Below the pieces are notes generated by a model. That model was given only the letters and a program-made list of their open reading frames with translations. It did no database searches and was not told where the DNA came from. Both the position numbers and the translations under genes were made by a program. From assembly GCA_035285865.1 (NCBI GenBank), contig JAYKHS010000024.1, positions 1-64,000 on the forward strand: a stretch of DNA of 64,000 bases, read 5' to 3'. This stretch comes from Candidatus Sericytochromatia bacterium. GTDB taxonomy: Bacteria; Cyanobacteriota; Sericytochromatia; S15B-MN24; VGJW01. The number at the start of each line of letters is the position of its first letter. Within the stretch, counting starts at the first letter, position 1. Shown here in pieces: positions 1-64,000 of the stretch.

Positions 1-745
1 CCCGCGCCCCGCGGTCGGCAGCATGCACGATGCCTGCCGAGACGCTGACAAAGGTCCCACCGCCCTCGCCGTCCAGCACCTTGACCGCCAGCAGCGTGAC
101 GCCGGGGGCAACACCCACCACGCCGCCATTGCCCAGGCCGGCCGCGACCGTACCGCCGCAATGGGTGCCGTGGCCGTCGTCGTCCGAAGGATCATCGTCC
201 TGATTGATGAAGTCCCGGCCGGCCTCGACACGGCCCGAAAAGTCGGGATGCGCGGCGTCGATGCCCGTATCGATGACGGCAACCTTGACCGCCCGATCAC
301 CGGGTGTCGTGGCCCAGACACGCCTCGCTCCGATGGCCTCCATGCCCCACAGCTGAGGCAACAGGTCGTCGGCCGCCAGCAGGGAGAGCCCACGGAACGC
401 CGGTTCGCGGGCAGCCCGGACGGGACCATCGGCCTCGACCCACCGCACGCCCGGCAGGCTCGCGAGGCGACGGGGAAGATCGGGCGCGTCACCCTGCATC
501 ACCAGCACGCCGAGGGCAGGTATTCGGTCGACGACGACGGCACCGACGGCGTCGCGCGCAGCCCGCGACAGCCCGGCAGGCGTGGTGGCCACGATCCAGC
601 GCGGAGCGGTGGCCCGGGTCGCTGCGGCGGTCCCCGCGGTGGCCCGTGGCGCCTGCAACGGCTGGCCGCCGCAGGCGACGAGTGTCAGCAGGGCGGGCAG
701 CAGGAGGGACGGCCAGAAACGATAGGGTCTGAAGGAAGGTCGCAC
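1..745 (-). CDS. S8 subtilase lipoprotein (5' part; runs off the window edge)
   Basis: Not in the ORF track; translated by hand on the minus strand from GTG 745. Lipobox LLTLVAC-G, then VAVIDTGID (catalytic Asp) and DGHGTHCGGTVAA (catalytic His), GVAPGVTLLAVKVL. TAACAT -10 box lies 6 nt before the GTG. Confidence 0.88.
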   Translation of the reverse strand, partial: MRPSFRPYRFWPSLLLPALLTLVACGGQPLQAPRATAGTAAATRATAPRWIVATTPAGLSRAARDAVGAVVVDRIPALGVLVMQGDAPDLPRRLASLPGVRWVEADGPVRAAREPAFRGLSLLAADDLLPQLWGMEAIGARRVWATTPGDRAVKVAVIDTGIDAAHPDFSGRVEAGRDFINQDDDPSDDDGHGTHCGGTVAAGLGNGGVVGVAPGVTLLAVKVLDGEGGGTFVSVSAGIVHAADRGAR

Positions 746-954
746 GAGCCCATGTTAAAGAATGATTACAGAAGGTGCAAAGAGGGTTCGCGGAGGATCC
801 AAGCCCACACTCAAAAATCAGTGTGGCCGCACCTCAAAGAGGCAAACCGCCGGAGGATTCTGCGTCTAGCTCCATTCATCCTGCATGGTTGGCGGCTCCC
901 TCGGACAACCCCGCGGCGCCAGTCGAGGCCACAGATGAGCGCCCCTCGCAACCG

Positions 955-1251
955 CTACTCGGGCGACTGCCCTGTCTGCGCCTGCTTGACCCTCGCGACG
1001 AGATCGGCGAGCGACGCGGGTGCCACGGGCGCATGCCGGAAATCCGGGTTGTCACCCTTCAAGGCGGCGACGGCTGCCTCGAGCGCCTGGGGCGAATCCG
1101 CCCACAGACTGAGCCACAGCAAGGTCTGCCCCCCCTCGAGGGGGGCCGTTCCAATGAGGATATTTGGAAACTGCTCACGCAGCGCCTGCCGCGTGGCGTC
1201 GAGTTCAGCCGAAGGGATCGCGAACTCGAGGACCTGTTCCGTGGTTGCCAC
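955..1251 (-). CDS. small hypothetical protein (98 aa)
   Basis: C-terminal part of ORF 955..1659 reads as a globular protein (VATTEQVLEFAIP...LLWLSLWADSPQALE). GTG at 1251 is 2 nt after the upstream stop. Confidence 0.55.
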   Translation of the reverse strand: MATTEQVLEFAIPSAELDATRQALREQFPNILIGTAPLEGGQTLLWLSLWADSPQALEAAVAALKGDNPDFRHAPVAPASLADLVARVKQAQTGQSPE

Positions 1252-1253
1252 GG

Positions 1254-1553
1254 TCAGGGCTTGACCGATGGAGGCGGTGGGCCTTGCAGTTGCTGGTCCA
1301 GCGGCGAAGGAAGGTTGTCGAAGGCAATGCCGCGACGCGAGGCCGCCTGCATGGACCGCCACTGTTCGGCACTGACGTAGACGGTTCTGGGCTCGCCGAG
1401 CATGTCGAGGATTCTGAGCGGCCGGTTCTGCAGCTTTTGCGGATCGGCCGAAGTCATACCTGAAGCGACACCGGCCATCGCGCTCAGGATGCCACCGGCC
1501 ACGGCTCCGGCTGCCGCTCCCGCAGTGCTGCGGTTCTGCACGAGGGCAGGCAC
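1254..1553 (-). CDS. small hypothetical protein with Gly/Ala hydrophobic (glycine-zipper-like) segment
   Basis: AGAAAGAVAGGILSAMAGVASG segment. GTG at 1553 is 14 nt after the HIRAN gene stop; start uncertain. Confidence 0.5.
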   Translation of the reverse strand: MPALVQNRSTAGAAAGAVAGGILSAMAGVASGMTSADPQKLQNRPLRILDMLGEPRTVYVSAEQWRSMQAASRRGIAFDNLPSPLDQQLQGPPPPSVKP

Positions 1554-1567
1554 CGCGAGACGTGAGG

Positions 1568-2011
1568 TCAGGCGAGGGGCTTCTTCCGGAGTTCGAGGGA
1601 AATGCGCAATCCGTAGTAGTACCCGGGACCGCCCCCCACCGTGTCGACGACGACAGCACCTGCGTTGGCGTAAAGACCTGAATCGATCGCTTCGTACACG
1701 GGGCGGTTTAGGGAACGTGGCACATATCCCACCATCCCGCACGTATGCCTCACGAGTACCGCAAAGGGATCGTCGTGTAGGGAGCCACCGTGGTCCTTCG
1801 AGGCTGTCTCACCGAACGGGTCCAATTCAAGAGCGAAGATGTCGCCGATCTCGCACTGCTCCACGATCTCCTGCCGAAAGCTGACACCGGCTACCGGCAT
1901 CACATCAGGCCACGGATTCTGGAGCTGCGGATTCTGGGGCTGCGGCTTCGACGGCGTCCCCGCTAGCAGAGCGAGCAGGATCAGGGCACCCACAACAAGC
2001 AAGACGGTCAC
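1568..2011 (-). CDS. membrane-anchored HIRAN domain protein
   Basis: N-terminal hydrophobic helix, P/Q linker, then the HIRAN pattern VAGVSFRQ...LELDP...HDDPFAVLV...VGYVPR. GAGGAG precedes GTG 2011 (ORF is open to 2059). Confidence 0.75.
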   Translation of the reverse strand: MTVLLVVGALILLALLAGTPSKPQPQNPQLQNPWPDVMPVAGVSFRQEIVEQCEIGDIFALELDPFGETASKDHGGSLHDDPFAVLVRHTCGMVGYVPRSLNRPVYEAIDSGLYANAGAVVVDTVGGGPGYYYGLRISLELRKKPLA

Positions 2012-2098
2012 CGCAACTCCTCGAACAGGGAGGTCAATCCGACCTCCCTCGACCGACACGGACGGGGCAACCGGGTCCTTGAGATTCCGTACCGGGAC

Positions 2099-2926
2099 TC
2101 ACGACCGAACGTCAGGCTCTCCGCGACGAACCTCTCCACCTGCTACCGTCAGCCAGGGTCCCCGCCAATGGCCACGAATCTCGTTCCCTGAGACAAGGAA
2201 GGCTCTTCCCTGACCAGATGCCAGAACACCGACCTGCCCGTTGTCCGCGATCTCGCAATCGACGGCGTGAAGCAGGCCTTCGTCCATCACAGCCAAGCCC
2301 GCGTAGGCATTTCCAAGGAACTTGCAGGCACGTGCCTTCAGCACGGTCCCGTTCCCGTTCACGACAGCACCATCCTGCCTGCAGTTCCGGACGACGGACC
2401 GCTCGATGCGGACATTGGCCATCGAGGTCACCTCAATTCCCGCCAGCCCTGCCTCCGAAATCTCGAGGTAATCCAGTTCCGCGCGCGCGAATCGGTATAC
2501 GAAGATGGCCGCCTTGGTCGTCGCCTGCACCGAGCATTGCCGCATGCTCAGATGGGACTGGTTGCCTCCGGCTGCCACCGCCGCCGCCGACGGGGACGAG
2601 AACGAACAGCGCTCAGCCATAAGTCGGCCGGCGGTCACGAGGTGGACCGCGTGTCCGGGAGTTCGGGGCAACCGTGGCGCTCGCACGTCGATACCTTCCA
2701 GTTGAAGCTGGCCACCGTAGAGTTCGATCGTGCTCGCCTCGGTACCTGTCAGCACAGGCCGCAAATCCCCGTGAGGCTTCATCGAATACGAACCAGAAAC
2801 GATGATGCTTTCCACGAAGGATTCCCCGTGCAGGATGATCGTGCCGCCATCCGGATGCGCGCGGAGTGCCTCGCCAATGGAAGCTATTCGGCCAGGGCCG
2901 ACGTGGATCTCGACTTCGGGAACCAT
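2099..2926 (-). CDS. right-handed parallel beta-helix repeat protein, no signal peptide
   Basis: SIGEAL...GGTIILHGESFVESIIV cap followed by PbH1-type repeats (CKFLGNAYAGL, CEIADNGQVGV). TGATG overlap with the upstream gene. Confidence 0.75.
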   Translation of the reverse strand: MVPEVEIHVGPGRIASIGEALRAHPDGGTIILHGESFVESIIVSGSYSMKPHGDLRPVLTGTEASTIELYGGQLQLEGIDVRAPRLPRTPGHAVHLVTAGRLMAERCSFSSPSAAAVAAGGNQSHLSMRQCSVQATTKAAIFVYRFARAELDYLEISEAGLAGIEVTSMANVRIERSVVRNCRQDGAVVNGNGTVLKARACKFLGNAYAGLAVMDEGLLHAVDCEIADNGQVGVLASGQGRAFLVSGNEIRGHWRGPWLTVAGGEVRRGEPDVRS

Positions 2927-4821
2927 CAGTTCCGGCTGTCCTTGCCATCCGGGGACGCAAAATCGCTGCCTTCCAGGTACTCGACCTCGTCGAGACCGTG
3001 CAGGGTTCGGTTTTCCGAACCGAGCAGGAACGCAAGGGTCTCGTCGTCCATCAGCGCTCCCCGGAAGCCCACCCGCCAGAGGATTGCGCCCGCAAAACTC
3101 GCCCCGCGAAGGTCGGTTCCCGACAGATCCACATCAAGAAGTACACAGCCCCGGAAGTCGACCTGACAGAGATTCCTGTCTCGCAAGTCGACGGAATGGA
3201 GAACCGTCGGCCGCCACGATTCCCCTCTGCGAACGCCATTGAAAAAACTGATGACCTCCCCGTGGCGTCCGGCATCGCTACGGGAAAGCTGTTGCTTCGC
3301 GAACCGACTCCGATCGCGCTGACTGCGAAGCATGGCCTTAAGACTCGTCCTCATCTGCCCGGGCACGAGACTCAGCAAGCGTTGTGCACTGACAGGGCTG
3401 CGGAAGAGCTGGTCCTTCAGGCGCTGGTCCTCCCGCAGCAGGTGCCCCACGCCAAGCCGAACCGAAGGGGAGAGGCTCGAATCCTCCGTCGACAATGAAC
3501 CGCGATCGCCACTCCTGCCACTGGCCTTCTGACGGGACCCGGGAGCGGGGACTCGTGAGGTACGCCTTGGCCGCCCGGGAACGCTCCACTCGCGGACAAA
3601 TCCCATTCGCGTGCTGCGGTAGAGTTGTCCGAGTGCGATGAGTCCGGCCAGTCCTACAAGAAGCAGACCAGAGCCAGGCGCATATTGCCTGACCTCGACG
3701 AGAAGGTCCCACGGAAGTTGTCCGTATCGGGAAGGGATCGGCCCCGACCATCCAACTCCGGGGACAGGGCGCCCCTTCTCGTCCATCAGAATCAGCGACG
3801 CCCTGTCTGCAAACAGGATGGTCTGGGCATGCAAATTGGGAATTTCGGCAGCGCCTCCGACAACTACCCGATTGCTTCCGACCCAATTATCCTTGAACGC
3901 CGGACTCCGAGGTACCCGGATCACCATAGGGACCCAGACGTCGAGTCCGAGCCCGTTGCGGTCCACCACGGAGGCTTCACAATGCACAAATCCGGCATTC
4001 CAGAACGCAAGACCAGCCTGCCGATTGTCAACCAGCGTGTTCTGTCGAAGCAAGGCTTCTGCAGAATCGCGCACCAGTATGCCCTGCCCGAGATTCGCCC
4101 GGCACAGATTGTCGCTGACTTCTCCTACCGTGCCTTCTGAAAGGACGATCCCGGGACCGTTATTCTGCACGCAGGTGTTATGGACGATGAGCGGCCGTGC
4201 TCGATGCTCGGCCATAATTCCGGGTAGCCAACCTCCCAGCCCATTTCCGCGCAGGACATTGTCGCGGATGGTGCCGGCGGCTCCCCCCGACAGATGCAGT
4301 CCTGGACCTGCATTAGCTTCGATGTAGTTGCCAATCACATCCACGGAGGAAGGTCCGTCGACCCGAATGCCGTCTCCATCACCACCCACGACACATTCCT
4401 GGATCGAGCCCGTGGCCGAAACGATCCGGATGGTTCCCATATCCTTCGGGATGCCCGTCGCCGTCAGTCTGATGCCTCGTACCACCCACCCGCCTTTCGA
4501 AAGGCAGGACAATGCAGGACCGTTCGAACCTTCAATGAGGGCATCTCGTCCTCCCTCAAGCACGACACTCCGCACGATACGCAGATTCTCGCGGTGGCGA
4601 CCCTTGACCCGAATGACATCCCCTCTACCTGCCCGATCAAGGACAGCTTGGACGGATTGGTCGGCACGAACCACATGCACCCGGGCCTCCGCCGGCGCCG
4701 TACTCACAAGCCCGAAGGCGGGCAGCAGAGCAGCAAGCAAGGCCAGCAAGAACTCACGTGCCTCAGCCAGGTGCAGACCCCGAGCAGCCTTCAGCCCCCC
4801 GCGAGAGCTGCAGTCGGTCAA
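2926..4821 (-). CDS. signal peptide + parallel beta-helix + TM + pentapeptide-repeat protein
   Basis: Signal-like LLALLAALLPAFGLVSTAPAEA; SVQAVLDRAGRGDVIRV cap; many I..N...G..G repeats; TM GLLLVGLAGLIALG; pentapeptide repeats VDLSGTDLRGASFAGAILWRVGFRGA. TTG 4821 overlaps the upstream TGA; start uncertain. Confidence 0.72.
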   Translation of the reverse strand: MTDCSSRGGLKAARGLHLAEAREFLLALLAALLPAFGLVSTAPAEARVHVVRADQSVQAVLDRAGRGDVIRVKGRHRENLRIVRSVVLEGGRDALIEGSNGPALSCLSKGGWVVRGIRLTATGIPKDMGTIRIVSATGSIQECVVGGDGDGIRVDGPSSVDVIGNYIEANAGPGLHLSGGAAGTIRDNVLRGNGLGGWLPGIMAEHRARPLIVHNTCVQNNGPGIVLSEGTVGEVSDNLCRANLGQGILVRDSAEALLRQNTLVDNRQAGLAFWNAGFVHCEASVVDRNGLGLDVWVPMVIRVPRSPAFKDNWVGSNRVVVGGAAEIPNLHAQTILFADRASLILMDEKGRPVPGVGWSGPIPSRYGQLPWDLLVEVRQYAPGSGLLLVGLAGLIALGQLYRSTRMGFVREWSVPGRPRRTSRVPAPGSRQKASGRSGDRGSLSTEDSSLSPSVRLGVGHLLREDQRLKDQLFRSPVSAQRLLSLVPGQMRTSLKAMLRSQRDRSRFAKQQLSRSDAGRHGEVISFFNGVRRGESWRPTVLHSVDLRDRNLCQVDFRGCVLLDVDLSGTDLRGASFAGAILWRVGFRGALMDDETLAFLLGSENRTLHGLDEVEYLEGSDFASPDGKDSRN

Positions 4822-5474
4822 GAATCGCTTCCTCGGGAGACCTCTTCGATCCAGTCCTTCGAATAGTACAACTCGATCTCGATGCGCTTCTGACTCTCCT
4901 TGTCGAGCAACGTCTTCTCGCCGGGACGATAGGGCCGGTTGTCTGCGAAGCCCACGGCCGACAGGTTGCGGAAGCCGACGAGATTCCCCAGGAGGAAAAC
5001 GACGGCCGTCGCGCGGAGACTGGACAGATGCCAGTTCGTCGGACATCGCGGATCCCACGTTAGGAAGGGATCGCTGTTGGTATGCCCACAGACGCGGATC
5101 TCCTTGAAGCCGTTGTCCCTGCTCAGGAATTCCTTGAGCAACGGAGCCAGCTTCAGGAGCTGCTGGCGTCCTGCGGGCTTCAGATCCCACTTGCCCTGCT
5201 CAAAGAGCAGACTGCTGCTGAAGGTGATGACCTGCACCTCCCCCTTGCCGGGAAACAGCGCGATCGACCGATTCGCACCGGTGTCGAAGCGGCTCTCGAA
5301 GGCCTTTTGGAACAACAGCTTCCTCCTGTCCAGTTCGAGCTTCAGCCTGTCATCGACGTTCAGAAAGGAGCTTACTGCGTGCATGAGGATGAAGACGAAC
5401 GCCAGGAGCATCATGATGTCAGCGTAGGCCGGCCAGAATTCCATCTCGCCACGTTGATCCCGTCCACGTCTCAT
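4818..5474 (-). CDS. MotB/ZorB-like protein with OmpA-like peptidoglycan-binding domain
   Basis: FWPAYADIMMLLAFVFIL (MotB-type TM with the conserved Asp), LLFEQGKWDL, IRVCGHTN, NWHLSSLRA, LSAVGFADNRP, RIEI. Confidence 0.88.
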   Translation of the reverse strand: MRRGRDQRGEMEFWPAYADIMMLLAFVFILMHAVSSFLNVDDRLKLELDRRKLLFQKAFESRFDTGANRSIALFPGKGEVQVITFSSSLLFEQGKWDLKPAGRQQLLKLAPLLKEFLSRDNGFKEIRVCGHTNSDPFLTWDPRCPTNWHLSSLRATAVVFLLGNLVGFRNLSAVGFADNRPYRPGEKTLLDKESQKRIEIELYYSKDWIEEVSRGSDS

Positions 5475-5479
5475 CTCGC

Positions 5480-7096
5480 TCAGGACCCGAGCGCGGCACC
5501 CAGTGCCCTGATGAGATCGCTGAAACGATCGCCGATCTGACGGTTCAGGTCCGTAACCTGTTGTTCATGCTTCTTTACCGAATCTGCCACTACCCGGGCG
5601 CCCGCATCGACAAGGCGCTCGTTGAAGCGATCCGGAAGGCCTGACAACTCCATCGTTGTAGTCAGCCACTGCATCCGGGCTCCTTCGAGGGCCTCACCGA
5701 GCGCGGCCATAATCCTGTGTGCCTCGTGACTGGCTCCCACGATCTCGTCGATACTCTGTCCCGCTCGGCCCAGACTCTGGGCCGCCTCGCCGCGGAAGCT
5801 GTCCCACGAAGCCGACTGACGGCGAAGCTCCTGAAGTTGAGGCTCCACGGCGCCCTTCAACCACGCCTCCAGGTCCCCGACGAAATGATCGTGGGAGGCG
5901 CGCAGCGTCGCGTAGCCCTCGTCCAGAGAGCGCCGGATCTCCTGCCCCGCGGTCGAGGCCTGCTCCGCCAGCTTCTCCAGCACCTTGAGGCTTCTTGAGA
6001 AGCTGGACAGCTGGCTCTTCATGATCTTGGCGGATTCGGTAAGACTGGGCCCCAGATTGGCCAGCTCGCCCACGACCTCTGCATGCTGCGTGCTCATCTG
6101 CTCGAGGATGCCCTCCATCCTCAGGAGGGCAAAGCCGAGGTATTCGTTCCTTGCGTCCTCCACTCGTGCCGAGAAGTGAGGGATCACCAGGCCCTGCAAG
6201 AAGCGATCCAGCTCCTCGATGTAGGCGTCCTGGACCTTAGATAACCAGTCGGTAAGCAGACCGAGAACCAGTGTCAGTACGAGGCCGGCAAAGGACGCCC
6301 GGAAAGCCAGTCCCATGGGCTGCAAGGAGTGGGCAAGGGCCGTCTGGATGGACTTGGATGCGTCATCGAAGGTCTGACCAGCTGCCCCGGCAAATACAGG
6401 CTCGAGTTCCGCAAGTGTCAGGGACAGGCTCAGACTCGTGAAGACAAGTCCCAGCAGCACCGCGTTGCGGCTCCAGAAACGCATCCATCGCAGGCTTTCA
6501 CGCTCCTGATTCCAGACCGCGTCCAGGTAGGCCGAGGGATTCACCTGACCACCGACTCGCTGCGCCTGGTGGAGAACCTCGACCCACTTGGACAGCCTGG
6601 AGCCAGTGAGTCCCTCGGACGCCAGAAGTCTGGAGAGGCGATCGCGGACCCATTGGCGAGAAGCATCTGCGCCTCGGTCTACCGGCTCGGCACCGGAAAG
6701 GGAGACTTCGTCATCCTCGACATCTTCGTCCCCGTCTTCGGGAGCGAAATAGACAATTTCCACGGGATTGCCGTCCTGGTCCTTGGCAACCAGAGTCTTG
6801 TCCTCTCCTATCGAGACATCAATGCTGATCTTGGACAGATCGAACCCCTCCACGACTTTCTGCGTGGCAACGTTCCACATGAAGGGAGCCCCATCTGGCC
6901 CGCAGGCGAGCACGATCTCGCCTGCGTCCTCGGCCGCTTCGTCCTCCTGAGATATCAGGAGGACTTGCTGGTCGACCTTCAAACGAAGTGCCTCGACCAG
7001 ACGGCGGTCGCGTCCGATTCGTCGATATTGCCGAACTGCCTCCAGAAGTGCCAACAGCAGCCAGACGCTGAAGACCACGATTGCCATTAGGTACAT
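5480..7096 (-). CDS. MotA/TolQ/ExbB-fold ZorA-like protein with long C-terminal helical tail
   Basis: N-terminal TM; TM pair LLGLVFTSLSL and MGLAFRASFAGLVLTLVL; about 250 aa heptad-rich tail; lies 5 nt upstream of the MotB-like gene. Confidence 0.78.
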   Translation of the reverse strand: MYLMAIVVFSVWLLLALLEAVRQYRRIGRDRRLVEALRLKVDQQVLLISQEDEAAEDAGEIVLACGPDGAPFMWNVATQKVVEGFDLSKISIDVSIGEDKTLVAKDQDGNPVEIVYFAPEDGDEDVEDDEVSLSGAEPVDRGADASRQWVRDRLSRLLASEGLTGSRLSKWVEVLHQAQRVGGQVNPSAYLDAVWNQERESLRWMRFWSRNAVLLGLVFTSLSLSLTLAELEPVFAGAAGQTFDDASKSIQTALAHSLQPMGLAFRASFAGLVLTLVLGLLTDWLSKVQDAYIEELDRFLQGLVIPHFSARVEDARNEYLGFALLRMEGILEQMSTQHAEVVGELANLGPSLTESAKIMKSQLSSFSRSLKVLEKLAEQASTAGQEIRRSLDEGYATLRASHDHFVGDLEAWLKGAVEPQLQELRRQSASWDSFRGEAAQSLGRAGQSIDEIVGASHEAHRIMAALGEALEGARMQWLTTTMELSGLPDRFNERLVDAGARVVADSVKKHEQQVTDLNRQIGDRFSDLIRALGAALGS

Positions 7097-7099
7097 GGC

Positions 7100-9082
7100 C
7101 TAGCCCTTGGCATCTTCGACCGGGCGTGCCGCCGTGCCGTTGCCGAGCGGGGGACGCTTCCGAAAGGTGGGACGGACTACTTCAGGCCCCGAATCGATGG
7201 CGGGCTGACCCTGAAGTCTGTCATCCTCCCACGTCGAGCTTTCCCACCGTCTCCGCCCCACACAACGGATCAGCCATTCCTGATTCAGACGATCCATGCC
7301 CTTCACGACACACACGACGAGAAACCCGAGCGTGAAGATGGCGGGAAGAACCACAGGGAGGATGTCGCCGTTAGACACCGTGTTGGCCTGAATGTAGCTG
7401 TAGTTCGACGCGAACTCAAGAAGAATGATGAGCGTGCCGACAACGGATAGAATCACCGGCCCGCGCAGCCTCGTCAGAAGTTCGGCCCTGTCGAGCACTT
7501 CGTATCGACGAGCGGCCATCCTGTCGACGACACCAGAATATCCATTACGGAGGAAGCCGTTCCTCTCGTAGTTCATAACGATGCTGGGAATCGCTTCCAC
7601 CACCGCCCACTCCGCCAGAAGAATCAGAATCAACCAGGCGGTCCAGGCACCTGGGGAAACGACAAATCTGACTCCCCCGTAGAAGAGCCTGATCTTCCCG
7701 AGGAAGGGAAGTAGACCTACCAGCACGAGGCTGGCAGGATAGGTCAGGCCCAAAATAGCAATGAGGTTTGCAATCCTTAAGAAGATGCCCCGCGAATCAA
7801 TGTTCTTCTGCCACTTCACCAACTCGGCCCATTCGCCGGCCTTGAAGTGACGATTGGTTTCCCAATCCTCAAGTCTGCGCTTGAGTTCCGAATACAACCG
7901 GAACCGGATCTCTTCCCATTCACGAAGCCTCGCGCTTCGCTGTTCTTTATCAATCGCAGAGTCTTTCGACTTCTTTTTGACGGCGCCCTGCTTCTCCTTC
8001 TGATGGAGTTGTTTCTTCTTGTCCACTTCCTTCTTGCGGACGACAATAAGCCTCGCGAAGGCAGCCTCCCGGGTAGCCATCAGCGCACGCCGCTCCTTGT
8101 CCAGAGCCCGGACCCGATCGGACCAATCGGACAGTTCAGCACGCCACTGTTTCCGCAGGGCATCGACCGTCCGGCCCATCACGGGAATCTCGGGGATGGC
8201 CAGCAGGTAGGGGTGAGGCAAGGCACAGAGCGCCAGCACGCCCATGGCCACGACAAGGTGGAGGAAAAATGCCTGAATATCGTTTTGGCCCATTCCGAAA
8301 CTGGCCTGCCAGCGATAGACGACCGAAACGCTGATCAGGACGACCATCGCAAACGCCGCGACGGAGCCAAGTCCAAGGAAGACCGGGCCACCCTGGCGAC
8401 GGGACCACGCCGAATAGAAGGCGGAGCGTCGTTCCTCATCGGTGGGCGGAACCGATCCACGAACCTGTCCTTGCAAGTTTTCCCACTCCTCCACCACCAG
8501 CACGATAACCGCCACCGACTGACCAAGGCCCAGACGAACTAGGGAAGGTTCCGCACGTCGGGCCTGCCACGCCTCCTCGATCCGTGTGAGGAGCTGGGCA
8601 ACCAGAACGCCGAGGAAGCCCACGACACACCCACCCAACCCGACAACCCACCACGGAGGAGCAGCGGGCACGAGCCTCCACGAAAGCACCACGGTCAGAA
8701 TCGCAAGGCTCAGGAATCTCAGCCCAGTGACGACGAAGTGGCGCAAGCGCAATCTCGACAGCAGAAGCCTGGGCGCATTCGGCTTATCACCCGGATACGG
8801 GAGATTTTCGAGTTCCGCTTCAATACGTGCGACCTCGATCTCCTCGGGTGCTTGCCGAGCACCAGAGGAACCTTCGACCTCAGGCTCCGCAGCGACGGCA
8901 GCTGGCTCTCTCTCGGGAACAGGCTCATCCTCGCCGGGGTCCTCCGGAGAAACGGGGATGGCATCGAAAGCCACGTCCCTGTTACCGAGATGGGCGATGT
9001 AGCTCTGGTGGAGTTCCCGGACCTCCTCGTCGATCCGGTAGAACGCTGCCGTCGGGTACTTTTCAGCCACGAGTCTGGTCAT
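7100..9082 (-). CDS. multi-pass membrane protein with central Lys/Glu-rich coiled coil, unknown function
   Basis: ATG 9082 overlaps the upstream stop (ATGA). About 8-9 hydrophobic segments in two groups flank a charged helical region (RKKEVDKKKQLHQKEKQ). Confidence 0.75.
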   Translation of the reverse strand: MTRLVAEKYPTAAFYRIDEEVRELHQSYIAHLGNRDVAFDAIPVSPEDPGEDEPVPEREPAAVAAEPEVEGSSGARQAPEEIEVARIEAELENLPYPGDKPNAPRLLLSRLRLRHFVVTGLRFLSLAILTVVLSWRLVPAAPPWWVVGLGGCVVGFLGVLVAQLLTRIEEAWQARRAEPSLVRLGLGQSVAVIVLVVEEWENLQGQVRGSVPPTDEERRSAFYSAWSRRQGGPVFLGLGSVAAFAMVVLISVSVVYRWQASFGMGQNDIQAFFLHLVVAMGVLALCALPHPYLLAIPEIPVMGRTVDALRKQWRAELSDWSDRVRALDKERRALMATREAAFARLIVVRKKEVDKKKQLHQKEKQGAVKKKSKDSAIDKEQRSARLREWEEIRFRLYSELKRRLEDWETNRHFKAGEWAELVKWQKNIDSRGIFLRIANLIAILGLTYPASLVLVGLLPFLGKIRLFYGGVRFVVSPGAWTAWLILILLAEWAVVEAIPSIVMNYERNGFLRNGYSGVVDRMAARRYEVLDRAELLTRLRGPVILSVVGTLIILLEFASNYSYIQANTVSNGDILPVVLPAIFTLGFLVVCVVKGMDRLNQEWLIRCVGRRRWESSTWEDDRLQGQPAIDSGPEVVRPTFRKRPPLGNGTAARPVEDAKG

Positions 9083-9762
9083 GAGCGAATGAGATCCTCC
9101 AACTGCTTCAAAGCCGTTCGTCGACTGGCCTGTACGGGGTTTAGCACCGCACAATGATTGGCGGGAAATCGATCCAGCAAAGGCTGGAAGACCCGATCGC
9201 TGCCTGGCTCAAGGAAAACGAATCCCAGCCGATGACGGTTGGCACGCCCCCCGGGCCATTGACGCGCAGATGAGCTGCGCCAGTTTCCACCCCCCCCAGG
9301 AACCGGTTCGTTCTTCCCATCACCAAAGACCAGGCCCGTCGTGTCGAAACCCTTGCGTTGTAGCTCGATGCACCTCTCAAGCAGATATTTCAAGCCAAGG
9401 CCATAGGCCGTGCCCCTGGCATCCGTCACCACCCAACCGGAATACGCATCCATCACCGACCTTAGATCGGGCCGGGAAGGCGAATTCAGACGGTAGATAG
9501 GATAGACCTCATGCGTCAGCCGCAAGAGTTCAATACGGTCCGCGTTTTCATCAAGACCCTCCGCAATCCCCAGAATCAACTCTCGACTCCGAGGCAGGTA
9601 CCTCGCCGACGACAGCGAGCAGTCGACGAGGCACACCACAGCCTGCTTGCGAGGCACATTTCCGTAATCACCACATCCGGCTGCGAACAACGCTGCGAGG
9701 GCTAACGATACTCCTACTGGCTTTCGCAATAGTGCAGCCAAGACGATCAAGTGCCCCCTCAT
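9079..9762 (-). CDS. vWA (MIDAS) domain lipoprotein
   Basis: Lipobox LFAAG-C; VVCLVDCSLS (DxSxS), GTAYGLGL (Thr) and LVFGDG (Asp) form a complete MIDAS motif. Confidence 0.75.
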   Translation of the reverse strand: MRGHLIVLAALLRKPVGVSLALAALFAAGCGDYGNVPRKQAVVCLVDCSLSSARYLPRSRELILGIAEGLDENADRIELLRLTHEVYPIYRLNSPSRPDLRSVMDAYSGWVVTDARGTAYGLGLKYLLERCIELQRKGFDTTGLVFGDGKNEPVPGGGGNWRSSSARQWPGGRANRHRLGFVFLEPGSDRVFQPLLDRFPANHCAVLNPVQASRRTALKQLEDLIRS

Positions 9763-9921
9763 GCATCACGAACACAATCACAATACGCCATTTTATTGCC
9801 AATGACTCATGTAGATCATGAAATATGCAGTCGCAACCACACCCCGACGTACCACTAACAACGGTTTGACCTGCCCCCGTTTATCGTCTAACTCGCAACC
9901 GGCCACCCACACCACCCCCCC

Positions 9922-11445
9922 TCACCCCAAAATCAAACTCCTCGCCGTCATCTCCCTCGGCTTCTCGACCCCTAACAGGTCCAGCAACGTCGGCGCGATG
10001 TCGCACAGTTGCCCGTCCGGCCGCAGCTTCACGTCGCGCCCGACCAGGATGGCCGGCACGGGGAACAGCGTGTGGGCCGTATGAATGCCCCCTGTGGTGG
10101 AGTCGATCATCATCTCGGCGTTGCCGTGGTCGGCCGTCACCAGCATGACGCCCCCGCGGGCAGCCACGGCATCGGCGACTTCGCCCACCGCGGCATCCAC
10201 CGCCTCGATGGCCTTCACCGTCGCGCCATAGTCGCCCGTGTGGCCCACCATGTCGGCGTTGGCAAAGTTCAGGATGAACAGGTCGCTGCTGCCATCCCGA
10301 ATGCGACGGGCGGCCTCATGTGCCACCTGCGGCGCGCTCATCTCGGGCTGCATGTCATAGGTCGCGACCTTGGGCGAAGGCACAAGGATCCGCTCCTCAC
10401 CCGGAAAGGGCGTCTCCACCCCTCCGTTGAAGAAAAACGTCACATGAGCGTACTTCTCGGTCTCGGCGCAGCGTAGCTGCCGCAGGCCCGCATCAGCCAC
10501 CACCGGCGCCAGAATGCGGTCCAAGGACTGCTTGGCATAGGCGACGGGCAGGCCGTAGTCGGCCTTGTACTCTGTAAGGCACGCATAGCGGACGCGGGGG
10601 AACGGCTCCCGCTCGAAGCCTGAGAAGCCCTCCAGCGCAAGGGCCGCCGTGATCTGCCGCGCCCGGTCCGGCCGGAAGTTGAAGCACAAGACGGCATCCT
10701 CGTCGCGGATGCGGCCCTCGTCCGACACCAGCGTCGGCAGGATGAACTCATCCGTCTCGCCGCGGGCATAGGCCTGCTTCACGGCCTCGCTGCCCGTCGC
10801 CGCACGGTGATCGGCTTCGGCCCTGACCATGGCGGCCCACGCCTTGCGGGTGCGTTCCCAGCGCTGGTCCCGGTCCATCGCGTAGTAGCGGCCCGACACC
10901 GTGGCGATGCGGCCCGTGCCGAGGCGCACCATCGCCTCTTCCAGCTTGCGCAGCGACCCCGCGCCGGATGTCGGCGACACGTCGCGGCCATCCGTGAACG
11001 CATGCACCCAGACCCGGTCCAGGCCCTCGCGCCGGCACAGGTCCAACAGCGCCACCAGATGATCCTCGTGGCTATGGACGCCGCCATCCGACACGAGGCC
11101 GATCAGGTGCAGCGCGGTGCCGCGGGCCTTGGCATGCCGGATCTGGTCCAGCAGCACCGCGTTGGTGAAGAAGTCCCCATCGTGGATGCTCTTGGAGATC
11201 CGTGTGAAGTCCTGATAGACGACGCGGCCCGCGCCCATGTTCAGGTGGCCGACCTCGCTGTTGCCCATCTGGCCATCCGGCAAACCCACGGCCTGACCCG
11301 ACGTCGGGATGCTGGTCACGGACCCGATGTCGATGAGGCGATCGAGCCGCGGCGTGTGCGCATCGCGGATCGCATTGCCTCGGGCATGGGGGTCCGGGTT
11401 GATGCCGTAGCCATCGAGAATCACGAGGACGACAGGGGGTCGCAT
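9922..11445 (-). CDS. gpmI: 2,3-bisphosphoglycerate-independent phosphoglycerate mutase
   Basis: [66 protein letters not shown] before ATG 11445. Confidence 0.97.
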
Positions 11446-11487
11446 GAAATTCCCTCCCAGATGATGCCGCACCAACCGCGCCACGCA

Positions 11488-11505
11488 CCCTGAGCCGGCT
11501 CAGGG
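11488..11505. promoter_or_regulatory. perfect 18-bp palindrome between tpiA and gpmI (hairpin)
   Basis: CCCTGAGCCGGCTCAGGG is self-complementary and has no U tract. Possibly an mRNA stability or attenuation hairpin. Confidence 0.4.
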
Positions 11506-11537
11506 CGTGCAACCCGCCGCCAGATTCGCCGCCGGCC

Positions 11538-12305
11538 CTAGGCCGTCACGCGGTCGAAGGCGACCAGCTTCGCGAAGGAGCCTGCCTCCAGCGACGCGCC
11601 GCCCACGAGGGCGCCATCGATCTGGGGCTGGGCCATCTGCTCGGCGATGGTCTCGGGCTTGACCGAGCCGCCGTAAAGAATGCGCACGTCATCCGCAGGT
11701 CCGGGCCCGACATGACGGGCAATCGTCTCGCGGATGAGTCCGCACACGCGGTTGGCTTCGTCCGAGGCGCAGGTCTTGCCCGTGCCGATGGCCCACACGG
11801 GCTCGTAGGCGAAGACCAGCCCGCCCACCTGCTCGGCCGGGATACCCGACAGCGCACGCTGGACCTGCAGGATGATGACGTTGTCCGTCAGTTGGAGCTC
11901 GCGCTCTTCCAGCTTCTCGCCCACGCAGACGATGGGCACCAGGCCATGCTTGAGCGCGGCCTTGAGCTTCTCGTTGACGCTGGTGTCCGTCTCGCCGTAG
12001 TACTGCCGACGCTCGGAATGGCCGAGGATGACGTGGGTCGCACCGACCTCGCGGAGCATCCCGGGTGAGGTCTGGCCGGTGTAAGCCCCTTGGTCATGGC
12101 TGTCGCAGTCCTGCCCGCCGACCTTCACGACGGTGCCCTCGAAGGCCTCGGCGAGCGTCGCCAGCGCCGTGAAAGGCGGGCAGACCACCACCTCGATGCC
12201 CCGTGCCGACTTGGCTTCGGCAGGCAGCGCCTCGGCAAAGGCCCGGGCCTCGGCACGGGTCTTGTGCATTTTCCAGTTGCCGGCCATCAGGGGCACGCGG
12301 GCCAT
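11538..12305 (-). CDS. tpiA: triosephosphate isomerase
   Basis: AGNWKM, ILGHSERR, AYEPVWAIGTG, LYGGSV, LVGGASL. Confidence 0.98.
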   Translation of the reverse strand: MARVPLMAGNWKMHKTRAEARAFAEALPAEAKSARGIEVVVCPPFTALATLAEAFEGTVVKVGGQDCDSHDQGAYTGQTSPGMLREVGATHVILGHSERRQYYGETDTSVNEKLKAALKHGLVPIVCVGEKLEERELQLTDNVIILQVQRALSGIPAEQVGGLVFAYEPVWAIGTGKTCASDEANRVCGLIRETIARHVGPGPADDVRILYGGSVKPETIAEQMAQPQIDGALVGGASLEAGSFAKLVAFDRVTA

Positions 12306-12317
12306 GGACGAATCCTC

Positions 12318-13534
12318 CTATGCGCGAGACGAGGAGAGGGCGGCCTTCTCGAGCGCCGCCACACCGGGCAGCACCTGGCCCTCGAGGAACTCGAGCGACG
12401 CTCCGCCACCGGTCGAAACGTGCGTGACCTTGTCGGCCAGACCCGACTGTTCGAGCGCCGCCACCGAGTCGCCGCCACCCACCACGGTGCGGGCACCGGC
12501 GGCCGTCCGTTCGGCCAGCATCGCGGCAACGGCAAGCGTGCCAGCGGCAAATGCCGGGTTCTCGAAGACTCCTAGAGGACCGTTCCAGAGGATGGTCTCT
12601 GCACCCGACAACGCCGCACGGATGGCGTCGACACTGGCAGGGCCGACGTCGAGGCCGATGGCGTCGGCAGGCATGTCGGCATCGGTGAACGTGCCCGTGA
12701 CCTCGCCCTTGGGGTCGGTGCCGACCAAGGTGTCCGTCGGCAGCAACAATGTCGTCCCCGAGGCCTTGGCCGCCTCGAGCACACGCAGCGCGACCGGAAT
12801 CTGGTCGTCCTCGACCAGAGACTTGCCCACAGGCTTGCCCATCGCCTTCCAGAACGTGAAGGCCATCGCGCCACCGATCACCATGCCGTCGACCTTGCCC
12901 AGCAAGTGCTCGAGCACGCCGATCTTGCTGCTGACCTTGGAACCGCCGATGATCGCCCAGAACGGCCGACCGGGCTGCTCGAGCAGACCGCCCAGCACCT
13001 CGAGCTCGCGGGCCATCAGGAAGCCGGCATAGGCCGGCAGGTGGTCCGCCACCCCCGCAGTCGAGCCGTGCGCCCGATGCGCGGTGCCAAAGGCATCGTT
13101 GACATACAGGTCGCCCAGCCGCGCGAGCGCTGCCACGAAACCGGGCTCGTTGGCCTCTTCCTCGGGGTGGAAGCGCACGTTCTCCAGCAGCAGCACCTCG
13201 CCGTCCGCCAGCGCGGCCACGGCCGCCTCGACCTCGGGCCCCACCACGCCGGGGGCCAGCTTGACGGACTGTCCCAGCAGGCCGGCCAGATGCGTGGCCA
13301 CGGGCGCCAGCGTCAGCTTGGCGTCATGCCCCTTCGGGCGACCCAGGTGCGCCGCCACCACGACGCGCGCCCCGCCCGCCACCAGGTGACGGATCGTGGG
13401 CAACGCGGCGCGGATGCGGGTGTCATCGGTGGGCTTGCCGTCCGCGAGCGGAACGTTCAGATCCTCGCGGACCAGGACGCGCTTGCCCTTGAGGTCGGCG
13501 GGGCCGAGATCGGCCAGCGAACGGAAGCCCGGCA

Positions 13535-13535
<1 letters not shown>
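12318..13535 (-). CDS. pgk: phosphoglycerate kinase
   Basis: VREDLNVP, HLGRPKG, LLENVRF, NDAFGTAHR, WNGPLGVFE, GGGDS, STGGGASLE. ATG overlaps the gap stop (TGATG). Confidence 0.97.
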
Positions 13536-14728
<1,193 letters not shown>

Positions 14729-14762
14729 TCACGCGCCGTCGCATCCATGGGAGTTCTCGCAC

Positions 14763-15182
14763 ATGCCCCCGCTCGTCGACCTGCCCCTCGCCGCCATCAG
14801 CGCGGCCAGCCTGGTGTGTTTCGTGGCAGGCTTTCTCTGGTTCAGTCCTTTTGCGTTCTTTCCGGTGTGGTGGCGGGCCATGGGGAAAGGCGACCAGAAA
14901 CCGGGCGAAGGTGGCCCCCCGATGGGGGTGGTCTTCGGGTCGACGCTCGCAGGCATCCTCATGCAGGCCGTCGTCCTCGAGCGGACGCTCGCCGCCATCG
15001 GCGCCCGGGGCGTGCTGCCATGCCTGACCTGGGGTCTCGTCCTCGGGATCGGCGTGGCTGCGGCCACCTCGCTCAGCCACCGGCTGTTCGCCGGTCAGGG
15101 TTTCCGCGTATGGCTGATCGAGGTCGGCAGCGACGTCCTGAACTTTGCCCTGATGGGGGCCGTGCTGGGCTGGCTATCCTGA
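14763..15182 (+). CDS. DUF1761-like small membrane protein
   Basis: Four hydrophobic segments; GFLWFSPFAFFPVWWRAMG and WLIEVG motifs. Confidence 0.7.
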   Translation: MPPLVDLPLAAISAASLVCFVAGFLWFSPFAFFPVWWRAMGKGDQKPGEGGPPMGVVFGSTLAGILMQAVVLERTLAAIGARGVLPCLTWGLVLGIGVAAATSLSHRLFAGQGFRVWLIEVGSDVLNFALMGAVLGWLS

Positions 15183-15276
15183 GCCCCGGGTGCGCGCGAT
15201 CAAGCGGCGGATGTGGCCGATCGCACAGGCCATCGGTAGCTTCGACCGTCCTTCTGGGTAGGCTGGGAACAGGACC

Positions 15277-16575
15277 ATGTCTGCCAACCGCCGCCCCCAC
15301 CCCGCCCTGATGCGGCCGGGACTGTCCGTGCTGCTGGCGGGCGTGCTGGCGGCCTGCGGGGACGCCAACCCGATGGCGGGCGCCGGCGCCGGTCTTCGCA
15401 AGACCCTCTCGACCAGCGTGCCTGCCGATCAGGTCACGCTCACCGGCTCGGTGGTGCTGCCCGGGGGCGTCACGTTGCTGCCCACCTTGTCGAACGTCAC
15501 GCCCCTCAACAACACCAGTGCACTCAACAACACCAGCGCCCTGAACAACACGAGCGCGCTCAACAACACCAGCGCCCTGAACAACACGAGTGCGCTCAAC
15601 AACACCAGTGCCCTCAACAACACGAGCGCGCGGCGGACGATGGCTTTCGACGGGGTGCTGTCCGCCTTCCGGATCCTGACGGTCGACGGCCCGTCCCTGC
15701 TGCGCAGCGGAGGGGTTCGCACCCTGGCCAACGCCCGCATCCACCTCATCGATCCGGCCACCGGCCGCATCGTCATGCGCACCACCACGGATGCCGCGGG
15801 CAACTACCGCCTGGACTACCTGTCCGGATCGAGTTCGGTCGGGCTCATCGTCGAGACCGTCATTCCCGGATCGAGGGGGGCCGCAGGCTACCTCGCCAGT
15901 GCCTTCAGGGCACCCGACGAGGCCGGCACGGAGCCCACCGAAGCCGAATCGAACCTCTCGCTGGGCACGACGACCTTCCTCTACTCGGCCTTCCAGTTGG
16001 CCGGTGCCGGTCGCCAGTTGAACCTCGACAAGCTCGAAACCCGCAAATCCCAGGCCCTCCAGCGCCTGCTGGCGCGCACGGCCCCCGAAGCCGCCCAAGG
16101 TGCCTCGGAAGGCCTTGGCCGCGCCGCCCGACTCGACCAGGCCAATGACCTCGGCAGCGCCACCACCACCTCGGTCCGCTTGTCCGAACGCCTTGCGGTG
16201 CGTGCCTATCAGGGCCTGCTGCGCGTGGACCTGCCGGCCAGCGAAGCTCCTTCGAACGAAGCCATTCTCGGCACGTTCCTGGGCGAGATCACCTCCCGCA
16301 TCGCCGAGGCTGCACCGCCTGCCGGGACCACCCCTTCCGCCACGGCCAGCGCCGCGCCCGTTGTGGAGGACATCACGGCCACCCTCGACCGCATGGCCGA
16401 AAAGGTCGTTCGCGAAGCCGGCCTCGAGATCCTGAACGCCGCCCGCACCGTCGACGCCAAGGTCAAGGTCCGCGACCCCCTGCCGCCCACGGCAGGGGAC
16501 GGGTCGGCCACGGCGCGGCCGGCTGCGACGCCGGCCCCCAATCGCAACAACCTGCCGACCGTCACCGACGGCTGA
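15277..16575 (+). CDS. lipoprotein with 7x LNNTSA repeat and carboxypeptidase-regulatory-like beta-sandwich segment
   Basis: Lipobox VLAA-C, tandem hexapeptides, TTTDAAGNYRL motif, Pro/Thr-rich C-terminus. Confidence 0.75.
   Translation: MSANRRPHPALMRPGLSVLLAGVLAACGDANPMAGAGAGLRKTLSTSVPADQVTLTGSVVLPGGVTLLPTLSNVTPLNNTSALNNTSALNNTSALNNTSALNNTSALNNTSALNNTSARRTMAFDGVLSAFRILTVDGPSLLRSGGVRTLANARIHLIDPATGRIVMRTTTDAAGNYRLDYLSGSSSVGLIVETVIPGSRGAAGYLASAFRAPDEAGTEPTEAESNLSLGTTTFLYSAFQLAGAGRQLNLDKLETRKSQALQRLLARTAPEAAQGASEGLGRAARLDQANDLGSATTTSVRLSERLAVRAYQGLLRVDLPASEAPSNEAILGTFLGEITSRIAEAAPPAGTTPSATASAAPVVEDITATLDRMAEKVVREAGLEILNAARTVDAKVKVRDPLPPTAGDGSATARPAATPAPNRNNLPTVTDG
15505..15630 (+). repeat. 7 x 18-bp coding tandem repeat (LNNTSA)
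   Basis: CT[C/G] AAC AAC AC[C/G] AG[T/C] GCN repeated seven times, with only synonymous differences. Confidence 0.95.
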
Positions 16576-16699
16576 TTGCCCCGGCCTTCAAGGCTGGCAT
16601 CTGTAAGGGTCAGGAACGGCGCGGTTCAAGGACGCCGGGCCGCTGTCCTGCGCAGGCGCGAACCGCCACGCCCTGAAGCGCCGAGAAACGTCGAACGCT

Positions 16700-17875
16700 T
16701 CAGATGCCGATGGTCACGCCCGGCAGGCCGATCGGCCCGGAAACTATCGATGCAGGCGTCGGGGAGACGGCGATGGGCTTCGTGCTCGGCAAGGGCGAGC
16801 CGACCGGTGCCGGCATCACCGTGCCAATCGGTGCCGGCGTGGCCGTGAAGGTCGGCCTCGGCGTGGTCGAACCGGAGGCCGGCACGGGCGTCGCAAGCTC
16901 AGGACCGTCTTCCAGCGTCGGAGGCCGCTGCACCACCGTCACGCCGACCTTGACGGCGGACTTGAGCAGGTCGTTGTCGAGGACCAGCGTCATCGGATCG
17001 AGGACCACGTCCTGACCCAGTTTCTCGGGGCCAAGCAGCTTGGGGTCGATGGGCAGTTCGCTGTAGCCGAGGATGCGGGCATCCTCGACCTTGGGGGCCT
17101 TGTCGTAGGCAATCGCGAACAACAGATAACGGTGACCGCTCTGCCCCGTGGTCAGCGGCAGGTTGCGGAACGACACGGAGGGCGCCTTGCCGCCTGTGGT
17201 GGCGGTGCTCGTCGTCAGGGTGGCACCGTCGATGAAGTCCCGCACCAGGTAACGCCTGCTCTCGCGGCGGATATCCTTGGCGGTGCCGAGGCCCATGTAA
17301 CCGAAAGCCGTATCCGCCGGTTTGAAGAAAGCCGCGGCCGACGACGCCCCCGAGATCGAGACGGTGGGCGCCATGCCCAATACCGACGGCACCGACAGCT
17401 TGCCCGGATTCAGGAAGGCGAAGTAGGGGGCGCCCCCCCCCTGCTCGATGGCCTTCGAAGCCAGCGACGAGGCCTTGTAGCCACCTTCGATGGCGAAGCC
17501 GAACGGAGCCACGCTGCCGGCGATGTTGCCGTAATCGAACAGGCCCACCATCAGGCGGCCGACCTCCTGCATGGCCGTGTCGAGCGAGGTCGTCTCGCGT
17601 CCGCCGGACGACACGACGGCCGCCGCAAGCGGCACCGTCAGCGTCAGCGAATCGGCATCGACGTAGATGACGTTGCCTTCCTCATCCTGCTTGGCCACCA
17701 CGTTGCCGGCGACGCCCGAGGGCACCGGGGCCGGCGTCTGCACGGCTGCCTGCGGGGCTGCCGGCAAGCCGAGCCCACCCAGCAGGCCCTGGGTGCCGCC
17801 CGCAGCGCAACCGGCCAGCCAAGCGGCGGCGAGGGGCCACATCAACCGCGACCCGATCCCGTGGGGGTGCCTCAC
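16700..17875 (-). CDS. hypothetical lipoprotein with Pro/Thr-rich C-terminal tail
   Basis: Lipobox WLAG-C. GTG 17875 overlaps the rsmD stop (GTGA); a later ATG is also possible. Confidence 0.7.
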   Translation of the reverse strand: MRHPHGIGSRLMWPLAAAWLAGCAAGGTQGLLGGLGLPAAPQAAVQTPAPVPSGVAGNVVAKQDEEGNVIYVDADSLTLTVPLAAAVVSSGGRETTSLDTAMQEVGRLMVGLFDYGNIAGSVAPFGFAIEGGYKASSLASKAIEQGGGAPYFAFLNPGKLSVPSVLGMAPTVSISGASSAAAFFKPADTAFGYMGLGTAKDIRRESRRYLVRDFIDGATLTTSTATTGGKAPSVSFRNLPLTTGQSGHRYLLFAIAYDKAPKVEDARILGYSELPIDPKLLGPEKLGQDVVLDPMTLVLDNDLLKSAVKVGVTVVQRPPTLEDGPELATPVPASGSTTPRPTFTATPAPIGTVMPAPVGSPLPSTKPIAVSPTPASIVSGPIGLPGVTIGI

Positions 17876-18471
17876 GTGTCCCTTGTACCCTCCGGAGAGG
17901 GTTCCGCCTCGTCCGCCTCCGGCAACCAGCGTTCCAGTTGCGTGCCGCCGTGGCGATGCACCCGAACCCGGCGACGCCCCGGCCACGCCAATTCAGGGGC
18001 ACCGAACGGCCGCTCGAGCAGCACCGTCGCACCCGGGGCCAGCAGTGGTTCCAGCACGGCAAGCAGCCGTTCCCAGCCGGCGAAAGCATAGGGTGGATCG
18101 GCAACGACGACGTCCCAAGTACCCGAAACCCGCTCCAGCCAGGCCTGCACGTCACCGGTCACGACCTCGGTCTGGGCCGTGGCCCCCAGCGCCGCGACAT
18201 TGCGCCTGATCAGGGCAGCCGTCGGCGGGTGACGCTCGACGGCCGTCAGATGCGCCGCGCCCCGCGAAAGGCACTCGAGGCCCAGCGCGCCCGATCCCGC
18301 GAAAAGATCCAGCACCCGGGCCTCGGCGAGCACGGGCGCAAGGATCGACCCGACGGCCTCGCGGACCCGCGCCCCGGTCGGTCGAGTCGCCTCCCCGACC
18401 GGCACCTCGAGCGGACGGCCGCGCCAGCGACCACCCGCGATGCGAACCAAACCGCCTACCCGGCCAGCCAT
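17872..18471 (-). CDS. rsmD: 16S rRNA m2G966 methyltransferase
   Basis: RIAGGRWRGRPL, TRPT, LDLFAGSGALGLECLSRGA, DPPY. Start uncertain. Confidence 0.9.
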   Translation of the reverse strand: MAGRVGGLVRIAGGRWRGRPLEVPVGEATRPTGARVREAVGSILAPVLAEARVLDLFAGSGALGLECLSRGAAHLTAVERHPPTAALIRRNVAALGATAQTEVVTGDVQAWLERVSGTWDVVVADPPYAFAGWERLLAVLEPLLAPGATVLLERPFGAPELAWPGRRRVRVHRHGGTQLERWLPEADEAEPSPEGTRDT

Positions 18472-21074
18472 ACGCCCAGAATCTCCGCGTAGCGGGCCTC
18501 GACCTGTTCCTTGAGCAGCGGATGCCGCCCAAGATCCGGGTCTTCGGCCACCAGGGCACGCGCCTCTCGCTGGGCGTCTTCGAGTAGCCCGGCATCCTGC
18601 ACCAGGTCGGCATGGACGAAGTCTTCCATCCCGCTCTGACGACTGCCCAGGATCTCGCCGGGTCCGCGCAGCCGCAGGTCCTGTTCGGCGATGAAGAAGC
18701 CGTCCTGGCTCTGGACAATCGTGCCCAGCCGCGCCTCGACCTGCTCTCCCTGCCCGTCCGAAAGCAGCAGGCACCAGCTCTCGGCCGCCCCGCGCCCCAC
18801 GCGGCCCCTCAGCTGGTGCAACTGCGACAGGCCGAACCGCTCGGCGTGCTCGATCACCATCACCGAGGCGTTGGGAACATCCACGCCCACCTCGATGACG
18901 GTGGTCGCGACCAGCACGTGCAGGTCCCCGTTGCGGAAGGCAGCCGCCACCTGCTCTTTCTCGTCCGCATGCATCTTGCCGTGCAGCAGGCCCAGCTTGA
19001 GATCTTTGAGCGGCCCCTCAGAGAGACGCGCATATTCCTCGGTGGCCGACCGCAGGTCCAGCTTCTCGGATGCTTCCACCATCGGAAAGACGATGTAGGC
19101 CTGCCGCCCCTCGGCCACCTGCGCCCGCACCATGTCCAGCGACTCGCGCCGCGCGCTGCGGCCCCGCAGCCAACGCGTCACGATCGGCTTTCGACCAGGC
19201 GGCAACATGTCCAGGACCGAGCAGTCCAGGTCTCCGTGCAGCGTCATGGTCAGCGTGCGCGGGATGGGCGTGGCCGTCATGGTCAGCAACTCGACCTGCC
19301 GGCCCTTGGCCACGAGCGCGCTGCGCTGGTGCACCCCGAAGCGATGCTGCTCGTCGATGACGACGAGGCCCAGGTCGTGGAAGACGACATCGCCCTGGAT
19401 GAGCGCGTGCGTGCCCACGGCAAGCGGCGCCGCTCCCGAGGCCAGCAGGCTCTTCATGTGCCTTCGCTCGGCTGCGCCCTGCTTGCCCAGCAACAGCGCG
19501 ACAGGCACGCCCAGCGGCTCCAGCAGGCGAGCGAACGAGCGATGGTGCTGCTCGGCGAGGATCTCGGTCGGGGCCATCAGCACCGCCTGCTTGCCGGCAT
19601 CGACGACGGCCAGCATCGCGAGCAAGGCCACGACCGTCTTGCCGGCGCCCACATCGCCCTGGACCAGACGGTTCATGGGTTCCGGCGAGGCCAGGTCGGC
19701 ACGGATTTCTTCAAGCACCCGCTGCTGTGCCGGCGTCAGTGTGAACGGCAGGCGCGCAAGCATCTGCTCGAGCTTTCCCCCGGCGAGCGCCCGGATGACT
19801 ACCGAGGCCTCCTGCTGCTTGAAGCGCGCACGGCGCACGGCGAGTGCCAGCTGCATGAGGAACAGCTCGTCGAAGGCCATCCGGCGACGCGCGGCATCGC
19901 GGGCTTCGGGATCCGACGGGAAGTGCACGTCCGCCAAAGCCCGCGCCCGCGGGAGCAGCCCCAGCCGCCGCGTCAGCGAAAGGGGTAACGGATCCGCCAT
20001 CCGCGCCGCGGGATGCTGCAGGGCCTCGTGCATCAACTTGCGCAACTGCTTGGGCCACATCCCCTCGACGGACGGGTAGATCGGCACGATGCGGCCCGCG
20101 TGCAGCGATTGATGGTCGTCGACCGAATCATCCTCGCCCAGCAGCTCCAGCGCCGTCTGCGGTCCGCCGCGCAGCACCAGTTCGCCGCTGCGACGGTCAC
20201 GCGTGGGGCGGCCGGAGACCATGACCGTGGTGCCGACGGCGTGGCGCGCCTTCCAGGATTCATCGCCCGCCCGACCTTGGCCACGACCTTGGGAGAAAGT
20301 CTCGTAGCGCACCCGGCCCGTGCCGTCCTGGATCCACAGGGTGCGGATGGACAGCCCCGGCCGAGAGGGAGGCTGGAAGGCCGAGACCCTGTGGATACGT
20401 CCCCAGAACGTGCAGGCCTCGCCTTCCTGCAGGTCGCCGATGCGCGTGCGGTCCTGAAAGTCCAGATACGACCTGGGATACAGCGTCAGCAAACGCTCGA
20501 TCGTCCCGAGGCCCGCATCCGCGAGGCGCTGGCGAACCGTCGGCCCCACGCCGGCCAGCACCGAGACGGAGGTACCTTTTTCAGGCTGGAGTGGTGGGTC
20601 AGCAGGCTGTTCCGTGCCCGTTCCGGGCAAGTGCTGCTGGCGCGACCGAGCCTCGGTGGGTCCTGTTCCGGCCCCGGCAGAGCCTCGCCGAGCCGTGGCC
20701 TTGGCCGAGCCCTCTGGTGCCTCCCGGTTGCGCAAGTGCTCCTCGGGCGTCACGACCCGCACCGTCACGGGCGGCCGGACGACGGGTGCCGGTGGCGGGC
20801 CCGGGAGGGCCACCACACGGTTGGCCAGCACGAAGAACTCGCCCAGCAAACGCGACCGGGCGTCGGTGTCCATTTCGGTGTAATGGTCGTAGCGGCGGGC
20901 CTCGGCTTCGAGGATGCCCGCCACAGGGGCCAGGTGCGGCAGGGCCGCGAGCCGACGCAGCTCGTCCGGCATGAAGGCCGAAAAGTGCTGCTGGCGGCCC
21001 ATCATGTCGGCGTGGCCCCGCTCTCCCTCGAGGCGCACGGCCGCAAGGGCCCGGCGGACGTCCTCCATGGCCAT
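18456..21074 (-). CDS. recG: ATP-dependent DNA helicase RecG
   Basis: QGDVGAGKT, DEQHRFG, TATPIPRT, QLHQLRGRVGRG, DLRLRGPG. Start 21074 is supported by TAGGAT 7 nt upstream. Confidence 0.96.
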   Translation of the reverse strand: MAMEDVRRALAAVRLEGERGHADMMGRQQHFSAFMPDELRRLAALPHLAPVAGILEAEARRYDHYTEMDTDARSRLLGEFFVLANRVVALPGPPPAPVVRPPVTVRVVTPEEHLRNREAPEGSAKATARRGSAGAGTGPTEARSRQQHLPGTGTEQPADPPLQPEKGTSVSVLAGVGPTVRQRLADAGLGTIERLLTLYPRSYLDFQDRTRIGDLQEGEACTFWGRIHRVSAFQPPSRPGLSIRTLWIQDGTGRVRYETFSQGRGQGRAGDESWKARHAVGTTVMVSGRPTRDRRSGELVLRGGPQTALELLGEDDSVDDHQSLHAGRIVPIYPSVEGMWPKQLRKLMHEALQHPAARMADPLPLSLTRRLGLLPRARALADVHFPSDPEARDAARRRMAFDELFLMQLALAVRRARFKQQEASVVIRALAGGKLEQMLARLPFTLTPAQQRVLEEIRADLASPEPMNRLVQGDVGAGKTVVALLAMLAVVDAGKQAVLMAPTEILAEQHHRSFARLLEPLGVPVALLLGKQGAAERRHMKSLLASGAAPLAVGTHALIQGDVVFHDLGLVVIDEQHRFGVHQRSALVAKGRQVELLTMTATPIPRTLTMTLHGDLDCSVLDMLPPGRKPIVTRWLRGRSARRESLDMVRAQVAEGRQAYIVFPMVEASEKLDLRSATEEYARLSEGPLKDLKLGLLHGKMHADEKEQVAAAFRNGDLHVLVATTVIEVGVDVPNASVMVIEHAERFGLSQLHQLRGRVGRGAAESWCLLLSDGQGEQVEARLGTIVQSQDGFFIAEQDLRLRGPGEILGSRQSGMEDFVHADLVQDAGLLEDAQREARALVAEDPDLGRHPLLKEQVEARYAEILGVWLAG

Positions 21075-21112
21075 TGGCTCCATCCTACCGCCGGCGGCGT
21101 ACCATGACCGCC

Positions 21113-21775
21113 ATGAGCAACAGCACACTGCCCCTGACGCCCGAACTGCGCACCTACATGCTGGCCTGTTCGGCCCCGGAGCCGCAGGTGCTGGCCGACC
21201 TTCGGGCCGAGACTGCCCGCCTGCCGGGCGCCAACATGCAGATCGCCCCCGAACAGGGGGCCTTCATGGGCCTCCTCGCGAGGCTCACGGGTGCCCGCCG
21301 ATGCCTCGAGGTCGGCACCTACACCGGTTACAGCGCCATCGCCGTGGCCCTGGCCCTGCCCCGGGACGGCCGCGTGCACGCCTGCGACATCGACGAGGAT
21401 GCGCTTGCCATCGCACGGCGATACGCCGAACGGGCGGGCGTCCACGGGCGCATGGCCTTTCATCCCGGGGACGCCACGGCCACCCTGGACCGGTTGCTTG
21501 CCGAAGGCGGCCGCGACAGCTTCGACATGCTGTTCATCGATGCCGACAAGCCAGGCTACGCCGGCTACTGGGAGCGGGGCCTGGGCCTTGTCCGACCGGG
21601 GGGGCTCATCCTCGTGGACAACGTGCTCTGGAGCGGGCACGTCATCGACGATGCGGTACAGGACGCCGATACCCGGGCCATCAGGGCCTTCAACGAGTTG
21701 GTTCGCGCCGACGACCGGGTCGAGGCCGTGATGATGCCCGTCGCCGATGGCCTGACGCTGGCCCGCAAGCGTTGA
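21113..21775 (+). CDS. caffeoyl-CoA-type SAM-dependent O-methyltransferase
   Basis: MQIAPEQG, LEVGTYTGYS, FIDADK, DNVLWSG, DGLTLA. TACCAT lies 7 nt before ATG 21113. Confidence 0.9.
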   Translation: MSNSTLPLTPELRTYMLACSAPEPQVLADLRAETARLPGANMQIAPEQGAFMGLLARLTGARRCLEVGTYTGYSAIAVALALPRDGRVHACDIDEDALAIARRYAERAGVHGRMAFHPGDATATLDRLLAEGGRDSFDMLFIDADKPGYAGYWERGLGLVRPGGLILVDNVLWSGHVIDDAVQDADTRAIRAFNELVRADDRVEAVMMPVADGLTLARKR

Positions 21776-21805
21776 CGCCGGCCCGAGATCTCTGAATCGG
21801 TACGG

Positions 21806-22717
21806 TTACAGAATCCGCTTGCCCAGGGCCGACAGGATCAGGTCCACGGCAAACAGGCTGGTCCGGTTGCGCTCGTCGAAGACCGGGTTGACCTCGACCA
21901 TGTCGAGCGACCCCACCAGCTTGCTGTCGGCCACCAGCTCCATGGCGAGGTGGGCCTCGCGACGGTCTGGGCCGCCGGATGCCCGGGTGCCGACGCCCGG
22001 GGAGACTTCGGGGTCGACGAAGTCCATGTCGAAGCTGCAATGGACGGAGTCGGTGTGGGCCGAAACCCGGGCGAGGGCCTCCTGCACGACGTCCTTGATG
22101 CCCCGCTCGTCGATGTCCCGCATCGTGTAGATGTTGACCTTGGAGGCCCGCAGGCGCTCGGCCTCGGGACCATCGACGTCCCGGATGCCGATGAGCGCGG
22201 CGTCCTGCGGGCGCACCATCGGAGCGCTGCCCTCGCCGATGCTCAGCAGCTCGGGATGGCCCTCACCCGTCACGACGGCCAGCGGCATGCCGTGGATGTT
22301 GCCGCTGAGCGTGGACTCCGGCGTGTTGAAGTCGCCGTGGGCATCGAACCAGATCAGGCCAAGGCGTCGTCCGAGGGACTGCTGGTAGGCTGACACGGCG
22401 GCGATGGTGCCAATCGAGATGCTGTGGTCGCCCCCGAGAAAGACGGGAAAGTGACCGGCCTCGAGCATGAGGCGGGCCCTCACCTTGGTCTGCCGGCAAG
22501 CCTCGGCAATTTCCGCCAGGTACTTGTGGCGGCTCGACCCCTCGTCCAGGGTCTCGGGCAGGGGCGTGTCGATGTCGCCCCAGTCATGGACCTTGTGGCC
22601 GAGCGCCGTGAGCGCCTCGCCCAAGCCGGCAATGCGGATGGACCGGGTACCGAGGCCCACTCCGCGGTGACTGCCCCCGAGGTCCAGGGGGACCCCCATG
22701 ACGCCTACGTTGCGCAT
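21806..22717 (-). CDS. rocF: arginase
   Basis: LGGDHS, DAHGDFNTP, SGNIHGMP, SFDMDFVDP, EVNP. Confidence 0.93.
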   Translation of the reverse strand: MRNVGVMGVPLDLGGSHRGVGLGTRSIRIAGLGEALTALGHKVHDWGDIDTPLPETLDEGSSRHKYLAEIAEACRQTKVRARLMLEAGHFPVFLGGDHSISIGTIAAVSAYQQSLGRRLGLIWFDAHGDFNTPESTLSGNIHGMPLAVVTGEGHPELLSIGEGSAPMVRPQDAALIGIRDVDGPEAERLRASKVNIYTMRDIDERGIKDVVQEALARVSAHTDSVHCSFDMDFVDPEVSPGVGTRASGGPDRREAHLAMELVADSKLVGSLDMVEVNPVFDERNRTSLFAVDLILSALGKRIL

Positions 22718-22838
22718 GGCTCCATGGTAGGGCCTTGCACGGCTCGGGGGGAAGGGCTGTCCTTAAGGGCGGGCAAAGGAGCGGTCAAGTTTCCGCGCCT
22801 TCCGTCACCCGGGCACCGCAGCGCGCGACAAGAGCCCT

Positions 22839-23615
22839 ATGGCCAGCATTTCCCCCGCCGTCCCCGTGGCGCGTCCTTCGGCACCCGTCCTGCCGGGCAT
22901 CCCGGTCCCCTCCGGGAATGCCGGCCCGGCACTGCCTGCGGACTCCTTCGTGCCCCGCACGCCCATCGAGGCACCCAAGGATCCCGGCAACCCTCTTGTG
23001 GACTGGCTCGCGGTGCCGCTCACGGCCGCCCGGGTAATGGCCGACCTCGGCACCATGCTGTTCCATCCCATCCGCACCGTGAAGGGCCTGTGGGCCACCG
23101 GTCGGGCCATGATGACCTTCGACAAGGTCGTGCCCCTGACGGCCGCCAGCGCCCCGCAGGCCCGGGACCAACTGCACGCCGCCGTGGCCGGGGTCAAGGC
23201 GACGGGTGCCCCGACGATTTTCGGTTTCCTCGCCCGCATGGTCGACAAACGCGCCGCCCTCGCCGCCGATCAGATGCGTCCCGTCGTCGAGGGCAGGCTG
23301 GGCGCGCTCGGGGGTGCCCCCGTCGCCATGAGCTGGCCCGTGGGTGGCCGCCACTGGCTGGCCCTCGACGAGATGCTGACGGTCCAGACCGCCCTTGCGC
23401 AGTACCCCGAGGCCGTGACGCAGAAGGCCTTCTCGGGCATCGCGATGATCGAGGTACGGTCCTCGGGCATCCGGGGGCTCGCCCGTCCATGGGCCGTCGA
23501 GGGTCGGACGCTCGTGCTGCATCGTCCGCCGGACTGGTTGCCCGGCACGAAGCCCGTGGCCGATGCCCTGATGGGCTATCTCAACGAGGCTGGGAAAGTC
23601 TCCGTCGCGATTTAG
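22839..23615 (+). CDS. hypothetical protein
   Basis: Host-like codon usage, low-complexity Pro-rich N-terminus; stop overlaps the convergent cyclase gene. Confidence 0.65.
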   Translation: MASISPAVPVARPSAPVLPGIPVPSGNAGPALPADSFVPRTPIEAPKDPGNPLVDWLAVPLTAARVMADLGTMLFHPIRTVKGLWATGRAMMTFDKVVPLTAASAPQARDQLHAAVAGVKATGAPTIFGFLARMVDKRAALAADQMRPVVEGRLGALGGAPVAMSWPVGGRHWLALDEMLTVQTALAQYPEAVTQKAFSGIAMIEVRSSGIRGLARPWAVEGRTLVLHRPPDWLPGTKPVADALMGYLNEAGKVSVAI

Positions 23616-25201
23616 GCGCGCGTCCACACCCGAACAGCTTCGCGGCGGCCCTTGACGTGAATGTCGCCGTGGAGGTCCAGGCCATCGGCGAGTTCCGAGG
23701 CCATTCTGCTGCGCGATGCCTCGCTGACGCACAAGCGCGTGCCCAGCTCCTTGTTCAAGGCTTCCAGGCGCGCCGCCACGTTGACGGCGTCACCGACGAC
23801 CGCGAACTTCATGCGCTCCCGACCACCCAGATTGCCGGCAATGACGCTGCCTGTATTGATACCGATGCGGATCGACAAGGGCGACCCGCCAGCCTGTCGA
23901 ACAAGGCCCACGTCCTGCCAGCGAGCCTGCATGACCTCCATCTCGTCACACATCTTCCGTGCAGCCCGTCCGGCAGCCGTGGCATGATCCGGCAAGTCGG
24001 CCGGAGCATTGAAGACCGCAAGAATGCCGTCACCTAGCAGTTCGATGACGCAACCGCCTGCCTCCGCAATGCAACGGCACATGCCCTCGGCATACTGATT
24101 CAACAGTGAGACGACCTCCGCCGGTTCGCAGGATTCAGCCATCGTGGAAAAGCCCTGAAGGTCCGCGAACAGCACGGTGACCTCGCGACGCTCTCCGTGC
24201 GGGACGAGGCCACGTGTCCCGCGCACGGCGAAGTCGGCCACTTCAGGACTGACGTAGGCGTCCAGTGCCTGGCGCAGCCTGCGGCGCTCGCGTAGGCCGA
24301 AGGCCATGTGGTTGTACTGGTATGCCAGTTGGCCAAACCGGTCATTCGATTCGACAGCCAGGCTTCCGTCGTAGTCATCGGCGTCGATGCGCGCCAACCC
24401 TGTCAAAAGGCGCTCCAGGGGCACGGTAAGCTGGTGCCGGATCAGCGCCGCGAAGAGTGCACAGAGCAGGGCCGAAACCGCAACCAGATAGATGGTCAGA
24501 GGCAACAGACCCGCGACGTGATGTCCCGTCGCGTGGTGATGGTGCAGCAGACCGATCGTCACCATCAGCCATATGGGTCCCGTGAAGACGAAGGCGACAA
24601 GCACCCGCCCCCGGACCGACAACATCCACCACGTGCGATGCGAGGACGGGTCGCGATCCCGGAAGAGTGCGGCATAGACGGGCTTCAGCAGAATCTCGTA
24701 AGTCAGCAGCGCAACCAGAGCGGTGAGCGTCCCCGTCACCAGCCCGCCCCACGCAAGATTGGCCGGAACCGTGCCTCCCGAGGATTCGAGCGCGTGTGTC
24801 ATGAGTGCCGGATACAACAGGCTCCACGACAGGAAACTGCCCGAGGCCGCCCGATATGGAAGCCGAACGGCAACACGCCGGGCTGCCTCGAGCAGATCTG
24901 GCGCACTGCTCTCCCCCCGATCCCCGTCGCGCAGGCAAGTGCGCATCGGCAGCGACCACGCCAGAAGATACCGAATCAAAAGACCGGCCACGATGGAGAA
25001 GGCAACTGCCAGCACCGACAGGGCCGTCAGGAACGTCCGTGCATCCATGCCGTCCGTGACGGCCACGTAGCCGAAAAGCAGCGAACTGGGCAGCAGGCCC
25101 GAGATAAGCAGACCCGCACGCGGCAATCTGCGCTCCGCATAGTCCGCGAGGGATGGCCGGACGTGCACGGGCGCAGCAGGGGCCGGGAAGACTTCAGGCA
25201 C
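23612..25201 (-). CDS. membrane class III nucleotide cyclase with HAMP domain (guanylate-cyclase-type specificity residues)
   Basis: About 6 TMs, HAMP (PLERL...NDRFGQLAYQYNHM), VLFADLQGFS, ELLGDG, GINTG, GDAVNVAARLE. GTG 25201 is 6 nt after TG-C-TATGGT. Confidence 0.9.
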   Translation of the reverse strand: MPEVFPAPAAPVHVRPSLADYAERRLPRAGLLISGLLPSSLLFGYVAVTDGMDARTFLTALSVLAVAFSIVAGLLIRYLLAWSLPMRTCLRDGDRGESSAPDLLEAARRVAVRLPYRAASGSFLSWSLLYPALMTHALESSGGTVPANLAWGGLVTGTLTALVALLTYEILLKPVYAALFRDRDPSSHRTWWMLSVRGRVLVAFVFTGPIWLMVTIGLLHHHHATGHHVAGLLPLTIYLVAVSALLCALFAALIRHQLTVPLERLLTGLARIDADDYDGSLAVESNDRFGQLAYQYNHMAFGLRERRRLRQALDAYVSPEVADFAVRGTRGLVPHGERREVTVLFADLQGFSTMAESCEPAEVVSLLNQYAEGMCRCIAEAGGCVIELLGDGILAVFNAPADLPDHATAAGRAARKMCDEMEVMQARWQDVGLVRQAGGSPLSIRIGINTGSVIAGNLGGRERMKFAVVGDAVNVAARLEALNKELGTRLCVSEASRSRMASELADGLDLHGDIHVKGRREAVRVWTRA

Positions 25202-25329
25202 TCTCGGACCATAGCATGGCGCCTGCAGGAGACAGTGGGAGCAATTCATCGTCATGTCCTGCTTCCACAACTGGCCCCGACCATGTCATCCATGGAAAGA
25301 CACCCACCTCGCCCCTTGCAGGAGACTGC

Positions 25330-26583
25330 GTGCGTATCCTCCACACCTCGGACTGGCACCTTGGCCGCCAGCTTCATCAGAAGTCCCGCGAAGACGAGTT
25401 CGCGGCCTTCCTGGCCTGGCTGCCCGGGATCATCGCGGCAGAGCAGGTGGAGGTCCTGGTCATCGCCGGCGATCTTTTCGACACGGCCAACCCTCCTCAT
25501 GAAGCCCAGCGCCAGTATTTCGGCTTCCTGAAGGCCGCACGGCAAGCCGGTTGCCGGCACGTCGTCGTCGTCGCGGGCAATCACGATGCCCCTGGCCTCG
25601 TCGATGCCCCAGCCGACCTCCTCGAGGACATGGACATGCGTATCGTCGGCACGGCAACCCCGGATCCGGCAGACTGCGTTCATGTCCTGCGCAACCGGGA
25701 GGGCACGCCGCGCCTCATCGTCTGCGCCGTCCCTTTCCTCCGGGACCGGGACCTGTTGGCGAGTCAATCCGGCGAGAACAGCCGGGACCGAGAGCAAAGG
25801 GTGCTGGAGGGCACGCGCGCCTACTACGCACAGGCCGCCGCCCGGGCCGAGGAGCTACGGACCCGGGAAGGGGCCCACCTGCCCATCCTGGCCACCGGTC
25901 ACCTGTTCGCGGATGGCGGGACCATCGTCGAGGACGACGGCGTCCGGGACCTGTACGTCGGGGGCATCGGCGCCGTCCCCGCCGACCACTTCCCGGCCAA
26001 CCTCGACTACGTGGCGCTGGGGCACATCCATCGCCCGCAGTCGGTCGGGGGCAGTGACCGCATCCGCTACTGCGGTGCCCCGCTGGCGATGGGCTTCGGC
26101 GAAGCAGAACAAGCCAAGTCCGTCACGCTGCTGGACCTTGAACGCGGCAAGCAGGGCATCCGCCAGATTCCGGTGCCCCGAATTCGCCGGCTGGTTCGCC
26201 TCTCGGGAGATCAGACAGATCTCCGGCAAGGCCTGGCCACCCTGCTGGCCGACAACACGGGTCTGCCGGCGTGGCTCGAGGTGACTTACAACGGTTCCGA
26301 ACTGCACATGGATCTGCGCGCCTCGCTGGATGCCCTCCTTGCGAACACCCCGCACGAGATACTGCGCCTGAGGGACTTGCGCGTCCTCGAGGCCGCTGCA
26401 ACCAGCCTGGACCTTGCGGTCGATCTCGAAGAACTCGGCGTGGCCCGGGTGTTCCAGCAACTGCTCGATCTGCGGGAAACGCCGGCGGAGGAAGTCCCCG
26501 AGCTCCTCGAGGCCTTTGCAGAAATCGTCCACGCCGTGCAGCAAGCCGGCATGACCACTCCCACTCGGCAGGACCTCGCGTGA
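25330..26583 (+). CDS. sbcD: exonuclease SbcCD subunit D
   Basis: ILHTSDWHLG, AGDLFD, AGNHD, TGHLF, YVALGHIH. AGGAG RBS before the GTG. Confidence 0.95.
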   Translation: MRILHTSDWHLGRQLHQKSREDEFAAFLAWLPGIIAAEQVEVLVIAGDLFDTANPPHEAQRQYFGFLKAARQAGCRHVVVVAGNHDAPGLVDAPADLLEDMDMRIVGTATPDPADCVHVLRNREGTPRLIVCAVPFLRDRDLLASQSGENSRDREQRVLEGTRAYYAQAAARAEELRTREGAHLPILATGHLFADGGTIVEDDGVRDLYVGGIGAVPADHFPANLDYVALGHIHRPQSVGGSDRIRYCGAPLAMGFGEAEQAKSVTLLDLERGKQGIRQIPVPRIRRLVRLSGDQTDLRQGLATLLADNTGLPAWLEVTYNGSELHMDLRASLDALLANTPHEILRLRDLRVLEAAATSLDLAVDLEELGVARVFQQLLDLRETPAEEVPELLEAFAEIVHAVQQAGMTTPTRQDLA

Positions 26584-29500
26584 AGCTGCTTACCATCCGC
26601 CTTCAGAATCTGAACGCCCTCGCCGGTACGTGGTTCATCGACCTCTCGGATCCGGCCTTCATGAACGACGGGCTCTTCGCCATCACGGGCCCCACCGGCT
26701 CGGGCAAGACCACCCTGCTCGATGCCATCTGCCTCGCGCTTTACGGCCAGACGCCACGGATCGGGAAGGCACCGGGGGATGAAGTCATGACGCGAGGCAC
26801 CGGCCAGTGCCTGGCCGAAGTGACCTTCGAGACGGGCGGCATCCGCTATCGGGCCCGCTGGAGTCAGCATCGAGCCCGAGGCAGAGGCGACGGTCGACTT
26901 CAGGCAGCCCAGCACGAGTTGTCCCGTCTCGGACCCGACGGCGAAAGCGGCGAAATCCTGAATCAGGTGTCCAGCGACACCCCGAAAGTGGTGGCGCAAC
27001 ATACGGGGCTTGGCTTCGGACAGTTCACGCGCGCCATCCTGCTGGCCCAAGGACAGTTCGCCGCATTCCTGAACGCCCGGGGAGCCGAACGCGCGCCCAT
27101 GCTTGAATACCTGACCAGCACCGACGTCTACTCCCACCTGTCCATCGCGGCCCACGAGCGCCACAAGGCCGAACAACAGGTCTTGACCCAGGCCGAGGGC
27201 GGACTGAGCGGCATCGAGTTGCTGGATGACGAGGCGCGTCGATCCTTGGAACAGCAGCTCGAATGGCTTCAGCAGGCCTCTGCCAAGCAGACGGAAGAGC
27301 GGGTGCAGACTGAGGCGGCCCTTGCCTGGCGGGCGCGCTGCCGCGAACTGCGCACCGCCCTGACCGAACTGACGGCACAGCAAGAACTGCTGGCCAAGGC
27401 CGATGTGCAGGCCGAACCCGACAGGCAAAGGCTGAATCTGGACGAATCGGCGCGCCTTCTGGAACCTGCCTACGCGCGCCTCGATCAGACGCGACGGCAA
27501 CTTGCGGTGCTGCGCACGGACCTGGAGGCACGCGAGGGCGCACTGCCAGAGTTGGCGGCGGAAGTCGAACGAACCGGAGCGGCCCTGCAGGAGGCAACCG
27601 ACGCCCTGCATGCGGCGCGGCGCGAACGGACGGAACGCCAGGACCTGCTGACCGCCTTGCGCCAACTCGATGCCCGCCTGGGTGACGCAAGGCGCAGGGC
27701 GGTCGAGCAGTCCCGCACGGCCGAACTTGCCGAATCACGTCGTGATGCGGCGAGGCGTGCCCTTGAAGAGGCCAGCACGGCACGCCTGACCGAGGAAACT
27801 GCGCTCGAGACGACCAGAACCCGCCAGTCCGCCCTCGCCGTGGATGCACGGGCCGTGCAGGCCTGGCCGGAATGGCGCGCGTGGTTCGGCGCACTCGAGG
27901 ATGCGCTGAGCCAAGCCGAAGAGCGGACGCGACAGGCCCACGTCGCACAGGAGGGGATCGTGGGCTTGCGGCACGAACACGAGGGGACTGCGTCAGCCGC
28001 GAGCCGCGCCGAACAGAACCTCGAGCAGGTTCGCCAGCGAGAACGCGAGACTGCGGAACGCATGCGGACCTTGCTGGAGGACCAGACGCTCGAAGCGTGG
28101 CAGCGCAGCCGCCTCGAAGCATCATCCCGCCGGAGCTTCGTTCATGAGCGCGTGGATGCCTGGCAACGCGCGCAAGAAAACCGGGACCGCATCGAGGCGA
28201 CGAAGCGACAACGTGAAGAAGCCACCATGGCTGCGACCAAGGCCCGCGAAGCAGCGCGGCTGGCCAGCCATGAGCGCGACACGGCCGATGCGGCACTGAG
28301 GGCGCTCGAAGAGACACAGCGCCTGAACGACCGTGCCGCAGGCTACGAAGAAGCGCGGCACGCGCTCGAGGACGGCCATCCGTGTCCGCTTTGCGGTTCT
28401 CCTGAACATCCGTGGGCCTCAGGCATGCCGCTGAAGCACGAAGGGCACCTGCAAGCCATGCAGCTTGCGCGACAGGAACGCGACGATCTGGATCACGCCT
28501 TGCAGGAGGCCTTGCAGTTGGCCTCCCGCGAGGAAGCCAGGCGAGATGGATGTGTCGCCGACCTGGCCGAGCGCGAACACGCGCAGATGGCCCACGAAGC
28601 CGCACTGCGGGACCTCGACGAATCACCCGAAGATCCCGGTCGCCTCGCCGCCCTTGTCGCGGAGCATGCGGTGCTTGCCGAAGCCCTCCGACGGCACGCA
28701 CGCATCGAGCAGGAGGTTTCCCCGCTGGAAGACGAGGCGACGCGAATCCTGCAGGAACAAAATGATCTTGAAGCCGGCATCGAGGGCCTTCGCCGCGAGG
28801 AGGGCGATGCCCGCACGCGGTTGGCCTTGGCTGAGGCCGGCTTGTCGACGCTGCTTCAACGCGCAGGGGAGGCCAAGCAACAGGCTGAGGAGCGCCGCGC
28901 CCAGTTGCAGGCGGCCTTGGAACCCCACGGCTGGTCCCTGGCATCCGGACACCCCGTGGAGGTGTTCGCCCGCATCGAGCAGGCCGTAAAGGATTGGCAG
29001 GCCCTCGAGGAAGACCTTCGCGCTGGCGAACAGCGTCTCGTCTCGCTCGAGCTTGAGGTTGCCGGGCGCGAGGTCGAGACTCGGGAAGCCACCGTCGCCT
29101 GCGAGAGAGCCTTGGCAGACGCTGCCGGCGCCTCGCGCAACGTCGATGAACTGGCCGCCGAACGCAAGACTCTGGGCGGGGACATGGAGCCTGAAGCCGA
29201 ATCCAGGCGTCTCGATGCGCAGGTGCTCGACCACGAGACGACGGAATTCCGCCTGCGAGACACGCACACCCAAGCCCGATCCGAGCTGCTGACCGCAAGC
29301 GAGAACGCGCGCACCCTCGAAGACAATGCACAAGCACTCGAGCGCGAGGCCAAGGCCCTCGCCGACGCGTTCACGGAGCAACTGGCCTCGGCAGACTTTG
29401 GCGACGAGGCATCGTGGCAGGCGGCTTTGCTCGAACCCGAGACACGGACACGCTTGCAACAGGAAGCCGATGCACGCGCACGGGCCCTGCGGGAGGTTGC

Positions 29501-30248
29501 CGCACTGCGCCAAGATCGTGCTGAAGCCCTCGCCACGGCTGAAGCCGAACGCCTGAGCGACCGTGACGAGGAGACCCTGCAAGCAGAACAGGCACGCATC
29601 GCGAACACCATGGAGACCACGCTGGTGGAGGTCGGTCAGGTTCGCAACCGGCTGCAAACGGATGACGCGGCGCGCGCCCGACATGCCGAGCAGGCCGAAC
29701 GGATCGCTCGGCAGCGACAAGTCGTTGCCCGCTGGGCACGCCTGAATCACCTCATCGGCAGCGCGGACGGGCAGAAATTCCGCAACTTTGCCCAGACCCA
29801 GACACTCAAGGTGCTGTTGCAGCATGCCAACCGACAATTGCGGGACCTTACGGATCGCTATGTGCTGCTGCCCGATCCCGAAGCCCCGCTGGACTTCCTT
29901 GTGGCCGATGCCTACCAGGGAGGCACGATCCGCTCCACGCAAAACCTGTCAGGTGGCGAGAGCTTCCTCGTCAGCCTCGCGCTCGCCCTGGGCCTGTCCC
30001 GCATGGCGAGTCGCCACGTGCGCCTGGATTCGCTCTTCCTCGACGAAGGCTTCGGCACGCTCGACGAGGAGACGCTCCATTCGGCCCTGAACGCGCTGGC
30101 ATCGCTGCGACACGAAGGCAAGCTCATCGGTGTCATCTCGCACGTGCCGGCCCTGAAGGACCGCATGGGCACACGCATCGTCGTCACGCCCGTCCGCGGC
30201 GGACACAGCCGCCTGAGCGGGCCAGGCATCAAGCGACTCGAGTCCTGA
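26580..30248 (+). CDS. sbcC: exonuclease SbcCD subunit C
   Basis: ITGPTGSGKT, LAQGQF, zinc hook CPLCGS, LSGGE, FLDEGFGTLD, ISHV. GTGA overlap with sbcD. Confidence 0.95.
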   Translation: MKLLTIRLQNLNALAGTWFIDLSDPAFMNDGLFAITGPTGSGKTTLLDAICLALYGQTPRIGKAPGDEVMTRGTGQCLAEVTFETGGIRYRARWSQHRARGRGDGRLQAAQHELSRLGPDGESGEILNQVSSDTPKVVAQHTGLGFGQFTRAILLAQGQFAAFLNARGAERAPMLEYLTSTDVYSHLSIAAHERHKAEQQVLTQAEGGLSGIELLDDEARRSLEQQLEWLQQASAKQTEERVQTEAALAWRARCRELRTALTELTAQQELLAKADVQAEPDRQRLNLDESARLLEPAYARLDQTRRQLAVLRTDLEAREGALPELAAEVERTGAALQEATDALHAARRERTERQDLLTALRQLDARLGDARRRAVEQSRTAELAESRRDAARRALEEASTARLTEETALETTRTRQSALAVDARAVQAWPEWRAWFGALEDALSQAEERTRQAHVAQEGIVGLRHEHEGTASAASRAEQNLEQVRQRERETAERMRTLLEDQTLEAWQRSRLEASSRRSFVHERVDAWQRAQENRDRIEATKRQREEATMAATKAREAARLASHERDTADAALRALEETQRLNDRAAGYEEARHALEDGHPCPLCGSPEHPWASGMPLKHEGHLQAMQLARQERDDLDHALQEALQLASREEARRDGCVADLAEREHAQMAHEAALRDLDESPEDPGRLAALVAEHAVLAEALRRHARIEQEVSPLEDEATRILQEQNDLEAGIEGLRREEGDARTRLALAEAGLSTLLQRAGEAKQQAEERRAQLQAALEPHGWSLASGHPVEVFARIEQAVKDWQALEEDLRAGEQRLVSLELEVAGREVETREATVACERALADAAGASRNVDELAAERKTLGGDMEPEAESRRLDAQVLDHETTEFRLRDTHTQARSELLTASENARTLEDNAQALEREAKALADAFTEQLASADFGDEASWQAALLEPETRTRLQQEADARARALREVAALRQDRAEALATAEAERLSDRDEETLQAEQARIANTMETTLVEVGQVRNRLQTDDAARARHAEQAERIARQRQVVARWARLNHLIGSADGQKFRNFAQTQTLKVLLQHANRQLRDLTDRYVLLPDPEAPLDFLVADAYQGGTIRSTQNLSGGESFLVSLALALGLSRMASRHVRLDSLFLDEGFGTLDEETLHSALNALASLRHEGKLIGVISHVPALKDRMGTRIVVTPVRGGHSRLSGPGIKRLES

Positions 30249-30253
30249 CGGCA

Positions 30254-30284
30254 TCTGCTGCTGGCGACGTACGCCACCGGCAGA
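30254..30284. terminator. hairpin between convergent sbcC and rnhB
   Basis: TCTGCTG-C-TGGCG / CGCCA-C-CGGCAGA imperfect stem; no clear U tract. Confidence 0.35.
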
Positions 30285-30292
30285 CATTCGCC

Positions 30293-30943
30293 TCACGCCC
30301 ACTCGAGGGTCTCCTGGACCCGAACCCCGGCAAACGTGCGTCGATGGACGGGTGTCGGCCCCAGGCGCCTGAGAGCCTCCAGATGGGCCGCCGTGCCGTA
30401 ACCGGCGTGCCGCCCCAGACCATAGCCGGGCCAGACTTCGTCCAGACGCTCCATCATCGCGTCCCGAAACGTCTTTGCCAGAACCGAAGCCGCAGCGATG
30501 GCGAGGCAGCGATCATCGCCCTTCACCAGGGGTCTCTGCGGACCGGACCAGCCGCGAATCGCCAACTTGCCATCGACGTGCACCAGATCGACCGGATGGC
30601 CCTGCGCCGCCAATTCGCCCAGCGCAACCCGCATCGCGGCAAAGTTGCACACGAGGATACCCTCCTCATCGATGGCATGCGCGGGTCTGCCGACAACCGC
30701 CCACGCGAGGGCATGCGTCCGGATCTGTTCCGCAAAGTGCTGCCGTCGCGCAGCCGAAAGCTTCTTGGAATCGCGCAGCCCCGACAGCGCGACTCGCGCG
30801 GCCTGATGTCCGGGTCCGTCCACACGGGGCAGCACCACAGCCGCCGCCACCACGGGACCGGCCAATGGCCCACGGCCGGCTTCATCCACGCCCGCCACCA
30901 CACGGTGGCCTTCCGACCACGCCTCCTCCTGGAGCGACCACAT
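30293..30943 (-). CDS. rnhB: ribonuclease HII
   Basis: GVDEAGRGPLAGPVVAAAV, DSKKLS, VKGD, AAASVLAK, GYGT, HRRTF. Start uncertain (ORF open to 30979 and beyond). Confidence 0.94.
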   Translation of the reverse strand: MWSLQEEAWSEGHRVVAGVDEAGRGPLAGPVVAAAVVLPRVDGPGHQAARVALSGLRDSKKLSAARRQHFAEQIRTHALAWAVVGRPAHAIDEEGILVCNFAAMRVALGELAAQGHPVDLVHVDGKLAIRGWSGPQRPLVKGDDRCLAIAAASVLAKTFRDAMMERLDEVWPGYGLGRHAGYGTAAHLEALRRLGPTPVHRRTFAGVRVQETLEWA

Positions 30944-30982
30944 AGCTGGGCCATACCCCGCCGTCCGAAGCACCAGCAAAAA

Positions 30983-32164
30983 TCAATACCGGAAGACCAT
31001 CCGCCGGATGGAAGAACATACTCGGGTCGGTTGCGGGGAAGGTTCCTCCGATGGCACGACTGCCGAAACCTCCATCAAAGCATCTTCCTCGACCTCGGCA
31101 GGTCCCGGTGTCTGCGAGAGCCCGGCGGCTCTCTCTGCCTCGAGCTGCCGCACGCGCTCCATCTGTCTGAGATAACGCGTATCTGCCGGGTTGTCCCGGA
31201 ACCAGCGCTCGAGGACCTCCACCCCGAGGTCGGGTGCCCGCTCCACCTCCACCAGAACGGCACGAACGTACTCTTCGAGCACGAAGGCCTCCCGCGCCTG
31301 TGCGCGCAGTCTTCCGGCAGTGGCCCGCGCCCTGTCATAGCCGTCGAGGATGGCTTGAGCAAGTTCCTCACCTGTCAGACGCTCCCCGGTGCATCGGCCG
31401 GAAAAGTTCCTCGCGCCAGCCTCCGCGACATTCTCTGGCACCAGCCAGCCGGGACCACCGAAGTGGTCATAACAGAACACCGGAACACCGAGCACCAGGG
31501 CAGCCTGCACCGTCCTACCAATGGTCACCACGGCATCCGCACCGGCCAAATCCTCGGGTTCAAGTAGGGCGTAATTGCCGCCCACCCCCCACGGAACCAC
31601 TTCGATCCCCCGCGCACCCAGCAATGAAGATGCTTCCAGAAGCTCGGCAGGCGGGTGGTTGCTGACAAGCAGCAGACGACGCAGGGGTCCCTCGGAAGGT
31701 TTGCGCGCTTGGGCCAACCAGTCGCGACCCACAGGATTGGGAACAACCCGTATCTGGCCTGCGGGCAGGCCGAGTTGTATCAATCGCTCCCGGGTCTCCG
31801 TGCTGTTGGCCAGGCAAAGCGCGGCTTCCCGCGCCCAGGGTGGTGGTGCTTCGAGCGGCTCGAAAGGCGACAAGGATGAAAAGATGACCCGACGGGCACG
31901 TCCTCCCAGTTGCAACCATCGATGGAAGACTGGGGCGTGGTGAACCCACGCGAGATCGATGTCGGATGGCGCATCGAGCATCGTCCACAGGTCAAGAACG
32001 GGAATTCCGACACGCGCAATCTCGATTGAGAACGGAGGTCCTGCATCGAGAGTCGCGACCCGAACCCGATGGCCTTGGGCCTGCAGTTCAATCGCAAGTT
32101 CGCGCGTGACAGCTTCCGACCCTCCGAAGTCCCTCAGGTGGTGGTTGGTGAGAAGTATGTTCAC
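30983..32164 (-). CDS. GT-B fold (GT4-like) glycosyltransferase
   Basis: NILLTNHHLRDFGGSE...ELA...GHRV, ANSTET, VVPNPV, ADAVVTIGRTVQAALVLGVPV. Confidence 0.75.
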   Translation of the reverse strand: MNILLTNHHLRDFGGSEAVTRELAIELQAQGHRVRVATLDAGPPFSIEIARVGIPVLDLWTMLDAPSDIDLAWVHHAPVFHRWLQLGGRARRVIFSSLSPFEPLEAPPPWAREAALCLANSTETRERLIQLGLPAGQIRVVPNPVGRDWLAQARKPSEGPLRRLLLVSNHPPAELLEASSLLGARGIEVVPWGVGGNYALLEPEDLAGADAVVTIGRTVQAALVLGVPVFCYDHFGGPGWLVPENVAEAGARNFSGRCTGERLTGEELAQAILDGYDRARATAGRLRAQAREAFVLEEYVRAVLVEVERAPDLGVEVLERWFRDNPADTRYLRQMERVRQLEAERAAGLSQTPGPAEVEEDALMEVSAVVPSEEPSPQPTRVCSSIRRMVFRY

Positions 32165-32341
32165 AAGGACTCGCTCCGCTCGTGCAATGTGATGATGAAC
32201 GCCCGTGCTTTCGCACTTGCTTACGGGGCATCCCCCACCGAGGTCCGACGAACCCGGGCATTCGAAAGGATACGCGAACCGGAAAGTCCAACGGATATTC
32301 CATCGCTGCCATCTGCACCCCTCGGTGCTACGATCAAGGCG

Positions 32342-34999
32342 ATGACCCACCCGATCCCGGCCCCCGTCGCCCGGTTCGCGGCCCGCCAACGGTTCCCGCT
32401 CGACACCTTCCAGATCGAGGCCGCCACGGCCATGACCGAGGGACGCTCGGTGTTGGTTTCGGCTCCCACGGGCGCCGGCAAGACCGTCGTGGGCGAGTTC
32501 GCCATCTTCCAGGCGCGCGAAAGCGGTACGCGCTGCATCTATACGACCCCGCTCAAGGCCCTGTCGAACCAGAAGTACCGGGATCTGCACGCCGAACTGG
32601 GAGACGACGTCGGCCTCGTCACGGGCGATGTCGTCATCCGCCCGCACGCGCCCATCCTCATCATGACGACCGAGATCCTGCGCAACATGCTGCTGGCCGA
32701 TGCGGGCCAGGCCGCCGATGTCTCGCACGTCGTTCTCGACGAGGCGCACTACATGGGCAGTGAAGGCCGTGGCACCGTGTGGGAAGAGACCATCGTCTTC
32801 CTGCCCCGCCAGATCCTGGTGGTCGCCCTGTCGGCGACGATACCCAATGCCGAAGAACTGGCTGCGTGGGTCTCGGCCGTGCATCGCCCGATGGACGTCG
32901 TCGCGCACGCCGAGCGGCCTGTGCCCCTCCTGCCCATGGTGGCGTCGCCGGGCCTCGAGCGGCTCTTCGACGAGCAGGGCAAGCTGGCCGTCCGGCGCTT
33001 TGCCAACAAGGGCTGGAACGTGCCCGTCGACACCGTGGAGGTCTTGCGCGGACTCGCCCTCAAGGAGATGCTGCCCGCCATCTGGTTCGTGTTCTCCCGC
33101 CTCGGCTGCGAGCAGCATGCCGATCAGGTCCTCGATGCCGGCCTCGAACTCGTCACCAAGGACGAGCACCTCGAGATCCGGACCCGCATCGACAAGGCCT
33201 TGGAAGAGATGCCGGGCCTCAAGGCCAGCGCAGCCACGCGGCACTGGCTCGAGGCGCTTCCCTACGGCGTCGCCTGCCACCATGCGGGCCTGCTGCCGCC
33301 ACTCAAGCTTCTGGTCGAGCGCCTCTTCCAAGCCGGGCTCATCAAGGTGGTCTTCGCAACGGAGACCCTGGCGGCAGGCATCAACATGCCGGCGCGTACC
33401 GTGGTCATGAGCAGCATCCTCAAGCGCTCGGACGACGGCATCCGCAGCCTTTACGTCAGCGAGTTCCGCCAGATGACGGGTCGTGCGGGCCGCCGCGGCA
33501 TGGACGAGGTCGGCTACGGCGTGGTCCTCGGCAGCAGCCGTTACGCGCCCCAGGACGTACGCGACCTCGCCATCGGGGACGTCGAACCCCTCCGTAGTCG
33601 TTTCCACCTCAGCTACCACCTCGTCACCAACCTGATGCATCGGTACGCCATCGAGGATGCCCGGCGCATCGTGGCCCAGAGTTTCGCGAGTTGGCAGGGA
33701 GCCGGGCGGGTCGCCCATCTCGACCGGGACCGGGACAAGGTCCGCAAACGCCTGAAGAGCCTCGACATGCGCTGTCCGGTGGCCCCCGAGCGCCCCCGGC
33801 CCGATCACCAGGCCGCGTGGGAAGCGGCCCGCCTGCGCCAGGACAGCATCCACAAGCGCCTGAAGGCCCTCGAGAAAGACGTCCGCCTGATCCCCCGCGA
33901 CGATGCACGCCGGATGATCGAACAGGCCCGCATCGGCCAGTTCCTCTGGGTCCGCATGCCCGGAAGACCTGTGGCCGAGGCAGCCGTGCTGCTCAGCCGA
34001 CATCCGACCAAGTCCGGCGACATGCAATTCGGCGTGATGATCGGTCTGCCTGCCGTCGTGAAACTCGGCACCCAGCATCTCGTCGCGACCATGCCCGCCG
34101 GCCTCGACGGCCTGCCTCCCGCCACGCTCGACAAGGCCGGTCGCACCTCATACCTGCAACAGCTGCCGGCCGGCAAGCTGGGCTCCCAATGGCCCGAGTG
34201 GATGAAATCCGCAGGCATCGACAAGCTGGAAGCACCGGACACGGGCGGCACCTCGCCCGAACTCGAGAAGACGCGCGCCAAGCGCCTGCAAGCCCTCGAG
34301 GAGGTCGCCGCGCTGCCCTGCCAAGGCTGCGACCAGCGCGCCTCCTGCAAGGAGCGCGTCGCCCAGCACAAGGACCTCGACCGTGAGGCCCGCGCGCTCG
34401 ACCGCGACATCGACCGTGTCCGCCACCTGCACTGGCAGCACTTCCAGAAGGTCCACGCCTTCCTCGAGGCTGCCGGCTACATGCGCGGTCGCGAAGTACT
34501 GGCGCGCGGCGTCGCCCTGCTGCAACTGCGCACGCAGAACGAGCTGATGGCGGCCGAGGCCATGGCGGCCGACGTCGTCGAACGCCTGACACCTGCCGGA
34601 GTGGCGGCGATGGCGAGCGCCATCGTGGCCGAACCCCCGCGCGGGCGCCAGTACTGGCGCGGTCCCGATGCCCCGCGCGAACTGCACGGGCCCTTCCGAA
34701 CCATGGCGCAACTGGCCAAGGACATCAGCCGTCTCGAGCGCCGTCAGGGTCTCGATCCGACTGCGACGTGGACGACGGACTACGCAGGGCTCGTCCATGC
34801 GTGGGCCGAAGGTGCCGAGTGGGAACCCCTGATCCTCGAGAGCGGCATCGACGAAGGCCAGCTCGTGCGACATTTCCGCCTCGTCATCGACATGCTGCAC
34901 CAGTTCACCGACCTGCCCGGTCAACCGGAGGGCTGGGGGGAAAAGGCACGCACTGCGGCACGCCTGCTGGACCGCGACCTGATCCGGGAGGTCCTGTGA
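32342..34999 (+). CDS. Ski2/HelY-like DExH RNA helicase with DSHCT-like C-terminus
   Basis: APTGAGKT, TPLKALSNQK, DEAH, LSAT, HHAG, TETLAAGINMPAR, QMTGRAGRRG, WAEG...DEG. Confidence 0.92.
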   Translation: MTHPIPAPVARFAARQRFPLDTFQIEAATAMTEGRSVLVSAPTGAGKTVVGEFAIFQARESGTRCIYTTPLKALSNQKYRDLHAELGDDVGLVTGDVVIRPHAPILIMTTEILRNMLLADAGQAADVSHVVLDEAHYMGSEGRGTVWEETIVFLPRQILVVALSATIPNAEELAAWVSAVHRPMDVVAHAERPVPLLPMVASPGLERLFDEQGKLAVRRFANKGWNVPVDTVEVLRGLALKEMLPAIWFVFSRLGCEQHADQVLDAGLELVTKDEHLEIRTRIDKALEEMPGLKASAATRHWLEALPYGVACHHAGLLPPLKLLVERLFQAGLIKVVFATETLAAGINMPARTVVMSSILKRSDDGIRSLYVSEFRQMTGRAGRRGMDEVGYGVVLGSSRYAPQDVRDLAIGDVEPLRSRFHLSYHLVTNLMHRYAIEDARRIVAQSFASWQGAGRVAHLDRDRDKVRKRLKSLDMRCPVAPERPRPDHQAAWEAARLRQDSIHKRLKALEKDVRLIPRDDARRMIEQARIGQFLWVRMPGRPVAEAAVLLSRHPTKSGDMQFGVMIGLPAVVKLGTQHLVATMPAGLDGLPPATLDKAGRTSYLQQLPAGKLGSQWPEWMKSAGIDKLEAPDTGGTSPELEKTRAKRLQALEEVAALPCQGCDQRASCKERVAQHKDLDREARALDRDIDRVRHLHWQHFQKVHAFLEAAGYMRGREVLARGVALLQLRTQNELMAAEAMAADVVERLTPAGVAAMASAIVAEPPRGRQYWRGPDAPRELHGPFRTMAQLAKDISRLERRQGLDPTATWTTDYAGLVHAWAEGAEWEPLILESGIDEGQLVRHFRLVIDMLHQFTDLPGQPEGWGEKARTAARLLDRDLIREVL

Positions 35000-36057
35000 C
35001 CGTCCGTCGCCGCAAGCCGGCTCCGAGACCCGGCGACCGGCCGCCCCTGCATGCGGCACTCGTGGCCCTTGAGACGGTCGAGGATCGGGCAGCCCTCGAT
35101 GCCGGCCTGGACGCGCTGCTTGCCGAGGCCCAGGACGCAGCTGCCGAAGCTGAGCTCAGGCAGGCTCGCGAGGCGCGCTCCCTGGAGCGCGCGCGTTACT
35201 ACGTCACACGCCTCCGGCGAGGCCTCGAAGAGCTGCGAACGGGCCCCGACAATGATCTGGACCTCGCCCGCTGGAAGACGCTCGACCACATCCATACCGA
35301 CAGCCTTTGGATCATCGGCAAGCGCGATCGCAGCGGAGCTCACTCGGCCGGGTACTGGGGCAACTTCGTCCCCCAGATACCGCAGCAGATGATGCAGCGG
35401 TATACCCGGGCAGGCGATGTCGTGCTGGACACCTTCGCGGGCTCCGGTACCACCCTGCTCGAGGCCCAGCGTCTCGGGCGCCACGTGCTGGGCATCGAAC
35501 TCCAGTCCGAGGTGGCCGTGCGGACCCGTCGGACCGTATCGGCCGAGCCCAACCCCCACGGCATCCGCTGGGCCGTGGCCGAGGGTGACTGCGCGACCGT
35601 CGATCTTCGCGCGGCGCTGACGGAACAGGGCCATGCCTCGGTCCAGCTCGTGCTCATGCACCCCCCCTACCACGACATCATCCGCTTCAGCGACGATCCA
35701 CGCGACATGTCCAACGCCCCGGACATCCCGGCCTTCCTGGAGATGTTCCGCGCTGCCGTGCGCAACGCGGTGGCCGTGCTGGATCCCGGCCGCACGCTGG
35801 TCGTCGTGATCGGCGACAAGTATGCCCGAGGCGAGTGGATGCCGCTGGGCTTCCAGACCATGCAGGTCGTCCTCGACGAAGGCCTGTCGCTGCGCAGCAT
35901 CGTCGTCAAGAACTTCGAGGAGACGACCGGCAAGCGCACCAGCCGCGAGTTGTGGCGCTACCGGGCGCTGTCGGGTGGATTCTACGTCTTCAAGCACGAA
36001 TACGTGTTCATCTTCCGCAAACCGGGACGCATCCGCACGCCGAAGAATCGGTCCTGA
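34996..36057 (+). CDS. orphan amino-(N4/N6)-type SAM methyltransferase
   Basis: GNFVPQIP, VLDTFAGSGTT, GIEL, MHPPY, FKHEY. GTGA overlap with the helicase. Confidence 0.82.
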   Translation: MTVRRRKPAPRPGDRPPLHAALVALETVEDRAALDAGLDALLAEAQDAAAEAELRQAREARSLERARYYVTRLRRGLEELRTGPDNDLDLARWKTLDHIHTDSLWIIGKRDRSGAHSAGYWGNFVPQIPQQMMQRYTRAGDVVLDTFAGSGTTLLEAQRLGRHVLGIELQSEVAVRTRRTVSAEPNPHGIRWAVAEGDCATVDLRAALTEQGHASVQLVLMHPPYHDIIRFSDDPRDMSNAPDIPAFLEMFRAAVRNAVAVLDPGRTLVVVIGDKYARGEWMPLGFQTMQVVLDEGLSLRSIVVKNFEETTGKRTSRELWRYRALSGGFYVFKHEYVFIFRKPGRIRTPKNRS

Positions 36058-36085
36058 GGCCAGGGACAGTTTCCGAACCGAGCCG

Positions 36086-37336
36086 TCAGCGCCCGAGGCC
36101 GACGTACGCGATGGCCGCCCTCGGGGCCACCCGCCCGAAGCCGCTGTAGCCGTCACGACCGGTCATGACCGTGTCCTTGGCCGTCTGCTCCAAGGCCTCG
36201 CGCACGCGCAGCGCCGACCAGTCGGGATGCGCCGAGCGCACCAGGGCCGCCGCGGCCGTCACGAACGGCGCGGCCATGGAGGTGCCCTCCATCGTGCGAT
36301 AGCCGTTGCCGAGGGCCACAGGGTAGGTGGACAGCACGCCCTTGCCGGGGGCCGCCAGATCCACCCAGTCGCCCCAGGTGCTGAAACTCGCCCAGCCATC
36401 GAGGTCCGTGCTGGCCGCGACCCCGATCGCATCCGGATGGGCCCCGGGCCAGTTGGGCTCGTTCTTGCCGCTGTTGCCGACAGCCGCCACGACCACGACG
36501 TCCCGGGATGCCGCATAGGCAATGGCCGCACGCATCGCTTCGCCATCCATGGGACTGCCCCAGGAACAGTTGATCACCCTCGCCCCGTGATCCGCGGCCC
36601 AGATGACGGCCTCGGCCGCGATGCCGTCCCGCGTGTGGCCGAAGTCATTGAATATCCGCACAGGCATCAGTCCACAGCCCGGTGCCAGGCCGGCGATGCC
36701 CTCGCCGTTGCCGGACCGTGCGCCCACCACGCCCGCCACGTGCGTCCCGTGACCATACCCGTCGCGGTCTCCGCCCGCCCCCGGCAGCTTGGGCGTGAAG
36801 TCCCAGCCGGGCACCAACTGCCCCGCAAACTCGGGATGCGCGCCATCGATGCCGGAATCGACGATGGCCACCGTGACTTCGCGGACACCCTTGTGGCCGG
36901 CCGCCGCCAGCGCAGGCCCGTCGAGCATGCCGTAGCCCCACTGAGCCGGCACCAGCGGATCGCCGTCGCCTGCACCCTCCGGTGAGACGACCGGGCGCCC
37001 CGCGACGCCGGGTGCCTGCCAACCCCGCTCGGCCTCGACCCACTCCACGGCCGGATCACGCCGCAGGTCATCAGCTGAAGCCCGCCCACCCGGCTCCGGC
37101 ACGAGGCGAACCATGCCAAGGCCGATGGCGCGGTCTACGGCGAAACCGTGGCGCTGGGCCACGAGTCCCGGGTCCACGCGGGCCGACAGCCGGGCCAGCA
37201 CCGTGCCCGGGACGATGGCCATGGCGGTCATGGCTCCGACGGTCGCCCCTGGGGGCCGCATGGGACCTGCAGCACAAGCCACCAGCAGACCCGCCAGCAC
37301 GACCACGCACGCACGGCCAATCCCACGCATCTCCAT
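36086..37336 (-). CDS. S8 subtilase lipoprotein
   Basis: Lipobox LLVA-C; VDSGID, HGTHVAG, GTSMA triad. Confidence 0.92.
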   Translation of the reverse strand: MEMRGIGRACVVVLAGLLVACAAGPMRPPGATVGAMTAMAIVPGTVLARLSARVDPGLVAQRHGFAVDRAIGLGMVRLVPEPGGRASADDLRRDPAVEWVEAERGWQAPGVAGRPVVSPEGAGDGDPLVPAQWGYGMLDGPALAAAGHKGVREVTVAIVDSGIDGAHPEFAGQLVPGWDFTPKLPGAGGDRDGYGHGTHVAGVVGARSGNGEGIAGLAPGCGLMPVRIFNDFGHTRDGIAAEAVIWAADHGARVINCSWGSPMDGEAMRAAIAYAASRDVVVVAAVGNSGKNEPNWPGAHPDAIGVAASTDLDGWASFSTWGDWVDLAAPGKGVLSTYPVALGNGYRTMEGTSMAAPFVTAAAALVRSAHPDWSALRVREALEQTAKDTVMTGRDGYSGFGRVAPRAAIAYVGLGR

Positions 37337-37749
37337 CAAACGCCCTGCTCCCGAGTCATCACCAATTCATCGTAGCCCGATCGCGGATCGAACGTGCGGG
37401 CGAACCGGATATCCGTGAGGATGCCCACGACCACCTCGGCCGTCGTGTGCACCGCAGAACCCTCGAGCAGGTGCCCCCCCCACAACTGGCCATCGGCATC
37501 GGCGAGGGCTATGTGCAGATGCCCACCCCCTGCCTCCAGCGTGCCGACGAGGGACACGATCTCGAAGGGCCCCTCACGACGCGTGCCCGTCTCGGCCGTC
37601 ACATGCCGCAAGGTGGCGTGACGCAGGCTGCCGACGCAGGTCGCGACAAAAGCCGCAGGCCACGCCCGGGCACGCGCCATCAGGGCCACACGCAGATCCT
37701 CACCGGGGACCAACCGGAAGGCCTCGAAAACCGCTCCCCCGGCCGTCAC
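37336..37749 (-). CDS. PPC/DUF296 domain protein
   Basis: RLVPGEDL, CVGSL, EIVSLVGT, HLHIAL, GGHL, TTAEV. Confidence 0.88.
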   Translation of the reverse strand: MTAGGAVFEAFRLVPGEDLRVALMARARAWPAAFVATCVGSLRHATLRHVTAETGTRREGPFEIVSLVGTLEAGGGHLHIALADADGQLWGGHLLEGSAVHTTAEVVVGILTDIRFARTFDPRSGYDELVMTREQGV

Positions 37750-38495
37750 GGCAGGTCGAACCAGAGCGCCTCCGCGCCGGCGTCACCCGCCACGACAGAC
37801 GCCTGCTCCGGTCCCTCGAAACCCAGGGCATCCCCCGCCTCGAGGACCATGTCGCCCACGGTCGCCGTTCCCAGCGCCAGATGCAGGTAGCCCCCGCGCC
37901 CCTCGGCAACCTTGACGACGCGCGCATCACCGGCCGCCATGCGGGTCGCACAGAGGCGCGCATCCTGCCGCAGGGGAATCACGCCCTCGGCCAGAGGGGC
38001 CGCCACAGTTGGCGACGCTCCGGGCTCGGGAACCACCTCGGGATCAGGACCCGCCAGTTGCACCCAGCCGGCCGCGAGTTCCTCGGGGCCGGCATCCCGC
38101 TGGCCATAGCGCGGCGGCAGGCCACCGCGCGCCGGCAGAATCCAGACCTGCAGGAGGTGTAGCGGCTCTTGCGCATCCGGATTGACCTCCGAATGGTAGA
38201 CGCCGGTGCCGGCGCTCATGTACTGCACCCCACCCGAGGACACCCGGCCACCATGACCCATGCTGTCCTGATGTTGCAGGTGCCCGGACAGCACCCAGGT
38301 CAGGATTTCCATGTCACGGTGCGGATGCGTCCCGAAGCCTGTGTCGGGGGCGATGACGTCGTCGTTGAGCACCCGCAAGGCGGAGAACTGAACGCGATCC
38401 GGGTCATGCCATTCGGCAAAGGAAAAGCTGTGGTGGGTCTGCAGCCAGCCGTGGTCGAAATGGCCTCGGTCGGTGCCCGGAAACGGGATCAACAT
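37746..38495 (-). CDS. pirin family protein (YhhW-like)
   Basis: HSFSF, LRVLNDD, GFGTHPHRDMEI, HQDSMG, MSAGTGVYHSE, LLQVWI. Confidence 0.93.
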   Translation of the reverse strand: MLIPFPGTDRGHFDHGWLQTHHSFSFAEWHDPDRVQFSALRVLNDDVIAPDTGFGTHPHRDMEILTWVLSGHLQHQDSMGHGGRVSSGGVQYMSAGTGVYHSEVNPDAQEPLHLLQVWILPARGGLPPRYGQRDAGPEELAAGWVQLAGPDPEVVPEPGASPTVAAPLAEGVIPLRQDARLCATRMAAGDARVVKVAEGRGGYLHLALGTATVGDMVLEAGDALGFEGPEQASVVAGDAGAEALWFDLP

Positions 38496-38529
38496 CCCCT
38501 TATCCTAGCACCGGCCGAGCGCTGCCGAA

Positions 38530-40149
38530 TCAGCCCTTGGAGGGAATCTCTGCCGACGGCTTCCCGTTGACGGCAGCCCGGACCTCGTTGCGCGTCCGCT
38601 CGATGGCATCATTCGCCGCCTTGACGGTAGCGTTGACCTTGCGGTCGACGTTCTCGATCCCCTGCTGCGTCCTCTCGTTGGCCTTGAGCATCTTGCCGAG
38701 GTCCACCCCGAGCCCGGTGACCTGCGTGGCCGCACCACCCAGATCGTTGGCACGTGCCGACTTGCGGACGCCCTGGGTCTGGGCAGCCACGCTGCCGACG
38801 TCCCGGGTCACGTTCTTGAACTTGTCCCCGGCACCCACCATGCCCCCGGCCGAGTTCAGCAGGTTGGCAGCGGCCTCGGCAGTGGCCAGACCATCCTTGG
38901 CCTTGGCCGCGGTCCGGACGTTGGTGGCCTTGTCGGCGAGGGTCCCGACATCCGCAGTGACCTTGTCGAACTTGTCGCCAGCCTTCAGTACGCCGCCCGC
39001 GGTGTTCAGGAAACCCGCCGCAGCCCCGGCAATGCCAAGCCCGTCCTTGGACTTCACCGCGTCGGCCAGCCCTTGGCCACCGGCGCTGACTTTCTCGATA
39101 TCCTGAAGGGTCTTGACCAGCCCCTTGTTCTTGTCCCCGTCCACGGCTCCGGCAACTGTCCCGGCAGCTGTCGCGAGAGCATCACCCCAGCGCTTGTTGG
39201 CGAGGGCGTCGGCGAACTTCGCCGCACTCTGACCGTACTTTTCGAGGTTCTTGGCGAGCGCCTCGGACCCGACCTTGGCCGTACCCATCGCCGACCCCGC
39301 GAAGGATGCCGCGGCGCCGACAAGCGCCGAAGGAGTGCCGGTCTTGACGGCCTCCATCACGGCCATGCCCTTGCCCAATGTGTTCGCGACCTTGCCTGCG
39401 ACCTTGGCGGCCGCCACCACGCCATCGCTGAACATCTTTGCGCCGCCAGCCGCCACGCCACCCGCGAAGGCGGAGGCCACCCCGATGGCGCCCTGAAGGG
39501 CCGCCTTCCAATCGCCCTTGGCAATGCCCTTGACCATCTGCACGCCGCTCTGGGCGCCCTGGACAGCCATCAGAGCGACGCCCAGCGGTTGCAAGCCGGG
39601 CACCACCATCGCGGCGATGGAGGCAACCGTCATGAGGATGGGCGCGATCTTCTTGATGGCGCTCACGGCCTTCTTGATGGCGCCGCCAACAGCCTTGGCC
39701 GCGCTCTTGAAGAAGTTGCCAATCTTGCTGAAGAATCCCCGCTTCTTTTTCTTCTTCGGGGGTGGCGCAGCGGCGGCCAGATCCTTCTTGCCCTCGGCTT
39801 CCTCGGCCTTGGCCTTGGCGAAGTCGACCACGCCCTCGATGGTCCCCATGCTGCTGGGTCGAGGCGAAGGGGACGCCGCCTTCACCTCGGGGAGGGAGGG
39901 CAAGGCCATGGCGGTTCCGGGACGCGGCGCTTCGTCGAGTGCGATGCCGGAAGCCGAGCCACCCTTGCCGGAGCGCGCATCCTTGTCACCCTTCAGACGC
40001 AGGTCGGGCAGTTCGGCACTGCCACCGAGATCATTCTCGAGACGGGGCAGCGGGCGAGACTCCCGGCCCGGAGCGTCGAAGCCCGGAACCGCGACGCCGC
40101 CCGAACCCAGAGGCCGGGTCTGGTTCGCCGCATTGCGGATCTGAGACAT
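38530..40149 (-). CDS. Ala/Gly-rich hypothetical protein with amphipathic cationic helix, hydrophobic hairpin and internal repeats
   Basis: KKKKKRGFFSKIGNFFK...; IAPILMTVASIAAMVVPGLQPLGVALMAV; repeated DGL..A.AAA..LN.AGG...AGDKF..VT.DVG. GGGGGA before ATG 40149. Confidence 0.75.
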   Translation of the reverse strand: MSQIRNAANQTRPLGSGGVAVPGFDAPGRESRPLPRLENDLGGSAELPDLRLKGDKDARSGKGGSASGIALDEAPRPGTAMALPSLPEVKAASPSPRPSSMGTIEGVVDFAKAKAEEAEGKKDLAAAAPPPKKKKKRGFFSKIGNFFKSAAKAVGGAIKKAVSAIKKIAPILMTVASIAAMVVPGLQPLGVALMAVQGAQSGVQMVKGIAKGDWKAALQGAIGVASAFAGGVAAGGAKMFSDGVVAAAKVAGKVANTLGKGMAVMEAVKTGTPSALVGAAASFAGSAMGTAKVGSEALAKNLEKYGQSAAKFADALANKRWGDALATAAGTVAGAVDGDKNKGLVKTLQDIEKVSAGGQGLADAVKSKDGLGIAGAAAGFLNTAGGVLKAGDKFDKVTADVGTLADKATNVRTAAKAKDGLATAEAAANLLNSAGGMVGAGDKFKNVTRDVGSVAAQTQGVRKSARANDLGGAATQVTGLGVDLGKMLKANERTQQGIENVDRKVNATVKAANDAIERTRNEVRAAVNGKPSAEIPSKG

Positions 40150-40175
40150 GAGACATCCCCCTGCATGTCTCATGT
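40146..40175 (-). promoter_or_regulatory. 11-bp inverted repeat covering the start codon of the 38530-40149 gene
   Basis: mRNA reads ACAUGAGACAU-GCAGGGGG-AUGUCUCAUGU; the AUG is in the 3' arm and the SD-like GGGGG is in the loop. Confidence 0.55.
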
Positions 40176-40295
40176 GAGCCGGGACGCGTCTTTCCAGACC
40201 GGATAGAACAGGCATTTCACGGAGTCCTAAGACGCCTTGACCCCGAGTGAACGAGCATTGCAAGACGCCCCGGGAGGCAGCACGCTGAGGCCCTT

Positions 40296-40991
40296 ATGGA
40301 ACCCCAGAAGCGCCAGCCGACCGAGGCCCTGCTCGGACCGGGCACCCGCCAACTTCGCCCTGCCGGAGCCGTATGCCTCGAGACCCGCACGCACGGAGCG
40401 GGTCCCGGTGGGCAGAGCGGGCTGCTGGTCCTGACGACCGAACCGGATCCGCGGGCGTGGCCCGGGCCCGTGGGCCTGGCCGCAAGACTGTCGGAGGCGG
40501 GCCTCGCCGGGACGCCGCAAGTCAGCATCTGTCTGCTGACACCCGAGGAACGAAGCCGTCAGCGCCACACCCATGCGCTTGGTCAGGACGTCCACCTGCT
40601 GTCCGTTCGCCTCGGCCACATGCTGCACGACATGCAGGACGACCCCATGCTGGCTGGTCGCACCTGGGCCATCCTGTGCACCGGACATGTCACCGCAGCC
40701 GCCCTCGTCTGCGCCGCCGCCCTTCCGGGCCGGATTCAGGCAGTGCTCTCATGGCAGGGGCGGCCGGATCTGGCCGGTGCCGCCTTGCAGACCATCGACT
40801 GCCCGGTCCTGCTGACGGTCGCGGACGAGGATACACCGCTCGTGGACCTCAACCGGCGGGCGCAACGCCGCCTGCCCGGCCGATGCGACCTCGTCCGAAT
40901 CCTCGCCGGACCCGACCGCGACGTGACCCTCGCCGGCGTGATGGGCGCCTGGCTGACGAATCGCTCAAGCCACTTCGGGCGGGCGGCCTGA
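40296..40991 (+). CDS. degenerate dienelactone-hydrolase-like alpha/beta hydrolase
   Basis: LLTPEE, AAALVCAA, AVLSWQGRPDLAGAAL..IDCPVLL match the PRT-associated hydrolase family; no GxSxG motif. Confidence 0.6.
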   Translation: MEPQKRQPTEALLGPGTRQLRPAGAVCLETRTHGAGPGGQSGLLVLTTEPDPRAWPGPVGLAARLSEAGLAGTPQVSICLLTPEERSRQRHTHALGQDVHLLSVRLGHMLHDMQDDPMLAGRTWAILCTGHVTAAALVCAAALPGRIQAVLSWQGRPDLAGAALQTIDCPVLLTVADEDTPLVDLNRRAQRRLPGRCDLVRILAGPDRDVTLAGVMGAWLTNRSSHFGRAA

Positions 40992-41651
40992 AGGATTCGC
41001 CGGGCCTTCGGCAAGTGCCTTGCCGAGAACGGCCAGGACCTCCAAGTCCGTGACTTCGGGAAAATCCGCATAGGCCATGCCCACGGCCCACAGCCACCCG
41101 GGCTGCTCGGCAACCCATAGGGCATCGGCATGCGCCTCAAGTACGGACACCGTTTCGGGCGGCGCCACGGGCAACGCGACCATGACGGCGGCCGCCCCCT
41201 CCTTGCGCAGGCTTTCGATAAGGGCGATCAGGCTCGCACCCGTAGCTGCCCCGTCATCGATGAGCAGGATTCGCCTCCCTGCGGCAGGGATCCGCTGCAG
41301 AACAGTCCGGTACAGGGCCTCCCGCTCGCGCGCCTCGCGGGCAAGCGCATCGGCCAGCACCGTGCGCTTCTCCTCGGAGGGCAAAGGTCCGGCCTCCTCC
41401 AACCACCGGACCGTCCCGTCGGGCAAGACGGCTCCCAGAGCACGCTCGGGCTGCCCCGGGGCACCGAACTTGCGGACGATGCGCACGTCCAGTGGCAGAC
41501 CGAGCGCAGCAGCCACCGGGCGCGCCACCAGCACACCGCCTCGCGCGACACCGACCACCAGATCGAGGATCCCGAACCGTCCGGGGACAGCCCTGGCCAG
41601 ACGCTGACCGGCGTCCTCACGGTTGCTGTAGCACGCCTCGGGAACCGCCAT
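40965..41651 (-). CDS. phosphoribosyltransferase family protein
   Basis: NREDAGQRLA, GVARGG, VRKFGAPGQPE, ILLIDDGAATG, AVGMAYADFPEVTD. Confidence 0.88.
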   Translation of the reverse strand: MAVPEACYSNREDAGQRLARAVPGRFGILDLVVGVARGGVLVARPVAAALGLPLDVRIVRKFGAPGQPERALGAVLPDGTVRWLEEAGPLPSEEKRTVLADALAREAREREALYRTVLQRIPAAGRRILLIDDGAATGASLIALIESLRKEGAAAVMVALPVAPPETVSVLEAHADALWVAEQPGWLWAVGMAYADFPEVTDLEVLAVLGKALAEGPANPSGRPPEVA

Positions 41652-41747
41652 GGCTTCGTCCTCCCTGCCCGGACAGGCTGGCCCGCTCGGGTCCGGACCG
41701 CACCGGCCGAACGAGACAAACGAATCCGGCAAGGGCATGTTGAGGAG

Positions 41748-43349
41748 GTGGGCACGCACGCTGGGGCCAATGGCACGCTCGACTGGGACGAGGCACGCGG
41801 TTGCCTCACGGTGGCGATCAAGGGACCGGATTTCCACAAGGTGCTGTCGACCGTGAAGGGTCTGCCGAGCAGCGCATTCGACAGCGGCCGCAAGGTCTGG
41901 ACCCTGCCGGCGGGCCAAGTGGACATCTACCTCGAGGTCCTCGAACCCCTGGGCGTCGGCATCAGTCCGAAGCTCCGCGGCTGGCTGGAACGGCGCACGA
42001 CCGACAACCCCGCCGGGCCCGGGCGCGCACGGCCGGAGAGAGCGATTGCGGCAGAACGGCCTGCGGTCCCCGAAGCCAGACCAGTCGCAGAACAAGCCGA
42101 GACTGGCCAGGTCACGACTGGCGACCTGACGGTGGCCGATGTGCTTGGACGCGCACGTGCAGCCATCGCGGCGGCCTTTGGCAGCCGGAACTTCTGGGTG
42201 ACGGCCATCGTGCGGGAATGGAAGTCCCATCCAGCCACGCGCCACATCTTCATCAAGCTGGTCGACGATCCCGCCAGCAGCGGTGGCGACGAGCTGTCGG
42301 CGGTCATCTGGGCCAACCGGGTGCCCGCGATTCGCAAGGCTTACGCCGACCGCGACATCGTCATCGCCCGCGACGACAGGGTGCGCCTGAAATGTTCGGT
42401 CACCCTCTCCCGAGGTCAACTCTCGCTGGTGGTCGAAGAGGTCGACCCTGCGGCAACGGAGTCGGGCGATCGAATACGCGAGATGCGCCTGCGCATGCTG
42501 CAAGAGCGCGGCCTCGCCGATCGGAACAAGGTGCTGCGCCTCCCCGCCCTGCCCTTGGTCGTCGGAATCGTTTCTTCAAGGGGTGCCGACGGCTACGAAG
42601 ACTTCACCAAGGTCCTCCGGGATTCAGGCCTGCCGTTCACATTGATTCTGCACCAGGCAGCGGTTCAAGGCGAGAACGCGGAAATCGAAGTGCCCGTGGC
42701 TATCCGAGCACTGGGGCAGGCCGCAGTGGATGTCGTGGTCGTCATTCGCGGGGGCGGCAGCCCGACGCAACTCTCGTGCTTCAACGCAATCGCGATCGGT
42801 GAAGCCATCGCCCTCTGCCCCATACCTGTCCTGACCGGCATCGGGCACGAGCCCGACCTCCACCTGGCCGACCTGGTCGCGGCCAAGGCCTGCAAGACGC
42901 CGACAGATGCGGCCAACCAGCTGGTCCAGACCGTTGAAAAAACGACGAGGGTGGTGGTGACACGGGCACGGCAGCGACTCACGCGCGCCCGCGAGCTGGC
43001 GCAACAGCATCGGCATCAGACACAACAGGTCCGCCAGCGCCTGGCCTTCGCACTCAGCCGCATCATCGACAGGCAGCGGCAGCGCCTCGACGGCCTGCGC
43101 CCTGCATCGGCCCTGAAGCATCTGCTGGAACGCGAACACACCCGCCTCGAGGCCCTGGCAGCACGGCAGAAGAGTGCGGACCCCGACCGCCCCCTGCGCC
43201 TCGGTTATGTGCGCATCCTGACCTCGGACGGCAGACCCGCAGGACGCGTCGCCCGGCTGCATACCGATCAAGCCGTGGTGCTGCAACTGACGGACGGTCG
43301 CGCCGAAGCCCGCATTACCCGAACCATCCCGGATGGAGAGCTACCGTGA
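41748..43349 (+). CDS. xseA: exodeoxyribonuclease VII large subunit with extra N-terminal domain
   Basis: OB-fold region (FWVTAIV..HIFIKL), GYEDF, VQGENA, IRGGGS, GIGHEPD, TPT, LRLGY. Start approximate. Confidence 0.85.
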   Translation: MGTHAGANGTLDWDEARGCLTVAIKGPDFHKVLSTVKGLPSSAFDSGRKVWTLPAGQVDIYLEVLEPLGVGISPKLRGWLERRTTDNPAGPGRARPERAIAAERPAVPEARPVAEQAETGQVTTGDLTVADVLGRARAAIAAAFGSRNFWVTAIVREWKSHPATRHIFIKLVDDPASSGGDELSAVIWANRVPAIRKAYADRDIVIARDDRVRLKCSVTLSRGQLSLVVEEVDPAATESGDRIREMRLRMLQERGLADRNKVLRLPALPLVVGIVSSRGADGYEDFTKVLRDSGLPFTLILHQAAVQGENAEIEVPVAIRALGQAAVDVVVVIRGGGSPTQLSCFNAIAIGEAIALCPIPVLTGIGHEPDLHLADLVAAKACKTPTDAANQLVQTVEKTTRVVVTRARQRLTRARELAQQHRHQTQQVRQRLAFALSRIIDRQRQRLDGLRPASALKHLLEREHTRLEALAARQKSADPDRPLRLGYVRILTSDGRPAGRVARLHTDQAVVLQLTDGRAEARITRTIPDGELP

Positions 43350-43579
43350 CGAATCCCTCGGAATCCCTTGCTTACAAGGAAGCACTCAACGAACTTCACG
43401 AAATCGTGAAAAGCTTGGAGACCGCGCAGGATCTGGACATCGACACCCTGCCCGCACTCACGGCCAGAGCCGCCGAGTTGCTGGTCTTCTGCCAGAAACG
43501 ATTGACCGTCGTCGAAACGGAAGTGAGCAAGGTCCTCGCGACCCTGGAACCCGAAGGAGAGGGCCTCGGCCCGACCTGA
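43346..43579 (+). CDS. xseB: exodeoxyribonuclease VII small subunit
   Basis: YKEALNELHEIVKSLE...DID.L...AAELL..CQKRL. GTGA overlap with xseA. Confidence 0.88.
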   Translation: MTNPSESLAYKEALNELHEIVKSLETAQDLDIDTLPALTARAAELLVFCQKRLTVVETEVSKVLATLEPEGEGLGPT

Positions 43580-43668
43580 TGGCCGGCTCGAGGGATGAAG
43601 TTTCGGGGTGGGAATCCCTCGGGTATGGGAGCTTCCAGTAGCGTCTCGACCCCAATGAGGAACCCTTC

Positions 43669-45258
43669 GTGGTCAATCCGGCAAACAACCAGTTCGCCCA
43701 CCGCGGCACCGGTGCCGGCACTGGCAAGCTGGACCCAGCGAAATCGGCCGACGCCGCCAAGCCCGCGACGAACGACCCTGCCGCCGACCGCGGCACCTCC
43801 GGCGGACCAGCCCGAATCTCCCGGCAGGACCGCCAGACCTTCGGGGTCCAGGGCAATCGCAGCGCGATGAGGCTCGACGAACGGGCCTTCAAGCGCCTCG
43901 ATCGCAACGGCGACGGTCAGTTGAGCGGCACGGAGATCCGCAAGCAGCAAGAGGGCATGGACCTGAACGGAGACAATTCCGTCTCGAAGGAAGAGTTCAT
44001 GCTGGCGCGGGGTCAGCGCCGTGCCGAGGTCCAGATGCAGCAGCTGGATCGCAATCGCGACGGCGTGCTGTCCGGACGCGAGATTCACAGGAGCATAGCG
44101 GGTGCCGACGAGAACAAGGACGGCCGCGTCACCAAGGCGGAACTCGAACGCTTCCACACCCGCAACGTGGACCCGGGCAAACTGTTCGACGGCGTGGACG
44201 CCAACAAGGATGGCGCCCTGTCGGGTACCGAGGCCGAAGGGTTCAAGGACAAGGGTTACGATGCAGACGGCGACGGGCGCATCACCAAACCCGAGTTCCT
44301 CGCGGCCCGGGAGCGCGAACGGAAAGAGGCCCGCTTCGCAGACGCTGATGGCAACAAGGACGGGGTGCTGTCCGGCAATGAAGTCACGGCAGAGCGCAAG
44401 GACCTGCTCGACACCGACCGCAACGGCACTGTTAGCAAGGAAGAATACATGGCCGGCCCCGAGGATGTGCCGGCCCAAGGGACGGATGGCCCGGGCGCCG
44501 GGGTGGATGCCGATGGCAGGCAGGCCGCCGAACGCCGGGGTGCCGGTGTGGGCCGTGGTCAAGGCAATGACGTCGGGGCTGGCCGTGGGACCGGCGCCGG
44601 CCGGGGCAACGGTGCAGGTCGTGCGAACGGAGCAGCGGGTGGCGGACGCGCGGCAGGCGGTCAGGTCGCCGGTGCCCAGAGAGGCACCAACGAGCGACCG
44701 GTAGCCCGTGGAGGAAACCAGGCGGCCCCGCAGGGGGCTGGCGGTGGCATCGGGAATGGGGTCGGGAACGGTATTGGCGATGGCGTCGGCGATGGCGTCG
44801 GCAATGGTGTCGGCGGCGGATTCGGGGATGGACGCGAACCTGCGGGAGCCACGGGCGGGCAGGTGACGAATCAGGCCCTCAATCGGGGCCCAGTCGGTGC
44901 TGGCGGCGCGGCCCCGGATGGCGGAGTCCGTCAGGACCTGCCCGGCCAGCCGACCGGCGCTGCAGGCGGTACCGAGGAACGGAACCCCGCCCCCGGAGAT
45001 GTGGCCACCATTCGGCAGCGTTTCGAGGCGCTCGACACCAACAAGGATGGCTTCCTCTCCGCCGAGGAGATGGGCGTGGGCGGTTCGACCGGCCTCGACC
45101 GGGACAAGGATGCGCGCGTCAGCTTTGACGAATTCCAGGCCGACGCGGGCAAGACGGCCGCACCCGCTGAGACCCGGGTGCCGTCCGCCTTCGTCGTGGA
45201 GCCTGAGGTGGTGGGCAAGAGGGGCGAACCGACCGAGATGGGCTTCAGCCTCATCTGA
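43669..45258 (+). CDS. multi-EF-hand calcium-binding protein with Gly-rich linker
   Basis: Ten DxDxDG-type loops (e.g. DRNGDGQLSGTE, DANKDGALSGTE, DTNKDGFLSAEE). Confidence 0.85.
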   Translation: MVNPANNQFAHRGTGAGTGKLDPAKSADAAKPATNDPAADRGTSGGPARISRQDRQTFGVQGNRSAMRLDERAFKRLDRNGDGQLSGTEIRKQQEGMDLNGDNSVSKEEFMLARGQRRAEVQMQQLDRNRDGVLSGREIHRSIAGADENKDGRVTKAELERFHTRNVDPGKLFDGVDANKDGALSGTEAEGFKDKGYDADGDGRITKPEFLAARERERKEARFADADGNKDGVLSGNEVTAERKDLLDTDRNGTVSKEEYMAGPEDVPAQGTDGPGAGVDADGRQAAERRGAGVGRGQGNDVGAGRGTGAGRGNGAGRANGAAGGGRAAGGQVAGAQRGTNERPVARGGNQAAPQGAGGGIGNGVGNGIGDGVGDGVGNGVGGGFGDGREPAGATGGQVTNQALNRGPVGAGGAAPDGGVRQDLPGQPTGAAGGTEERNPAPGDVATIRQRFEALDTNKDGFLSAEEMGVGGSTGLDRDKDARVSFDEFQADAGKTAAPAETRVPSAFVVEPEVVGKRGEPTEMGFSLI

Positions 45259-46171
45259 CGCTCGGCCGCGGCCGGCTCACGGAGACGTTCGGAAAGAACC
45301 AGACCGGGCCCTCTTCGGCTGCCACCACGAGGTCGCGGCAACCGGGCACGAAGCTGGCGGCTTCGACCTGCCAGTCTCGGTCGTTTTTGCCATAGGCCAC
45401 GCACCACGCCGGGGGCCGACCGGCCAAGCGCGTCACCCTCGGCGCGTCATCCTCGGAGCTTTCGTAGAACCAGACATGGCGGCGACCGGCCGTGACGGCG
45501 AGAAGCTTCCCGCCATCAGCAATGGCAGCGCCCGTCACCAGGCCTCCGAATCCGCCGGGCGGCGGAACGAGACCGCCGGACCGCTCCAGCAGCAGCGTTC
45601 CCTTCTCGTCCTGACGGACCGGAAACCGATAGAGGCCATGCGCCGCATCCTTGGTGATGAGCCACCCATGCCCATCGTGGAAGAACAGCGCCTCGGCATT
45701 GAAGGTCCCCCCAGCTCGGGGGGCATCCGGATAACGGAGAGGCACGCGTTGCTCCACGCGCGTCGCATCATCCCGCCACGGATCGGGCTCGAGGACACGC
45801 AGCAGGGCAAGGTCCGTCCGGTCATGGCGGTTGTTTCCGCTGTCGGCAATCCAGAGGTGGCCATCCTCGTCGAAGGCCAATTCTTCCCAGTCCCGGTTCC
45901 GGACCCCGAGAACGCGCACTTCGCGCACCTTCCGACCATCCGGCCAGGGCTGCGCCCGACCATCCACCAACCGAAAGGCCAGAAGCACCTCCCGCGCTCC
46001 AGTGCCCGAGTCGCGGATGGCCCAGAAGACCCCGGGGTATCGCCGAGATGCGGCGATACCGGAAACCTCATCTTGCGCAAAAGTCAGGACGGGCTCCCGG
46101 AAATCCTGAGCGGCCCACCCCGGCCACGCCATCAACAACAGCGCGAGGCAGAGCAGGAAATGACTCCCCAT
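45251..46171 (-). CDS. secreted beta-propeller-like hypothetical protein
   Basis: Signal peptide; EVSGIAASRRYPGVFWAIRDSG, DWEELA, WIADSGNN, NAEAL motifs. Confidence 0.75.
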   Translation of the reverse strand: MGSHFLLCLALLLMAWPGWAAQDFREPVLTFAQDEVSGIAASRRYPGVFWAIRDSGTGAREVLLAFRLVDGRAQPWPDGRKVREVRVLGVRNRDWEELAFDEDGHLWIADSGNNRHDRTDLALLRVLEPDPWRDDATRVEQRVPLRYPDAPRAGGTFNAEALFFHDGHGWLITKDAAHGLYRFPVRQDEKGTLLLERSGGLVPPPGGFGGLVTGAAIADGGKLLAVTAGRRHVWFYESSEDDAPRVTRLAGRPPAWCVAYGKNDRDWQVEAASFVPGCRDLVVAAEEGPVWFFPNVSVSRPRPSVR

Positions 46172-46228
46172 GCCTCAAGAATCGCACGCCACGGCAACGG
46201 CCGACCAGCATCGAGGGCAAGCGGCAAG

Positions 46229-46257
46229 AGGGGCCCGGATCATCGATCCGGACCCCT
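46229..46257 (-). terminator. hairpin downstream of tRNA-Arg
   Basis: AGGGGUCCGGAUC-GAU-GAUCCGGGCCCCU, a 13-bp stem with one G-U pair. Confidence 0.55.
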
Positions 46258-46262
46258 GTCCA

Positions 46263-46336
46263 CGCCCGCTGAGGGACTCGAACCCCCGACATCAACCTTA
46301 GGACGGTCGCGTTCTATCCAACTGAACTAAACGGGC
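46263..46336 (-). tRNA. tRNA-Arg (anticodon CCT), CCA not encoded
   Basis: Acceptor GCCCGTT/AGCGGGC, D-arm TAGTTCAGTTGGATAGAAC, anticodon stem CGACC/GGTTG with loop GTCCTAA, T-loop GGTTCGAGTCC. Confidence 0.95.
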
Positions 46337-46379
46337 CTCGGTCCATCCTACGCCGCACGGCGCACCATGCCAAGAGGCT

Positions 46380-47699
46380 TCAGGCCGACCAGCTGCCCAT
46401 CCGTTCGAGGTCCTCGGGCGAACCGTGTCGGATGGCCTCGAGCTCGGCCTCGGGAATCTTCAGGAAGATCTCGACGATCTCCGGGTCGTACATCCGCCCC
46501 GACCAGCGCTGGATCTCCTCGATGGCCACTCCATGGGCCAAAGCCTTGCGGTAAGCGCGATCCGAGCACATGGCGTCGTAGGTGTCGGCCACGGAGAGCA
46601 CCCTCGAGCCATAGGGTATCTCGTCCCCCGCCAACCCCTTGAAGTACCCGCGGCCATCAAAGCGCTCATGGTGGTAGCCGGCCACGTCCGCCAGCTCCTC
46701 GAGGCCCGTGATCGACTGCAGGATGATGCGGGTCTTGCGCGGATGCTCGCGGATGACGGCCCACTCCTCCTCAGTGAGCTTGCCGGGATTGTCGAGAATC
46801 TGGCCTGGCACGCCCACCTTGCCGGCGTCGTGCAGCAGACCGGCGTGGTAGATCAGTCGGACCTTGTCCTCGGGCAAGCGCGCGTACTGCGCCAAGAGAC
46901 GACCGTAGGCGGCGGTCCGCCAGCTGTGGCCGTGGGTGTAGGCGTGCTTTGCATCGATGACGCTGGCGAAGACCCGCAGGATGCTCTCGACGAAGGCCTC
47001 GGGCGGTACGTCGATCAGGCGAGCCAGGTCCAGCACGTCCAGCTTCAGGGCACGCCAATGGCGGTCGGCGAAGGTGGTGATGGACCAAGGGCCCTCCTTC
47101 TGGACCTCGAGATAGGCATCGCCCACCTCCTCCGTGACCTTGCGCCCACGCCAGCGCCATGCGACCTCCCGCAGACGCTTGGAAGGATCCGTGTCGAGTC
47201 GGGGCGAGGTCAGGAACACGATTTCGTCCAACTCGTTGACCAGCCCGAGAACCTGAGCGGCCGTGGAGAGCTGCGCGCCCTTGAGGCCATGGGGATAACC
47301 CGAGCCGTCGAGCCGCTCCTTGTGCTGGGCAATCAGCACGGCAGCCCCCGCCAGCGTCGGGATACGCGCACAGATCTGCGCACCCACGACCGGGTGGCGA
47401 CTCAGAAGCTCGGGTACCGGGCCGCCATCCGTCAGGCGCATCAGCTCCAGCCGCTGGGCCTCCTCGAGGCAGATTTCACCCAGATCGTGCAGCAATCCGG
47501 CGTAGAAAATGTCCCGCAGCACATCCGTCGACAGGCCCAGCTTTGCCGCCGTCTGCACGCTGACGATCGCCACACGCAAGGAATGCTGCTGTTTGTGCCC
47601 CAGCGCCATGTCCAGTATCAGGGACAGCGCCTTGAGCAAGTCCTTGAAGAGCTGCTGGCTACGGTCCGAGAGGATTCGGGAAATGAGGTGGTCGTTCAT
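46380..47699 (-). CDS. tandem HD-GYP domain phosphodiesterase
   Basis: Domain 1: HSLRV, LHDLG, HKERLDGSGYP. Domain 2: HSWRT, LHDAGK, HHERFDGRGYF, ADTYDAM..DRAYR. ATGA overlap with GH57. Confidence 0.9.
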   Translation of the reverse strand: MNDHLISRILSDRSQQLFKDLLKALSLILDMALGHKQQHSLRVAIVSVQTAAKLGLSTDVLRDIFYAGLLHDLGEICLEEAQRLELMRLTDGGPVPELLSRHPVVGAQICARIPTLAGAAVLIAQHKERLDGSGYPHGLKGAQLSTAAQVLGLVNELDEIVFLTSPRLDTDPSKRLREVAWRWRGRKVTEEVGDAYLEVQKEGPWSITTFADRHWRALKLDVLDLARLIDVPPEAFVESILRVFASVIDAKHAYTHGHSWRTAAYGRLLAQYARLPEDKVRLIYHAGLLHDAGKVGVPGQILDNPGKLTEEEWAVIREHPRKTRIILQSITGLEELADVAGYHHERFDGRGYFKGLAGDEIPYGSRVLSVADTYDAMCSDRAYRKALAHGVAIEEIQRWSGRMYDPEIVEIFLKIPEAELEAIRHGSPEDLERMGSWSA

Positions 47700-49915
47700 G
47701 GAGAAGGGGCGGTGCCCAAACGTCCATGTTCCCCGGAAGCAGCCGATTTCACCCTGTCCACCCCTTCGCCGGGGGCTTGCGATGGTCGTCGCAACGTCAA
47801 GGTACTGGCCAGGGGGGCGCAATCGATCAGCATGCCCTCGCGCAGATGGGCCAGGACGAAATGAGCCTCATCGCCCGGCATCATCCGGAGCCACGCCCAC
47901 GGTACCGCCCACTCGACGGTATCGAGACCGCTCGAGGCCATCTGCACGGGCAGGCGCTGCCAACGCCGGAACTCGCCCGCCTCCTCGAAGAAGACCACGC
48001 CCTCCTCAGGCCGGATGCGCACGAGATGCGAGTAGTGGAAGGCCGCAACCGGCGCCTGGACTGCCAGGGTCTCGGCCGGCAGGGGCGCATTGTGTCCTGT
48101 CCTTCCGGGGTGGAACCACGCCACGAGAACTTCGTCCCCGGCAGCCCGGGCAAAGGCAGGCCCCAGGTCGAGCCGCATCGTCACGACGGCGTCGGAGGAC
48201 CACCAGTCCAGGCGACCGAGGCCATGGTCGGCACCCTGGTGCATGGCCCCCTGCCCGGCCGCCGGGTCGTGCGTCCCCTGGCCATCCGCACCGGAAGCCG
48301 CCCGCGGCGTGACGGGCTCATCCAGCTCCTCGGGCACGGCAAGCCCCATCGCGCGCCACGCCGCACGCAAGTGCGCCCGGAACTGAGCATCGAAGCGCTC
48401 GTCCTGCCCCGAATCGTGACCGGCCCCGAACCACCAGAACCAGTCGCTGCCCTCGGCGGCCAGCAACTCCTGAAAGGCCTCGTCCTTGCCGATGCCCTGA
48501 TGCTCCTCCCACGCCGCGCGCACGTCCGCCAGCAACTCCCACGCCCGATTCTTCGTCGGCTCGCCGATCCACGTCGTGTAGTCCGCCCCGATCCAGGAGC
48601 CGCAATGGATGGGCGGCAGGGTCACGGTCGGCGAATGCTTGGCCAAGTAGCCGGTCACGGTGCAGGCCTCGATGTCCGGATCGGCGGCGAGGCGGCGGTA
48701 AAGCGCCTCGAGGAACGGCCGGCCATCACCCGGATAGTGCTCCCAGCAGTTCTCCCCATCGAGCGCGATCGTGACCAGCGGATCCTCGAGCGGCGTGCGG
48801 CGCGCGATGGCCGTCAGGCGGGCGTGCACGTCCGCAGCCGCGGCCTCGGGCTCCCACGTGGCATAGGTAAAGCCGATCCGATCCGAGAGCACGATGTCGC
48901 GGAAGGCCATCGCAACGGGCCCCGCCGTCGTACGCACGACATACGGACGATACAGCAGCTCGGGCCGCGTCGGCAGTCCGTGGCCATCCCGCTCGAAGCG
49001 CACACCCAGCGTGTGAGCGAGGACCCCCTCGTCCGAGAGCGTCCACTTGATCCCTTCACGCGCCAGCAGGGCGAGGGTCGCGGGGGACACCGACTGCTCG
49101 CTCGGCCACATGCCCGATGGCCGGTGCCCCATCCACTCCGCGAACTTGTCCAGGCCCGAGCGCACGTGATGGCGAGCATCCTGGGGCCACGCAAAGCGAC
49201 GACGAGGCAACGGCAGATGCGGCCGCGCCTGCCGCGCCACGTTCGTGTCGATGAGCAGCGGCAGAATGGGATGGTAGTACGGCGTGGTCGTGAGTTCGAC
49301 GGCACCGCGGGCCGCCAGGTCCCGATAGGCCGGCACGATGCGTCCCAGGATACGGCGATGGAGTGCCGCCAATTGGCGGGCATCCTCGGCATCGAAACCG
49401 CGGTCCTTCGCGATCAGTCGGTCGAGTAGCGGTTCGGACGCTCGCCACGCCGGATCTACCCACGCCAGATTGAACCAGACGACGAGGTCGGTCCAGTCTT
49501 GATGCGTGAAAGCCCGCACCGCCTCGGACGGACTGTAGGAGGCAAGAAGCTCTTCCCGCTTGGCCAGCAGCTGCGCATAACGCGGATAAGGCTTGGCCAT
49601 GTGGTCCCAGTGCAGGTCGAAGAACCGCTGGATGGCATAAGTGCGATCCTCGTGAGTCCACGCCGCGGCGGGACGCAACAACAGATCAAGCGCCGCATCC
49701 GTCAGACTGCCGTCGGCATAGGCGATGATCTGGTCCAGCAGCGACGGTACCAGGTTGAAGGTCTGGCGAATGTCAGGATGCTCCTCGAGCAGAAGCAGCA
49801 TGTCGAGATAATCCTTGACCCCATGCAGGCGAACCCAGGGCATGTGGGCAAAGCCCGTACCGCGCTCGCGGTAGGTGGGCTGATGCATGTGCCAGACAAA
49901 TGCGACGTGTAACAC
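47696..49915 (-). CDS. glycoside hydrolase family 57 (amylopullulanase-like)
   Basis: FVWHMHQP, PWVRLHG, ELTTTPYYHPILPL, GMWPSE, ALDGENCWE, AEGSDWFWW. Confidence 0.93.
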   Translation of the reverse strand: MLHVAFVWHMHQPTYRERGTGFAHMPWVRLHGVKDYLDMLLLLEEHPDIRQTFNLVPSLLDQIIAYADGSLTDAALDLLLRPAAAWTHEDRTYAIQRFFDLHWDHMAKPYPRYAQLLAKREELLASYSPSEAVRAFTHQDWTDLVVWFNLAWVDPAWRASEPLLDRLIAKDRGFDAEDARQLAALHRRILGRIVPAYRDLAARGAVELTTTPYYHPILPLLIDTNVARQARPHLPLPRRRFAWPQDARHHVRSGLDKFAEWMGHRPSGMWPSEQSVSPATLALLAREGIKWTLSDEGVLAHTLGVRFERDGHGLPTRPELLYRPYVVRTTAGPVAMAFRDIVLSDRIGFTYATWEPEAAAADVHARLTAIARRTPLEDPLVTIALDGENCWEHYPGDGRPFLEALYRRLAADPDIEACTVTGYLAKHSPTVTLPPIHCGSWIGADYTTWIGEPTKNRAWELLADVRAAWEEHQGIGKDEAFQELLAAEGSDWFWWFGAGHDSGQDERFDAQFRAHLRAAWRAMGLAVPEELDEPVTPRAASGADGQGTHDPAAGQGAMHQGADHGLGRLDWWSSDAVVTMRLDLGPAFARAAGDEVLVAWFHPGRTGHNAPLPAETLAVQAPVAAFHYSHLVRIRPEEGVVFFEEAGEFRRWQRLPVQMASSGLDTVEWAVPWAWLRMMPGDEAHFVLAHLREGMLIDCAPLASTLTLRRPSQAPGEGVDRVKSAASGEHGRLGTAPSP

Positions 49916-50090
49916 GGAATCCTTGCGGCCAATGGTCTAAGCAGGGAAAGCACGCTTGGCGAACCGAACGTCCAAGCCACACTAGGATACCCGCCCCGGC
50001 GAACGGCTTCCACACCATGGCATCCCATCCGCTTCATCCGCACCGGTCCGGTCCTTGCACCAGACCGCATCGGCACGGGCTCCGCTGACC

Positions 50091-51026
50091 ATGCTGGACT
50101 GGCTGCTGGTGCCCGCCATTGCCGCACCGCTGGCGGTCGGAGGACTGACCTACGAGGTCGACAAGGGGGGTCTCGCTCCCTCATCCGGCAACGAAACCGA
50201 GCTGTGGGCCAACGCCCCCGATGCATCCGTGGTCGTGCGCAACCGACAGACGGGCGCGTGGACAGGACCCTTGCGATGGACGAACGTCATGCCCGATTCG
50301 GTCCTCGTCAGCCGCGGTGGCGTCGGCGAGGGCACGGCCGGCCGGAGTGGCGACATTGCCGCCCCCCTCGCACTCGCAGGCGGTGGTACCGGAGCATGGT
50401 CGCTGCGTCCGCCCCGTGTGCACGGAGGCACCGTAGCCTTCGTCTCCCACGTCGGCTCGGGATGGCGCGGCCTGAAGGACCATGGGACGCCGCGATTCGC
50501 CCTCGTGCTGGGTGGCACGCCCAGCGGAGCCGCGATGAACCTCGTCCGCGGATCAGGCCTTCCCACCTACCTGCTGGCCGGAATCCGCGATGATGCGGCC
50601 ACGACGCGTCGGCGCCTCGGCCAACCCTGGCAGGCCTTCACCTGGCAGGACCAGCGCTTCCTGCTGCTGGACAATCGGGCGCACAAGCTGGGCCGGGTCC
50701 AGCTCACGTGGCTGGAGCGCCAGGTCGTGGCCACCCGGACCTCCGGTGCCCGGCGCACATGGGTCCTGATGCAGCATCCACCGGTCATTCCGGGCGGTCG
50801 CGGGCCCGATGGACTCGACGATCGTCGCGAGGCCCGCAAGGTCGCCAAGTTGCTGCGGGGTCTGCCGGGCGCACAACTGGTCGCCGGCCATACGGGCCGG
50901 AGCGCGCGCCGACGCTGGGGAGGACTCGAGATCACACTCGTGGGGCCGAACAGCGTCCTGTCGGCCGACCTCGCTCGTCCAGCGGCCGCACCTGTCCTTT
51001 CAGGCGGGACTGAAAAGAAGCGCTAG
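50091..51026 (+). CDS. hypothetical protein with degenerate metallophosphoesterase-like C-terminal domain
   Basis: N-terminal hydrophobic segment; FLLLDN..LG..QLTWLE, VLMQHPP, VAGH; GNHD replaced by GIRD. Confidence 0.55.
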   Translation: MLDWLLVPAIAAPLAVGGLTYEVDKGGLAPSSGNETELWANAPDASVVVRNRQTGAWTGPLRWTNVMPDSVLVSRGGVGEGTAGRSGDIAAPLALAGGGTGAWSLRPPRVHGGTVAFVSHVGSGWRGLKDHGTPRFALVLGGTPSGAAMNLVRGSGLPTYLLAGIRDDAATTRRRLGQPWQAFTWQDQRFLLLDNRAHKLGRVQLTWLERQVVATRTSGARRTWVLMQHPPVIPGGRGPDGLDDRREARKVAKLLRGLPGAQLVAGHTGRSARRRWGGLEITLVGPNSVLSADLARPAAAPVLSGGTEKKR

Positions 51027-51094
51027 AGCAGCGTCATCCGTGCCGACGGGGACATGCCGGGCGAACATTCCGGGCAGATGCTGCATCCATGCGG

Positions 51095-51146
51095 TGCCTA
51101 CCCGTCCTGCATGCCTGATGTCGGAGGCATCCAGGACGGGTAGGTA
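51095..51146. promoter_or_regulatory. long hairpin upstream of the nucleotidyltransferase pseudogene
   Basis: CCTACCCGTCCTG-C-ATGCCT / AGGCAT-C-CAGGACGGGTAGG, 13 + 6 bp stems. Confidence 0.55.
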
Positions 51147-51152
51147 AGCCAC

Positions 51153-51638
51153 CTGTTCTATATGGACCTCTTCGCCGCCCTGCGACGCCACGAGGTCCAC
51201 CACGTCCTGATTGGAGGCCTTGCAGTCTCGCTGCACGGCATCGAGCGCGCCACGATGGATATCGACCTCGCCCTCGACTGCGAACCTGAAAACCTGCGTG
51301 CCATGGTCGAGGTTGCCCGGGAGCAGAGCCTGCAGCCCACTCTGGCCCTCCCCCTCGAGGCACTTGCGGACCGAGCACTGCTGGCCTAATGGCAGCAGGA
51401 GCGGAACCTCACGGCCTTCGCCTTGCGCGGCAAGGAACTGGCCGGTATGACCATAGTCCTGCTGCTCTTCCCTCCGGTCCCCGTCCGCGACATGGAACGC
51501 AGGGCGCTGAACCTCGACGTGGCGGGCACCACCATCCAGGTGGCCGGCATCGAGGGCCTGATCCGTCTCAAGGTGCACGCAGGTCGCCCCATCGACCTCG
51601 CGGACATCGCGCATCTGCGCAGGTTGCAACAGCCGTGA
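51153..51638 (+). pseudogene. Pol-beta-type nucleotidyltransferase interrupted by an in-frame TAA (51387-51389)
   Basis: LIGGLAV..HG..RATMDID before the stop; the same frame continues to LIRLK..GRPIDLADI. ORFs 51162..51389 and 51423..51638 are in one frame. Confidence 0.8.
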
Positions 51639-51847
51639 CGCGACGCTTCGACCCGGGTGATCGCACCTACCTGCTCAGCGATGCGCGCCTCGAGGCCTTC
51701 CGTAAGCTGACCCCGGAACAGAGGCTGGCGTGGGTGGAGCAACTGGCAGCCTTTCCCCGGTTGGCCCGACTGGCTCGGGAGGGGTCGCCGCCAGACACCA
51801 GCCTCCCCCAAAGCAGCAACCCTGCCCCCGAGGGGACAGGGCTGTGA
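51635..51847 (+). CDS. small hypothetical protein, putative partner of the nucleotidyltransferase
   Basis: GTGA overlap; SDARLEAFRKLTPEQRLAWVEQ motif. Confidence 0.55.
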   Translation: MTRRFDPGDRTYLLSDARLEAFRKLTPEQRLAWVEQLAAFPRLARLAREGSPPDTSLPQSSNPAPEGTGL

Positions 51848-51994
51848 AGCTCGCCGGGTCCTAGCGGACGAACGGCAGGCGGATCTTGGTCTCGCGGGCG
51901 CCTTGGAGGGTGCCTTCGGTGGTCCACTGACGCATGGGTTGCTCCTTCCGGATATGTGAACGGCCACGGGGCCGAATCATGTCGCTTGGGGGTG

Positions 51995-53257
51995 TCACCG
52001 GACGCCGAGGGCGGCGTCTGCCTGGACGAGACCGTGGCCGAAGACAACGTCGTGTCCCTTGGGGCCAAGGTCGAGCGAGGTCCGCTCGACGTGCGTGCGG
52101 ACCTTTTTCCAGTCCCAGTCGGGGTGCACCGACCAGGTCAGGGCGCAGGTCGCCGCGACGACCGGGCAGGCCATCGAGGTTCCCTGCAGAGGGGCGTAGA
52201 ACTTGGGGTAGCCGAACTTGTTGAGTGGCACGTCGTAGGTCGGCGTCGTGGCGACGATGTTCGTGCCAGGCGCGCCGACGCTGATCTCGGGGCCGTAGTT
52301 GGAGAAGTTGGCCTTCTCGTCCTTCTCGCTGATGGCCGAGACGGCCATGTAGTACTTGTCCCAGCGGGCAGGAGTGCCGACGGCCGTGTTGCTGTTGCCG
52401 GCGGCGGCGACCAGGAGGGCGCCCTTGCGGGTCGCATACCAGCCGGTGGTGTACGAGACGCCGTCGACGGTGGCCGCGCCGCCCAGCGACATGTTCACCA
52501 CGACGTGGACCTTGTTCTCGACGCCATAGTCGGCAGCGAACTTCACGCCCTTGGCAATCTGGTAGAGGCTGCCACCGCCGGTGGCCGCCAGCACCTGTAC
52601 AGGCAGGATGCGGGCCTTGGGCGCCACGCCCGTCACGCCCTCGGCGTTGTTCTGCACGGCGGCGATGGTACCGGCGACGTGGGTACCGTGGCCTTGCTCG
52701 TCCAGACCGTCGGGCAGGTTGTTCACATACGAGAAGCCCTTGCTCACGATGTTGGCCGCGAGGTCCGGATGACCATAATCCACGCCGGTGTCCACGACGG
52801 CGACGACCACGCCTTCACCCTGCGTCCGGCTCCACGCCTTCTGGGCGCCGATGCGGTTGATGTACCACTGCTGGGCGAAGAGGGGGTCGTCCACGGACAA
52901 CGCGCCACGGAACAGGTCGAGTGCGCGGGGCTTGTAGGCCGGCACTTCGAGTTGCACGCGACGGTTGGGTTCGACGTTGACGACCCCCTTCACCGACTTG
53001 ATGGACGCGAGCAGGGCCGGCCCCTCCGCCTTGACCAGCAGGAAGCTCCCGAGGTCGCCCAGATCCAGCGTATCCACCACCTTGGCTCCAGCCGGCGCGA
53101 CAAAGCGCGTTCCGGCCTTCACCTGGACCACCTGCTCACCGGCGATGGCCTGACCCGTGACCGGGGCTTCGGCAGGCTTGCTGCCCAGCGAAGGGACCAC
53201 GGCACCACAACCCGCGAGGACGACGGTCGCAGAAAGAATCCCAGCAAAGCGGCGCAT
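51995..53257 (-). CDS. S8 subtilase lipoprotein
   Basis: Lipobox VLAG-C; VDTGVD, HGTHVAG, AAGNS, GTSMA. Confidence 0.93.
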   Translation of the reverse strand: MRRFAGILSATVVLAGCGAVVPSLGSKPAEAPVTGQAIAGEQVVQVKAGTRFVAPAGAKVVDTLDLGDLGSFLLVKAEGPALLASIKSVKGVVNVEPNRRVQLEVPAYKPRALDLFRGALSVDDPLFAQQWYINRIGAQKAWSRTQGEGVVVAVVDTGVDYGHPDLAANIVSKGFSYVNNLPDGLDEQGHGTHVAGTIAAVQNNAEGVTGVAPKARILPVQVLAATGGGSLYQIAKGVKFAADYGVENKVHVVVNMSLGGAATVDGVSYTTGWYATRKGALLVAAAGNSNTAVGTPARWDKYYMAVSAISEKDEKANFSNYGPEISVGAPGTNIVATTPTYDVPLNKFGYPKFYAPLQGTSMACPVVAATCALTWSVHPDWDWKKVRTHVERTSLDLGPKGHDVVFGHGLVQADAALGVR

Positions 53258-53401
53258 CGGCGAAGCTCCCGTCTCTCGGCCCGACCTAAGTCGAGGTGAA
53301 TGTGTAGTTAAGAAAGATTTAAGTAACAGCTCTGCTATGCTAGCTCCACATCAAGTCGGATGCAAGCCCCAACGTAAACTTTTTTCAGGCAGGAGAGGAC
53401 G

Positions 53402-54310
53402 ATGCCGCGACATCTGCACGTGACGGGCATTTCCGGCATGCTGGGCCACGACCTCGCAGCGGCTGCATTGGCCCGCGGATGGGCGGTTTCGGGCATCGGC
53501 ACGCACGACGTCGAGGCGTTGTCCCTGCCGGACGGCGTTCGCTACACCCGCTGGAGTTGGGATGGCTCGACCTCGGCCGAGGACCTTCTGGCACTGGGCG
53601 TCGGCGAGGCCGATGTCGTCGTGCATGCGGCAGCCTACACCCAGGTCGACAAGGCCGAAGAAGAGGAGACCAAAGCCCACTCGGTAAACGCCCTCTGGTC
53701 GGCGCGGCTGGCGGAAGCCTGCCGGATTGCCGGCAAGCGGCTCGTCTACATCAGTACGGACTATGTCTTCGATGGCAGCCGTCAGACCCCCTGGGAGACC
53801 GGCGACCCTATCTCACCGCTCGGGGCTTACGGCCGGACCAAGGCTGCGGGCGAGGCCGCGGCCGCGACGGCCCCTGACCACCAGATCGTCCGCACGAGCT
53901 GGCTCTTCGGCCATCACGGTCCCAACTTCGTCGAGACCATCCTCAAGGCGGCTGCCAGCCGGCCCGAACTGCGCGTGGTCGACGACCAGCATGGCTGCCC
54001 CACGGCGACGGCCGACCTGGCCGATGCCCTCCTGCGCCTTCAGGATCACGCCGCGACGGGCATCTTCCACCTGACGAACCAAGGTCCGACGACATGGTGG
54101 GGCTTCGCACGCGAGATCGTCCGGCTTGGCGGACTGGCCACGCCGGTCCTGACGCAGTCGACCGCCGAGGCAGGCAGGCCGGCTCCGCGCCCGGCGCACA
54201 GCGTCCTGTCGGACCGCGCGTGGCGGGCCCTTGGCGAGGCCCCGCTGCCCCACTGGCAAGATGCTCTGGCCCGATACATGGCCAGCAGACCCATCGCGAC
54301 ACGGGCCTGA
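53402..54310 (+). CDS. rfbD: dTDP-4-dehydrorhamnose reductase
   Basis: TGISGMLG, AAYTQVDKAE, ISTDYVFDG, YGRTK, VVDDQHGCPT, APRPAHS. Confidence 0.93.
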   Translation: MPRHLHVTGISGMLGHDLAAAALARGWAVSGIGTHDVEALSLPDGVRYTRWSWDGSTSAEDLLALGVGEADVVVHAAAYTQVDKAEEEETKAHSVNALWSARLAEACRIAGKRLVYISTDYVFDGSRQTPWETGDPISPLGAYGRTKAAGEAAAATAPDHQIVRTSWLFGHHGPNFVETILKAAASRPELRVVDDQHGCPTATADLADALLRLQDHAATGIFHLTNQGPTTWWGFAREIVRLGGLATPVLTQSTAEAGRPAPRPAHSVLSDRAWRALGEAPLPHWQDALARYMASRPIATRA

Positions 54311-54316
54311 CAAGCG

Positions 54317-55183
54317 TCAACCGGGGGGCGCGTCCGCGGAAGCCACGGGGGACTGCGCACCCGCCAGGCGACGCAGCAAGGCACGCCAGAAGGACTGCTC
54401 CGGCCCGGCGACACAGCGTGGCAGCAGGACCACCGCAAGCCTCAAGGCGAGCAGAAATCGGTCCACCGGCCCGTTGAAGCGCCGGTAATAACGCACCTGG
54501 CCCTGACGCCGATACCACTCCAGACGATGGCCAAGGGCGCGGGTCGCGACCCCCCTGATATGCTCGGCCCGCGCATCCGGTACCAAACGCAATCGCCAGC
54601 CCTCTTCCCTCATGCGTCGGCAGAGATCGGCATCCTCGTAATAGAGGAAGTAACCCGGGTCGAATCCTCCGACTGCATCCCACGCCTCCCGACGAACCAG
54701 CAGGCAGCAGGCACTCAACCACGGCACGTCACGGACGCCGACGGGGCGATTGGGTGTCGTTCGACCCCGCCGCCGCTCCGACCACTCGCTGACAAAGGCC
54801 GGATCCGCACCCCAGGTCCGCTCCCACGACCCCGAGTGGTCCTGCACGGCCGGGCCAACCGCCGCCAACCGCGAATCCGCACCCAAGGCGTCAGCCAGGC
54901 ATCCTAGACCGGCGGCATCGATCCGCGCGTCGGGGTTCAACAGGAGGATGTCGGCCTTCCCGAGCTCGGCTGCGCCGAGATTGCACGCCTGTCCGAAGCC
55001 GAGATTCCTCCCCGGGACGATCACCCGGACTCCCGGACGCACAGCCTGCAACGCCTTCGCGAATCCCTCCTCAGCGGCATTGTCGATCACCACCACCTCG
55101 AGGTCGGCCGGCAAGGCTGCCAAGGCCCCGCGCAGCACGTCTCCCGAATGCCAGCTGACCAGCACCACGCCTGTCTCGGCCAT
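54317..55183 (-). CDS. GT2 glycosyltransferase (WbbL-like rhamnosyltransferase)
   Basis: VIDNA, NLGFGQACNLG, LLLNPD, VGGFDPGYFLYYEDADLC. Confidence 0.88.
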   Translation of the reverse strand: MAETGVVLVSWHSGDVLRGALAALPADLEVVVIDNAAEEGFAKALQAVRPGVRVIVPGRNLGFGQACNLGAAELGKADILLLNPDARIDAAGLGCLADALGADSRLAAVGPAVQDHSGSWERTWGADPAFVSEWSERRRGRTTPNRPVGVRDVPWLSACCLLVRREAWDAVGGFDPGYFLYYEDADLCRRMREEGWRLRLVPDARAEHIRGVATRALGHRLEWYRRQGQVRYYRRFNGPVDRFLLALRLAVVLLPRCVAGPEQSFWRALLRRLAGAQSPVASADAPPG

Positions 55184-55186
55184 CGC

Positions 55187-57079
55187 TCAGGCTCTCTGGA
55201 CCGGCAGGGGGCGATTGCCCAGGAACCAGCCGGTGAGGGCCAGCAGCAGGGCCAGAATCGCGGTGGCCACCCCCTGCCCCGCCAGGCCGGCCAATCCCAG
55301 CGGATCGTGACGCAACTCCAGCACGTGCACCCCCGAAGACACCGGCACGGCAGCCAATCCCCCATAAGCCGGAAGCAGGGAAGCCTCCGTGAGGACCTCC
55401 CCCGAGCGCACCAGCACGCGCCACGCCGGATCGAATCGCAGCGCCAGCACCGCGTGCCCGTCGCCCGTGGCCGAGACCCTGAAGGACCAGAAGCCGGGCT
55501 TGCGGACAAGATCGGTCACCAGTCCCGCCGATCCGGTAGAAACCGGCCCCGGCATGACGCCCTCGGGCAACCAGAGTTCCTCGGGACCGCCGGGCGATGC
55601 CTTGGCAAGCGCCAAGCGCAAGGACTCCGCCGGCAGGACACGCACCGGATCCCCGGTGAACCGCACCCAAGGACGCGCAAAGGGACGCACCGAGACACGC
55701 ATGTCCGGGCCATCATGAGCCAGCAGCTCGCCCTCGGGAACGCTCGCGGACGGCGGCAGCACCGTCTGGCGAACGGCCAACATGTCGAGGACCGCGCCAC
55801 CGATGGAGAGAAAGCGCCGATGGTCCTCGGGAGAGGCGTCGTCGCCCGCATCCTCCAGGCCGTACATGCTGCACAGGACACCGGGGATCATGTCACCCGA
55901 CCGCCGAATGCGTCCCTCCTCCCTCAAGGGGACCGTGAAGTATAGCCCTGCAGTCTCGGGCAACCGGCCCGGCCACGGTCGGTCCGGCAGGCTGCCCAGA
56001 TGCAGGACCAGAGATTCCGCGGCCAGCAGCACGGGCCACCAGCGAGCCAACTGGCCCCCGCGCCACGTTACGGCCCCGAGGCCCGCGAGCATGGCCACGG
56101 CCGGAAGAACCACGACCAACAGGCCGGGCGCCCAGGGAACCGCGGCCGCCACGGCCGGCAACAGCCAGCGCCGGCGATCCGTGAGGCCGGCGAAGCCCAT
56201 CCCGGCAGCCAGCAGCAGAAGGAATCCAGGCCATCCGGCTCCGCGTCCCGCCCACGACGTACCGTCCCAGGCCAGCCAACCCGGCAGGCAGACAGGCACG
56301 ATCGCGGCACCCAGCAACAAGCCTCCCAGCATCACGAATGCCGTGCGACGCGACTTTCCAGCCAGCAGCAGGACCACGCCCAGCGCACCGACCAGCACCA
56401 CCGCCGCCGCCACGGGCGCAGCAGTCAGCCACGCCCAGCCGGAGGCAAGGGCCACGAGGCCGCACCCGCGCCACCAGGCGCCGCGCCGGACCTGATCGAT
56501 GGCCAGCAGCAGCCACGGCGCCACGGCCACCGCACCGTCCAGTTCGAGGAGATGGACGTGAAAGGCCCACGGGGAGACACCTGCGACCACGCCCGCCACG
56601 ATCGCACCGGCGGCAGGCAGGCCCATGCGCAGGGCCAGCAGGCCCGTGCCCAGAGCACAGAGCAGGCTGCGCAGGAGACCGAGCAGCAGCGTGGCCCGCT
56701 CCGGACCGAGCGGCAGAACAGCATGCAGCAGGGGATCGAGGACCGTCCCGGATCGACCATGCGCCAGGCCACCGACCCCACCCGCCGCCAGCGCCGGCTC
56801 GGCCCACGGCCAGCGCCGGTCGGCCAGCGCATCCAGTTCGCGCAACCACGTCGCGCGCGGTCCCTGCCAGGCACGACCCTCCTCGGTCTGGGCAAGGGTC
56901 TCGGGCGCTTGCTTGCCCCAAGGCAGGACGGCCGCGAGTGCCCGGGTGGACCAAGGCAAGGCCCCAGCGCGCAGGGCCGGCGCCGCCACCGACAGCATGG
57001 TGCCCGACCACAGCAGCACGATGGCCACCAGCAAGCCCAGACGGCTCGTCCGGATGGCCGGCGGTTCAGCAGCTGACAT
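55187..57079 (-). CDS. YfhO-like multi-pass membrane protein (GT-C-like)
   Basis: Many TMs; C-terminal FDPAWRV...AVPVSSGVHVLELRHDP followed by a terminal TM, typical of YfhO. Confidence 0.6.
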   Translation of the reverse strand: MSAAEPPAIRTSRLGLLVAIVLLWSGTMLSVAAPALRAGALPWSTRALAAVLPWGKQAPETLAQTEEGRAWQGPRATWLRELDALADRRWPWAEPALAAGGVGGLAHGRSGTVLDPLLHAVLPLGPERATLLLGLLRSLLCALGTGLLALRMGLPAAGAIVAGVVAGVSPWAFHVHLLELDGAVAVAPWLLLAIDQVRRGAWWRGCGLVALASGWAWLTAAPVAAAVVLVGALGVVLLLAGKSRRTAFVMLGGLLLGAAIVPVCLPGWLAWDGTSWAGRGAGWPGFLLLLAAGMGFAGLTDRRRWLLPAVAAAVPWAPGLLVVVLPAVAMLAGLGAVTWRGGQLARWWPVLLAAESLVLHLGSLPDRPWPGRLPETAGLYFTVPLREEGRIRRSGDMIPGVLCSMYGLEDAGDDASPEDHRRFLSIGGAVLDMLAVRQTVLPPSASVPEGELLAHDGPDMRVSVRPFARPWVRFTGDPVRVLPAESLRLALAKASPGGPEELWLPEGVMPGPVSTGSAGLVTDLVRKPGFWSFRVSATGDGHAVLALRFDPAWRVLVRSGEVLTEASLLPAYGGLAAVPVSSGVHVLELRHDPLGLAGLAGQGVATAILALLLALTGWFLGNRPLPVQRA

Positions 57080-57164
57080 GGCGCATTCCTTGGGGAAAAG
57101 GCTATGCTTCACAGGATACACAGGTCCCTGTCCCCTCTGTTCCGTCCCTCCCCGATACGAGCGC

Positions 57165-58166
57165 ATGACCAAGGCCGCACGGCCCCGCCCTGATGCCGCA
57201 CGAACGCGCGTCAGCGTTGTAGCGCCCTGCTACGACGAGGAAGAAGGCCTGCCGGCCCTGCGGGCTCGGTTGACGGACGTGCTCGATAGGCTCGGCAGCC
57301 CCTGGGAACTGATCCTTGTCGATGACGGCAGCCGGGACGGCACGCTCGACCTGATGCGCGCCTTCGCGTCCGAGGACCCGCGCATCAAGGCCGTCGGCCT
57401 GTCGCGCAACTTCGGCCATCAGGTCGCGGCAACCGCCGGTCTCGACCATGCAACGGGGGACGCCATCATCCTCATCGACGCGGACCTGCAGGACCCGCCC
57501 GAACTGATCCCGCAGATGCTCGAGCTGTGGCGGGAAGGCTGGGATGTCGTGTATGCCCAGAGGCGCACGCGCGTCGGTGAAACCGCCTTCAAGCGCTGGA
57601 CGGCCCAGGCCTTCTACCGCATCCTGCGCAGCCTGACGCAGGTCCACATTCCGCTCGACACCGGCGACTTCCGCCTGATGGACCGCAAGGTGGTCGATGC
57701 CCTGCACCAGCTGCCCGAACGGCACCGGTTCCTGCGCGGGCTCGTGAGCTGGGTCGGCTTCCGCCAGACAGGACTGGTCTTCGACCGAGCCGAACGGTTC
57801 GCCGGCAGCACCAAGTATCCTCTGCGCAAGATGCTGGCTTTCGCGCTGGACGGCATCACGGGCTTCTCCTTCCTGCCCTTGCAGGTCGCCTCGTGGCTGG
57901 GCGTCTGGGTCTCGGTCATGGCCTTCTTCTCGATCTGCTGGGTACTTTGGGAGACCCTCGTGCGGCATGGCACCGTCCCGGGCTGGGCCTCGCTGATGGT
58001 GGCCATCCTTTTCCTCGGCGGCGTCCAGTTGCTGACCATCGGTCTCATCGGCGAGTACATCGGCCGCATTCTCGACGAAGTCCGCCAGCGACCGCTGTAT
58101 CTGGTGCGCGAACAGCACAACGTGGACCTCCAGTCGCATGCATTGCGCGAGGCCGAACGCCCTTGA
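57165..58166 (+). CDS. GtrB-like polyprenol-phosphate glycosyltransferase (GT2)
   Basis: VDDGSRD, SRNFGHQ, IDADLQDPP, GDFRLMDR, two C-terminal TMs, GEYIGRI. Confidence 0.92.
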   Translation: MTKAARPRPDAARTRVSVVAPCYDEEEGLPALRARLTDVLDRLGSPWELILVDDGSRDGTLDLMRAFASEDPRIKAVGLSRNFGHQVAATAGLDHATGDAIILIDADLQDPPELIPQMLELWREGWDVVYAQRRTRVGETAFKRWTAQAFYRILRSLTQVHIPLDTGDFRLMDRKVVDALHQLPERHRFLRGLVSWVGFRQTGLVFDRAERFAGSTKYPLRKMLAFALDGITGFSFLPLQVASWLGVWVSVMAFFSICWVLWETLVRHGTVPGWASLMVAILFLGGVQLLTIGLIGEYIGRILDEVRQRPLYLVREQHNVDLQSHALREAERP

Positions 58167-58918
58167 GCCCGGATCGTCCCCTGCTGTCGGTCCTGATGCC
58201 GGTCTTCAACGAGACAGGTTCCATCCGCCAGATTCTGGCCAAGGTCCGTGCCGTGCCACTGGATCTCGAGATTGTCGTCGTCGACGATGGTTCCTCGGAC
58301 GGCACGCGGCAGATTCTGGAAACGGAAGGCCGGGTGCCCGGCACGCGCGTCATTCTCCATCCCCACAATCAGGGCAAGGGAGCGGCCATCCGCACCGGTC
58401 TGCGGGAGGTCTCCGGCCGCTACGTCGTGGTTCAGGACGCGGACCTCGAGTACGAACCCGATGAGTTGCCCGGGCTGCTCGCCCCGCTCGAGGCCGGCGA
58501 GGCAGACGTCGTGTACGGCAGCCGTTTCCTGGGCAATCCGCAGGACATGTCGTTCCTGCACCTGTTCGGCAACAAGTTCCTGACCTTCGTCACCAACGTG
58601 CTCTATGGAGCCCGACTGACGGACATGGAGACCTGCTACAAGGTCTTCCGGACCGAACTGGTCCAGCCGATGACCATAGTCTCCGACCGTTTCGACTTCG
58701 AGCCCGAGATCACCGCCAAGGTCCTCAGGATGGGCCTGCGCGTCGCCGAACGGCCCATCCGGTATCATGGACGCAAGGCCCACGAGGGCAAGAAGATCAC
58801 CTGGCGGGACGGTTTCGCAGCATTGGCCGCGCTCTGGCGTTGGCGCTGGGCGCCCATGTCGGCCATCCGCAGCGCAGCCGCAAGCGCCACCGCAAGCAGC
58901 AGGAGCAGAACACAATGA
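58163..58918 (+). CDS. DPM1-like GT2 glycosyltransferase
   Basis: MPVFNE, DDGSSDG, NQGKG, QDADLEY, VYGSRF, TDMETCYK, EGKKITWRDG. Confidence 0.9.
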   Translation: MSPDRPLLSVLMPVFNETGSIRQILAKVRAVPLDLEIVVVDDGSSDGTRQILETEGRVPGTRVILHPHNQGKGAAIRTGLREVSGRYVVVQDADLEYEPDELPGLLAPLEAGEADVVYGSRFLGNPQDMSFLHLFGNKFLTFVTNVLYGARLTDMETCYKVFRTELVQPMTIVSDRFDFEPEITAKVLRMGLRVAERPIRYHGRKAHEGKKITWRDGFAALAALWRWRWAPMSAIRSAAASATASSRSRTQ

Positions 58919-59982
58919 AGGGCCTCATCCTCAGCGGCGGCAAAGGCACGCGCCTTCGCCCCATCACCCACACGGCAGCCAAGCAGCTGGTGCCCGTGGC
59001 CAACAAGCCCATCCTGTTCTATGCCATCGAGGCCATGGTGGACGCCGGCATCCGGGATATCGGCATCATCGTCGGGGACACGCACCTCGAGGTCCGCGAA
59101 GCCGTGGGAGACGGCAGCACGTGGGGCGCCCGCGTCACCTACATCCAGCAGGAGGCCCCGCTCGGCCTGGCGCATGCCGTCAAGATTTCCGAGGAGTTCA
59201 TGGCCGGCGACGCCTTCGTCATGTATCTGGGCGACAACCTGATCCGCGGTGGCCTGCAACCCTTCGTGCGCCAGTTCGAAGAGGACAAGCCGGATGCGAT
59301 GATCCTGCTGGCCCACGTGACCAATCCACGGCAGTTCGGCGTTGCCGAGCTGGGCGAGGACGGCCGGGTCGTCCGCCTCGAAGAAAAGCCCCCCGAGCCG
59401 CGAACCGATCTGGCGCTGGTGGGCGTGTACCTCTTCACCCCGAGGATTTTTGACGCCGTTCACGCCATCCGTCCCTCGACGCGCGGCGAGCTGGAGATCA
59501 CGGACGCCATCCAGTACCTCATCGATCACCAGCATCGCGTGATGCCCCACGTCATCAAGGGATGGTGGAAGGACACGGGCAAGCTCAGCGACATGCTCGA
59601 AGCCAACCGCATCATGCTCGATGACCTCGACAGCAAGGTCGAAGGCCGCCTCGAGGGCAACAGCCAGGTCCAGGGCCGTGTCGTCCTTGCCCCGGATGCG
59701 GTGCTGATCGACACGGTGGTCCGCGGTCCGGCGATCATCGGCCCCGGGGCGCGCCTCGAGCACACGTTCGTGGGTCCCTATACCTCCATCGGCCCCGACG
59801 TCACCATCACGGGCAGCGAGATCGAGCACTCCATCGTGCTGGCCGGAAGCCGCATCACCAACCTCGACGGGCGCATCACCGATAGCCTGCTGGGCAAGGA
59901 CGTCGAGATCTGCCGGTCGGACCTGACGCCTCGTGCCCATCGGCTGATGATTGGCGACCACGGGCGCGTGGAACTGCCCTAA
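58915..59982 (+). CDS. rfbA: glucose-1-phosphate thymidylyltransferase, long form
   Basis: LSGGKGTRLRP, KQLVPVANKP, PLGLAHA, RGELEITD, WWKDTG, C-terminal hexapeptide region. Confidence 0.93.
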   Translation: MKGLILSGGKGTRLRPITHTAAKQLVPVANKPILFYAIEAMVDAGIRDIGIIVGDTHLEVREAVGDGSTWGARVTYIQQEAPLGLAHAVKISEEFMAGDAFVMYLGDNLIRGGLQPFVRQFEEDKPDAMILLAHVTNPRQFGVAELGEDGRVVRLEEKPPEPRTDLALVGVYLFTPRIFDAVHAIRPSTRGELEITDAIQYLIDHQHRVMPHVIKGWWKDTGKLSDMLEANRIMLDDLDSKVEGRLEGNSQVQGRVVLAPDAVLIDTVVRGPAIIGPGARLEHTFVGPYTSIGPDVTITGSEIEHSIVLAGSRITNLDGRITDSLLGKDVEICRSDLTPRAHRLMIGDHGRVELP

Positions 59983-59997
59983 CAAGGAGCCTTCCCC

Positions 59998-61029
59998 ATG
60001 AAGATTCTCGTCACCGGCGGCTGCGGCTTCATCGGCAGCAATCTGGTCCGGCACCTTCTCGAGACCCGCCCCGAGGACACGGTCGTCAACCTGGACGTGC
60101 TGACCTATGCCGCGTGTCCGGAGAGTCTCAGCGACTTCGAGACGCACCCCCGCTACAGCTTCATCCGGGGCGACATCACGGACCGTGAGGTCGTCGCGAC
60201 TGCGATGCAGGGCGTCGATGCCGTCATGCACCTCGCGGCCGAAAGCCACGTCGACCGGTCGATCACCGATCCCGAGGCCTTCGTGCGCACGAACGTACTC
60301 GGCACTCAGACCCTGCTGGACGTGGCGCGCCATCAGGGCGTCACCCGCTTCCTCTACTGCAGCACCGACGAGGTCATGGGCACCCTTGGACCGACGGGCC
60401 TGTTCTCCGAGGACACGCCTATCCAGCCCAACTCACCCTATTCGGCCTCCAAGGCAGGTGGCGAGCTGCTGGCACGCGCCTTCCACCACACCTACGGCAT
60501 GGAAACGGTCATCACCCGTTGCTCCAACAACTATGGTCCTTACCAGTTCCCCGAGAAGCTCATCCCGCTCTTCCTCTTGAACCTGCTTCAGGGTGGCACG
60601 GTACCCGTTTACGGCGACGGCCTGAACGTGCGCGACTGGCTGTACGTGCTCGACCACTGCCGTGCCCTGGACCTCGTGCTGCGAACCGGCACCCCGGGCG
60701 AGGTCTACTGCGTCGGAGGCAATGCGGAGCGCACCAACCTGTTCATCACCCATTGGCTGATCGAGCGCCTTGGGCGCGACGCCTCGGCCATCCGGTACGT
60801 CCAGGACCGCCCGGGACACGACCGTCGCTACGCCATCGACGCCTCGAAGATCAAGCGTGACCTCGGCTGGGAACCTTCCGTCGGATTCGAGGAGGGCATG
60901 GAGGCCACCGTGGCGTGGTACCTCGCCAATGAGGCTTGGTGGCGTCCTTTGCAGGAGCGGGGCCTCGATGCCACCCGTGCCGCGGCCAACCGGACGCTGG
61001 CGGCAGGAACGGCCGAGGGCCACCGTTGA
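59998..61029 (+). CDS. rfbB: dTDP-glucose 4,6-dehydratase
   Basis: TGGCGFIG, AAESHVDRS, STDEV, PYSASK, NNYGPYQFPEK, RPGHDRRY. Confidence 0.96.
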   Translation: MKILVTGGCGFIGSNLVRHLLETRPEDTVVNLDVLTYAACPESLSDFETHPRYSFIRGDITDREVVATAMQGVDAVMHLAAESHVDRSITDPEAFVRTNVLGTQTLLDVARHQGVTRFLYCSTDEVMGTLGPTGLFSEDTPIQPNSPYSASKAGGELLARAFHHTYGMETVITRCSNNYGPYQFPEKLIPLFLLNLLQGGTVPVYGDGLNVRDWLYVLDHCRALDLVLRTGTPGEVYCVGGNAERTNLFITHWLIERLGRDASAIRYVQDRPGHDRRYAIDASKIKRDLGWEPSVGFEEGMEATVAWYLANEAWWRPLQERGLDATRAAANRTLAAGTAEGHR

Positions 61030-62420
61030 AGGTCGCGGTCGTCGGCGCCGGCTATGTCGGCCTGGTGACCGGCGCCTGTCTTGCCTGGCTGGAACATGAC
61101 GTCATTCTGGTCGAGAACGACGTGGAAAGGTGCGCGGCCATCTCGGTCGGGCAATGTCCCATCCACGAGCCGGGCCTTCCCGAATTGCTGGGCGAAACGC
61201 TCGCCACCGGGCACCTGAGGATCGTCAGCAACCTCGAGCAGATACCTTCGGCGCCCGATGTGGTCTTCATCGCCGTCGGAACGCCCCCGCTACCTTCCGG
61301 AGAGCCCGACTTGTCGGCTCTAGAGTCCGTCGCGCGAGGCATCGGTCAGCACCTCGACCCCGAGGCTGGCATTCTCGTCGTCAACAAGAGCACCGTGCCC
61401 ATCGGCTCGGGGAACTGGGTCGAGATGCTCATCGAGGAAGGCCTCTCGAAGCGGTCGGTCGTGGCCGGGCGCTCTGCAGAACGCAAGAGCCACAAGTTCC
61501 TCGTGGCATCCAACCCGGAATTCCTGCGCGAGGGCTCGGCCATCGGCGACACGCTGCATCCCGACCGAATCGTCACGGGTGCTGGCGATGCGCGTGCCTT
61601 CGCCATCCTGCGCCAGTTGTACCGGCCCATCCTCGAGCAGGACTTCCCGGTCCCACCCGCGCTGGGCCTGAGCAGCCAGGGCCATCCCGTCCCGCTGGTC
61701 GAGACGGACCTCGCCTCGGCCGAGCTGGTCAAGTATGCGGCCAACGCGTTCCTCGCGACCAAGATCAGCTTCATCAACGAGATGGCAGCCATGGCAGAGA
61801 AGGTGGGCGCAGACATCACCGAAGTTGCCCGAGGCATTGGCCTCGACGCGCGTATCGGTCCGCGCTTCTTGCAGGCCGGCATCGGCTGGGGAGGTTCATG
61901 CTTCCGCAAGGATGTGCAGGCGCTCCAGGCCACGGCTCGGGAGTATGGCGTCCAGACCCGGCTGCTGGAGGCCGCCGTCGCGGTCAATGATCATCAGCGC
62001 CACGTGGTGCTCATCAAGCTCCAGGAGCACCTGAAGATTCTCAAGGGCCGGACCATCGGCCTGCTCGGTCTCTCCTTCAAGCCGGACACCGACGATCTGC
62101 GCGACGCCCCGAGCCACACGATCGCGTTCCAGTTGCTCAAAGCCGGCGCCCGCGTACGCGTGCACGACCCCGTGGCCATGCCCCAGGCACGACGCCAGTG
62201 GACCGATCTGGACCTCGTCTACACCGTAGACGCGCTTGAACTCGCCGAAGGGTGCGATGCGCTGGTCCTCGTCACGGAGTGGCCCACCTACCGTAAGGTG
62301 GACCTCGTGGCACTGGCCTCACGCATGCGCGGCCGAGTCCTCGTGGATGGCCGCAACGTTCTCGAACCCCAGCGTGCCCGGGAAGCCGGTCTGCAGCTGG
62401 TAGGCGTGGGCCGCGGCTGA
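61026..62420 (+). CDS. ugd: UDP-glucose 6-dehydrogenase
   Basis: GAGYVG, KSTVP, NPEFLREG, KYAANAFLA.KISF.NE, GGSCFRKD, FKPDTDDLR. TTGA overlap with rfbB. Confidence 0.93.
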   Translation: MKVAVVGAGYVGLVTGACLAWLEHDVILVENDVERCAAISVGQCPIHEPGLPELLGETLATGHLRIVSNLEQIPSAPDVVFIAVGTPPLPSGEPDLSALESVARGIGQHLDPEAGILVVNKSTVPIGSGNWVEMLIEEGLSKRSVVAGRSAERKSHKFLVASNPEFLREGSAIGDTLHPDRIVTGAGDARAFAILRQLYRPILEQDFPVPPALGLSSQGHPVPLVETDLASAELVKYAANAFLATKISFINEMAAMAEKVGADITEVARGIGLDARIGPRFLQAGIGWGGSCFRKDVQALQATAREYGVQTRLLEAAVAVNDHQRHVVLIKLQEHLKILKGRTIGLLGLSFKPDTDDLRDAPSHTIAFQLLKAGARVRVHDPVAMPQARRQWTDLDLVYTVDALELAEGCDALVLVTEWPTYRKVDLVALASRMRGRVLVDGRNVLEPQRAREAGLQLVGVGRG

Positions 62421-62421
62421 G

Positions 62422-63366
62422 ATGGCGCGCGCACTGGTGGCCGGCGGAGCCGGTTTTGTCGGCTCGCACCTGGTTGATGCCCTGTTGGCCGCAGGCCACG
62501 AGGTCGTCGCGGTCGACAACCTCTGCACCGGTCGCCGCGCCAACCTTGACCAAGCCCTTGCCTCGGGACGGTGCAGCCTCGTCGAAGCCGACCTGAGCGA
62601 GGGCCTGCCCGAGATCTCGCCCTGCGACACGGTGTGGCACCTTGCCTCGCCTGCATCACCGCCCGACTATGGCCGCATGCCCATCGAGACGCTCCGCGTG
62701 GGCTCCGAGGGCACCAGACATCTCCTCGAGGCCAGCCGGCGCTGGCAGGCCCGCTTCCTGCTGGCCTCGACGTCCGAGGTCTACGGCGATCCGCAGGTCC
62801 ATCCCCAGACCGAGGGCTACTGGGGTAACGTCAACCCTATCGGTTGGCGCAGCTGCTACGACGAAGCCAAGCGCTACGCCGAGGCCTTGACGATGGCCTA
62901 TCGTCGCACGCACGGCCTCGACACGCGGATTGTCCGGATCTTCAACACCTATGGCCCGCGGATGCGTGCGGACGACGGCAGGGTCGTCTCCAACTTCATC
63001 TGCCAGGCCTTGGAAGGCCAGCCGCTGACCCTGTACGGCACGGGCGACCAAACCCGCTCGTTCCAGTATGTCTCGGACCTCGTGGCCGGCTTGCAGGCAT
63101 GGATGGCCGGGGGGGACGACATGCCGGTCAACCTGGGCAATCCCGGCGAGTTCACCATTCGCGAACTGGCCGACACGCTGGACCGGATGCTGGGCCTCGA
63201 GACCGGCAGGGAGCATCGCCCCCTGCCGCCGGATGACCCGAGGCAACGCCGGCCCGACATCACCCGAGCGACCGCCACCGTTGGCTGGAAGCCGGTCGTG
63301 CCGCTGGCCGAGGGCCTGGACTTGACTGCCGACTGGTTCAGGCAGGCGACAGACAGGTCCACGTGA
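62422..63366 (+). CDS. uxs: UDP-glucuronate decarboxylase (UDP-xylose synthase)
   Basis: GGAGFVG, HLASPASP, STSEVYGDP, YWGNVNPIG.RSCYDEAKR, RIFNTYGP, DDPRQRRPD. Confidence 0.9.
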   Translation: MARALVAGGAGFVGSHLVDALLAAGHEVVAVDNLCTGRRANLDQALASGRCSLVEADLSEGLPEISPCDTVWHLASPASPPDYGRMPIETLRVGSEGTRHLLEASRRWQARFLLASTSEVYGDPQVHPQTEGYWGNVNPIGWRSCYDEAKRYAEALTMAYRRTHGLDTRIVRIFNTYGPRMRADDGRVVSNFICQALEGQPLTLYGTGDQTRSFQYVSDLVAGLQAWMAGGDDMPVNLGNPGEFTIRELADTLDRMLGLETGREHRPLPPDDPRQRRPDITRATATVGWKPVVPLAEGLDLTADWFRQATDRST

Positions 63367-64000
63367 GCGCTTGCCCGAGTGTCGGCCTGGATGTGCGGAT
63401 GTGGCACCACACGGGCATCGGCCGTTACATCCGGGAGCTGTGGACCCGCCTTCCGGCCCATGATGTCCGGCTGGTGCCCTACGGGCCACCGAAAGTCCTC
63501 GCGGACCTCGACCAGCCGGGGATTCCCCTCGAAGCCCCGCTACATTCCATCCGCGAGCAAGTGGTCTTGGGCCTCGCCATCAGACAGCATCGGCCGGACC
63601 TCTTCCACGCGCCACACATCACGGCACCCCTGGCCTGTCCCGTGCCACTGGTCACCACGATCCACGACCTGATTCCCCTGCACGTGCCTGTCCTCGGACG
63701 ACTCGGCACGGCCTACGTGCGGATGATGGGCACCAGGCTGGTGCCGGCAGGGTCGCGCCGGATCCTGACGGTCTCGGCCTTCACCCGCGACGACATGGTC
63801 GCGCGCGGTGTCCCTGCCGAGCGCATCACCGTGACCCCGCTCGGAGTGGACCCGGCCTTCGGGGTGCACGTTCCCCGGGACCAAATAGCCGCGCTGCGCG
63901 CACGACTCGACCTGCCGGACAAGTACCTGCTGCACGTCGGCCAGTGGAAACCTCACAAGGGCCTTGCAACGGTGCTGCAGGCGATGGCGCGCCTGACGAG
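63363..64000 (+). CDS. GT4 glycosyltransferase (partial, runs off the window edge)
   Basis: Translated by hand from GTG 63363: GLDVRM..TGIGRY, DLFHAP, VTTIHDLIP, ILTVS, VGQWKPHKG. Confidence 0.85.
   Translation, partial: MSACPSVGLDVRMWHHTGIGRYIRELWTRLPAHDVRLVPYGPPKVLADLDQPGIPLEAPLHSIREQVVLGLAIRQHRPDLFHAPHITAPLACPVPLVTTIHDLIPLHVPVLGRLGTAYVRMMGTRLVPAGSRRILTVSAFTRDDMVARGVPAERITVTPLGVDPAFGVHVPRDQIAALRARLDLPDKYLLHVGQWKPHKGLATVLQAMARLT

Follow-up and report, generated by a model that had tools for sequence, protein, structure and literature searches.

A candidate envelope-anchored defence operon with a divergent ZorA/ZorB-like motor pair in a Candidatus Sericytochromatia genome

Nine co-directional genes (g1 to g9) occupy the minus strand from position 9762 to position 955 of the window, the 64,000-nt stretch of Candidatus Sericytochromatia DNA analysed here. 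The junctions are tight from g1 to g6, at -4 (ATGA), 3, 5, -4 (TTGA) and -1 nt (TGATG), and measure 87, 14 and 2 nt from g6 to g9; ORF calls, overlaps and gaps agree with a preliminary description of the locus, which had also placed the genes in lower-GC DNA. Indeed, the operon genes have a GC of 0.58–0.67 and a GC3 of 0.61–0.80, compared to 0.67–0.68 and 0.86–0.88 for the flanking glycolytic genes gpmI and tpiA. The operon is accessory and foreign in composition, and the host gene gpmI bounds the insertion upstream (9922..11484, minus strand; 2,3-bisphosphoglycerate-independent phosphoglycerate mutase, Pfam iPGM_N, E 3e-83). A 209-nt gap separates g9 from the 5' part of a subtilase gene (2..745, minus strand; Pfam Peptidase_S8, E 9e-21), which runs off the contig start, has a GC of 0.72 and gave generic subtilase and IetS rows in PADLOC; the window contains two further S8 genes at other places.

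The third and fourth genes appear to encode a motor pair. The g3 product (5480–7096, minus strand; 538 aa), a divergent ZorA-like A subunit of the 5:2 ion-motor type, has three predicted transmembrane (TM) segments (residues 1–24, 211–231 and 260–286), with Thr220 in TM2 conserved across the family, and then a 252-aa helical cytoplasmic tail. Pfam MotA_ExbB did not match g3, and apart from coiled-coil rows its family matches were ZorA models only, in both PADLOC (ZorA2, E 7e-3) and NCBIfam (ZorA_1, E 5e-6). All ZorA/ZorB matches are far under the curated cut-offs, e.g., 25 versus 190 bits for ZorA_1 and 24.7 versus 400 in another case. The same models recognised relatives of g3: those of PADLOC matched 23 of the 25 homologues scanned, and when 45 homologues were compared with NCBIfam, every family-specific row was a ZorA model (7, 6, 5, 1, 1 and 1 members per model), MotA, ExbB and TolQ models were absent, and the other rows were coiled-coil or sporadic.

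We also compared an AF2 model of g3 (core pLDDT 80–90) with known structures. VIA-align gave ExbB (6ye4; Z 13.2 over 211 residues), TolQ (9kpz; Z 12.4 over 193 residues), ZorA (Z 11.5, 10.9 and 10.2) and MotA (Z 7.6), Z values under about 13 being common for helical bundles, while Foldseek returned nothing at E<=0.001. As modelled, the core fits ExbB, TolQ and ZorA equally well, and ZorA cannot be told from ExbB/TolQ by fold. The MotA fold proposed earlier thus gives way to the three-TM ExbB/TolQ/ZorA type instead of the four-TM MotA.

The g4 product (4818–5474, minus strand; 218 aa) is a ZorB/MotB-like B subunit, as previously proposed. Its single TM segment bears Asp19 (WPAYAD motif), its OmpA-like peptidoglycan-binding domain has an N-x2-LS-x2-RA-x2-V motif at 147, and there are two cysteines, at 129 and 144. 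PADLOC ZorB1 matched over residues 8–205, i.e., full length (E 4.8e-15), followed by ZorB3 (E 2.4e-13); Pfam gave OmpA (27.8 bits, cut-off 27.2) and MotB_plug (E 0.004), the NCBIfam rows MotD, MotS and MotB covered the OmpA part only, and the PDB matches were MotS, MotB, PomB and ZorB (8qyd_F, E 0.0014). Other MotB-like genes are present in the same genome (C28:12494-13048 and C22:107248-107634; 36% identity) and in congeners.

Judged on family matches, g3 and g4 are a very divergent ZorA/ZorB-like pair, grouping weakly but consistently. ExbB-ExbD and TolQ-TolR share the three-TM topology and come closest in structure to the g3 core, but g4 is OmpA-like and MotB/ZorB-like rather than ExbD/TolR-like, g3 has its long tail and no MotA_ExbB match, and no TonB, TolA or Pal gene lies near the operon. 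MotA-MotB and PomA-PomB resemble g4 in the OmpA-like domain (MotB, MotS, PomB) and the TM aspartate, whereas g3 has three TM segments instead of four, a weaker fold match to MotA and no MotA family match. A flagellar MotAB or ExbBD identity, which the preliminary description had named as a possible refutation, was rejected, the only meaningful family matches being ZorA/ZorB models.

Upstream of the motor genes, g1 (9079–9762, minus strand; 227 aa) encodes a predicted lipoprotein with lipobox Cys30 and an intact MIDAS-type motif (D47xS49xS51, T118 and D148), both kept in a 58%-identical homologue (L002:3468-4127). As to its earlier assignment as a vWA lipoprotein, the vWA domain is only moderately supported: Pfam did not match g1 itself, the homologue reached Pfam VWA at E 0.002, under the cut-off, and the AF2 model is poor (pLDDT 39). 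Among the named clusters of the ESM Atlas, VWA families make up 6 of the 7 rows listed (best score 0.95), and the ten best family-bearing matches all share the family or clan of the best, as they do for a third of shuffled proteins. The start of g2 (7100–9082, minus strand; 660 aa) overlaps the g1 stop. Hydropathy predicts a polytopic membrane protein with about 8 TM segments, in two blocks flanking a 140-aa K/R-rich coiled-coil loop, and its large soluble parts are all predicted to be cytoplasmic. It is an orphan, with no family in Pfam, PADLOC or NCBIfam and no informative relative in the ESM Atlas.

Downstream of the motor genes, Pfam and hydropathy bore out the domains and TM segments previously assigned to g5, g6 and g7. 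The TTG start of g5 (2926–4821, minus strand; 631 aa) overlaps the g4 stop; the bitopic product matches Beta_helix (E 7e-18), NosD (E 4e-12) and Pentapeptide (E 1.4e-6), has hydrophobic segments at 21–44 (signal/anchor) and 380–401 (TM), and would consist of the signal/anchor, a periplasmic right-handed beta-helix (NosD/CASH-like), the TM segment, a basic Ser-rich linker and a C-terminal pentapeptide-repeat domain. The codon-position signal of g5 is weak (GC3 0.65), and ORFs antisense to it had no Pfam match. The second beta-helix protein, g6 (2099–2926, minus strand; 275 aa; Beta_helix, E 1.7e-27), shows no significant similarity to g5 (BLASTP E 0.057) and is predicted to be cytoplasmic, since it has neither a signal peptide nor a TM segment. 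The g7 product (1568–2011, minus strand; 147 aa) combines an N-terminal TM anchor with a HIRAN domain (E 9.8e-6; 25.8 bits, cut-off 24.7), presumably facing inwards, and gave no PDB sequence match; its GTG start (alternative at 2059) has GAGGAG 5 nt upstream. The last two genes have no family match and a coding-like composition: g8 (1254–1553, minus strand; 99 aa; GC1/2/3 0.70/0.56/0.73), with an N-terminal Gly/Ala-rich, glycine-zipper-like stretch, and g9 (955–1251, minus strand; 98 aa; GC1/2/3 0.73/0.49/0.80), a soluble ORF.

As the preliminary description had noticed, none of the nine proteins matched a helicase, HNH or other nuclease family at E<0.1 in any of Pfam, PADLOC and NCBIfam; the exception among such rows is an RNA-ligase row for g6, which is not significant (E 0.023). 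A match of known ZorC–G models to the partner genes, another possible refutation that it had named, was not found in PADLOC, where no partner gene had a convincing model (best g7 row PDC-M03B, E 0.007). Overall, none of the usual immune effectors (nuclease, helicase, NTPase, TIR, SIR2 or others) is encoded by the operon.

Zorya types I–III, as outlined in PMC11946911 and PMC11890865, combine ZorAB with ZorC/ZorD, ZorE or ZorF/ZorG. The operon resembles them in the adjacent A and B genes, A first; in an A subunit with a three-TM core and a long helical cytoplasmic tail; in a B subunit whose one TM segment carries the aspartate essential in Zorya, next to an OmpA-type domain; in its non-flagellar, accessory context; and in the recognition of g3, g4 and their relatives by ZorA/ZorB models alone. 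It differs in its sub-cut-off scores, in a g3 tail of ~250 residues versus ~500 in E. coli ZorA, in the vWA lipoprotein and polytopic coiled-coil genes that precede the motor genes, in having neither nuclease nor any of ZorC/D, ZorE and ZorF/G, and in its two beta-helix proteins (one bitopic, with pentapeptides), TM-HIRAN protein and two small ORFs.

Such an operon is met very rarely, and it was acquired horizontally. When g3 was searched for in 41 genomes, it was present in one, the operon's own (G000), and in none of the 40 relatives (3 congeners, 4 genomes of the same family, 19 of the same order and 14 of the same class). One homologue each was found for g3 and g2, and the search with g5 returned nothing. 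The sole g2 homologue (P0004, 44% identity) lies directly after the g1 homologue at locus L002, and g1-g2 are the only operon genes met together elsewhere. Their neighbours there are genes for an ADP-ribosylglycohydrolase, a phosphatase matching the Pfam 'Swiss Army Knife protein' and 'Polymorphic toxin system' DSP-PTPase families, and a WD40 protein, a setting that we count in favour of defence.

Based on three relatives, the site downstream of gpmI is a variable hotspot. Nucleotide homology with the congener G001 ends at the gpmI stop (window position 9916), and the next 12 kb of that genome hold a cytosine methylase gene and MzaB-E (PADLOC, E 4e-20 to 9e-176), which make up a complete Mza defence system immediately after gpmI, in the place that the operon takes here. 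This favours a conflict role for the operon. In the more distant relative G005, gpmI is directly followed by homologues of C22:4230-9267 of the operon's genome, including flagellar export genes; the join between C24, the operon's contig, and C22 was inferred from this synteny. The edge of C22 carries a Mutator transposase fragment and, in low-GC3 DNA, an ATP-grasp gene and a polysaccharide-deacetylase gene, whose nearness to the operon is suggested by synteny.

Distant relatives of g3 sit, in the same gene order, in cassettes with a tubulin-like protein (FtsZl1), a vWA protein and an OmpA-domain protein. The cassette A subunit was matched in 18 of 45 sampled genomes, all belonging to a single family from a different class of this phylum. 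Ten loci were taken from 34 other genomes with such a match, and seven held a cassette of ~382 aa, ~1080 aa, A (536–651 aa) and B (222–268 aa) proteins. Pfam Tubulin_2 was found in both cassettes scanned (E 2.5e-111 and 7.4e-110) and at locus L003 (E 1e-77), the other five being assigned from ORF sizes and order only; the ~382-aa proteins start with D-x-T-x-S, like vWA beta1/MIDAS. Profile-profile comparison (hhalign) makes the g3 clade homologous to the cassette A subunits (98.5% probability, E 2e-15). FtsZl1 operons are described as containing vWA and OmpA-domain proteins together with many lineage-specific TM proteins, and they were predicted to remodel membranes (Makarova and Koonin 2010, PMC2875224).

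These cassettes weaken a premise of the preliminary description, which took a non-flagellar pair of a long-tailed A subunit and an OmpA-type B subunit as sufficient in itself to signal Zorya. A ZorAB-like pair is therefore no proof of defence. Of the undescribed ZorAB-motor conflict system proposed on that premise, the ZorAB-like core and the lack of ZorC–G stand, and they are joined by the foreign insertion and by the Mza system at the same site in a congener.

The operon could accordingly be a tubulin-less variant of this 'membrane-remodelling' envelope system with no immune role. The stator-like motor would then work on the envelope together with the vWA protein and the long coiled-coil partner, with g2 in place of the tubulin-like GTPase and the beta-helix and HIRAN genes added in this lineage. 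The component order (vWA-type, large coiled-coil, ZorA-like A, OmpA-like B) is alike, as are the A subunits at profile level. However, neither the operon nor the rest of its genome (82.7% complete) has a Tubulin_2 gene, the place of the GTPase being held by the 8-TM g2; single-sequence phmmer did not match g3 to the cassette A subunits; g1, a short lipoprotein versus a ~380-aa protein, and g2 have no detectable similarity to cassette proteins, and g4 has weak matches only (E 5e-4). Moreover, the operon adds beta-helix, pentapeptide and HIRAN genes and was inserted, as rare foreign DNA, at a defence hotspot, whereas the cassette is widely held, which suggests a trait of the lineage more than a defence island. 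We consider this explanation unlikely, although it deserves weight; it is also compatible with defence.

A less probable alternative is that the genes do not form one system: g1–g4 or g1–g6 would be a unit, and g7–g9, with or without g5–g6, unrelated co-oriented island cargo. The joint occurrence of g1-g2 alone elsewhere, the 87-nt gap before g7 and the lack of any family for g8 and g9 are consistent with this, and g5–g9 have no conservation support because of the empty g5 search. Against it are the start/stop overlaps at g4/g5 and g5/g6, the close spacing of g7-g8 and g8-g9, the lowered GC3 common to all operon genes and the search for a terminator-like site between g6 and g7, which found none.

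Least probable of all is that the stator powers some process at the cell surface, such as adhesion, surface motility or the modification or export of polysaccharides, in the manner of Tol-Pal, Agl-Glt or GldLM, with the beta-helix proteins as carbohydrate-acting parts and the vWA lipoprotein as adhesin or assembly factor. The beta-helix/NosD matches of g5 and g6, a weak AlgG epimerase row for g5 (NCBIfam, E 0.012), its predicted periplasmic beta-helix, the envelope location indicated by g1 and g4, the ATP-grasp and polysaccharide-deacetylase genes at the C22 edge and the several large non-flagellar stator clades whose functions are given as not known in a phylogenetic survey (10.1101/2024.07.22.604496) point that way, but g6 has no export signal, the operon has no glycosyltransferase, transporter or outer-membrane component and occurs in 0 of 40 relatives, an envelope machine of this kind would have no use for HIRAN and pentapeptide domains, and the long cytoplasmic tail directs output inwards, as in Zorya.

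The explanation that we prefer, and hold tentatively at slightly less than an even chance, is an envelope-anchored anti-phage or anti-mobile-DNA system on a Zorya-type motor. By homology, g3 and g4 would form a proton-driven 5:2 complex in the inner membrane, tied to peptidoglycan by the OmpA-like domain of g4, with Asp19 as proton relay; g3 would rotate around g4 with its tail reaching ~250 residues into the cytoplasm. Architecture further suggests that the g1 vWA domain and the periplasmic beta-helix of g5 may report envelope or cell-wall disturbance, and that the motor tail may relay the signal to membrane-proximal g2, the g5 pentapeptide domain, g6 and g7; a g1-g2 link across the membrane would lack an obvious surface, because the large soluble parts of g2 are all predicted to be cytoplasmic. 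Given that the operon has no nuclease, the output would be non-degradative, e.g., HIRAN capturing a 3' DNA end or the pentapeptides mimicking DNA at the entry site, or alternatively membrane-directed, via g2 or the glycine-zipper-like g8.

In Zorya, defence is reported to need the ZorB TM aspartate, the ZorA tail and the soluble effectors, all three (PMC11946911, PMC11890865). Against a defence role we count the lack of any usual immune effector, the sub-cut-off Zor scores, the gap before g7, the ambiguous fold, the homology of g3 to FtsZl1 cassettes and a hotspot argued from three relatives. A defence role is probable, though unproven. A ZorAB-type motor with these partner proteins is a combination never seen before, and the operon is probably an undescribed defence variant, because it is rare and acquired, joins a Zorya-type motor to novel partners and occupies a site at which a known defence system is found in a sister genome.

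The operon comprises nine genes on the minus strand, running from 9762 down to 955 as delimited by ORF listing, inspection of start codons and hydropathy: g1 (9079-9762, 227 aa), g2 (7100-9082, 660 aa), g3 (5480-7096, 538 aa), g4 (4818-5474, 218 aa), g5 (2926-4821, 631 aa, with a TTG start), g6 (2099-2926, 275 aa), g7 (1568-2011, 147 aa), g8 (1254-1553, 99 aa) and g9 (955-1251, 98 aa). The successive junctions from g1 to g9 measure -4, 3, 5, -4, -1, 87, 14 and 2 nt, exactly the overlaps and gaps listed in the preliminary description. The operon genes have a GC of 0.58-0.67 and a GC3 of 0.61-0.80, compared with a GC3 of 0.86-0.88 in the adjoining gpmI and tpiA, which lie upstream together with pgk and gap. 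Downstream, the operon abuts, after a gap of 209 nt, the 5' part of a subtilase (Peptidase_S8) gene (2-745) that is cut by the contig start; the 64-kb window holds three such genes in all, the others being located at 36086-37339 and 51995-53257. As the window starts at the start of its contig, C24 of the source genome, the operon lies at a contig edge.

A promoter and terminator scan returned no promoter-like sites and four terminator-like sites, fewer than in shuffled sequences and none at a gene boundary. No direct repeats that could represent att sites were found flanking the operon, and positions 1-20000 contain no tRNA genes. The stretch is present in three DNA sequencing runs, all from one study, with no RNA run among those found to contain it. 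The island is covered by identical low-depth contig pieces in X1 and X2; no listed contig of those runs spans it, and none usefully extends beyond the contig start.

A second stretch of lowered GC3 (0.72-0.76) was observed in the window at 23612-31567. It encodes a 552-aa protein with an adenylate/guanylate cyclase domain, a 181-aa ORF, an ATPase of the SbcC/AAA_23 type (1325 aa) and a protein of 407 aa that matches no family, and may be another accessory or defence-like module. At 32069-36057, a Ski2-like DEAD/DSHCT helicase (976 aa) adjoins and, as called, overlaps an ORF with an N6/N4 DNA methylase domain.

We examined the motor A subunit, g3, against family models. No match to Pfam MotA_ExbB (PF01618) was obtained at E<0.1. 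Its family-specific matches were to ZorA models only, namely NCBIfam antiphage_ZorA_1 (E 5e-6, 25.1 bits for a cut-off of 190, residues 154-296) and PADLOC ZorA2 (E 7e-3, tail only), and g3 falls below the curated thresholds of the ZorA families. Searching 1.84 billion representative proteins exhaustively with HMMER yielded 47 matches at E<=1e-3, 14 at E<=1e-10 and two at E<=1e-30. ZorA models of PADLOC matched 23 of the 25 relatives scanned, the other two having no match. With NCBIfam, the family-specific rows of 45 relatives were all ZorA models (7, 6, 5, 1, 1 and 1 members per model), with no MotA, ExbB or TolQ model among them and the other rows belonging to coiled-coil and sporadic families; these ZorA-model matches are weak.

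Six residues are invariant in the 45-sequence family (G216, L217, T220, L224, A264 and F265). Thr220 lies in TM2, where A subunits of such motors have a conserved Thr, and we infer that it is equivalent to Thr147 of the ion filter of E. coli ZorA (PMC11946911). Scanning the genome contigs with g3 gave no match. The first alignment of the g3 clade, A2, was too divergent for the pattern search and was dropped; the narrower alignment A3 matched a single locus in the genome contigs, that of a Pseudanabaena MAG. A sequence search of the PDB with the g3 core found no match, and a PDB search with the A2 profile was set aside because coiled-coil noise dominated.

The AF2 model of g3, built from 14 sequences, has a membrane core with a pLDDT of 80-90, three TM segments and a long, low-confidence helical tail of 252 aa at residues 287-538, with helices spanning residues 243-537. 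Foldseek returned no row at E<=0.001, the top rows being TolQ and ExbB at E 0.03-0.1. Exhaustive VIA-align searching, in which Z values of this size are not rare for helical bundles, aligned the model with ExbB 6ye4 (Z 13.2, 211 residues), TolQ 9kpz (Z 12.4, 193 residues), ZorA 8qyd (Z 11.5, 212 residues), ZorA 8vvn (Z 10.9, 194 residues), ZorA 8vvi (Z 10.2, 95 residues) and MotA 6ysf (Z 7.6, 185 residues). From these matches, the modelled fold of g3 is that of the 3-TM A subunit of 5:2 motors; fold search cannot tell ZorA from ExbB or TolQ, as the latter two score as high. The MotA fold initially ascribed to this protein thus holds as regards a stator-type A subunit and fails as regards the MotA type, given three TM segments and a Z of 7.6 against 13.2 for ExbB.

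For g4, the best full-length match was PADLOC ZorB1 (E 4.8e-15, residues 8-205), followed by ZorB3 and ZorB2. The Pfam OmpA cut-off was barely reached (27.8 bits for 27.2), the MotD, MotS and MotB rows of NCBIfam were restricted to the OmpA part, and the NCBIfam ZorB1 equivalog scored 24.7 bits for a cut-off of 400. The Asp of the WPAYAD motif, singled out in the preliminary description, is Asp19 and falls within the TM helix, while the OmpA-type peptidoglycan-binding motif begins at residue 147. Judged from its sequence, g4 is clearly a B subunit of the MotB/ZorB type. Other MotB-like genes occur elsewhere in the source genome and its congeners.

The A subunit of Zorya combines a 3-TM core with a long C-terminal helical tail, both present in the g3 model, and its B subunit carries a TM Asp and a peptidoglycan-binding domain, both predicted in g4. 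Zorya, however, also has a type-defining soluble partner (ZorC+ZorD, ZorE or ZorF+ZorG), and the operon has none: g1, g2 and g5-g9 gave no match to ZorC, ZorD, ZorE, ZorF or ZorG at E<0.1 in PADLOC, Pfam and NCBIfam, and, in line with the preliminary description, no nuclease or helicase family was found on the partner proteins in the same three collections. The pair is Zorya-like through a combination of features, namely the 3-TM core, the 252-residue tail and a partner of the OmpA type rather than the ExbD type. Flagellar MotAB has a 4-TM MotA that matches MotA/ExbB models and a flagellar context, whereas g3 has three TM segments and no PF01618 match, and the operon itself has no flagellar neighbour genes. 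In ExbBD and TolQR, the B subunit lacks an OmpA domain and the partner is TonB or TolA; in contrast, an OmpA domain is present in g4, whose matches are to MotB/ZorB models, and no TonB or TolA family match was found in the operon.

Among the partner genes, g1 encodes a lipobox (Cys30) and a MIDAS-type motif (D47xS49xS51, T118, D148), both kept in its sole homologue (58% identical), which matched Pfam VWA at E 0.002, below the cut-off. In a language-model atlas, the ten best family-bearing named clusters for g1 all belong to the family or clan of the top one, an agreement also reached by a third of shuffled proteins, and VWA families occupy six of the seven rows printed (best score 0.95). A profile search of the PDB gave weak rows only, including a collagen VI vWA chain (E 0.036), and the AF2 model (pLDDT 39) was unusable for fold search. 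On its sequence features, g1 is probably a vWA lipoprotein. For g2, no family was matched in Pfam, PADLOC or NCBIfam, and the ESM Atlas held no informative relative. Judged from hydropathy and the charges of its loops, g2 would have about eight TM helices arranged as two blocks; its acidic N-terminal part (114 aa), a K/R-rich coiled-coil loop of 140 aa at 297-436 and its C-terminal tail of 61 aa would then all be cytoplasmic.

The g5 protein starts with a signal/anchor segment, followed by a beta-helix of the NosD/CASH type and a TM helix; a basic linker then leads to the pentapeptide-repeat domain, and the part predicted to be cytoplasmic comprises residues 402-631. Its codon-position signal is unusually weak (GC3 0.65, lower than GC1 0.69), and g5 is for this reason possibly missed by gene callers and automatic annotation. 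It should be noted that a simple GC3-based caller favours three antisense ORFs at this place (2926-4821), all without a Pfam match. A homologue search with g5 was uninformative on conservation, as all 8000 scored candidates fell short of E<=0.001, the window's own g5 included. Moreover, g6 is a beta-helix protein without an export signal, and g7, predicted to be membrane-tethered, combines a TM anchor with a HIRAN domain barely above the Pfam cut-off and had no match in a sequence search of the PDB. The small ORFs g8 and g9 have a coding-like composition and no family.

We compared the site downstream of gpmI, the host gene that bounds the insertion, among related genomes. Nucleotide homology between the window and the congener G001 stops at 9916, just beyond the gpmI stop codon (9922-9924), and the next 12 kb of G001 encode a C-5 cytosine methylase and MzaB, MzaC, MzaD and MzaE (PADLOC E-values of 3.7e-111, 8.7e-176, 4.3e-20 and 3.1e-64, respectively); against Pfam, the same Mza proteins match HATPase_c_3, Z1, DUF4420 and AIPR. 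This complete Mza-type defence system (positions 413-9687 of L043, G001:C55:29000-42774) lies directly downstream of gpmI, in the position that the operon occupies in G000, the source genome. In G005, a member of the same family, homologues of the flagellar export genes at 4230-9267 of another source-genome contig, C22, begin within ~500 nt downstream of gpmI. The contigs of G002 and G003 break right at gpmI. Given the differences among G001, G005 and G000, the site is variable, being occupied by the operon in G000 and by a recognised defence system in its sister genome.

C22 begins with 4 kb of lowered GC3 (L046, G000:C22:1-4100), just before fliR/fliQ/fliP. This stretch contains a transposase fragment of the Mutator family, together with a RimK-like ATP-grasp gene and a gene with a polysaccharide-deacetylase domain. 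Judging from synteny with G005, it is probably part of the inserted region that includes the operon, and the window's contig and C22 would be adjacent, a junction that no run contig bridges.

The operon is very rare. Among 41 genomes (the source genome, 3 congeners, 4 of the same family, 19 of the same order and 14 of the same class), g3 was present in the source genome alone. A collection of 5.8 billion clusters contained a single relative of g3, P0002, which is 54-60% identical and comes from a 14.5-kb contig. A single relative is likewise known for g2, P0004 (44% identical), on the 6.1-kb contig L002. In L002, a g1 homologue stands directly upstream of the g2 homologue, and a new ORF starts 6 nt past the stop of the latter, the contig ending 18 nt past that homologue. 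The upstream part of L002 (2-3190) encodes an ADP-ribosylglycohydrolase and a DSP-PTPase assigned to the Pfam families 'Swiss Army Knife protein' and 'Polymorphic toxin system', as well as, on the opposite strand, a WD40 protein of 578 aa. Of the co-occurrence of flanking genes, put forward as a check in the preliminary description, only the pairing of g1 with g2 was recovered, in L002. No relative was found in viral contigs scanned with the g3-family profiles A4 and A3, nor in plasmids by tblastn. The operon is real, well defined and of unusual architecture, and it is known from essentially one complete locus of an uncultured organism.

The wider g3 clade led to a different type of locus. Of 401 genomes of the phylum, 35 had a match to the A2 profile at E<=1e-5, the source genome among them; the 46 other members of its class gave no match, and one family of another class gave matches in 18 of 45 genomes. 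For 10 of the 34 remaining matches, chosen as those with the best E-values plus two weaker ones, we examined the surrounding 19 kb, and seven of these regions contain the same four-gene cassette, with ORFs of ~382, ~1080, 536-651 and 222-268 aa (L028, L029 and L031-L035, at about 4300-11600 in each). In the two cassettes scanned, the 1080-aa protein matches Pfam Tubulin_2 (E 2.5e-111 and 7.4e-110) and one of the B-like proteins has a weak OmpA match; the other five were assigned by ORF sizes and order only. The ~382-aa proteins open with a vWA-like beta1/D-x-T-x-S element. The Pseudanabaena MAG locus (L003:3549-12340) likewise encodes a Tubulin_2 protein, a ZorA-like protein (PADLOC ZorA1, E 3e-14) and a weakly ZorB-like protein.

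The cassettes are the FtsZl1 operons that Makarova and Koonin (PMC2875224) described with vWA and OmpA-domain proteins, and for which they proposed a role in membrane remodelling. The stator-like nature of the two cassette membrane proteins does not appear in the accessible part of that 2010 description (PMC2875224), and we found in the literature no functional study of FtsZl1 later than that analysis. Aligned with the g3 clade by hhalign, the cassette A subunits are homologous to it (probability 98.5%, E 1.9e-15, 219 columns); they went undetected with g3 as a single sequence. This qualifies the notion that a ZorAB-like pair is a signature of Zorya: the likeness stands, and its sufficiency does not, as homologous pairs occur in FtsZl1 cassettes.

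One could then regard the operon as a tubulin-less relative of the FtsZl1 cassettes with a non-immune envelope role. Like an FtsZl1 operon, it brings together a vWA-like protein (g1, on moderate evidence) and an OmpA-domain protein (g4), and g1-g4 follow the cassette in their order of component classes, with g2 standing where the tubulin-like protein is. An FtsZl1 operon has a Tubulin_2 GTPase gene, however, and this one does not: no Tubulin_2 match was found in the operon proteins or in the source genome (82.7% complete), control genomes being positive. We consider this reading unlikely, albeit the strongest of the alternatives.

The most likely reading, which we hold tentatively, is that of a defence or conflict system with a Zorya-type motor and a new set of partners. 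It is based on the ZorAB-likeness of the pair, the foreign composition and rarity of the operon, and its place in a defence-bearing hotspot. Against it count the lack of a recognisable immune effector, the scores below the ZorA and ZorB family thresholds, and the use of homologous stator pairs in tubulin-like cassettes. A composite of unrelated units, which overlaps partly with the other alternatives, appears improbable, and a surface-polysaccharide or adhesion machine powered by the stator is the least probable of all.

More specifically, the operon might be a working immune system that represents a new type of Zorya, with a sensor-fed, ZorAB-like proton motor and a nuclease-free output, a proposal that we regard as rather doubtful. 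Here, periplasmic vWA and beta-helix sensors would feed the motor, and the output would pass through a membrane-tethered DNA-end-binding protein (HIRAN) and a DNA-mimic protein (pentapeptide) or, alternatively, through a polytopic membrane effector, these outputs acting where DNA enters. In the accessible parts of two accounts, the Zorya types described are I-III only (PMC11946911, PMC11890865). Full-text searches of the literature for a type IV Zorya, or for ZorA- or ZorAB-like systems, returned nothing relevant.

The link between the g3 clade and the FtsZl1 cassettes shows that the use of long-tailed stator pairs extends beyond Zorya, and annotation pipelines should therefore not call such a pair alone defence. 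To our knowledge, the outputs described so far for ZorAB-type motors are of the nuclease type only. If the operon is indeed a new type of Zorya, then together with the FtsZl1/vWA/stator cassettes it would define a broader class of conflict systems that are driven by a stator, sense the envelope and have interchangeable cytoplasmic modules. Moreover, periplasmic proteins of the g1 and g5 type would provide candidate sensors for the way in which a ZorAB-type motor senses infection, and the operon would test the motor as a general signal transducer with exchangeable modules.
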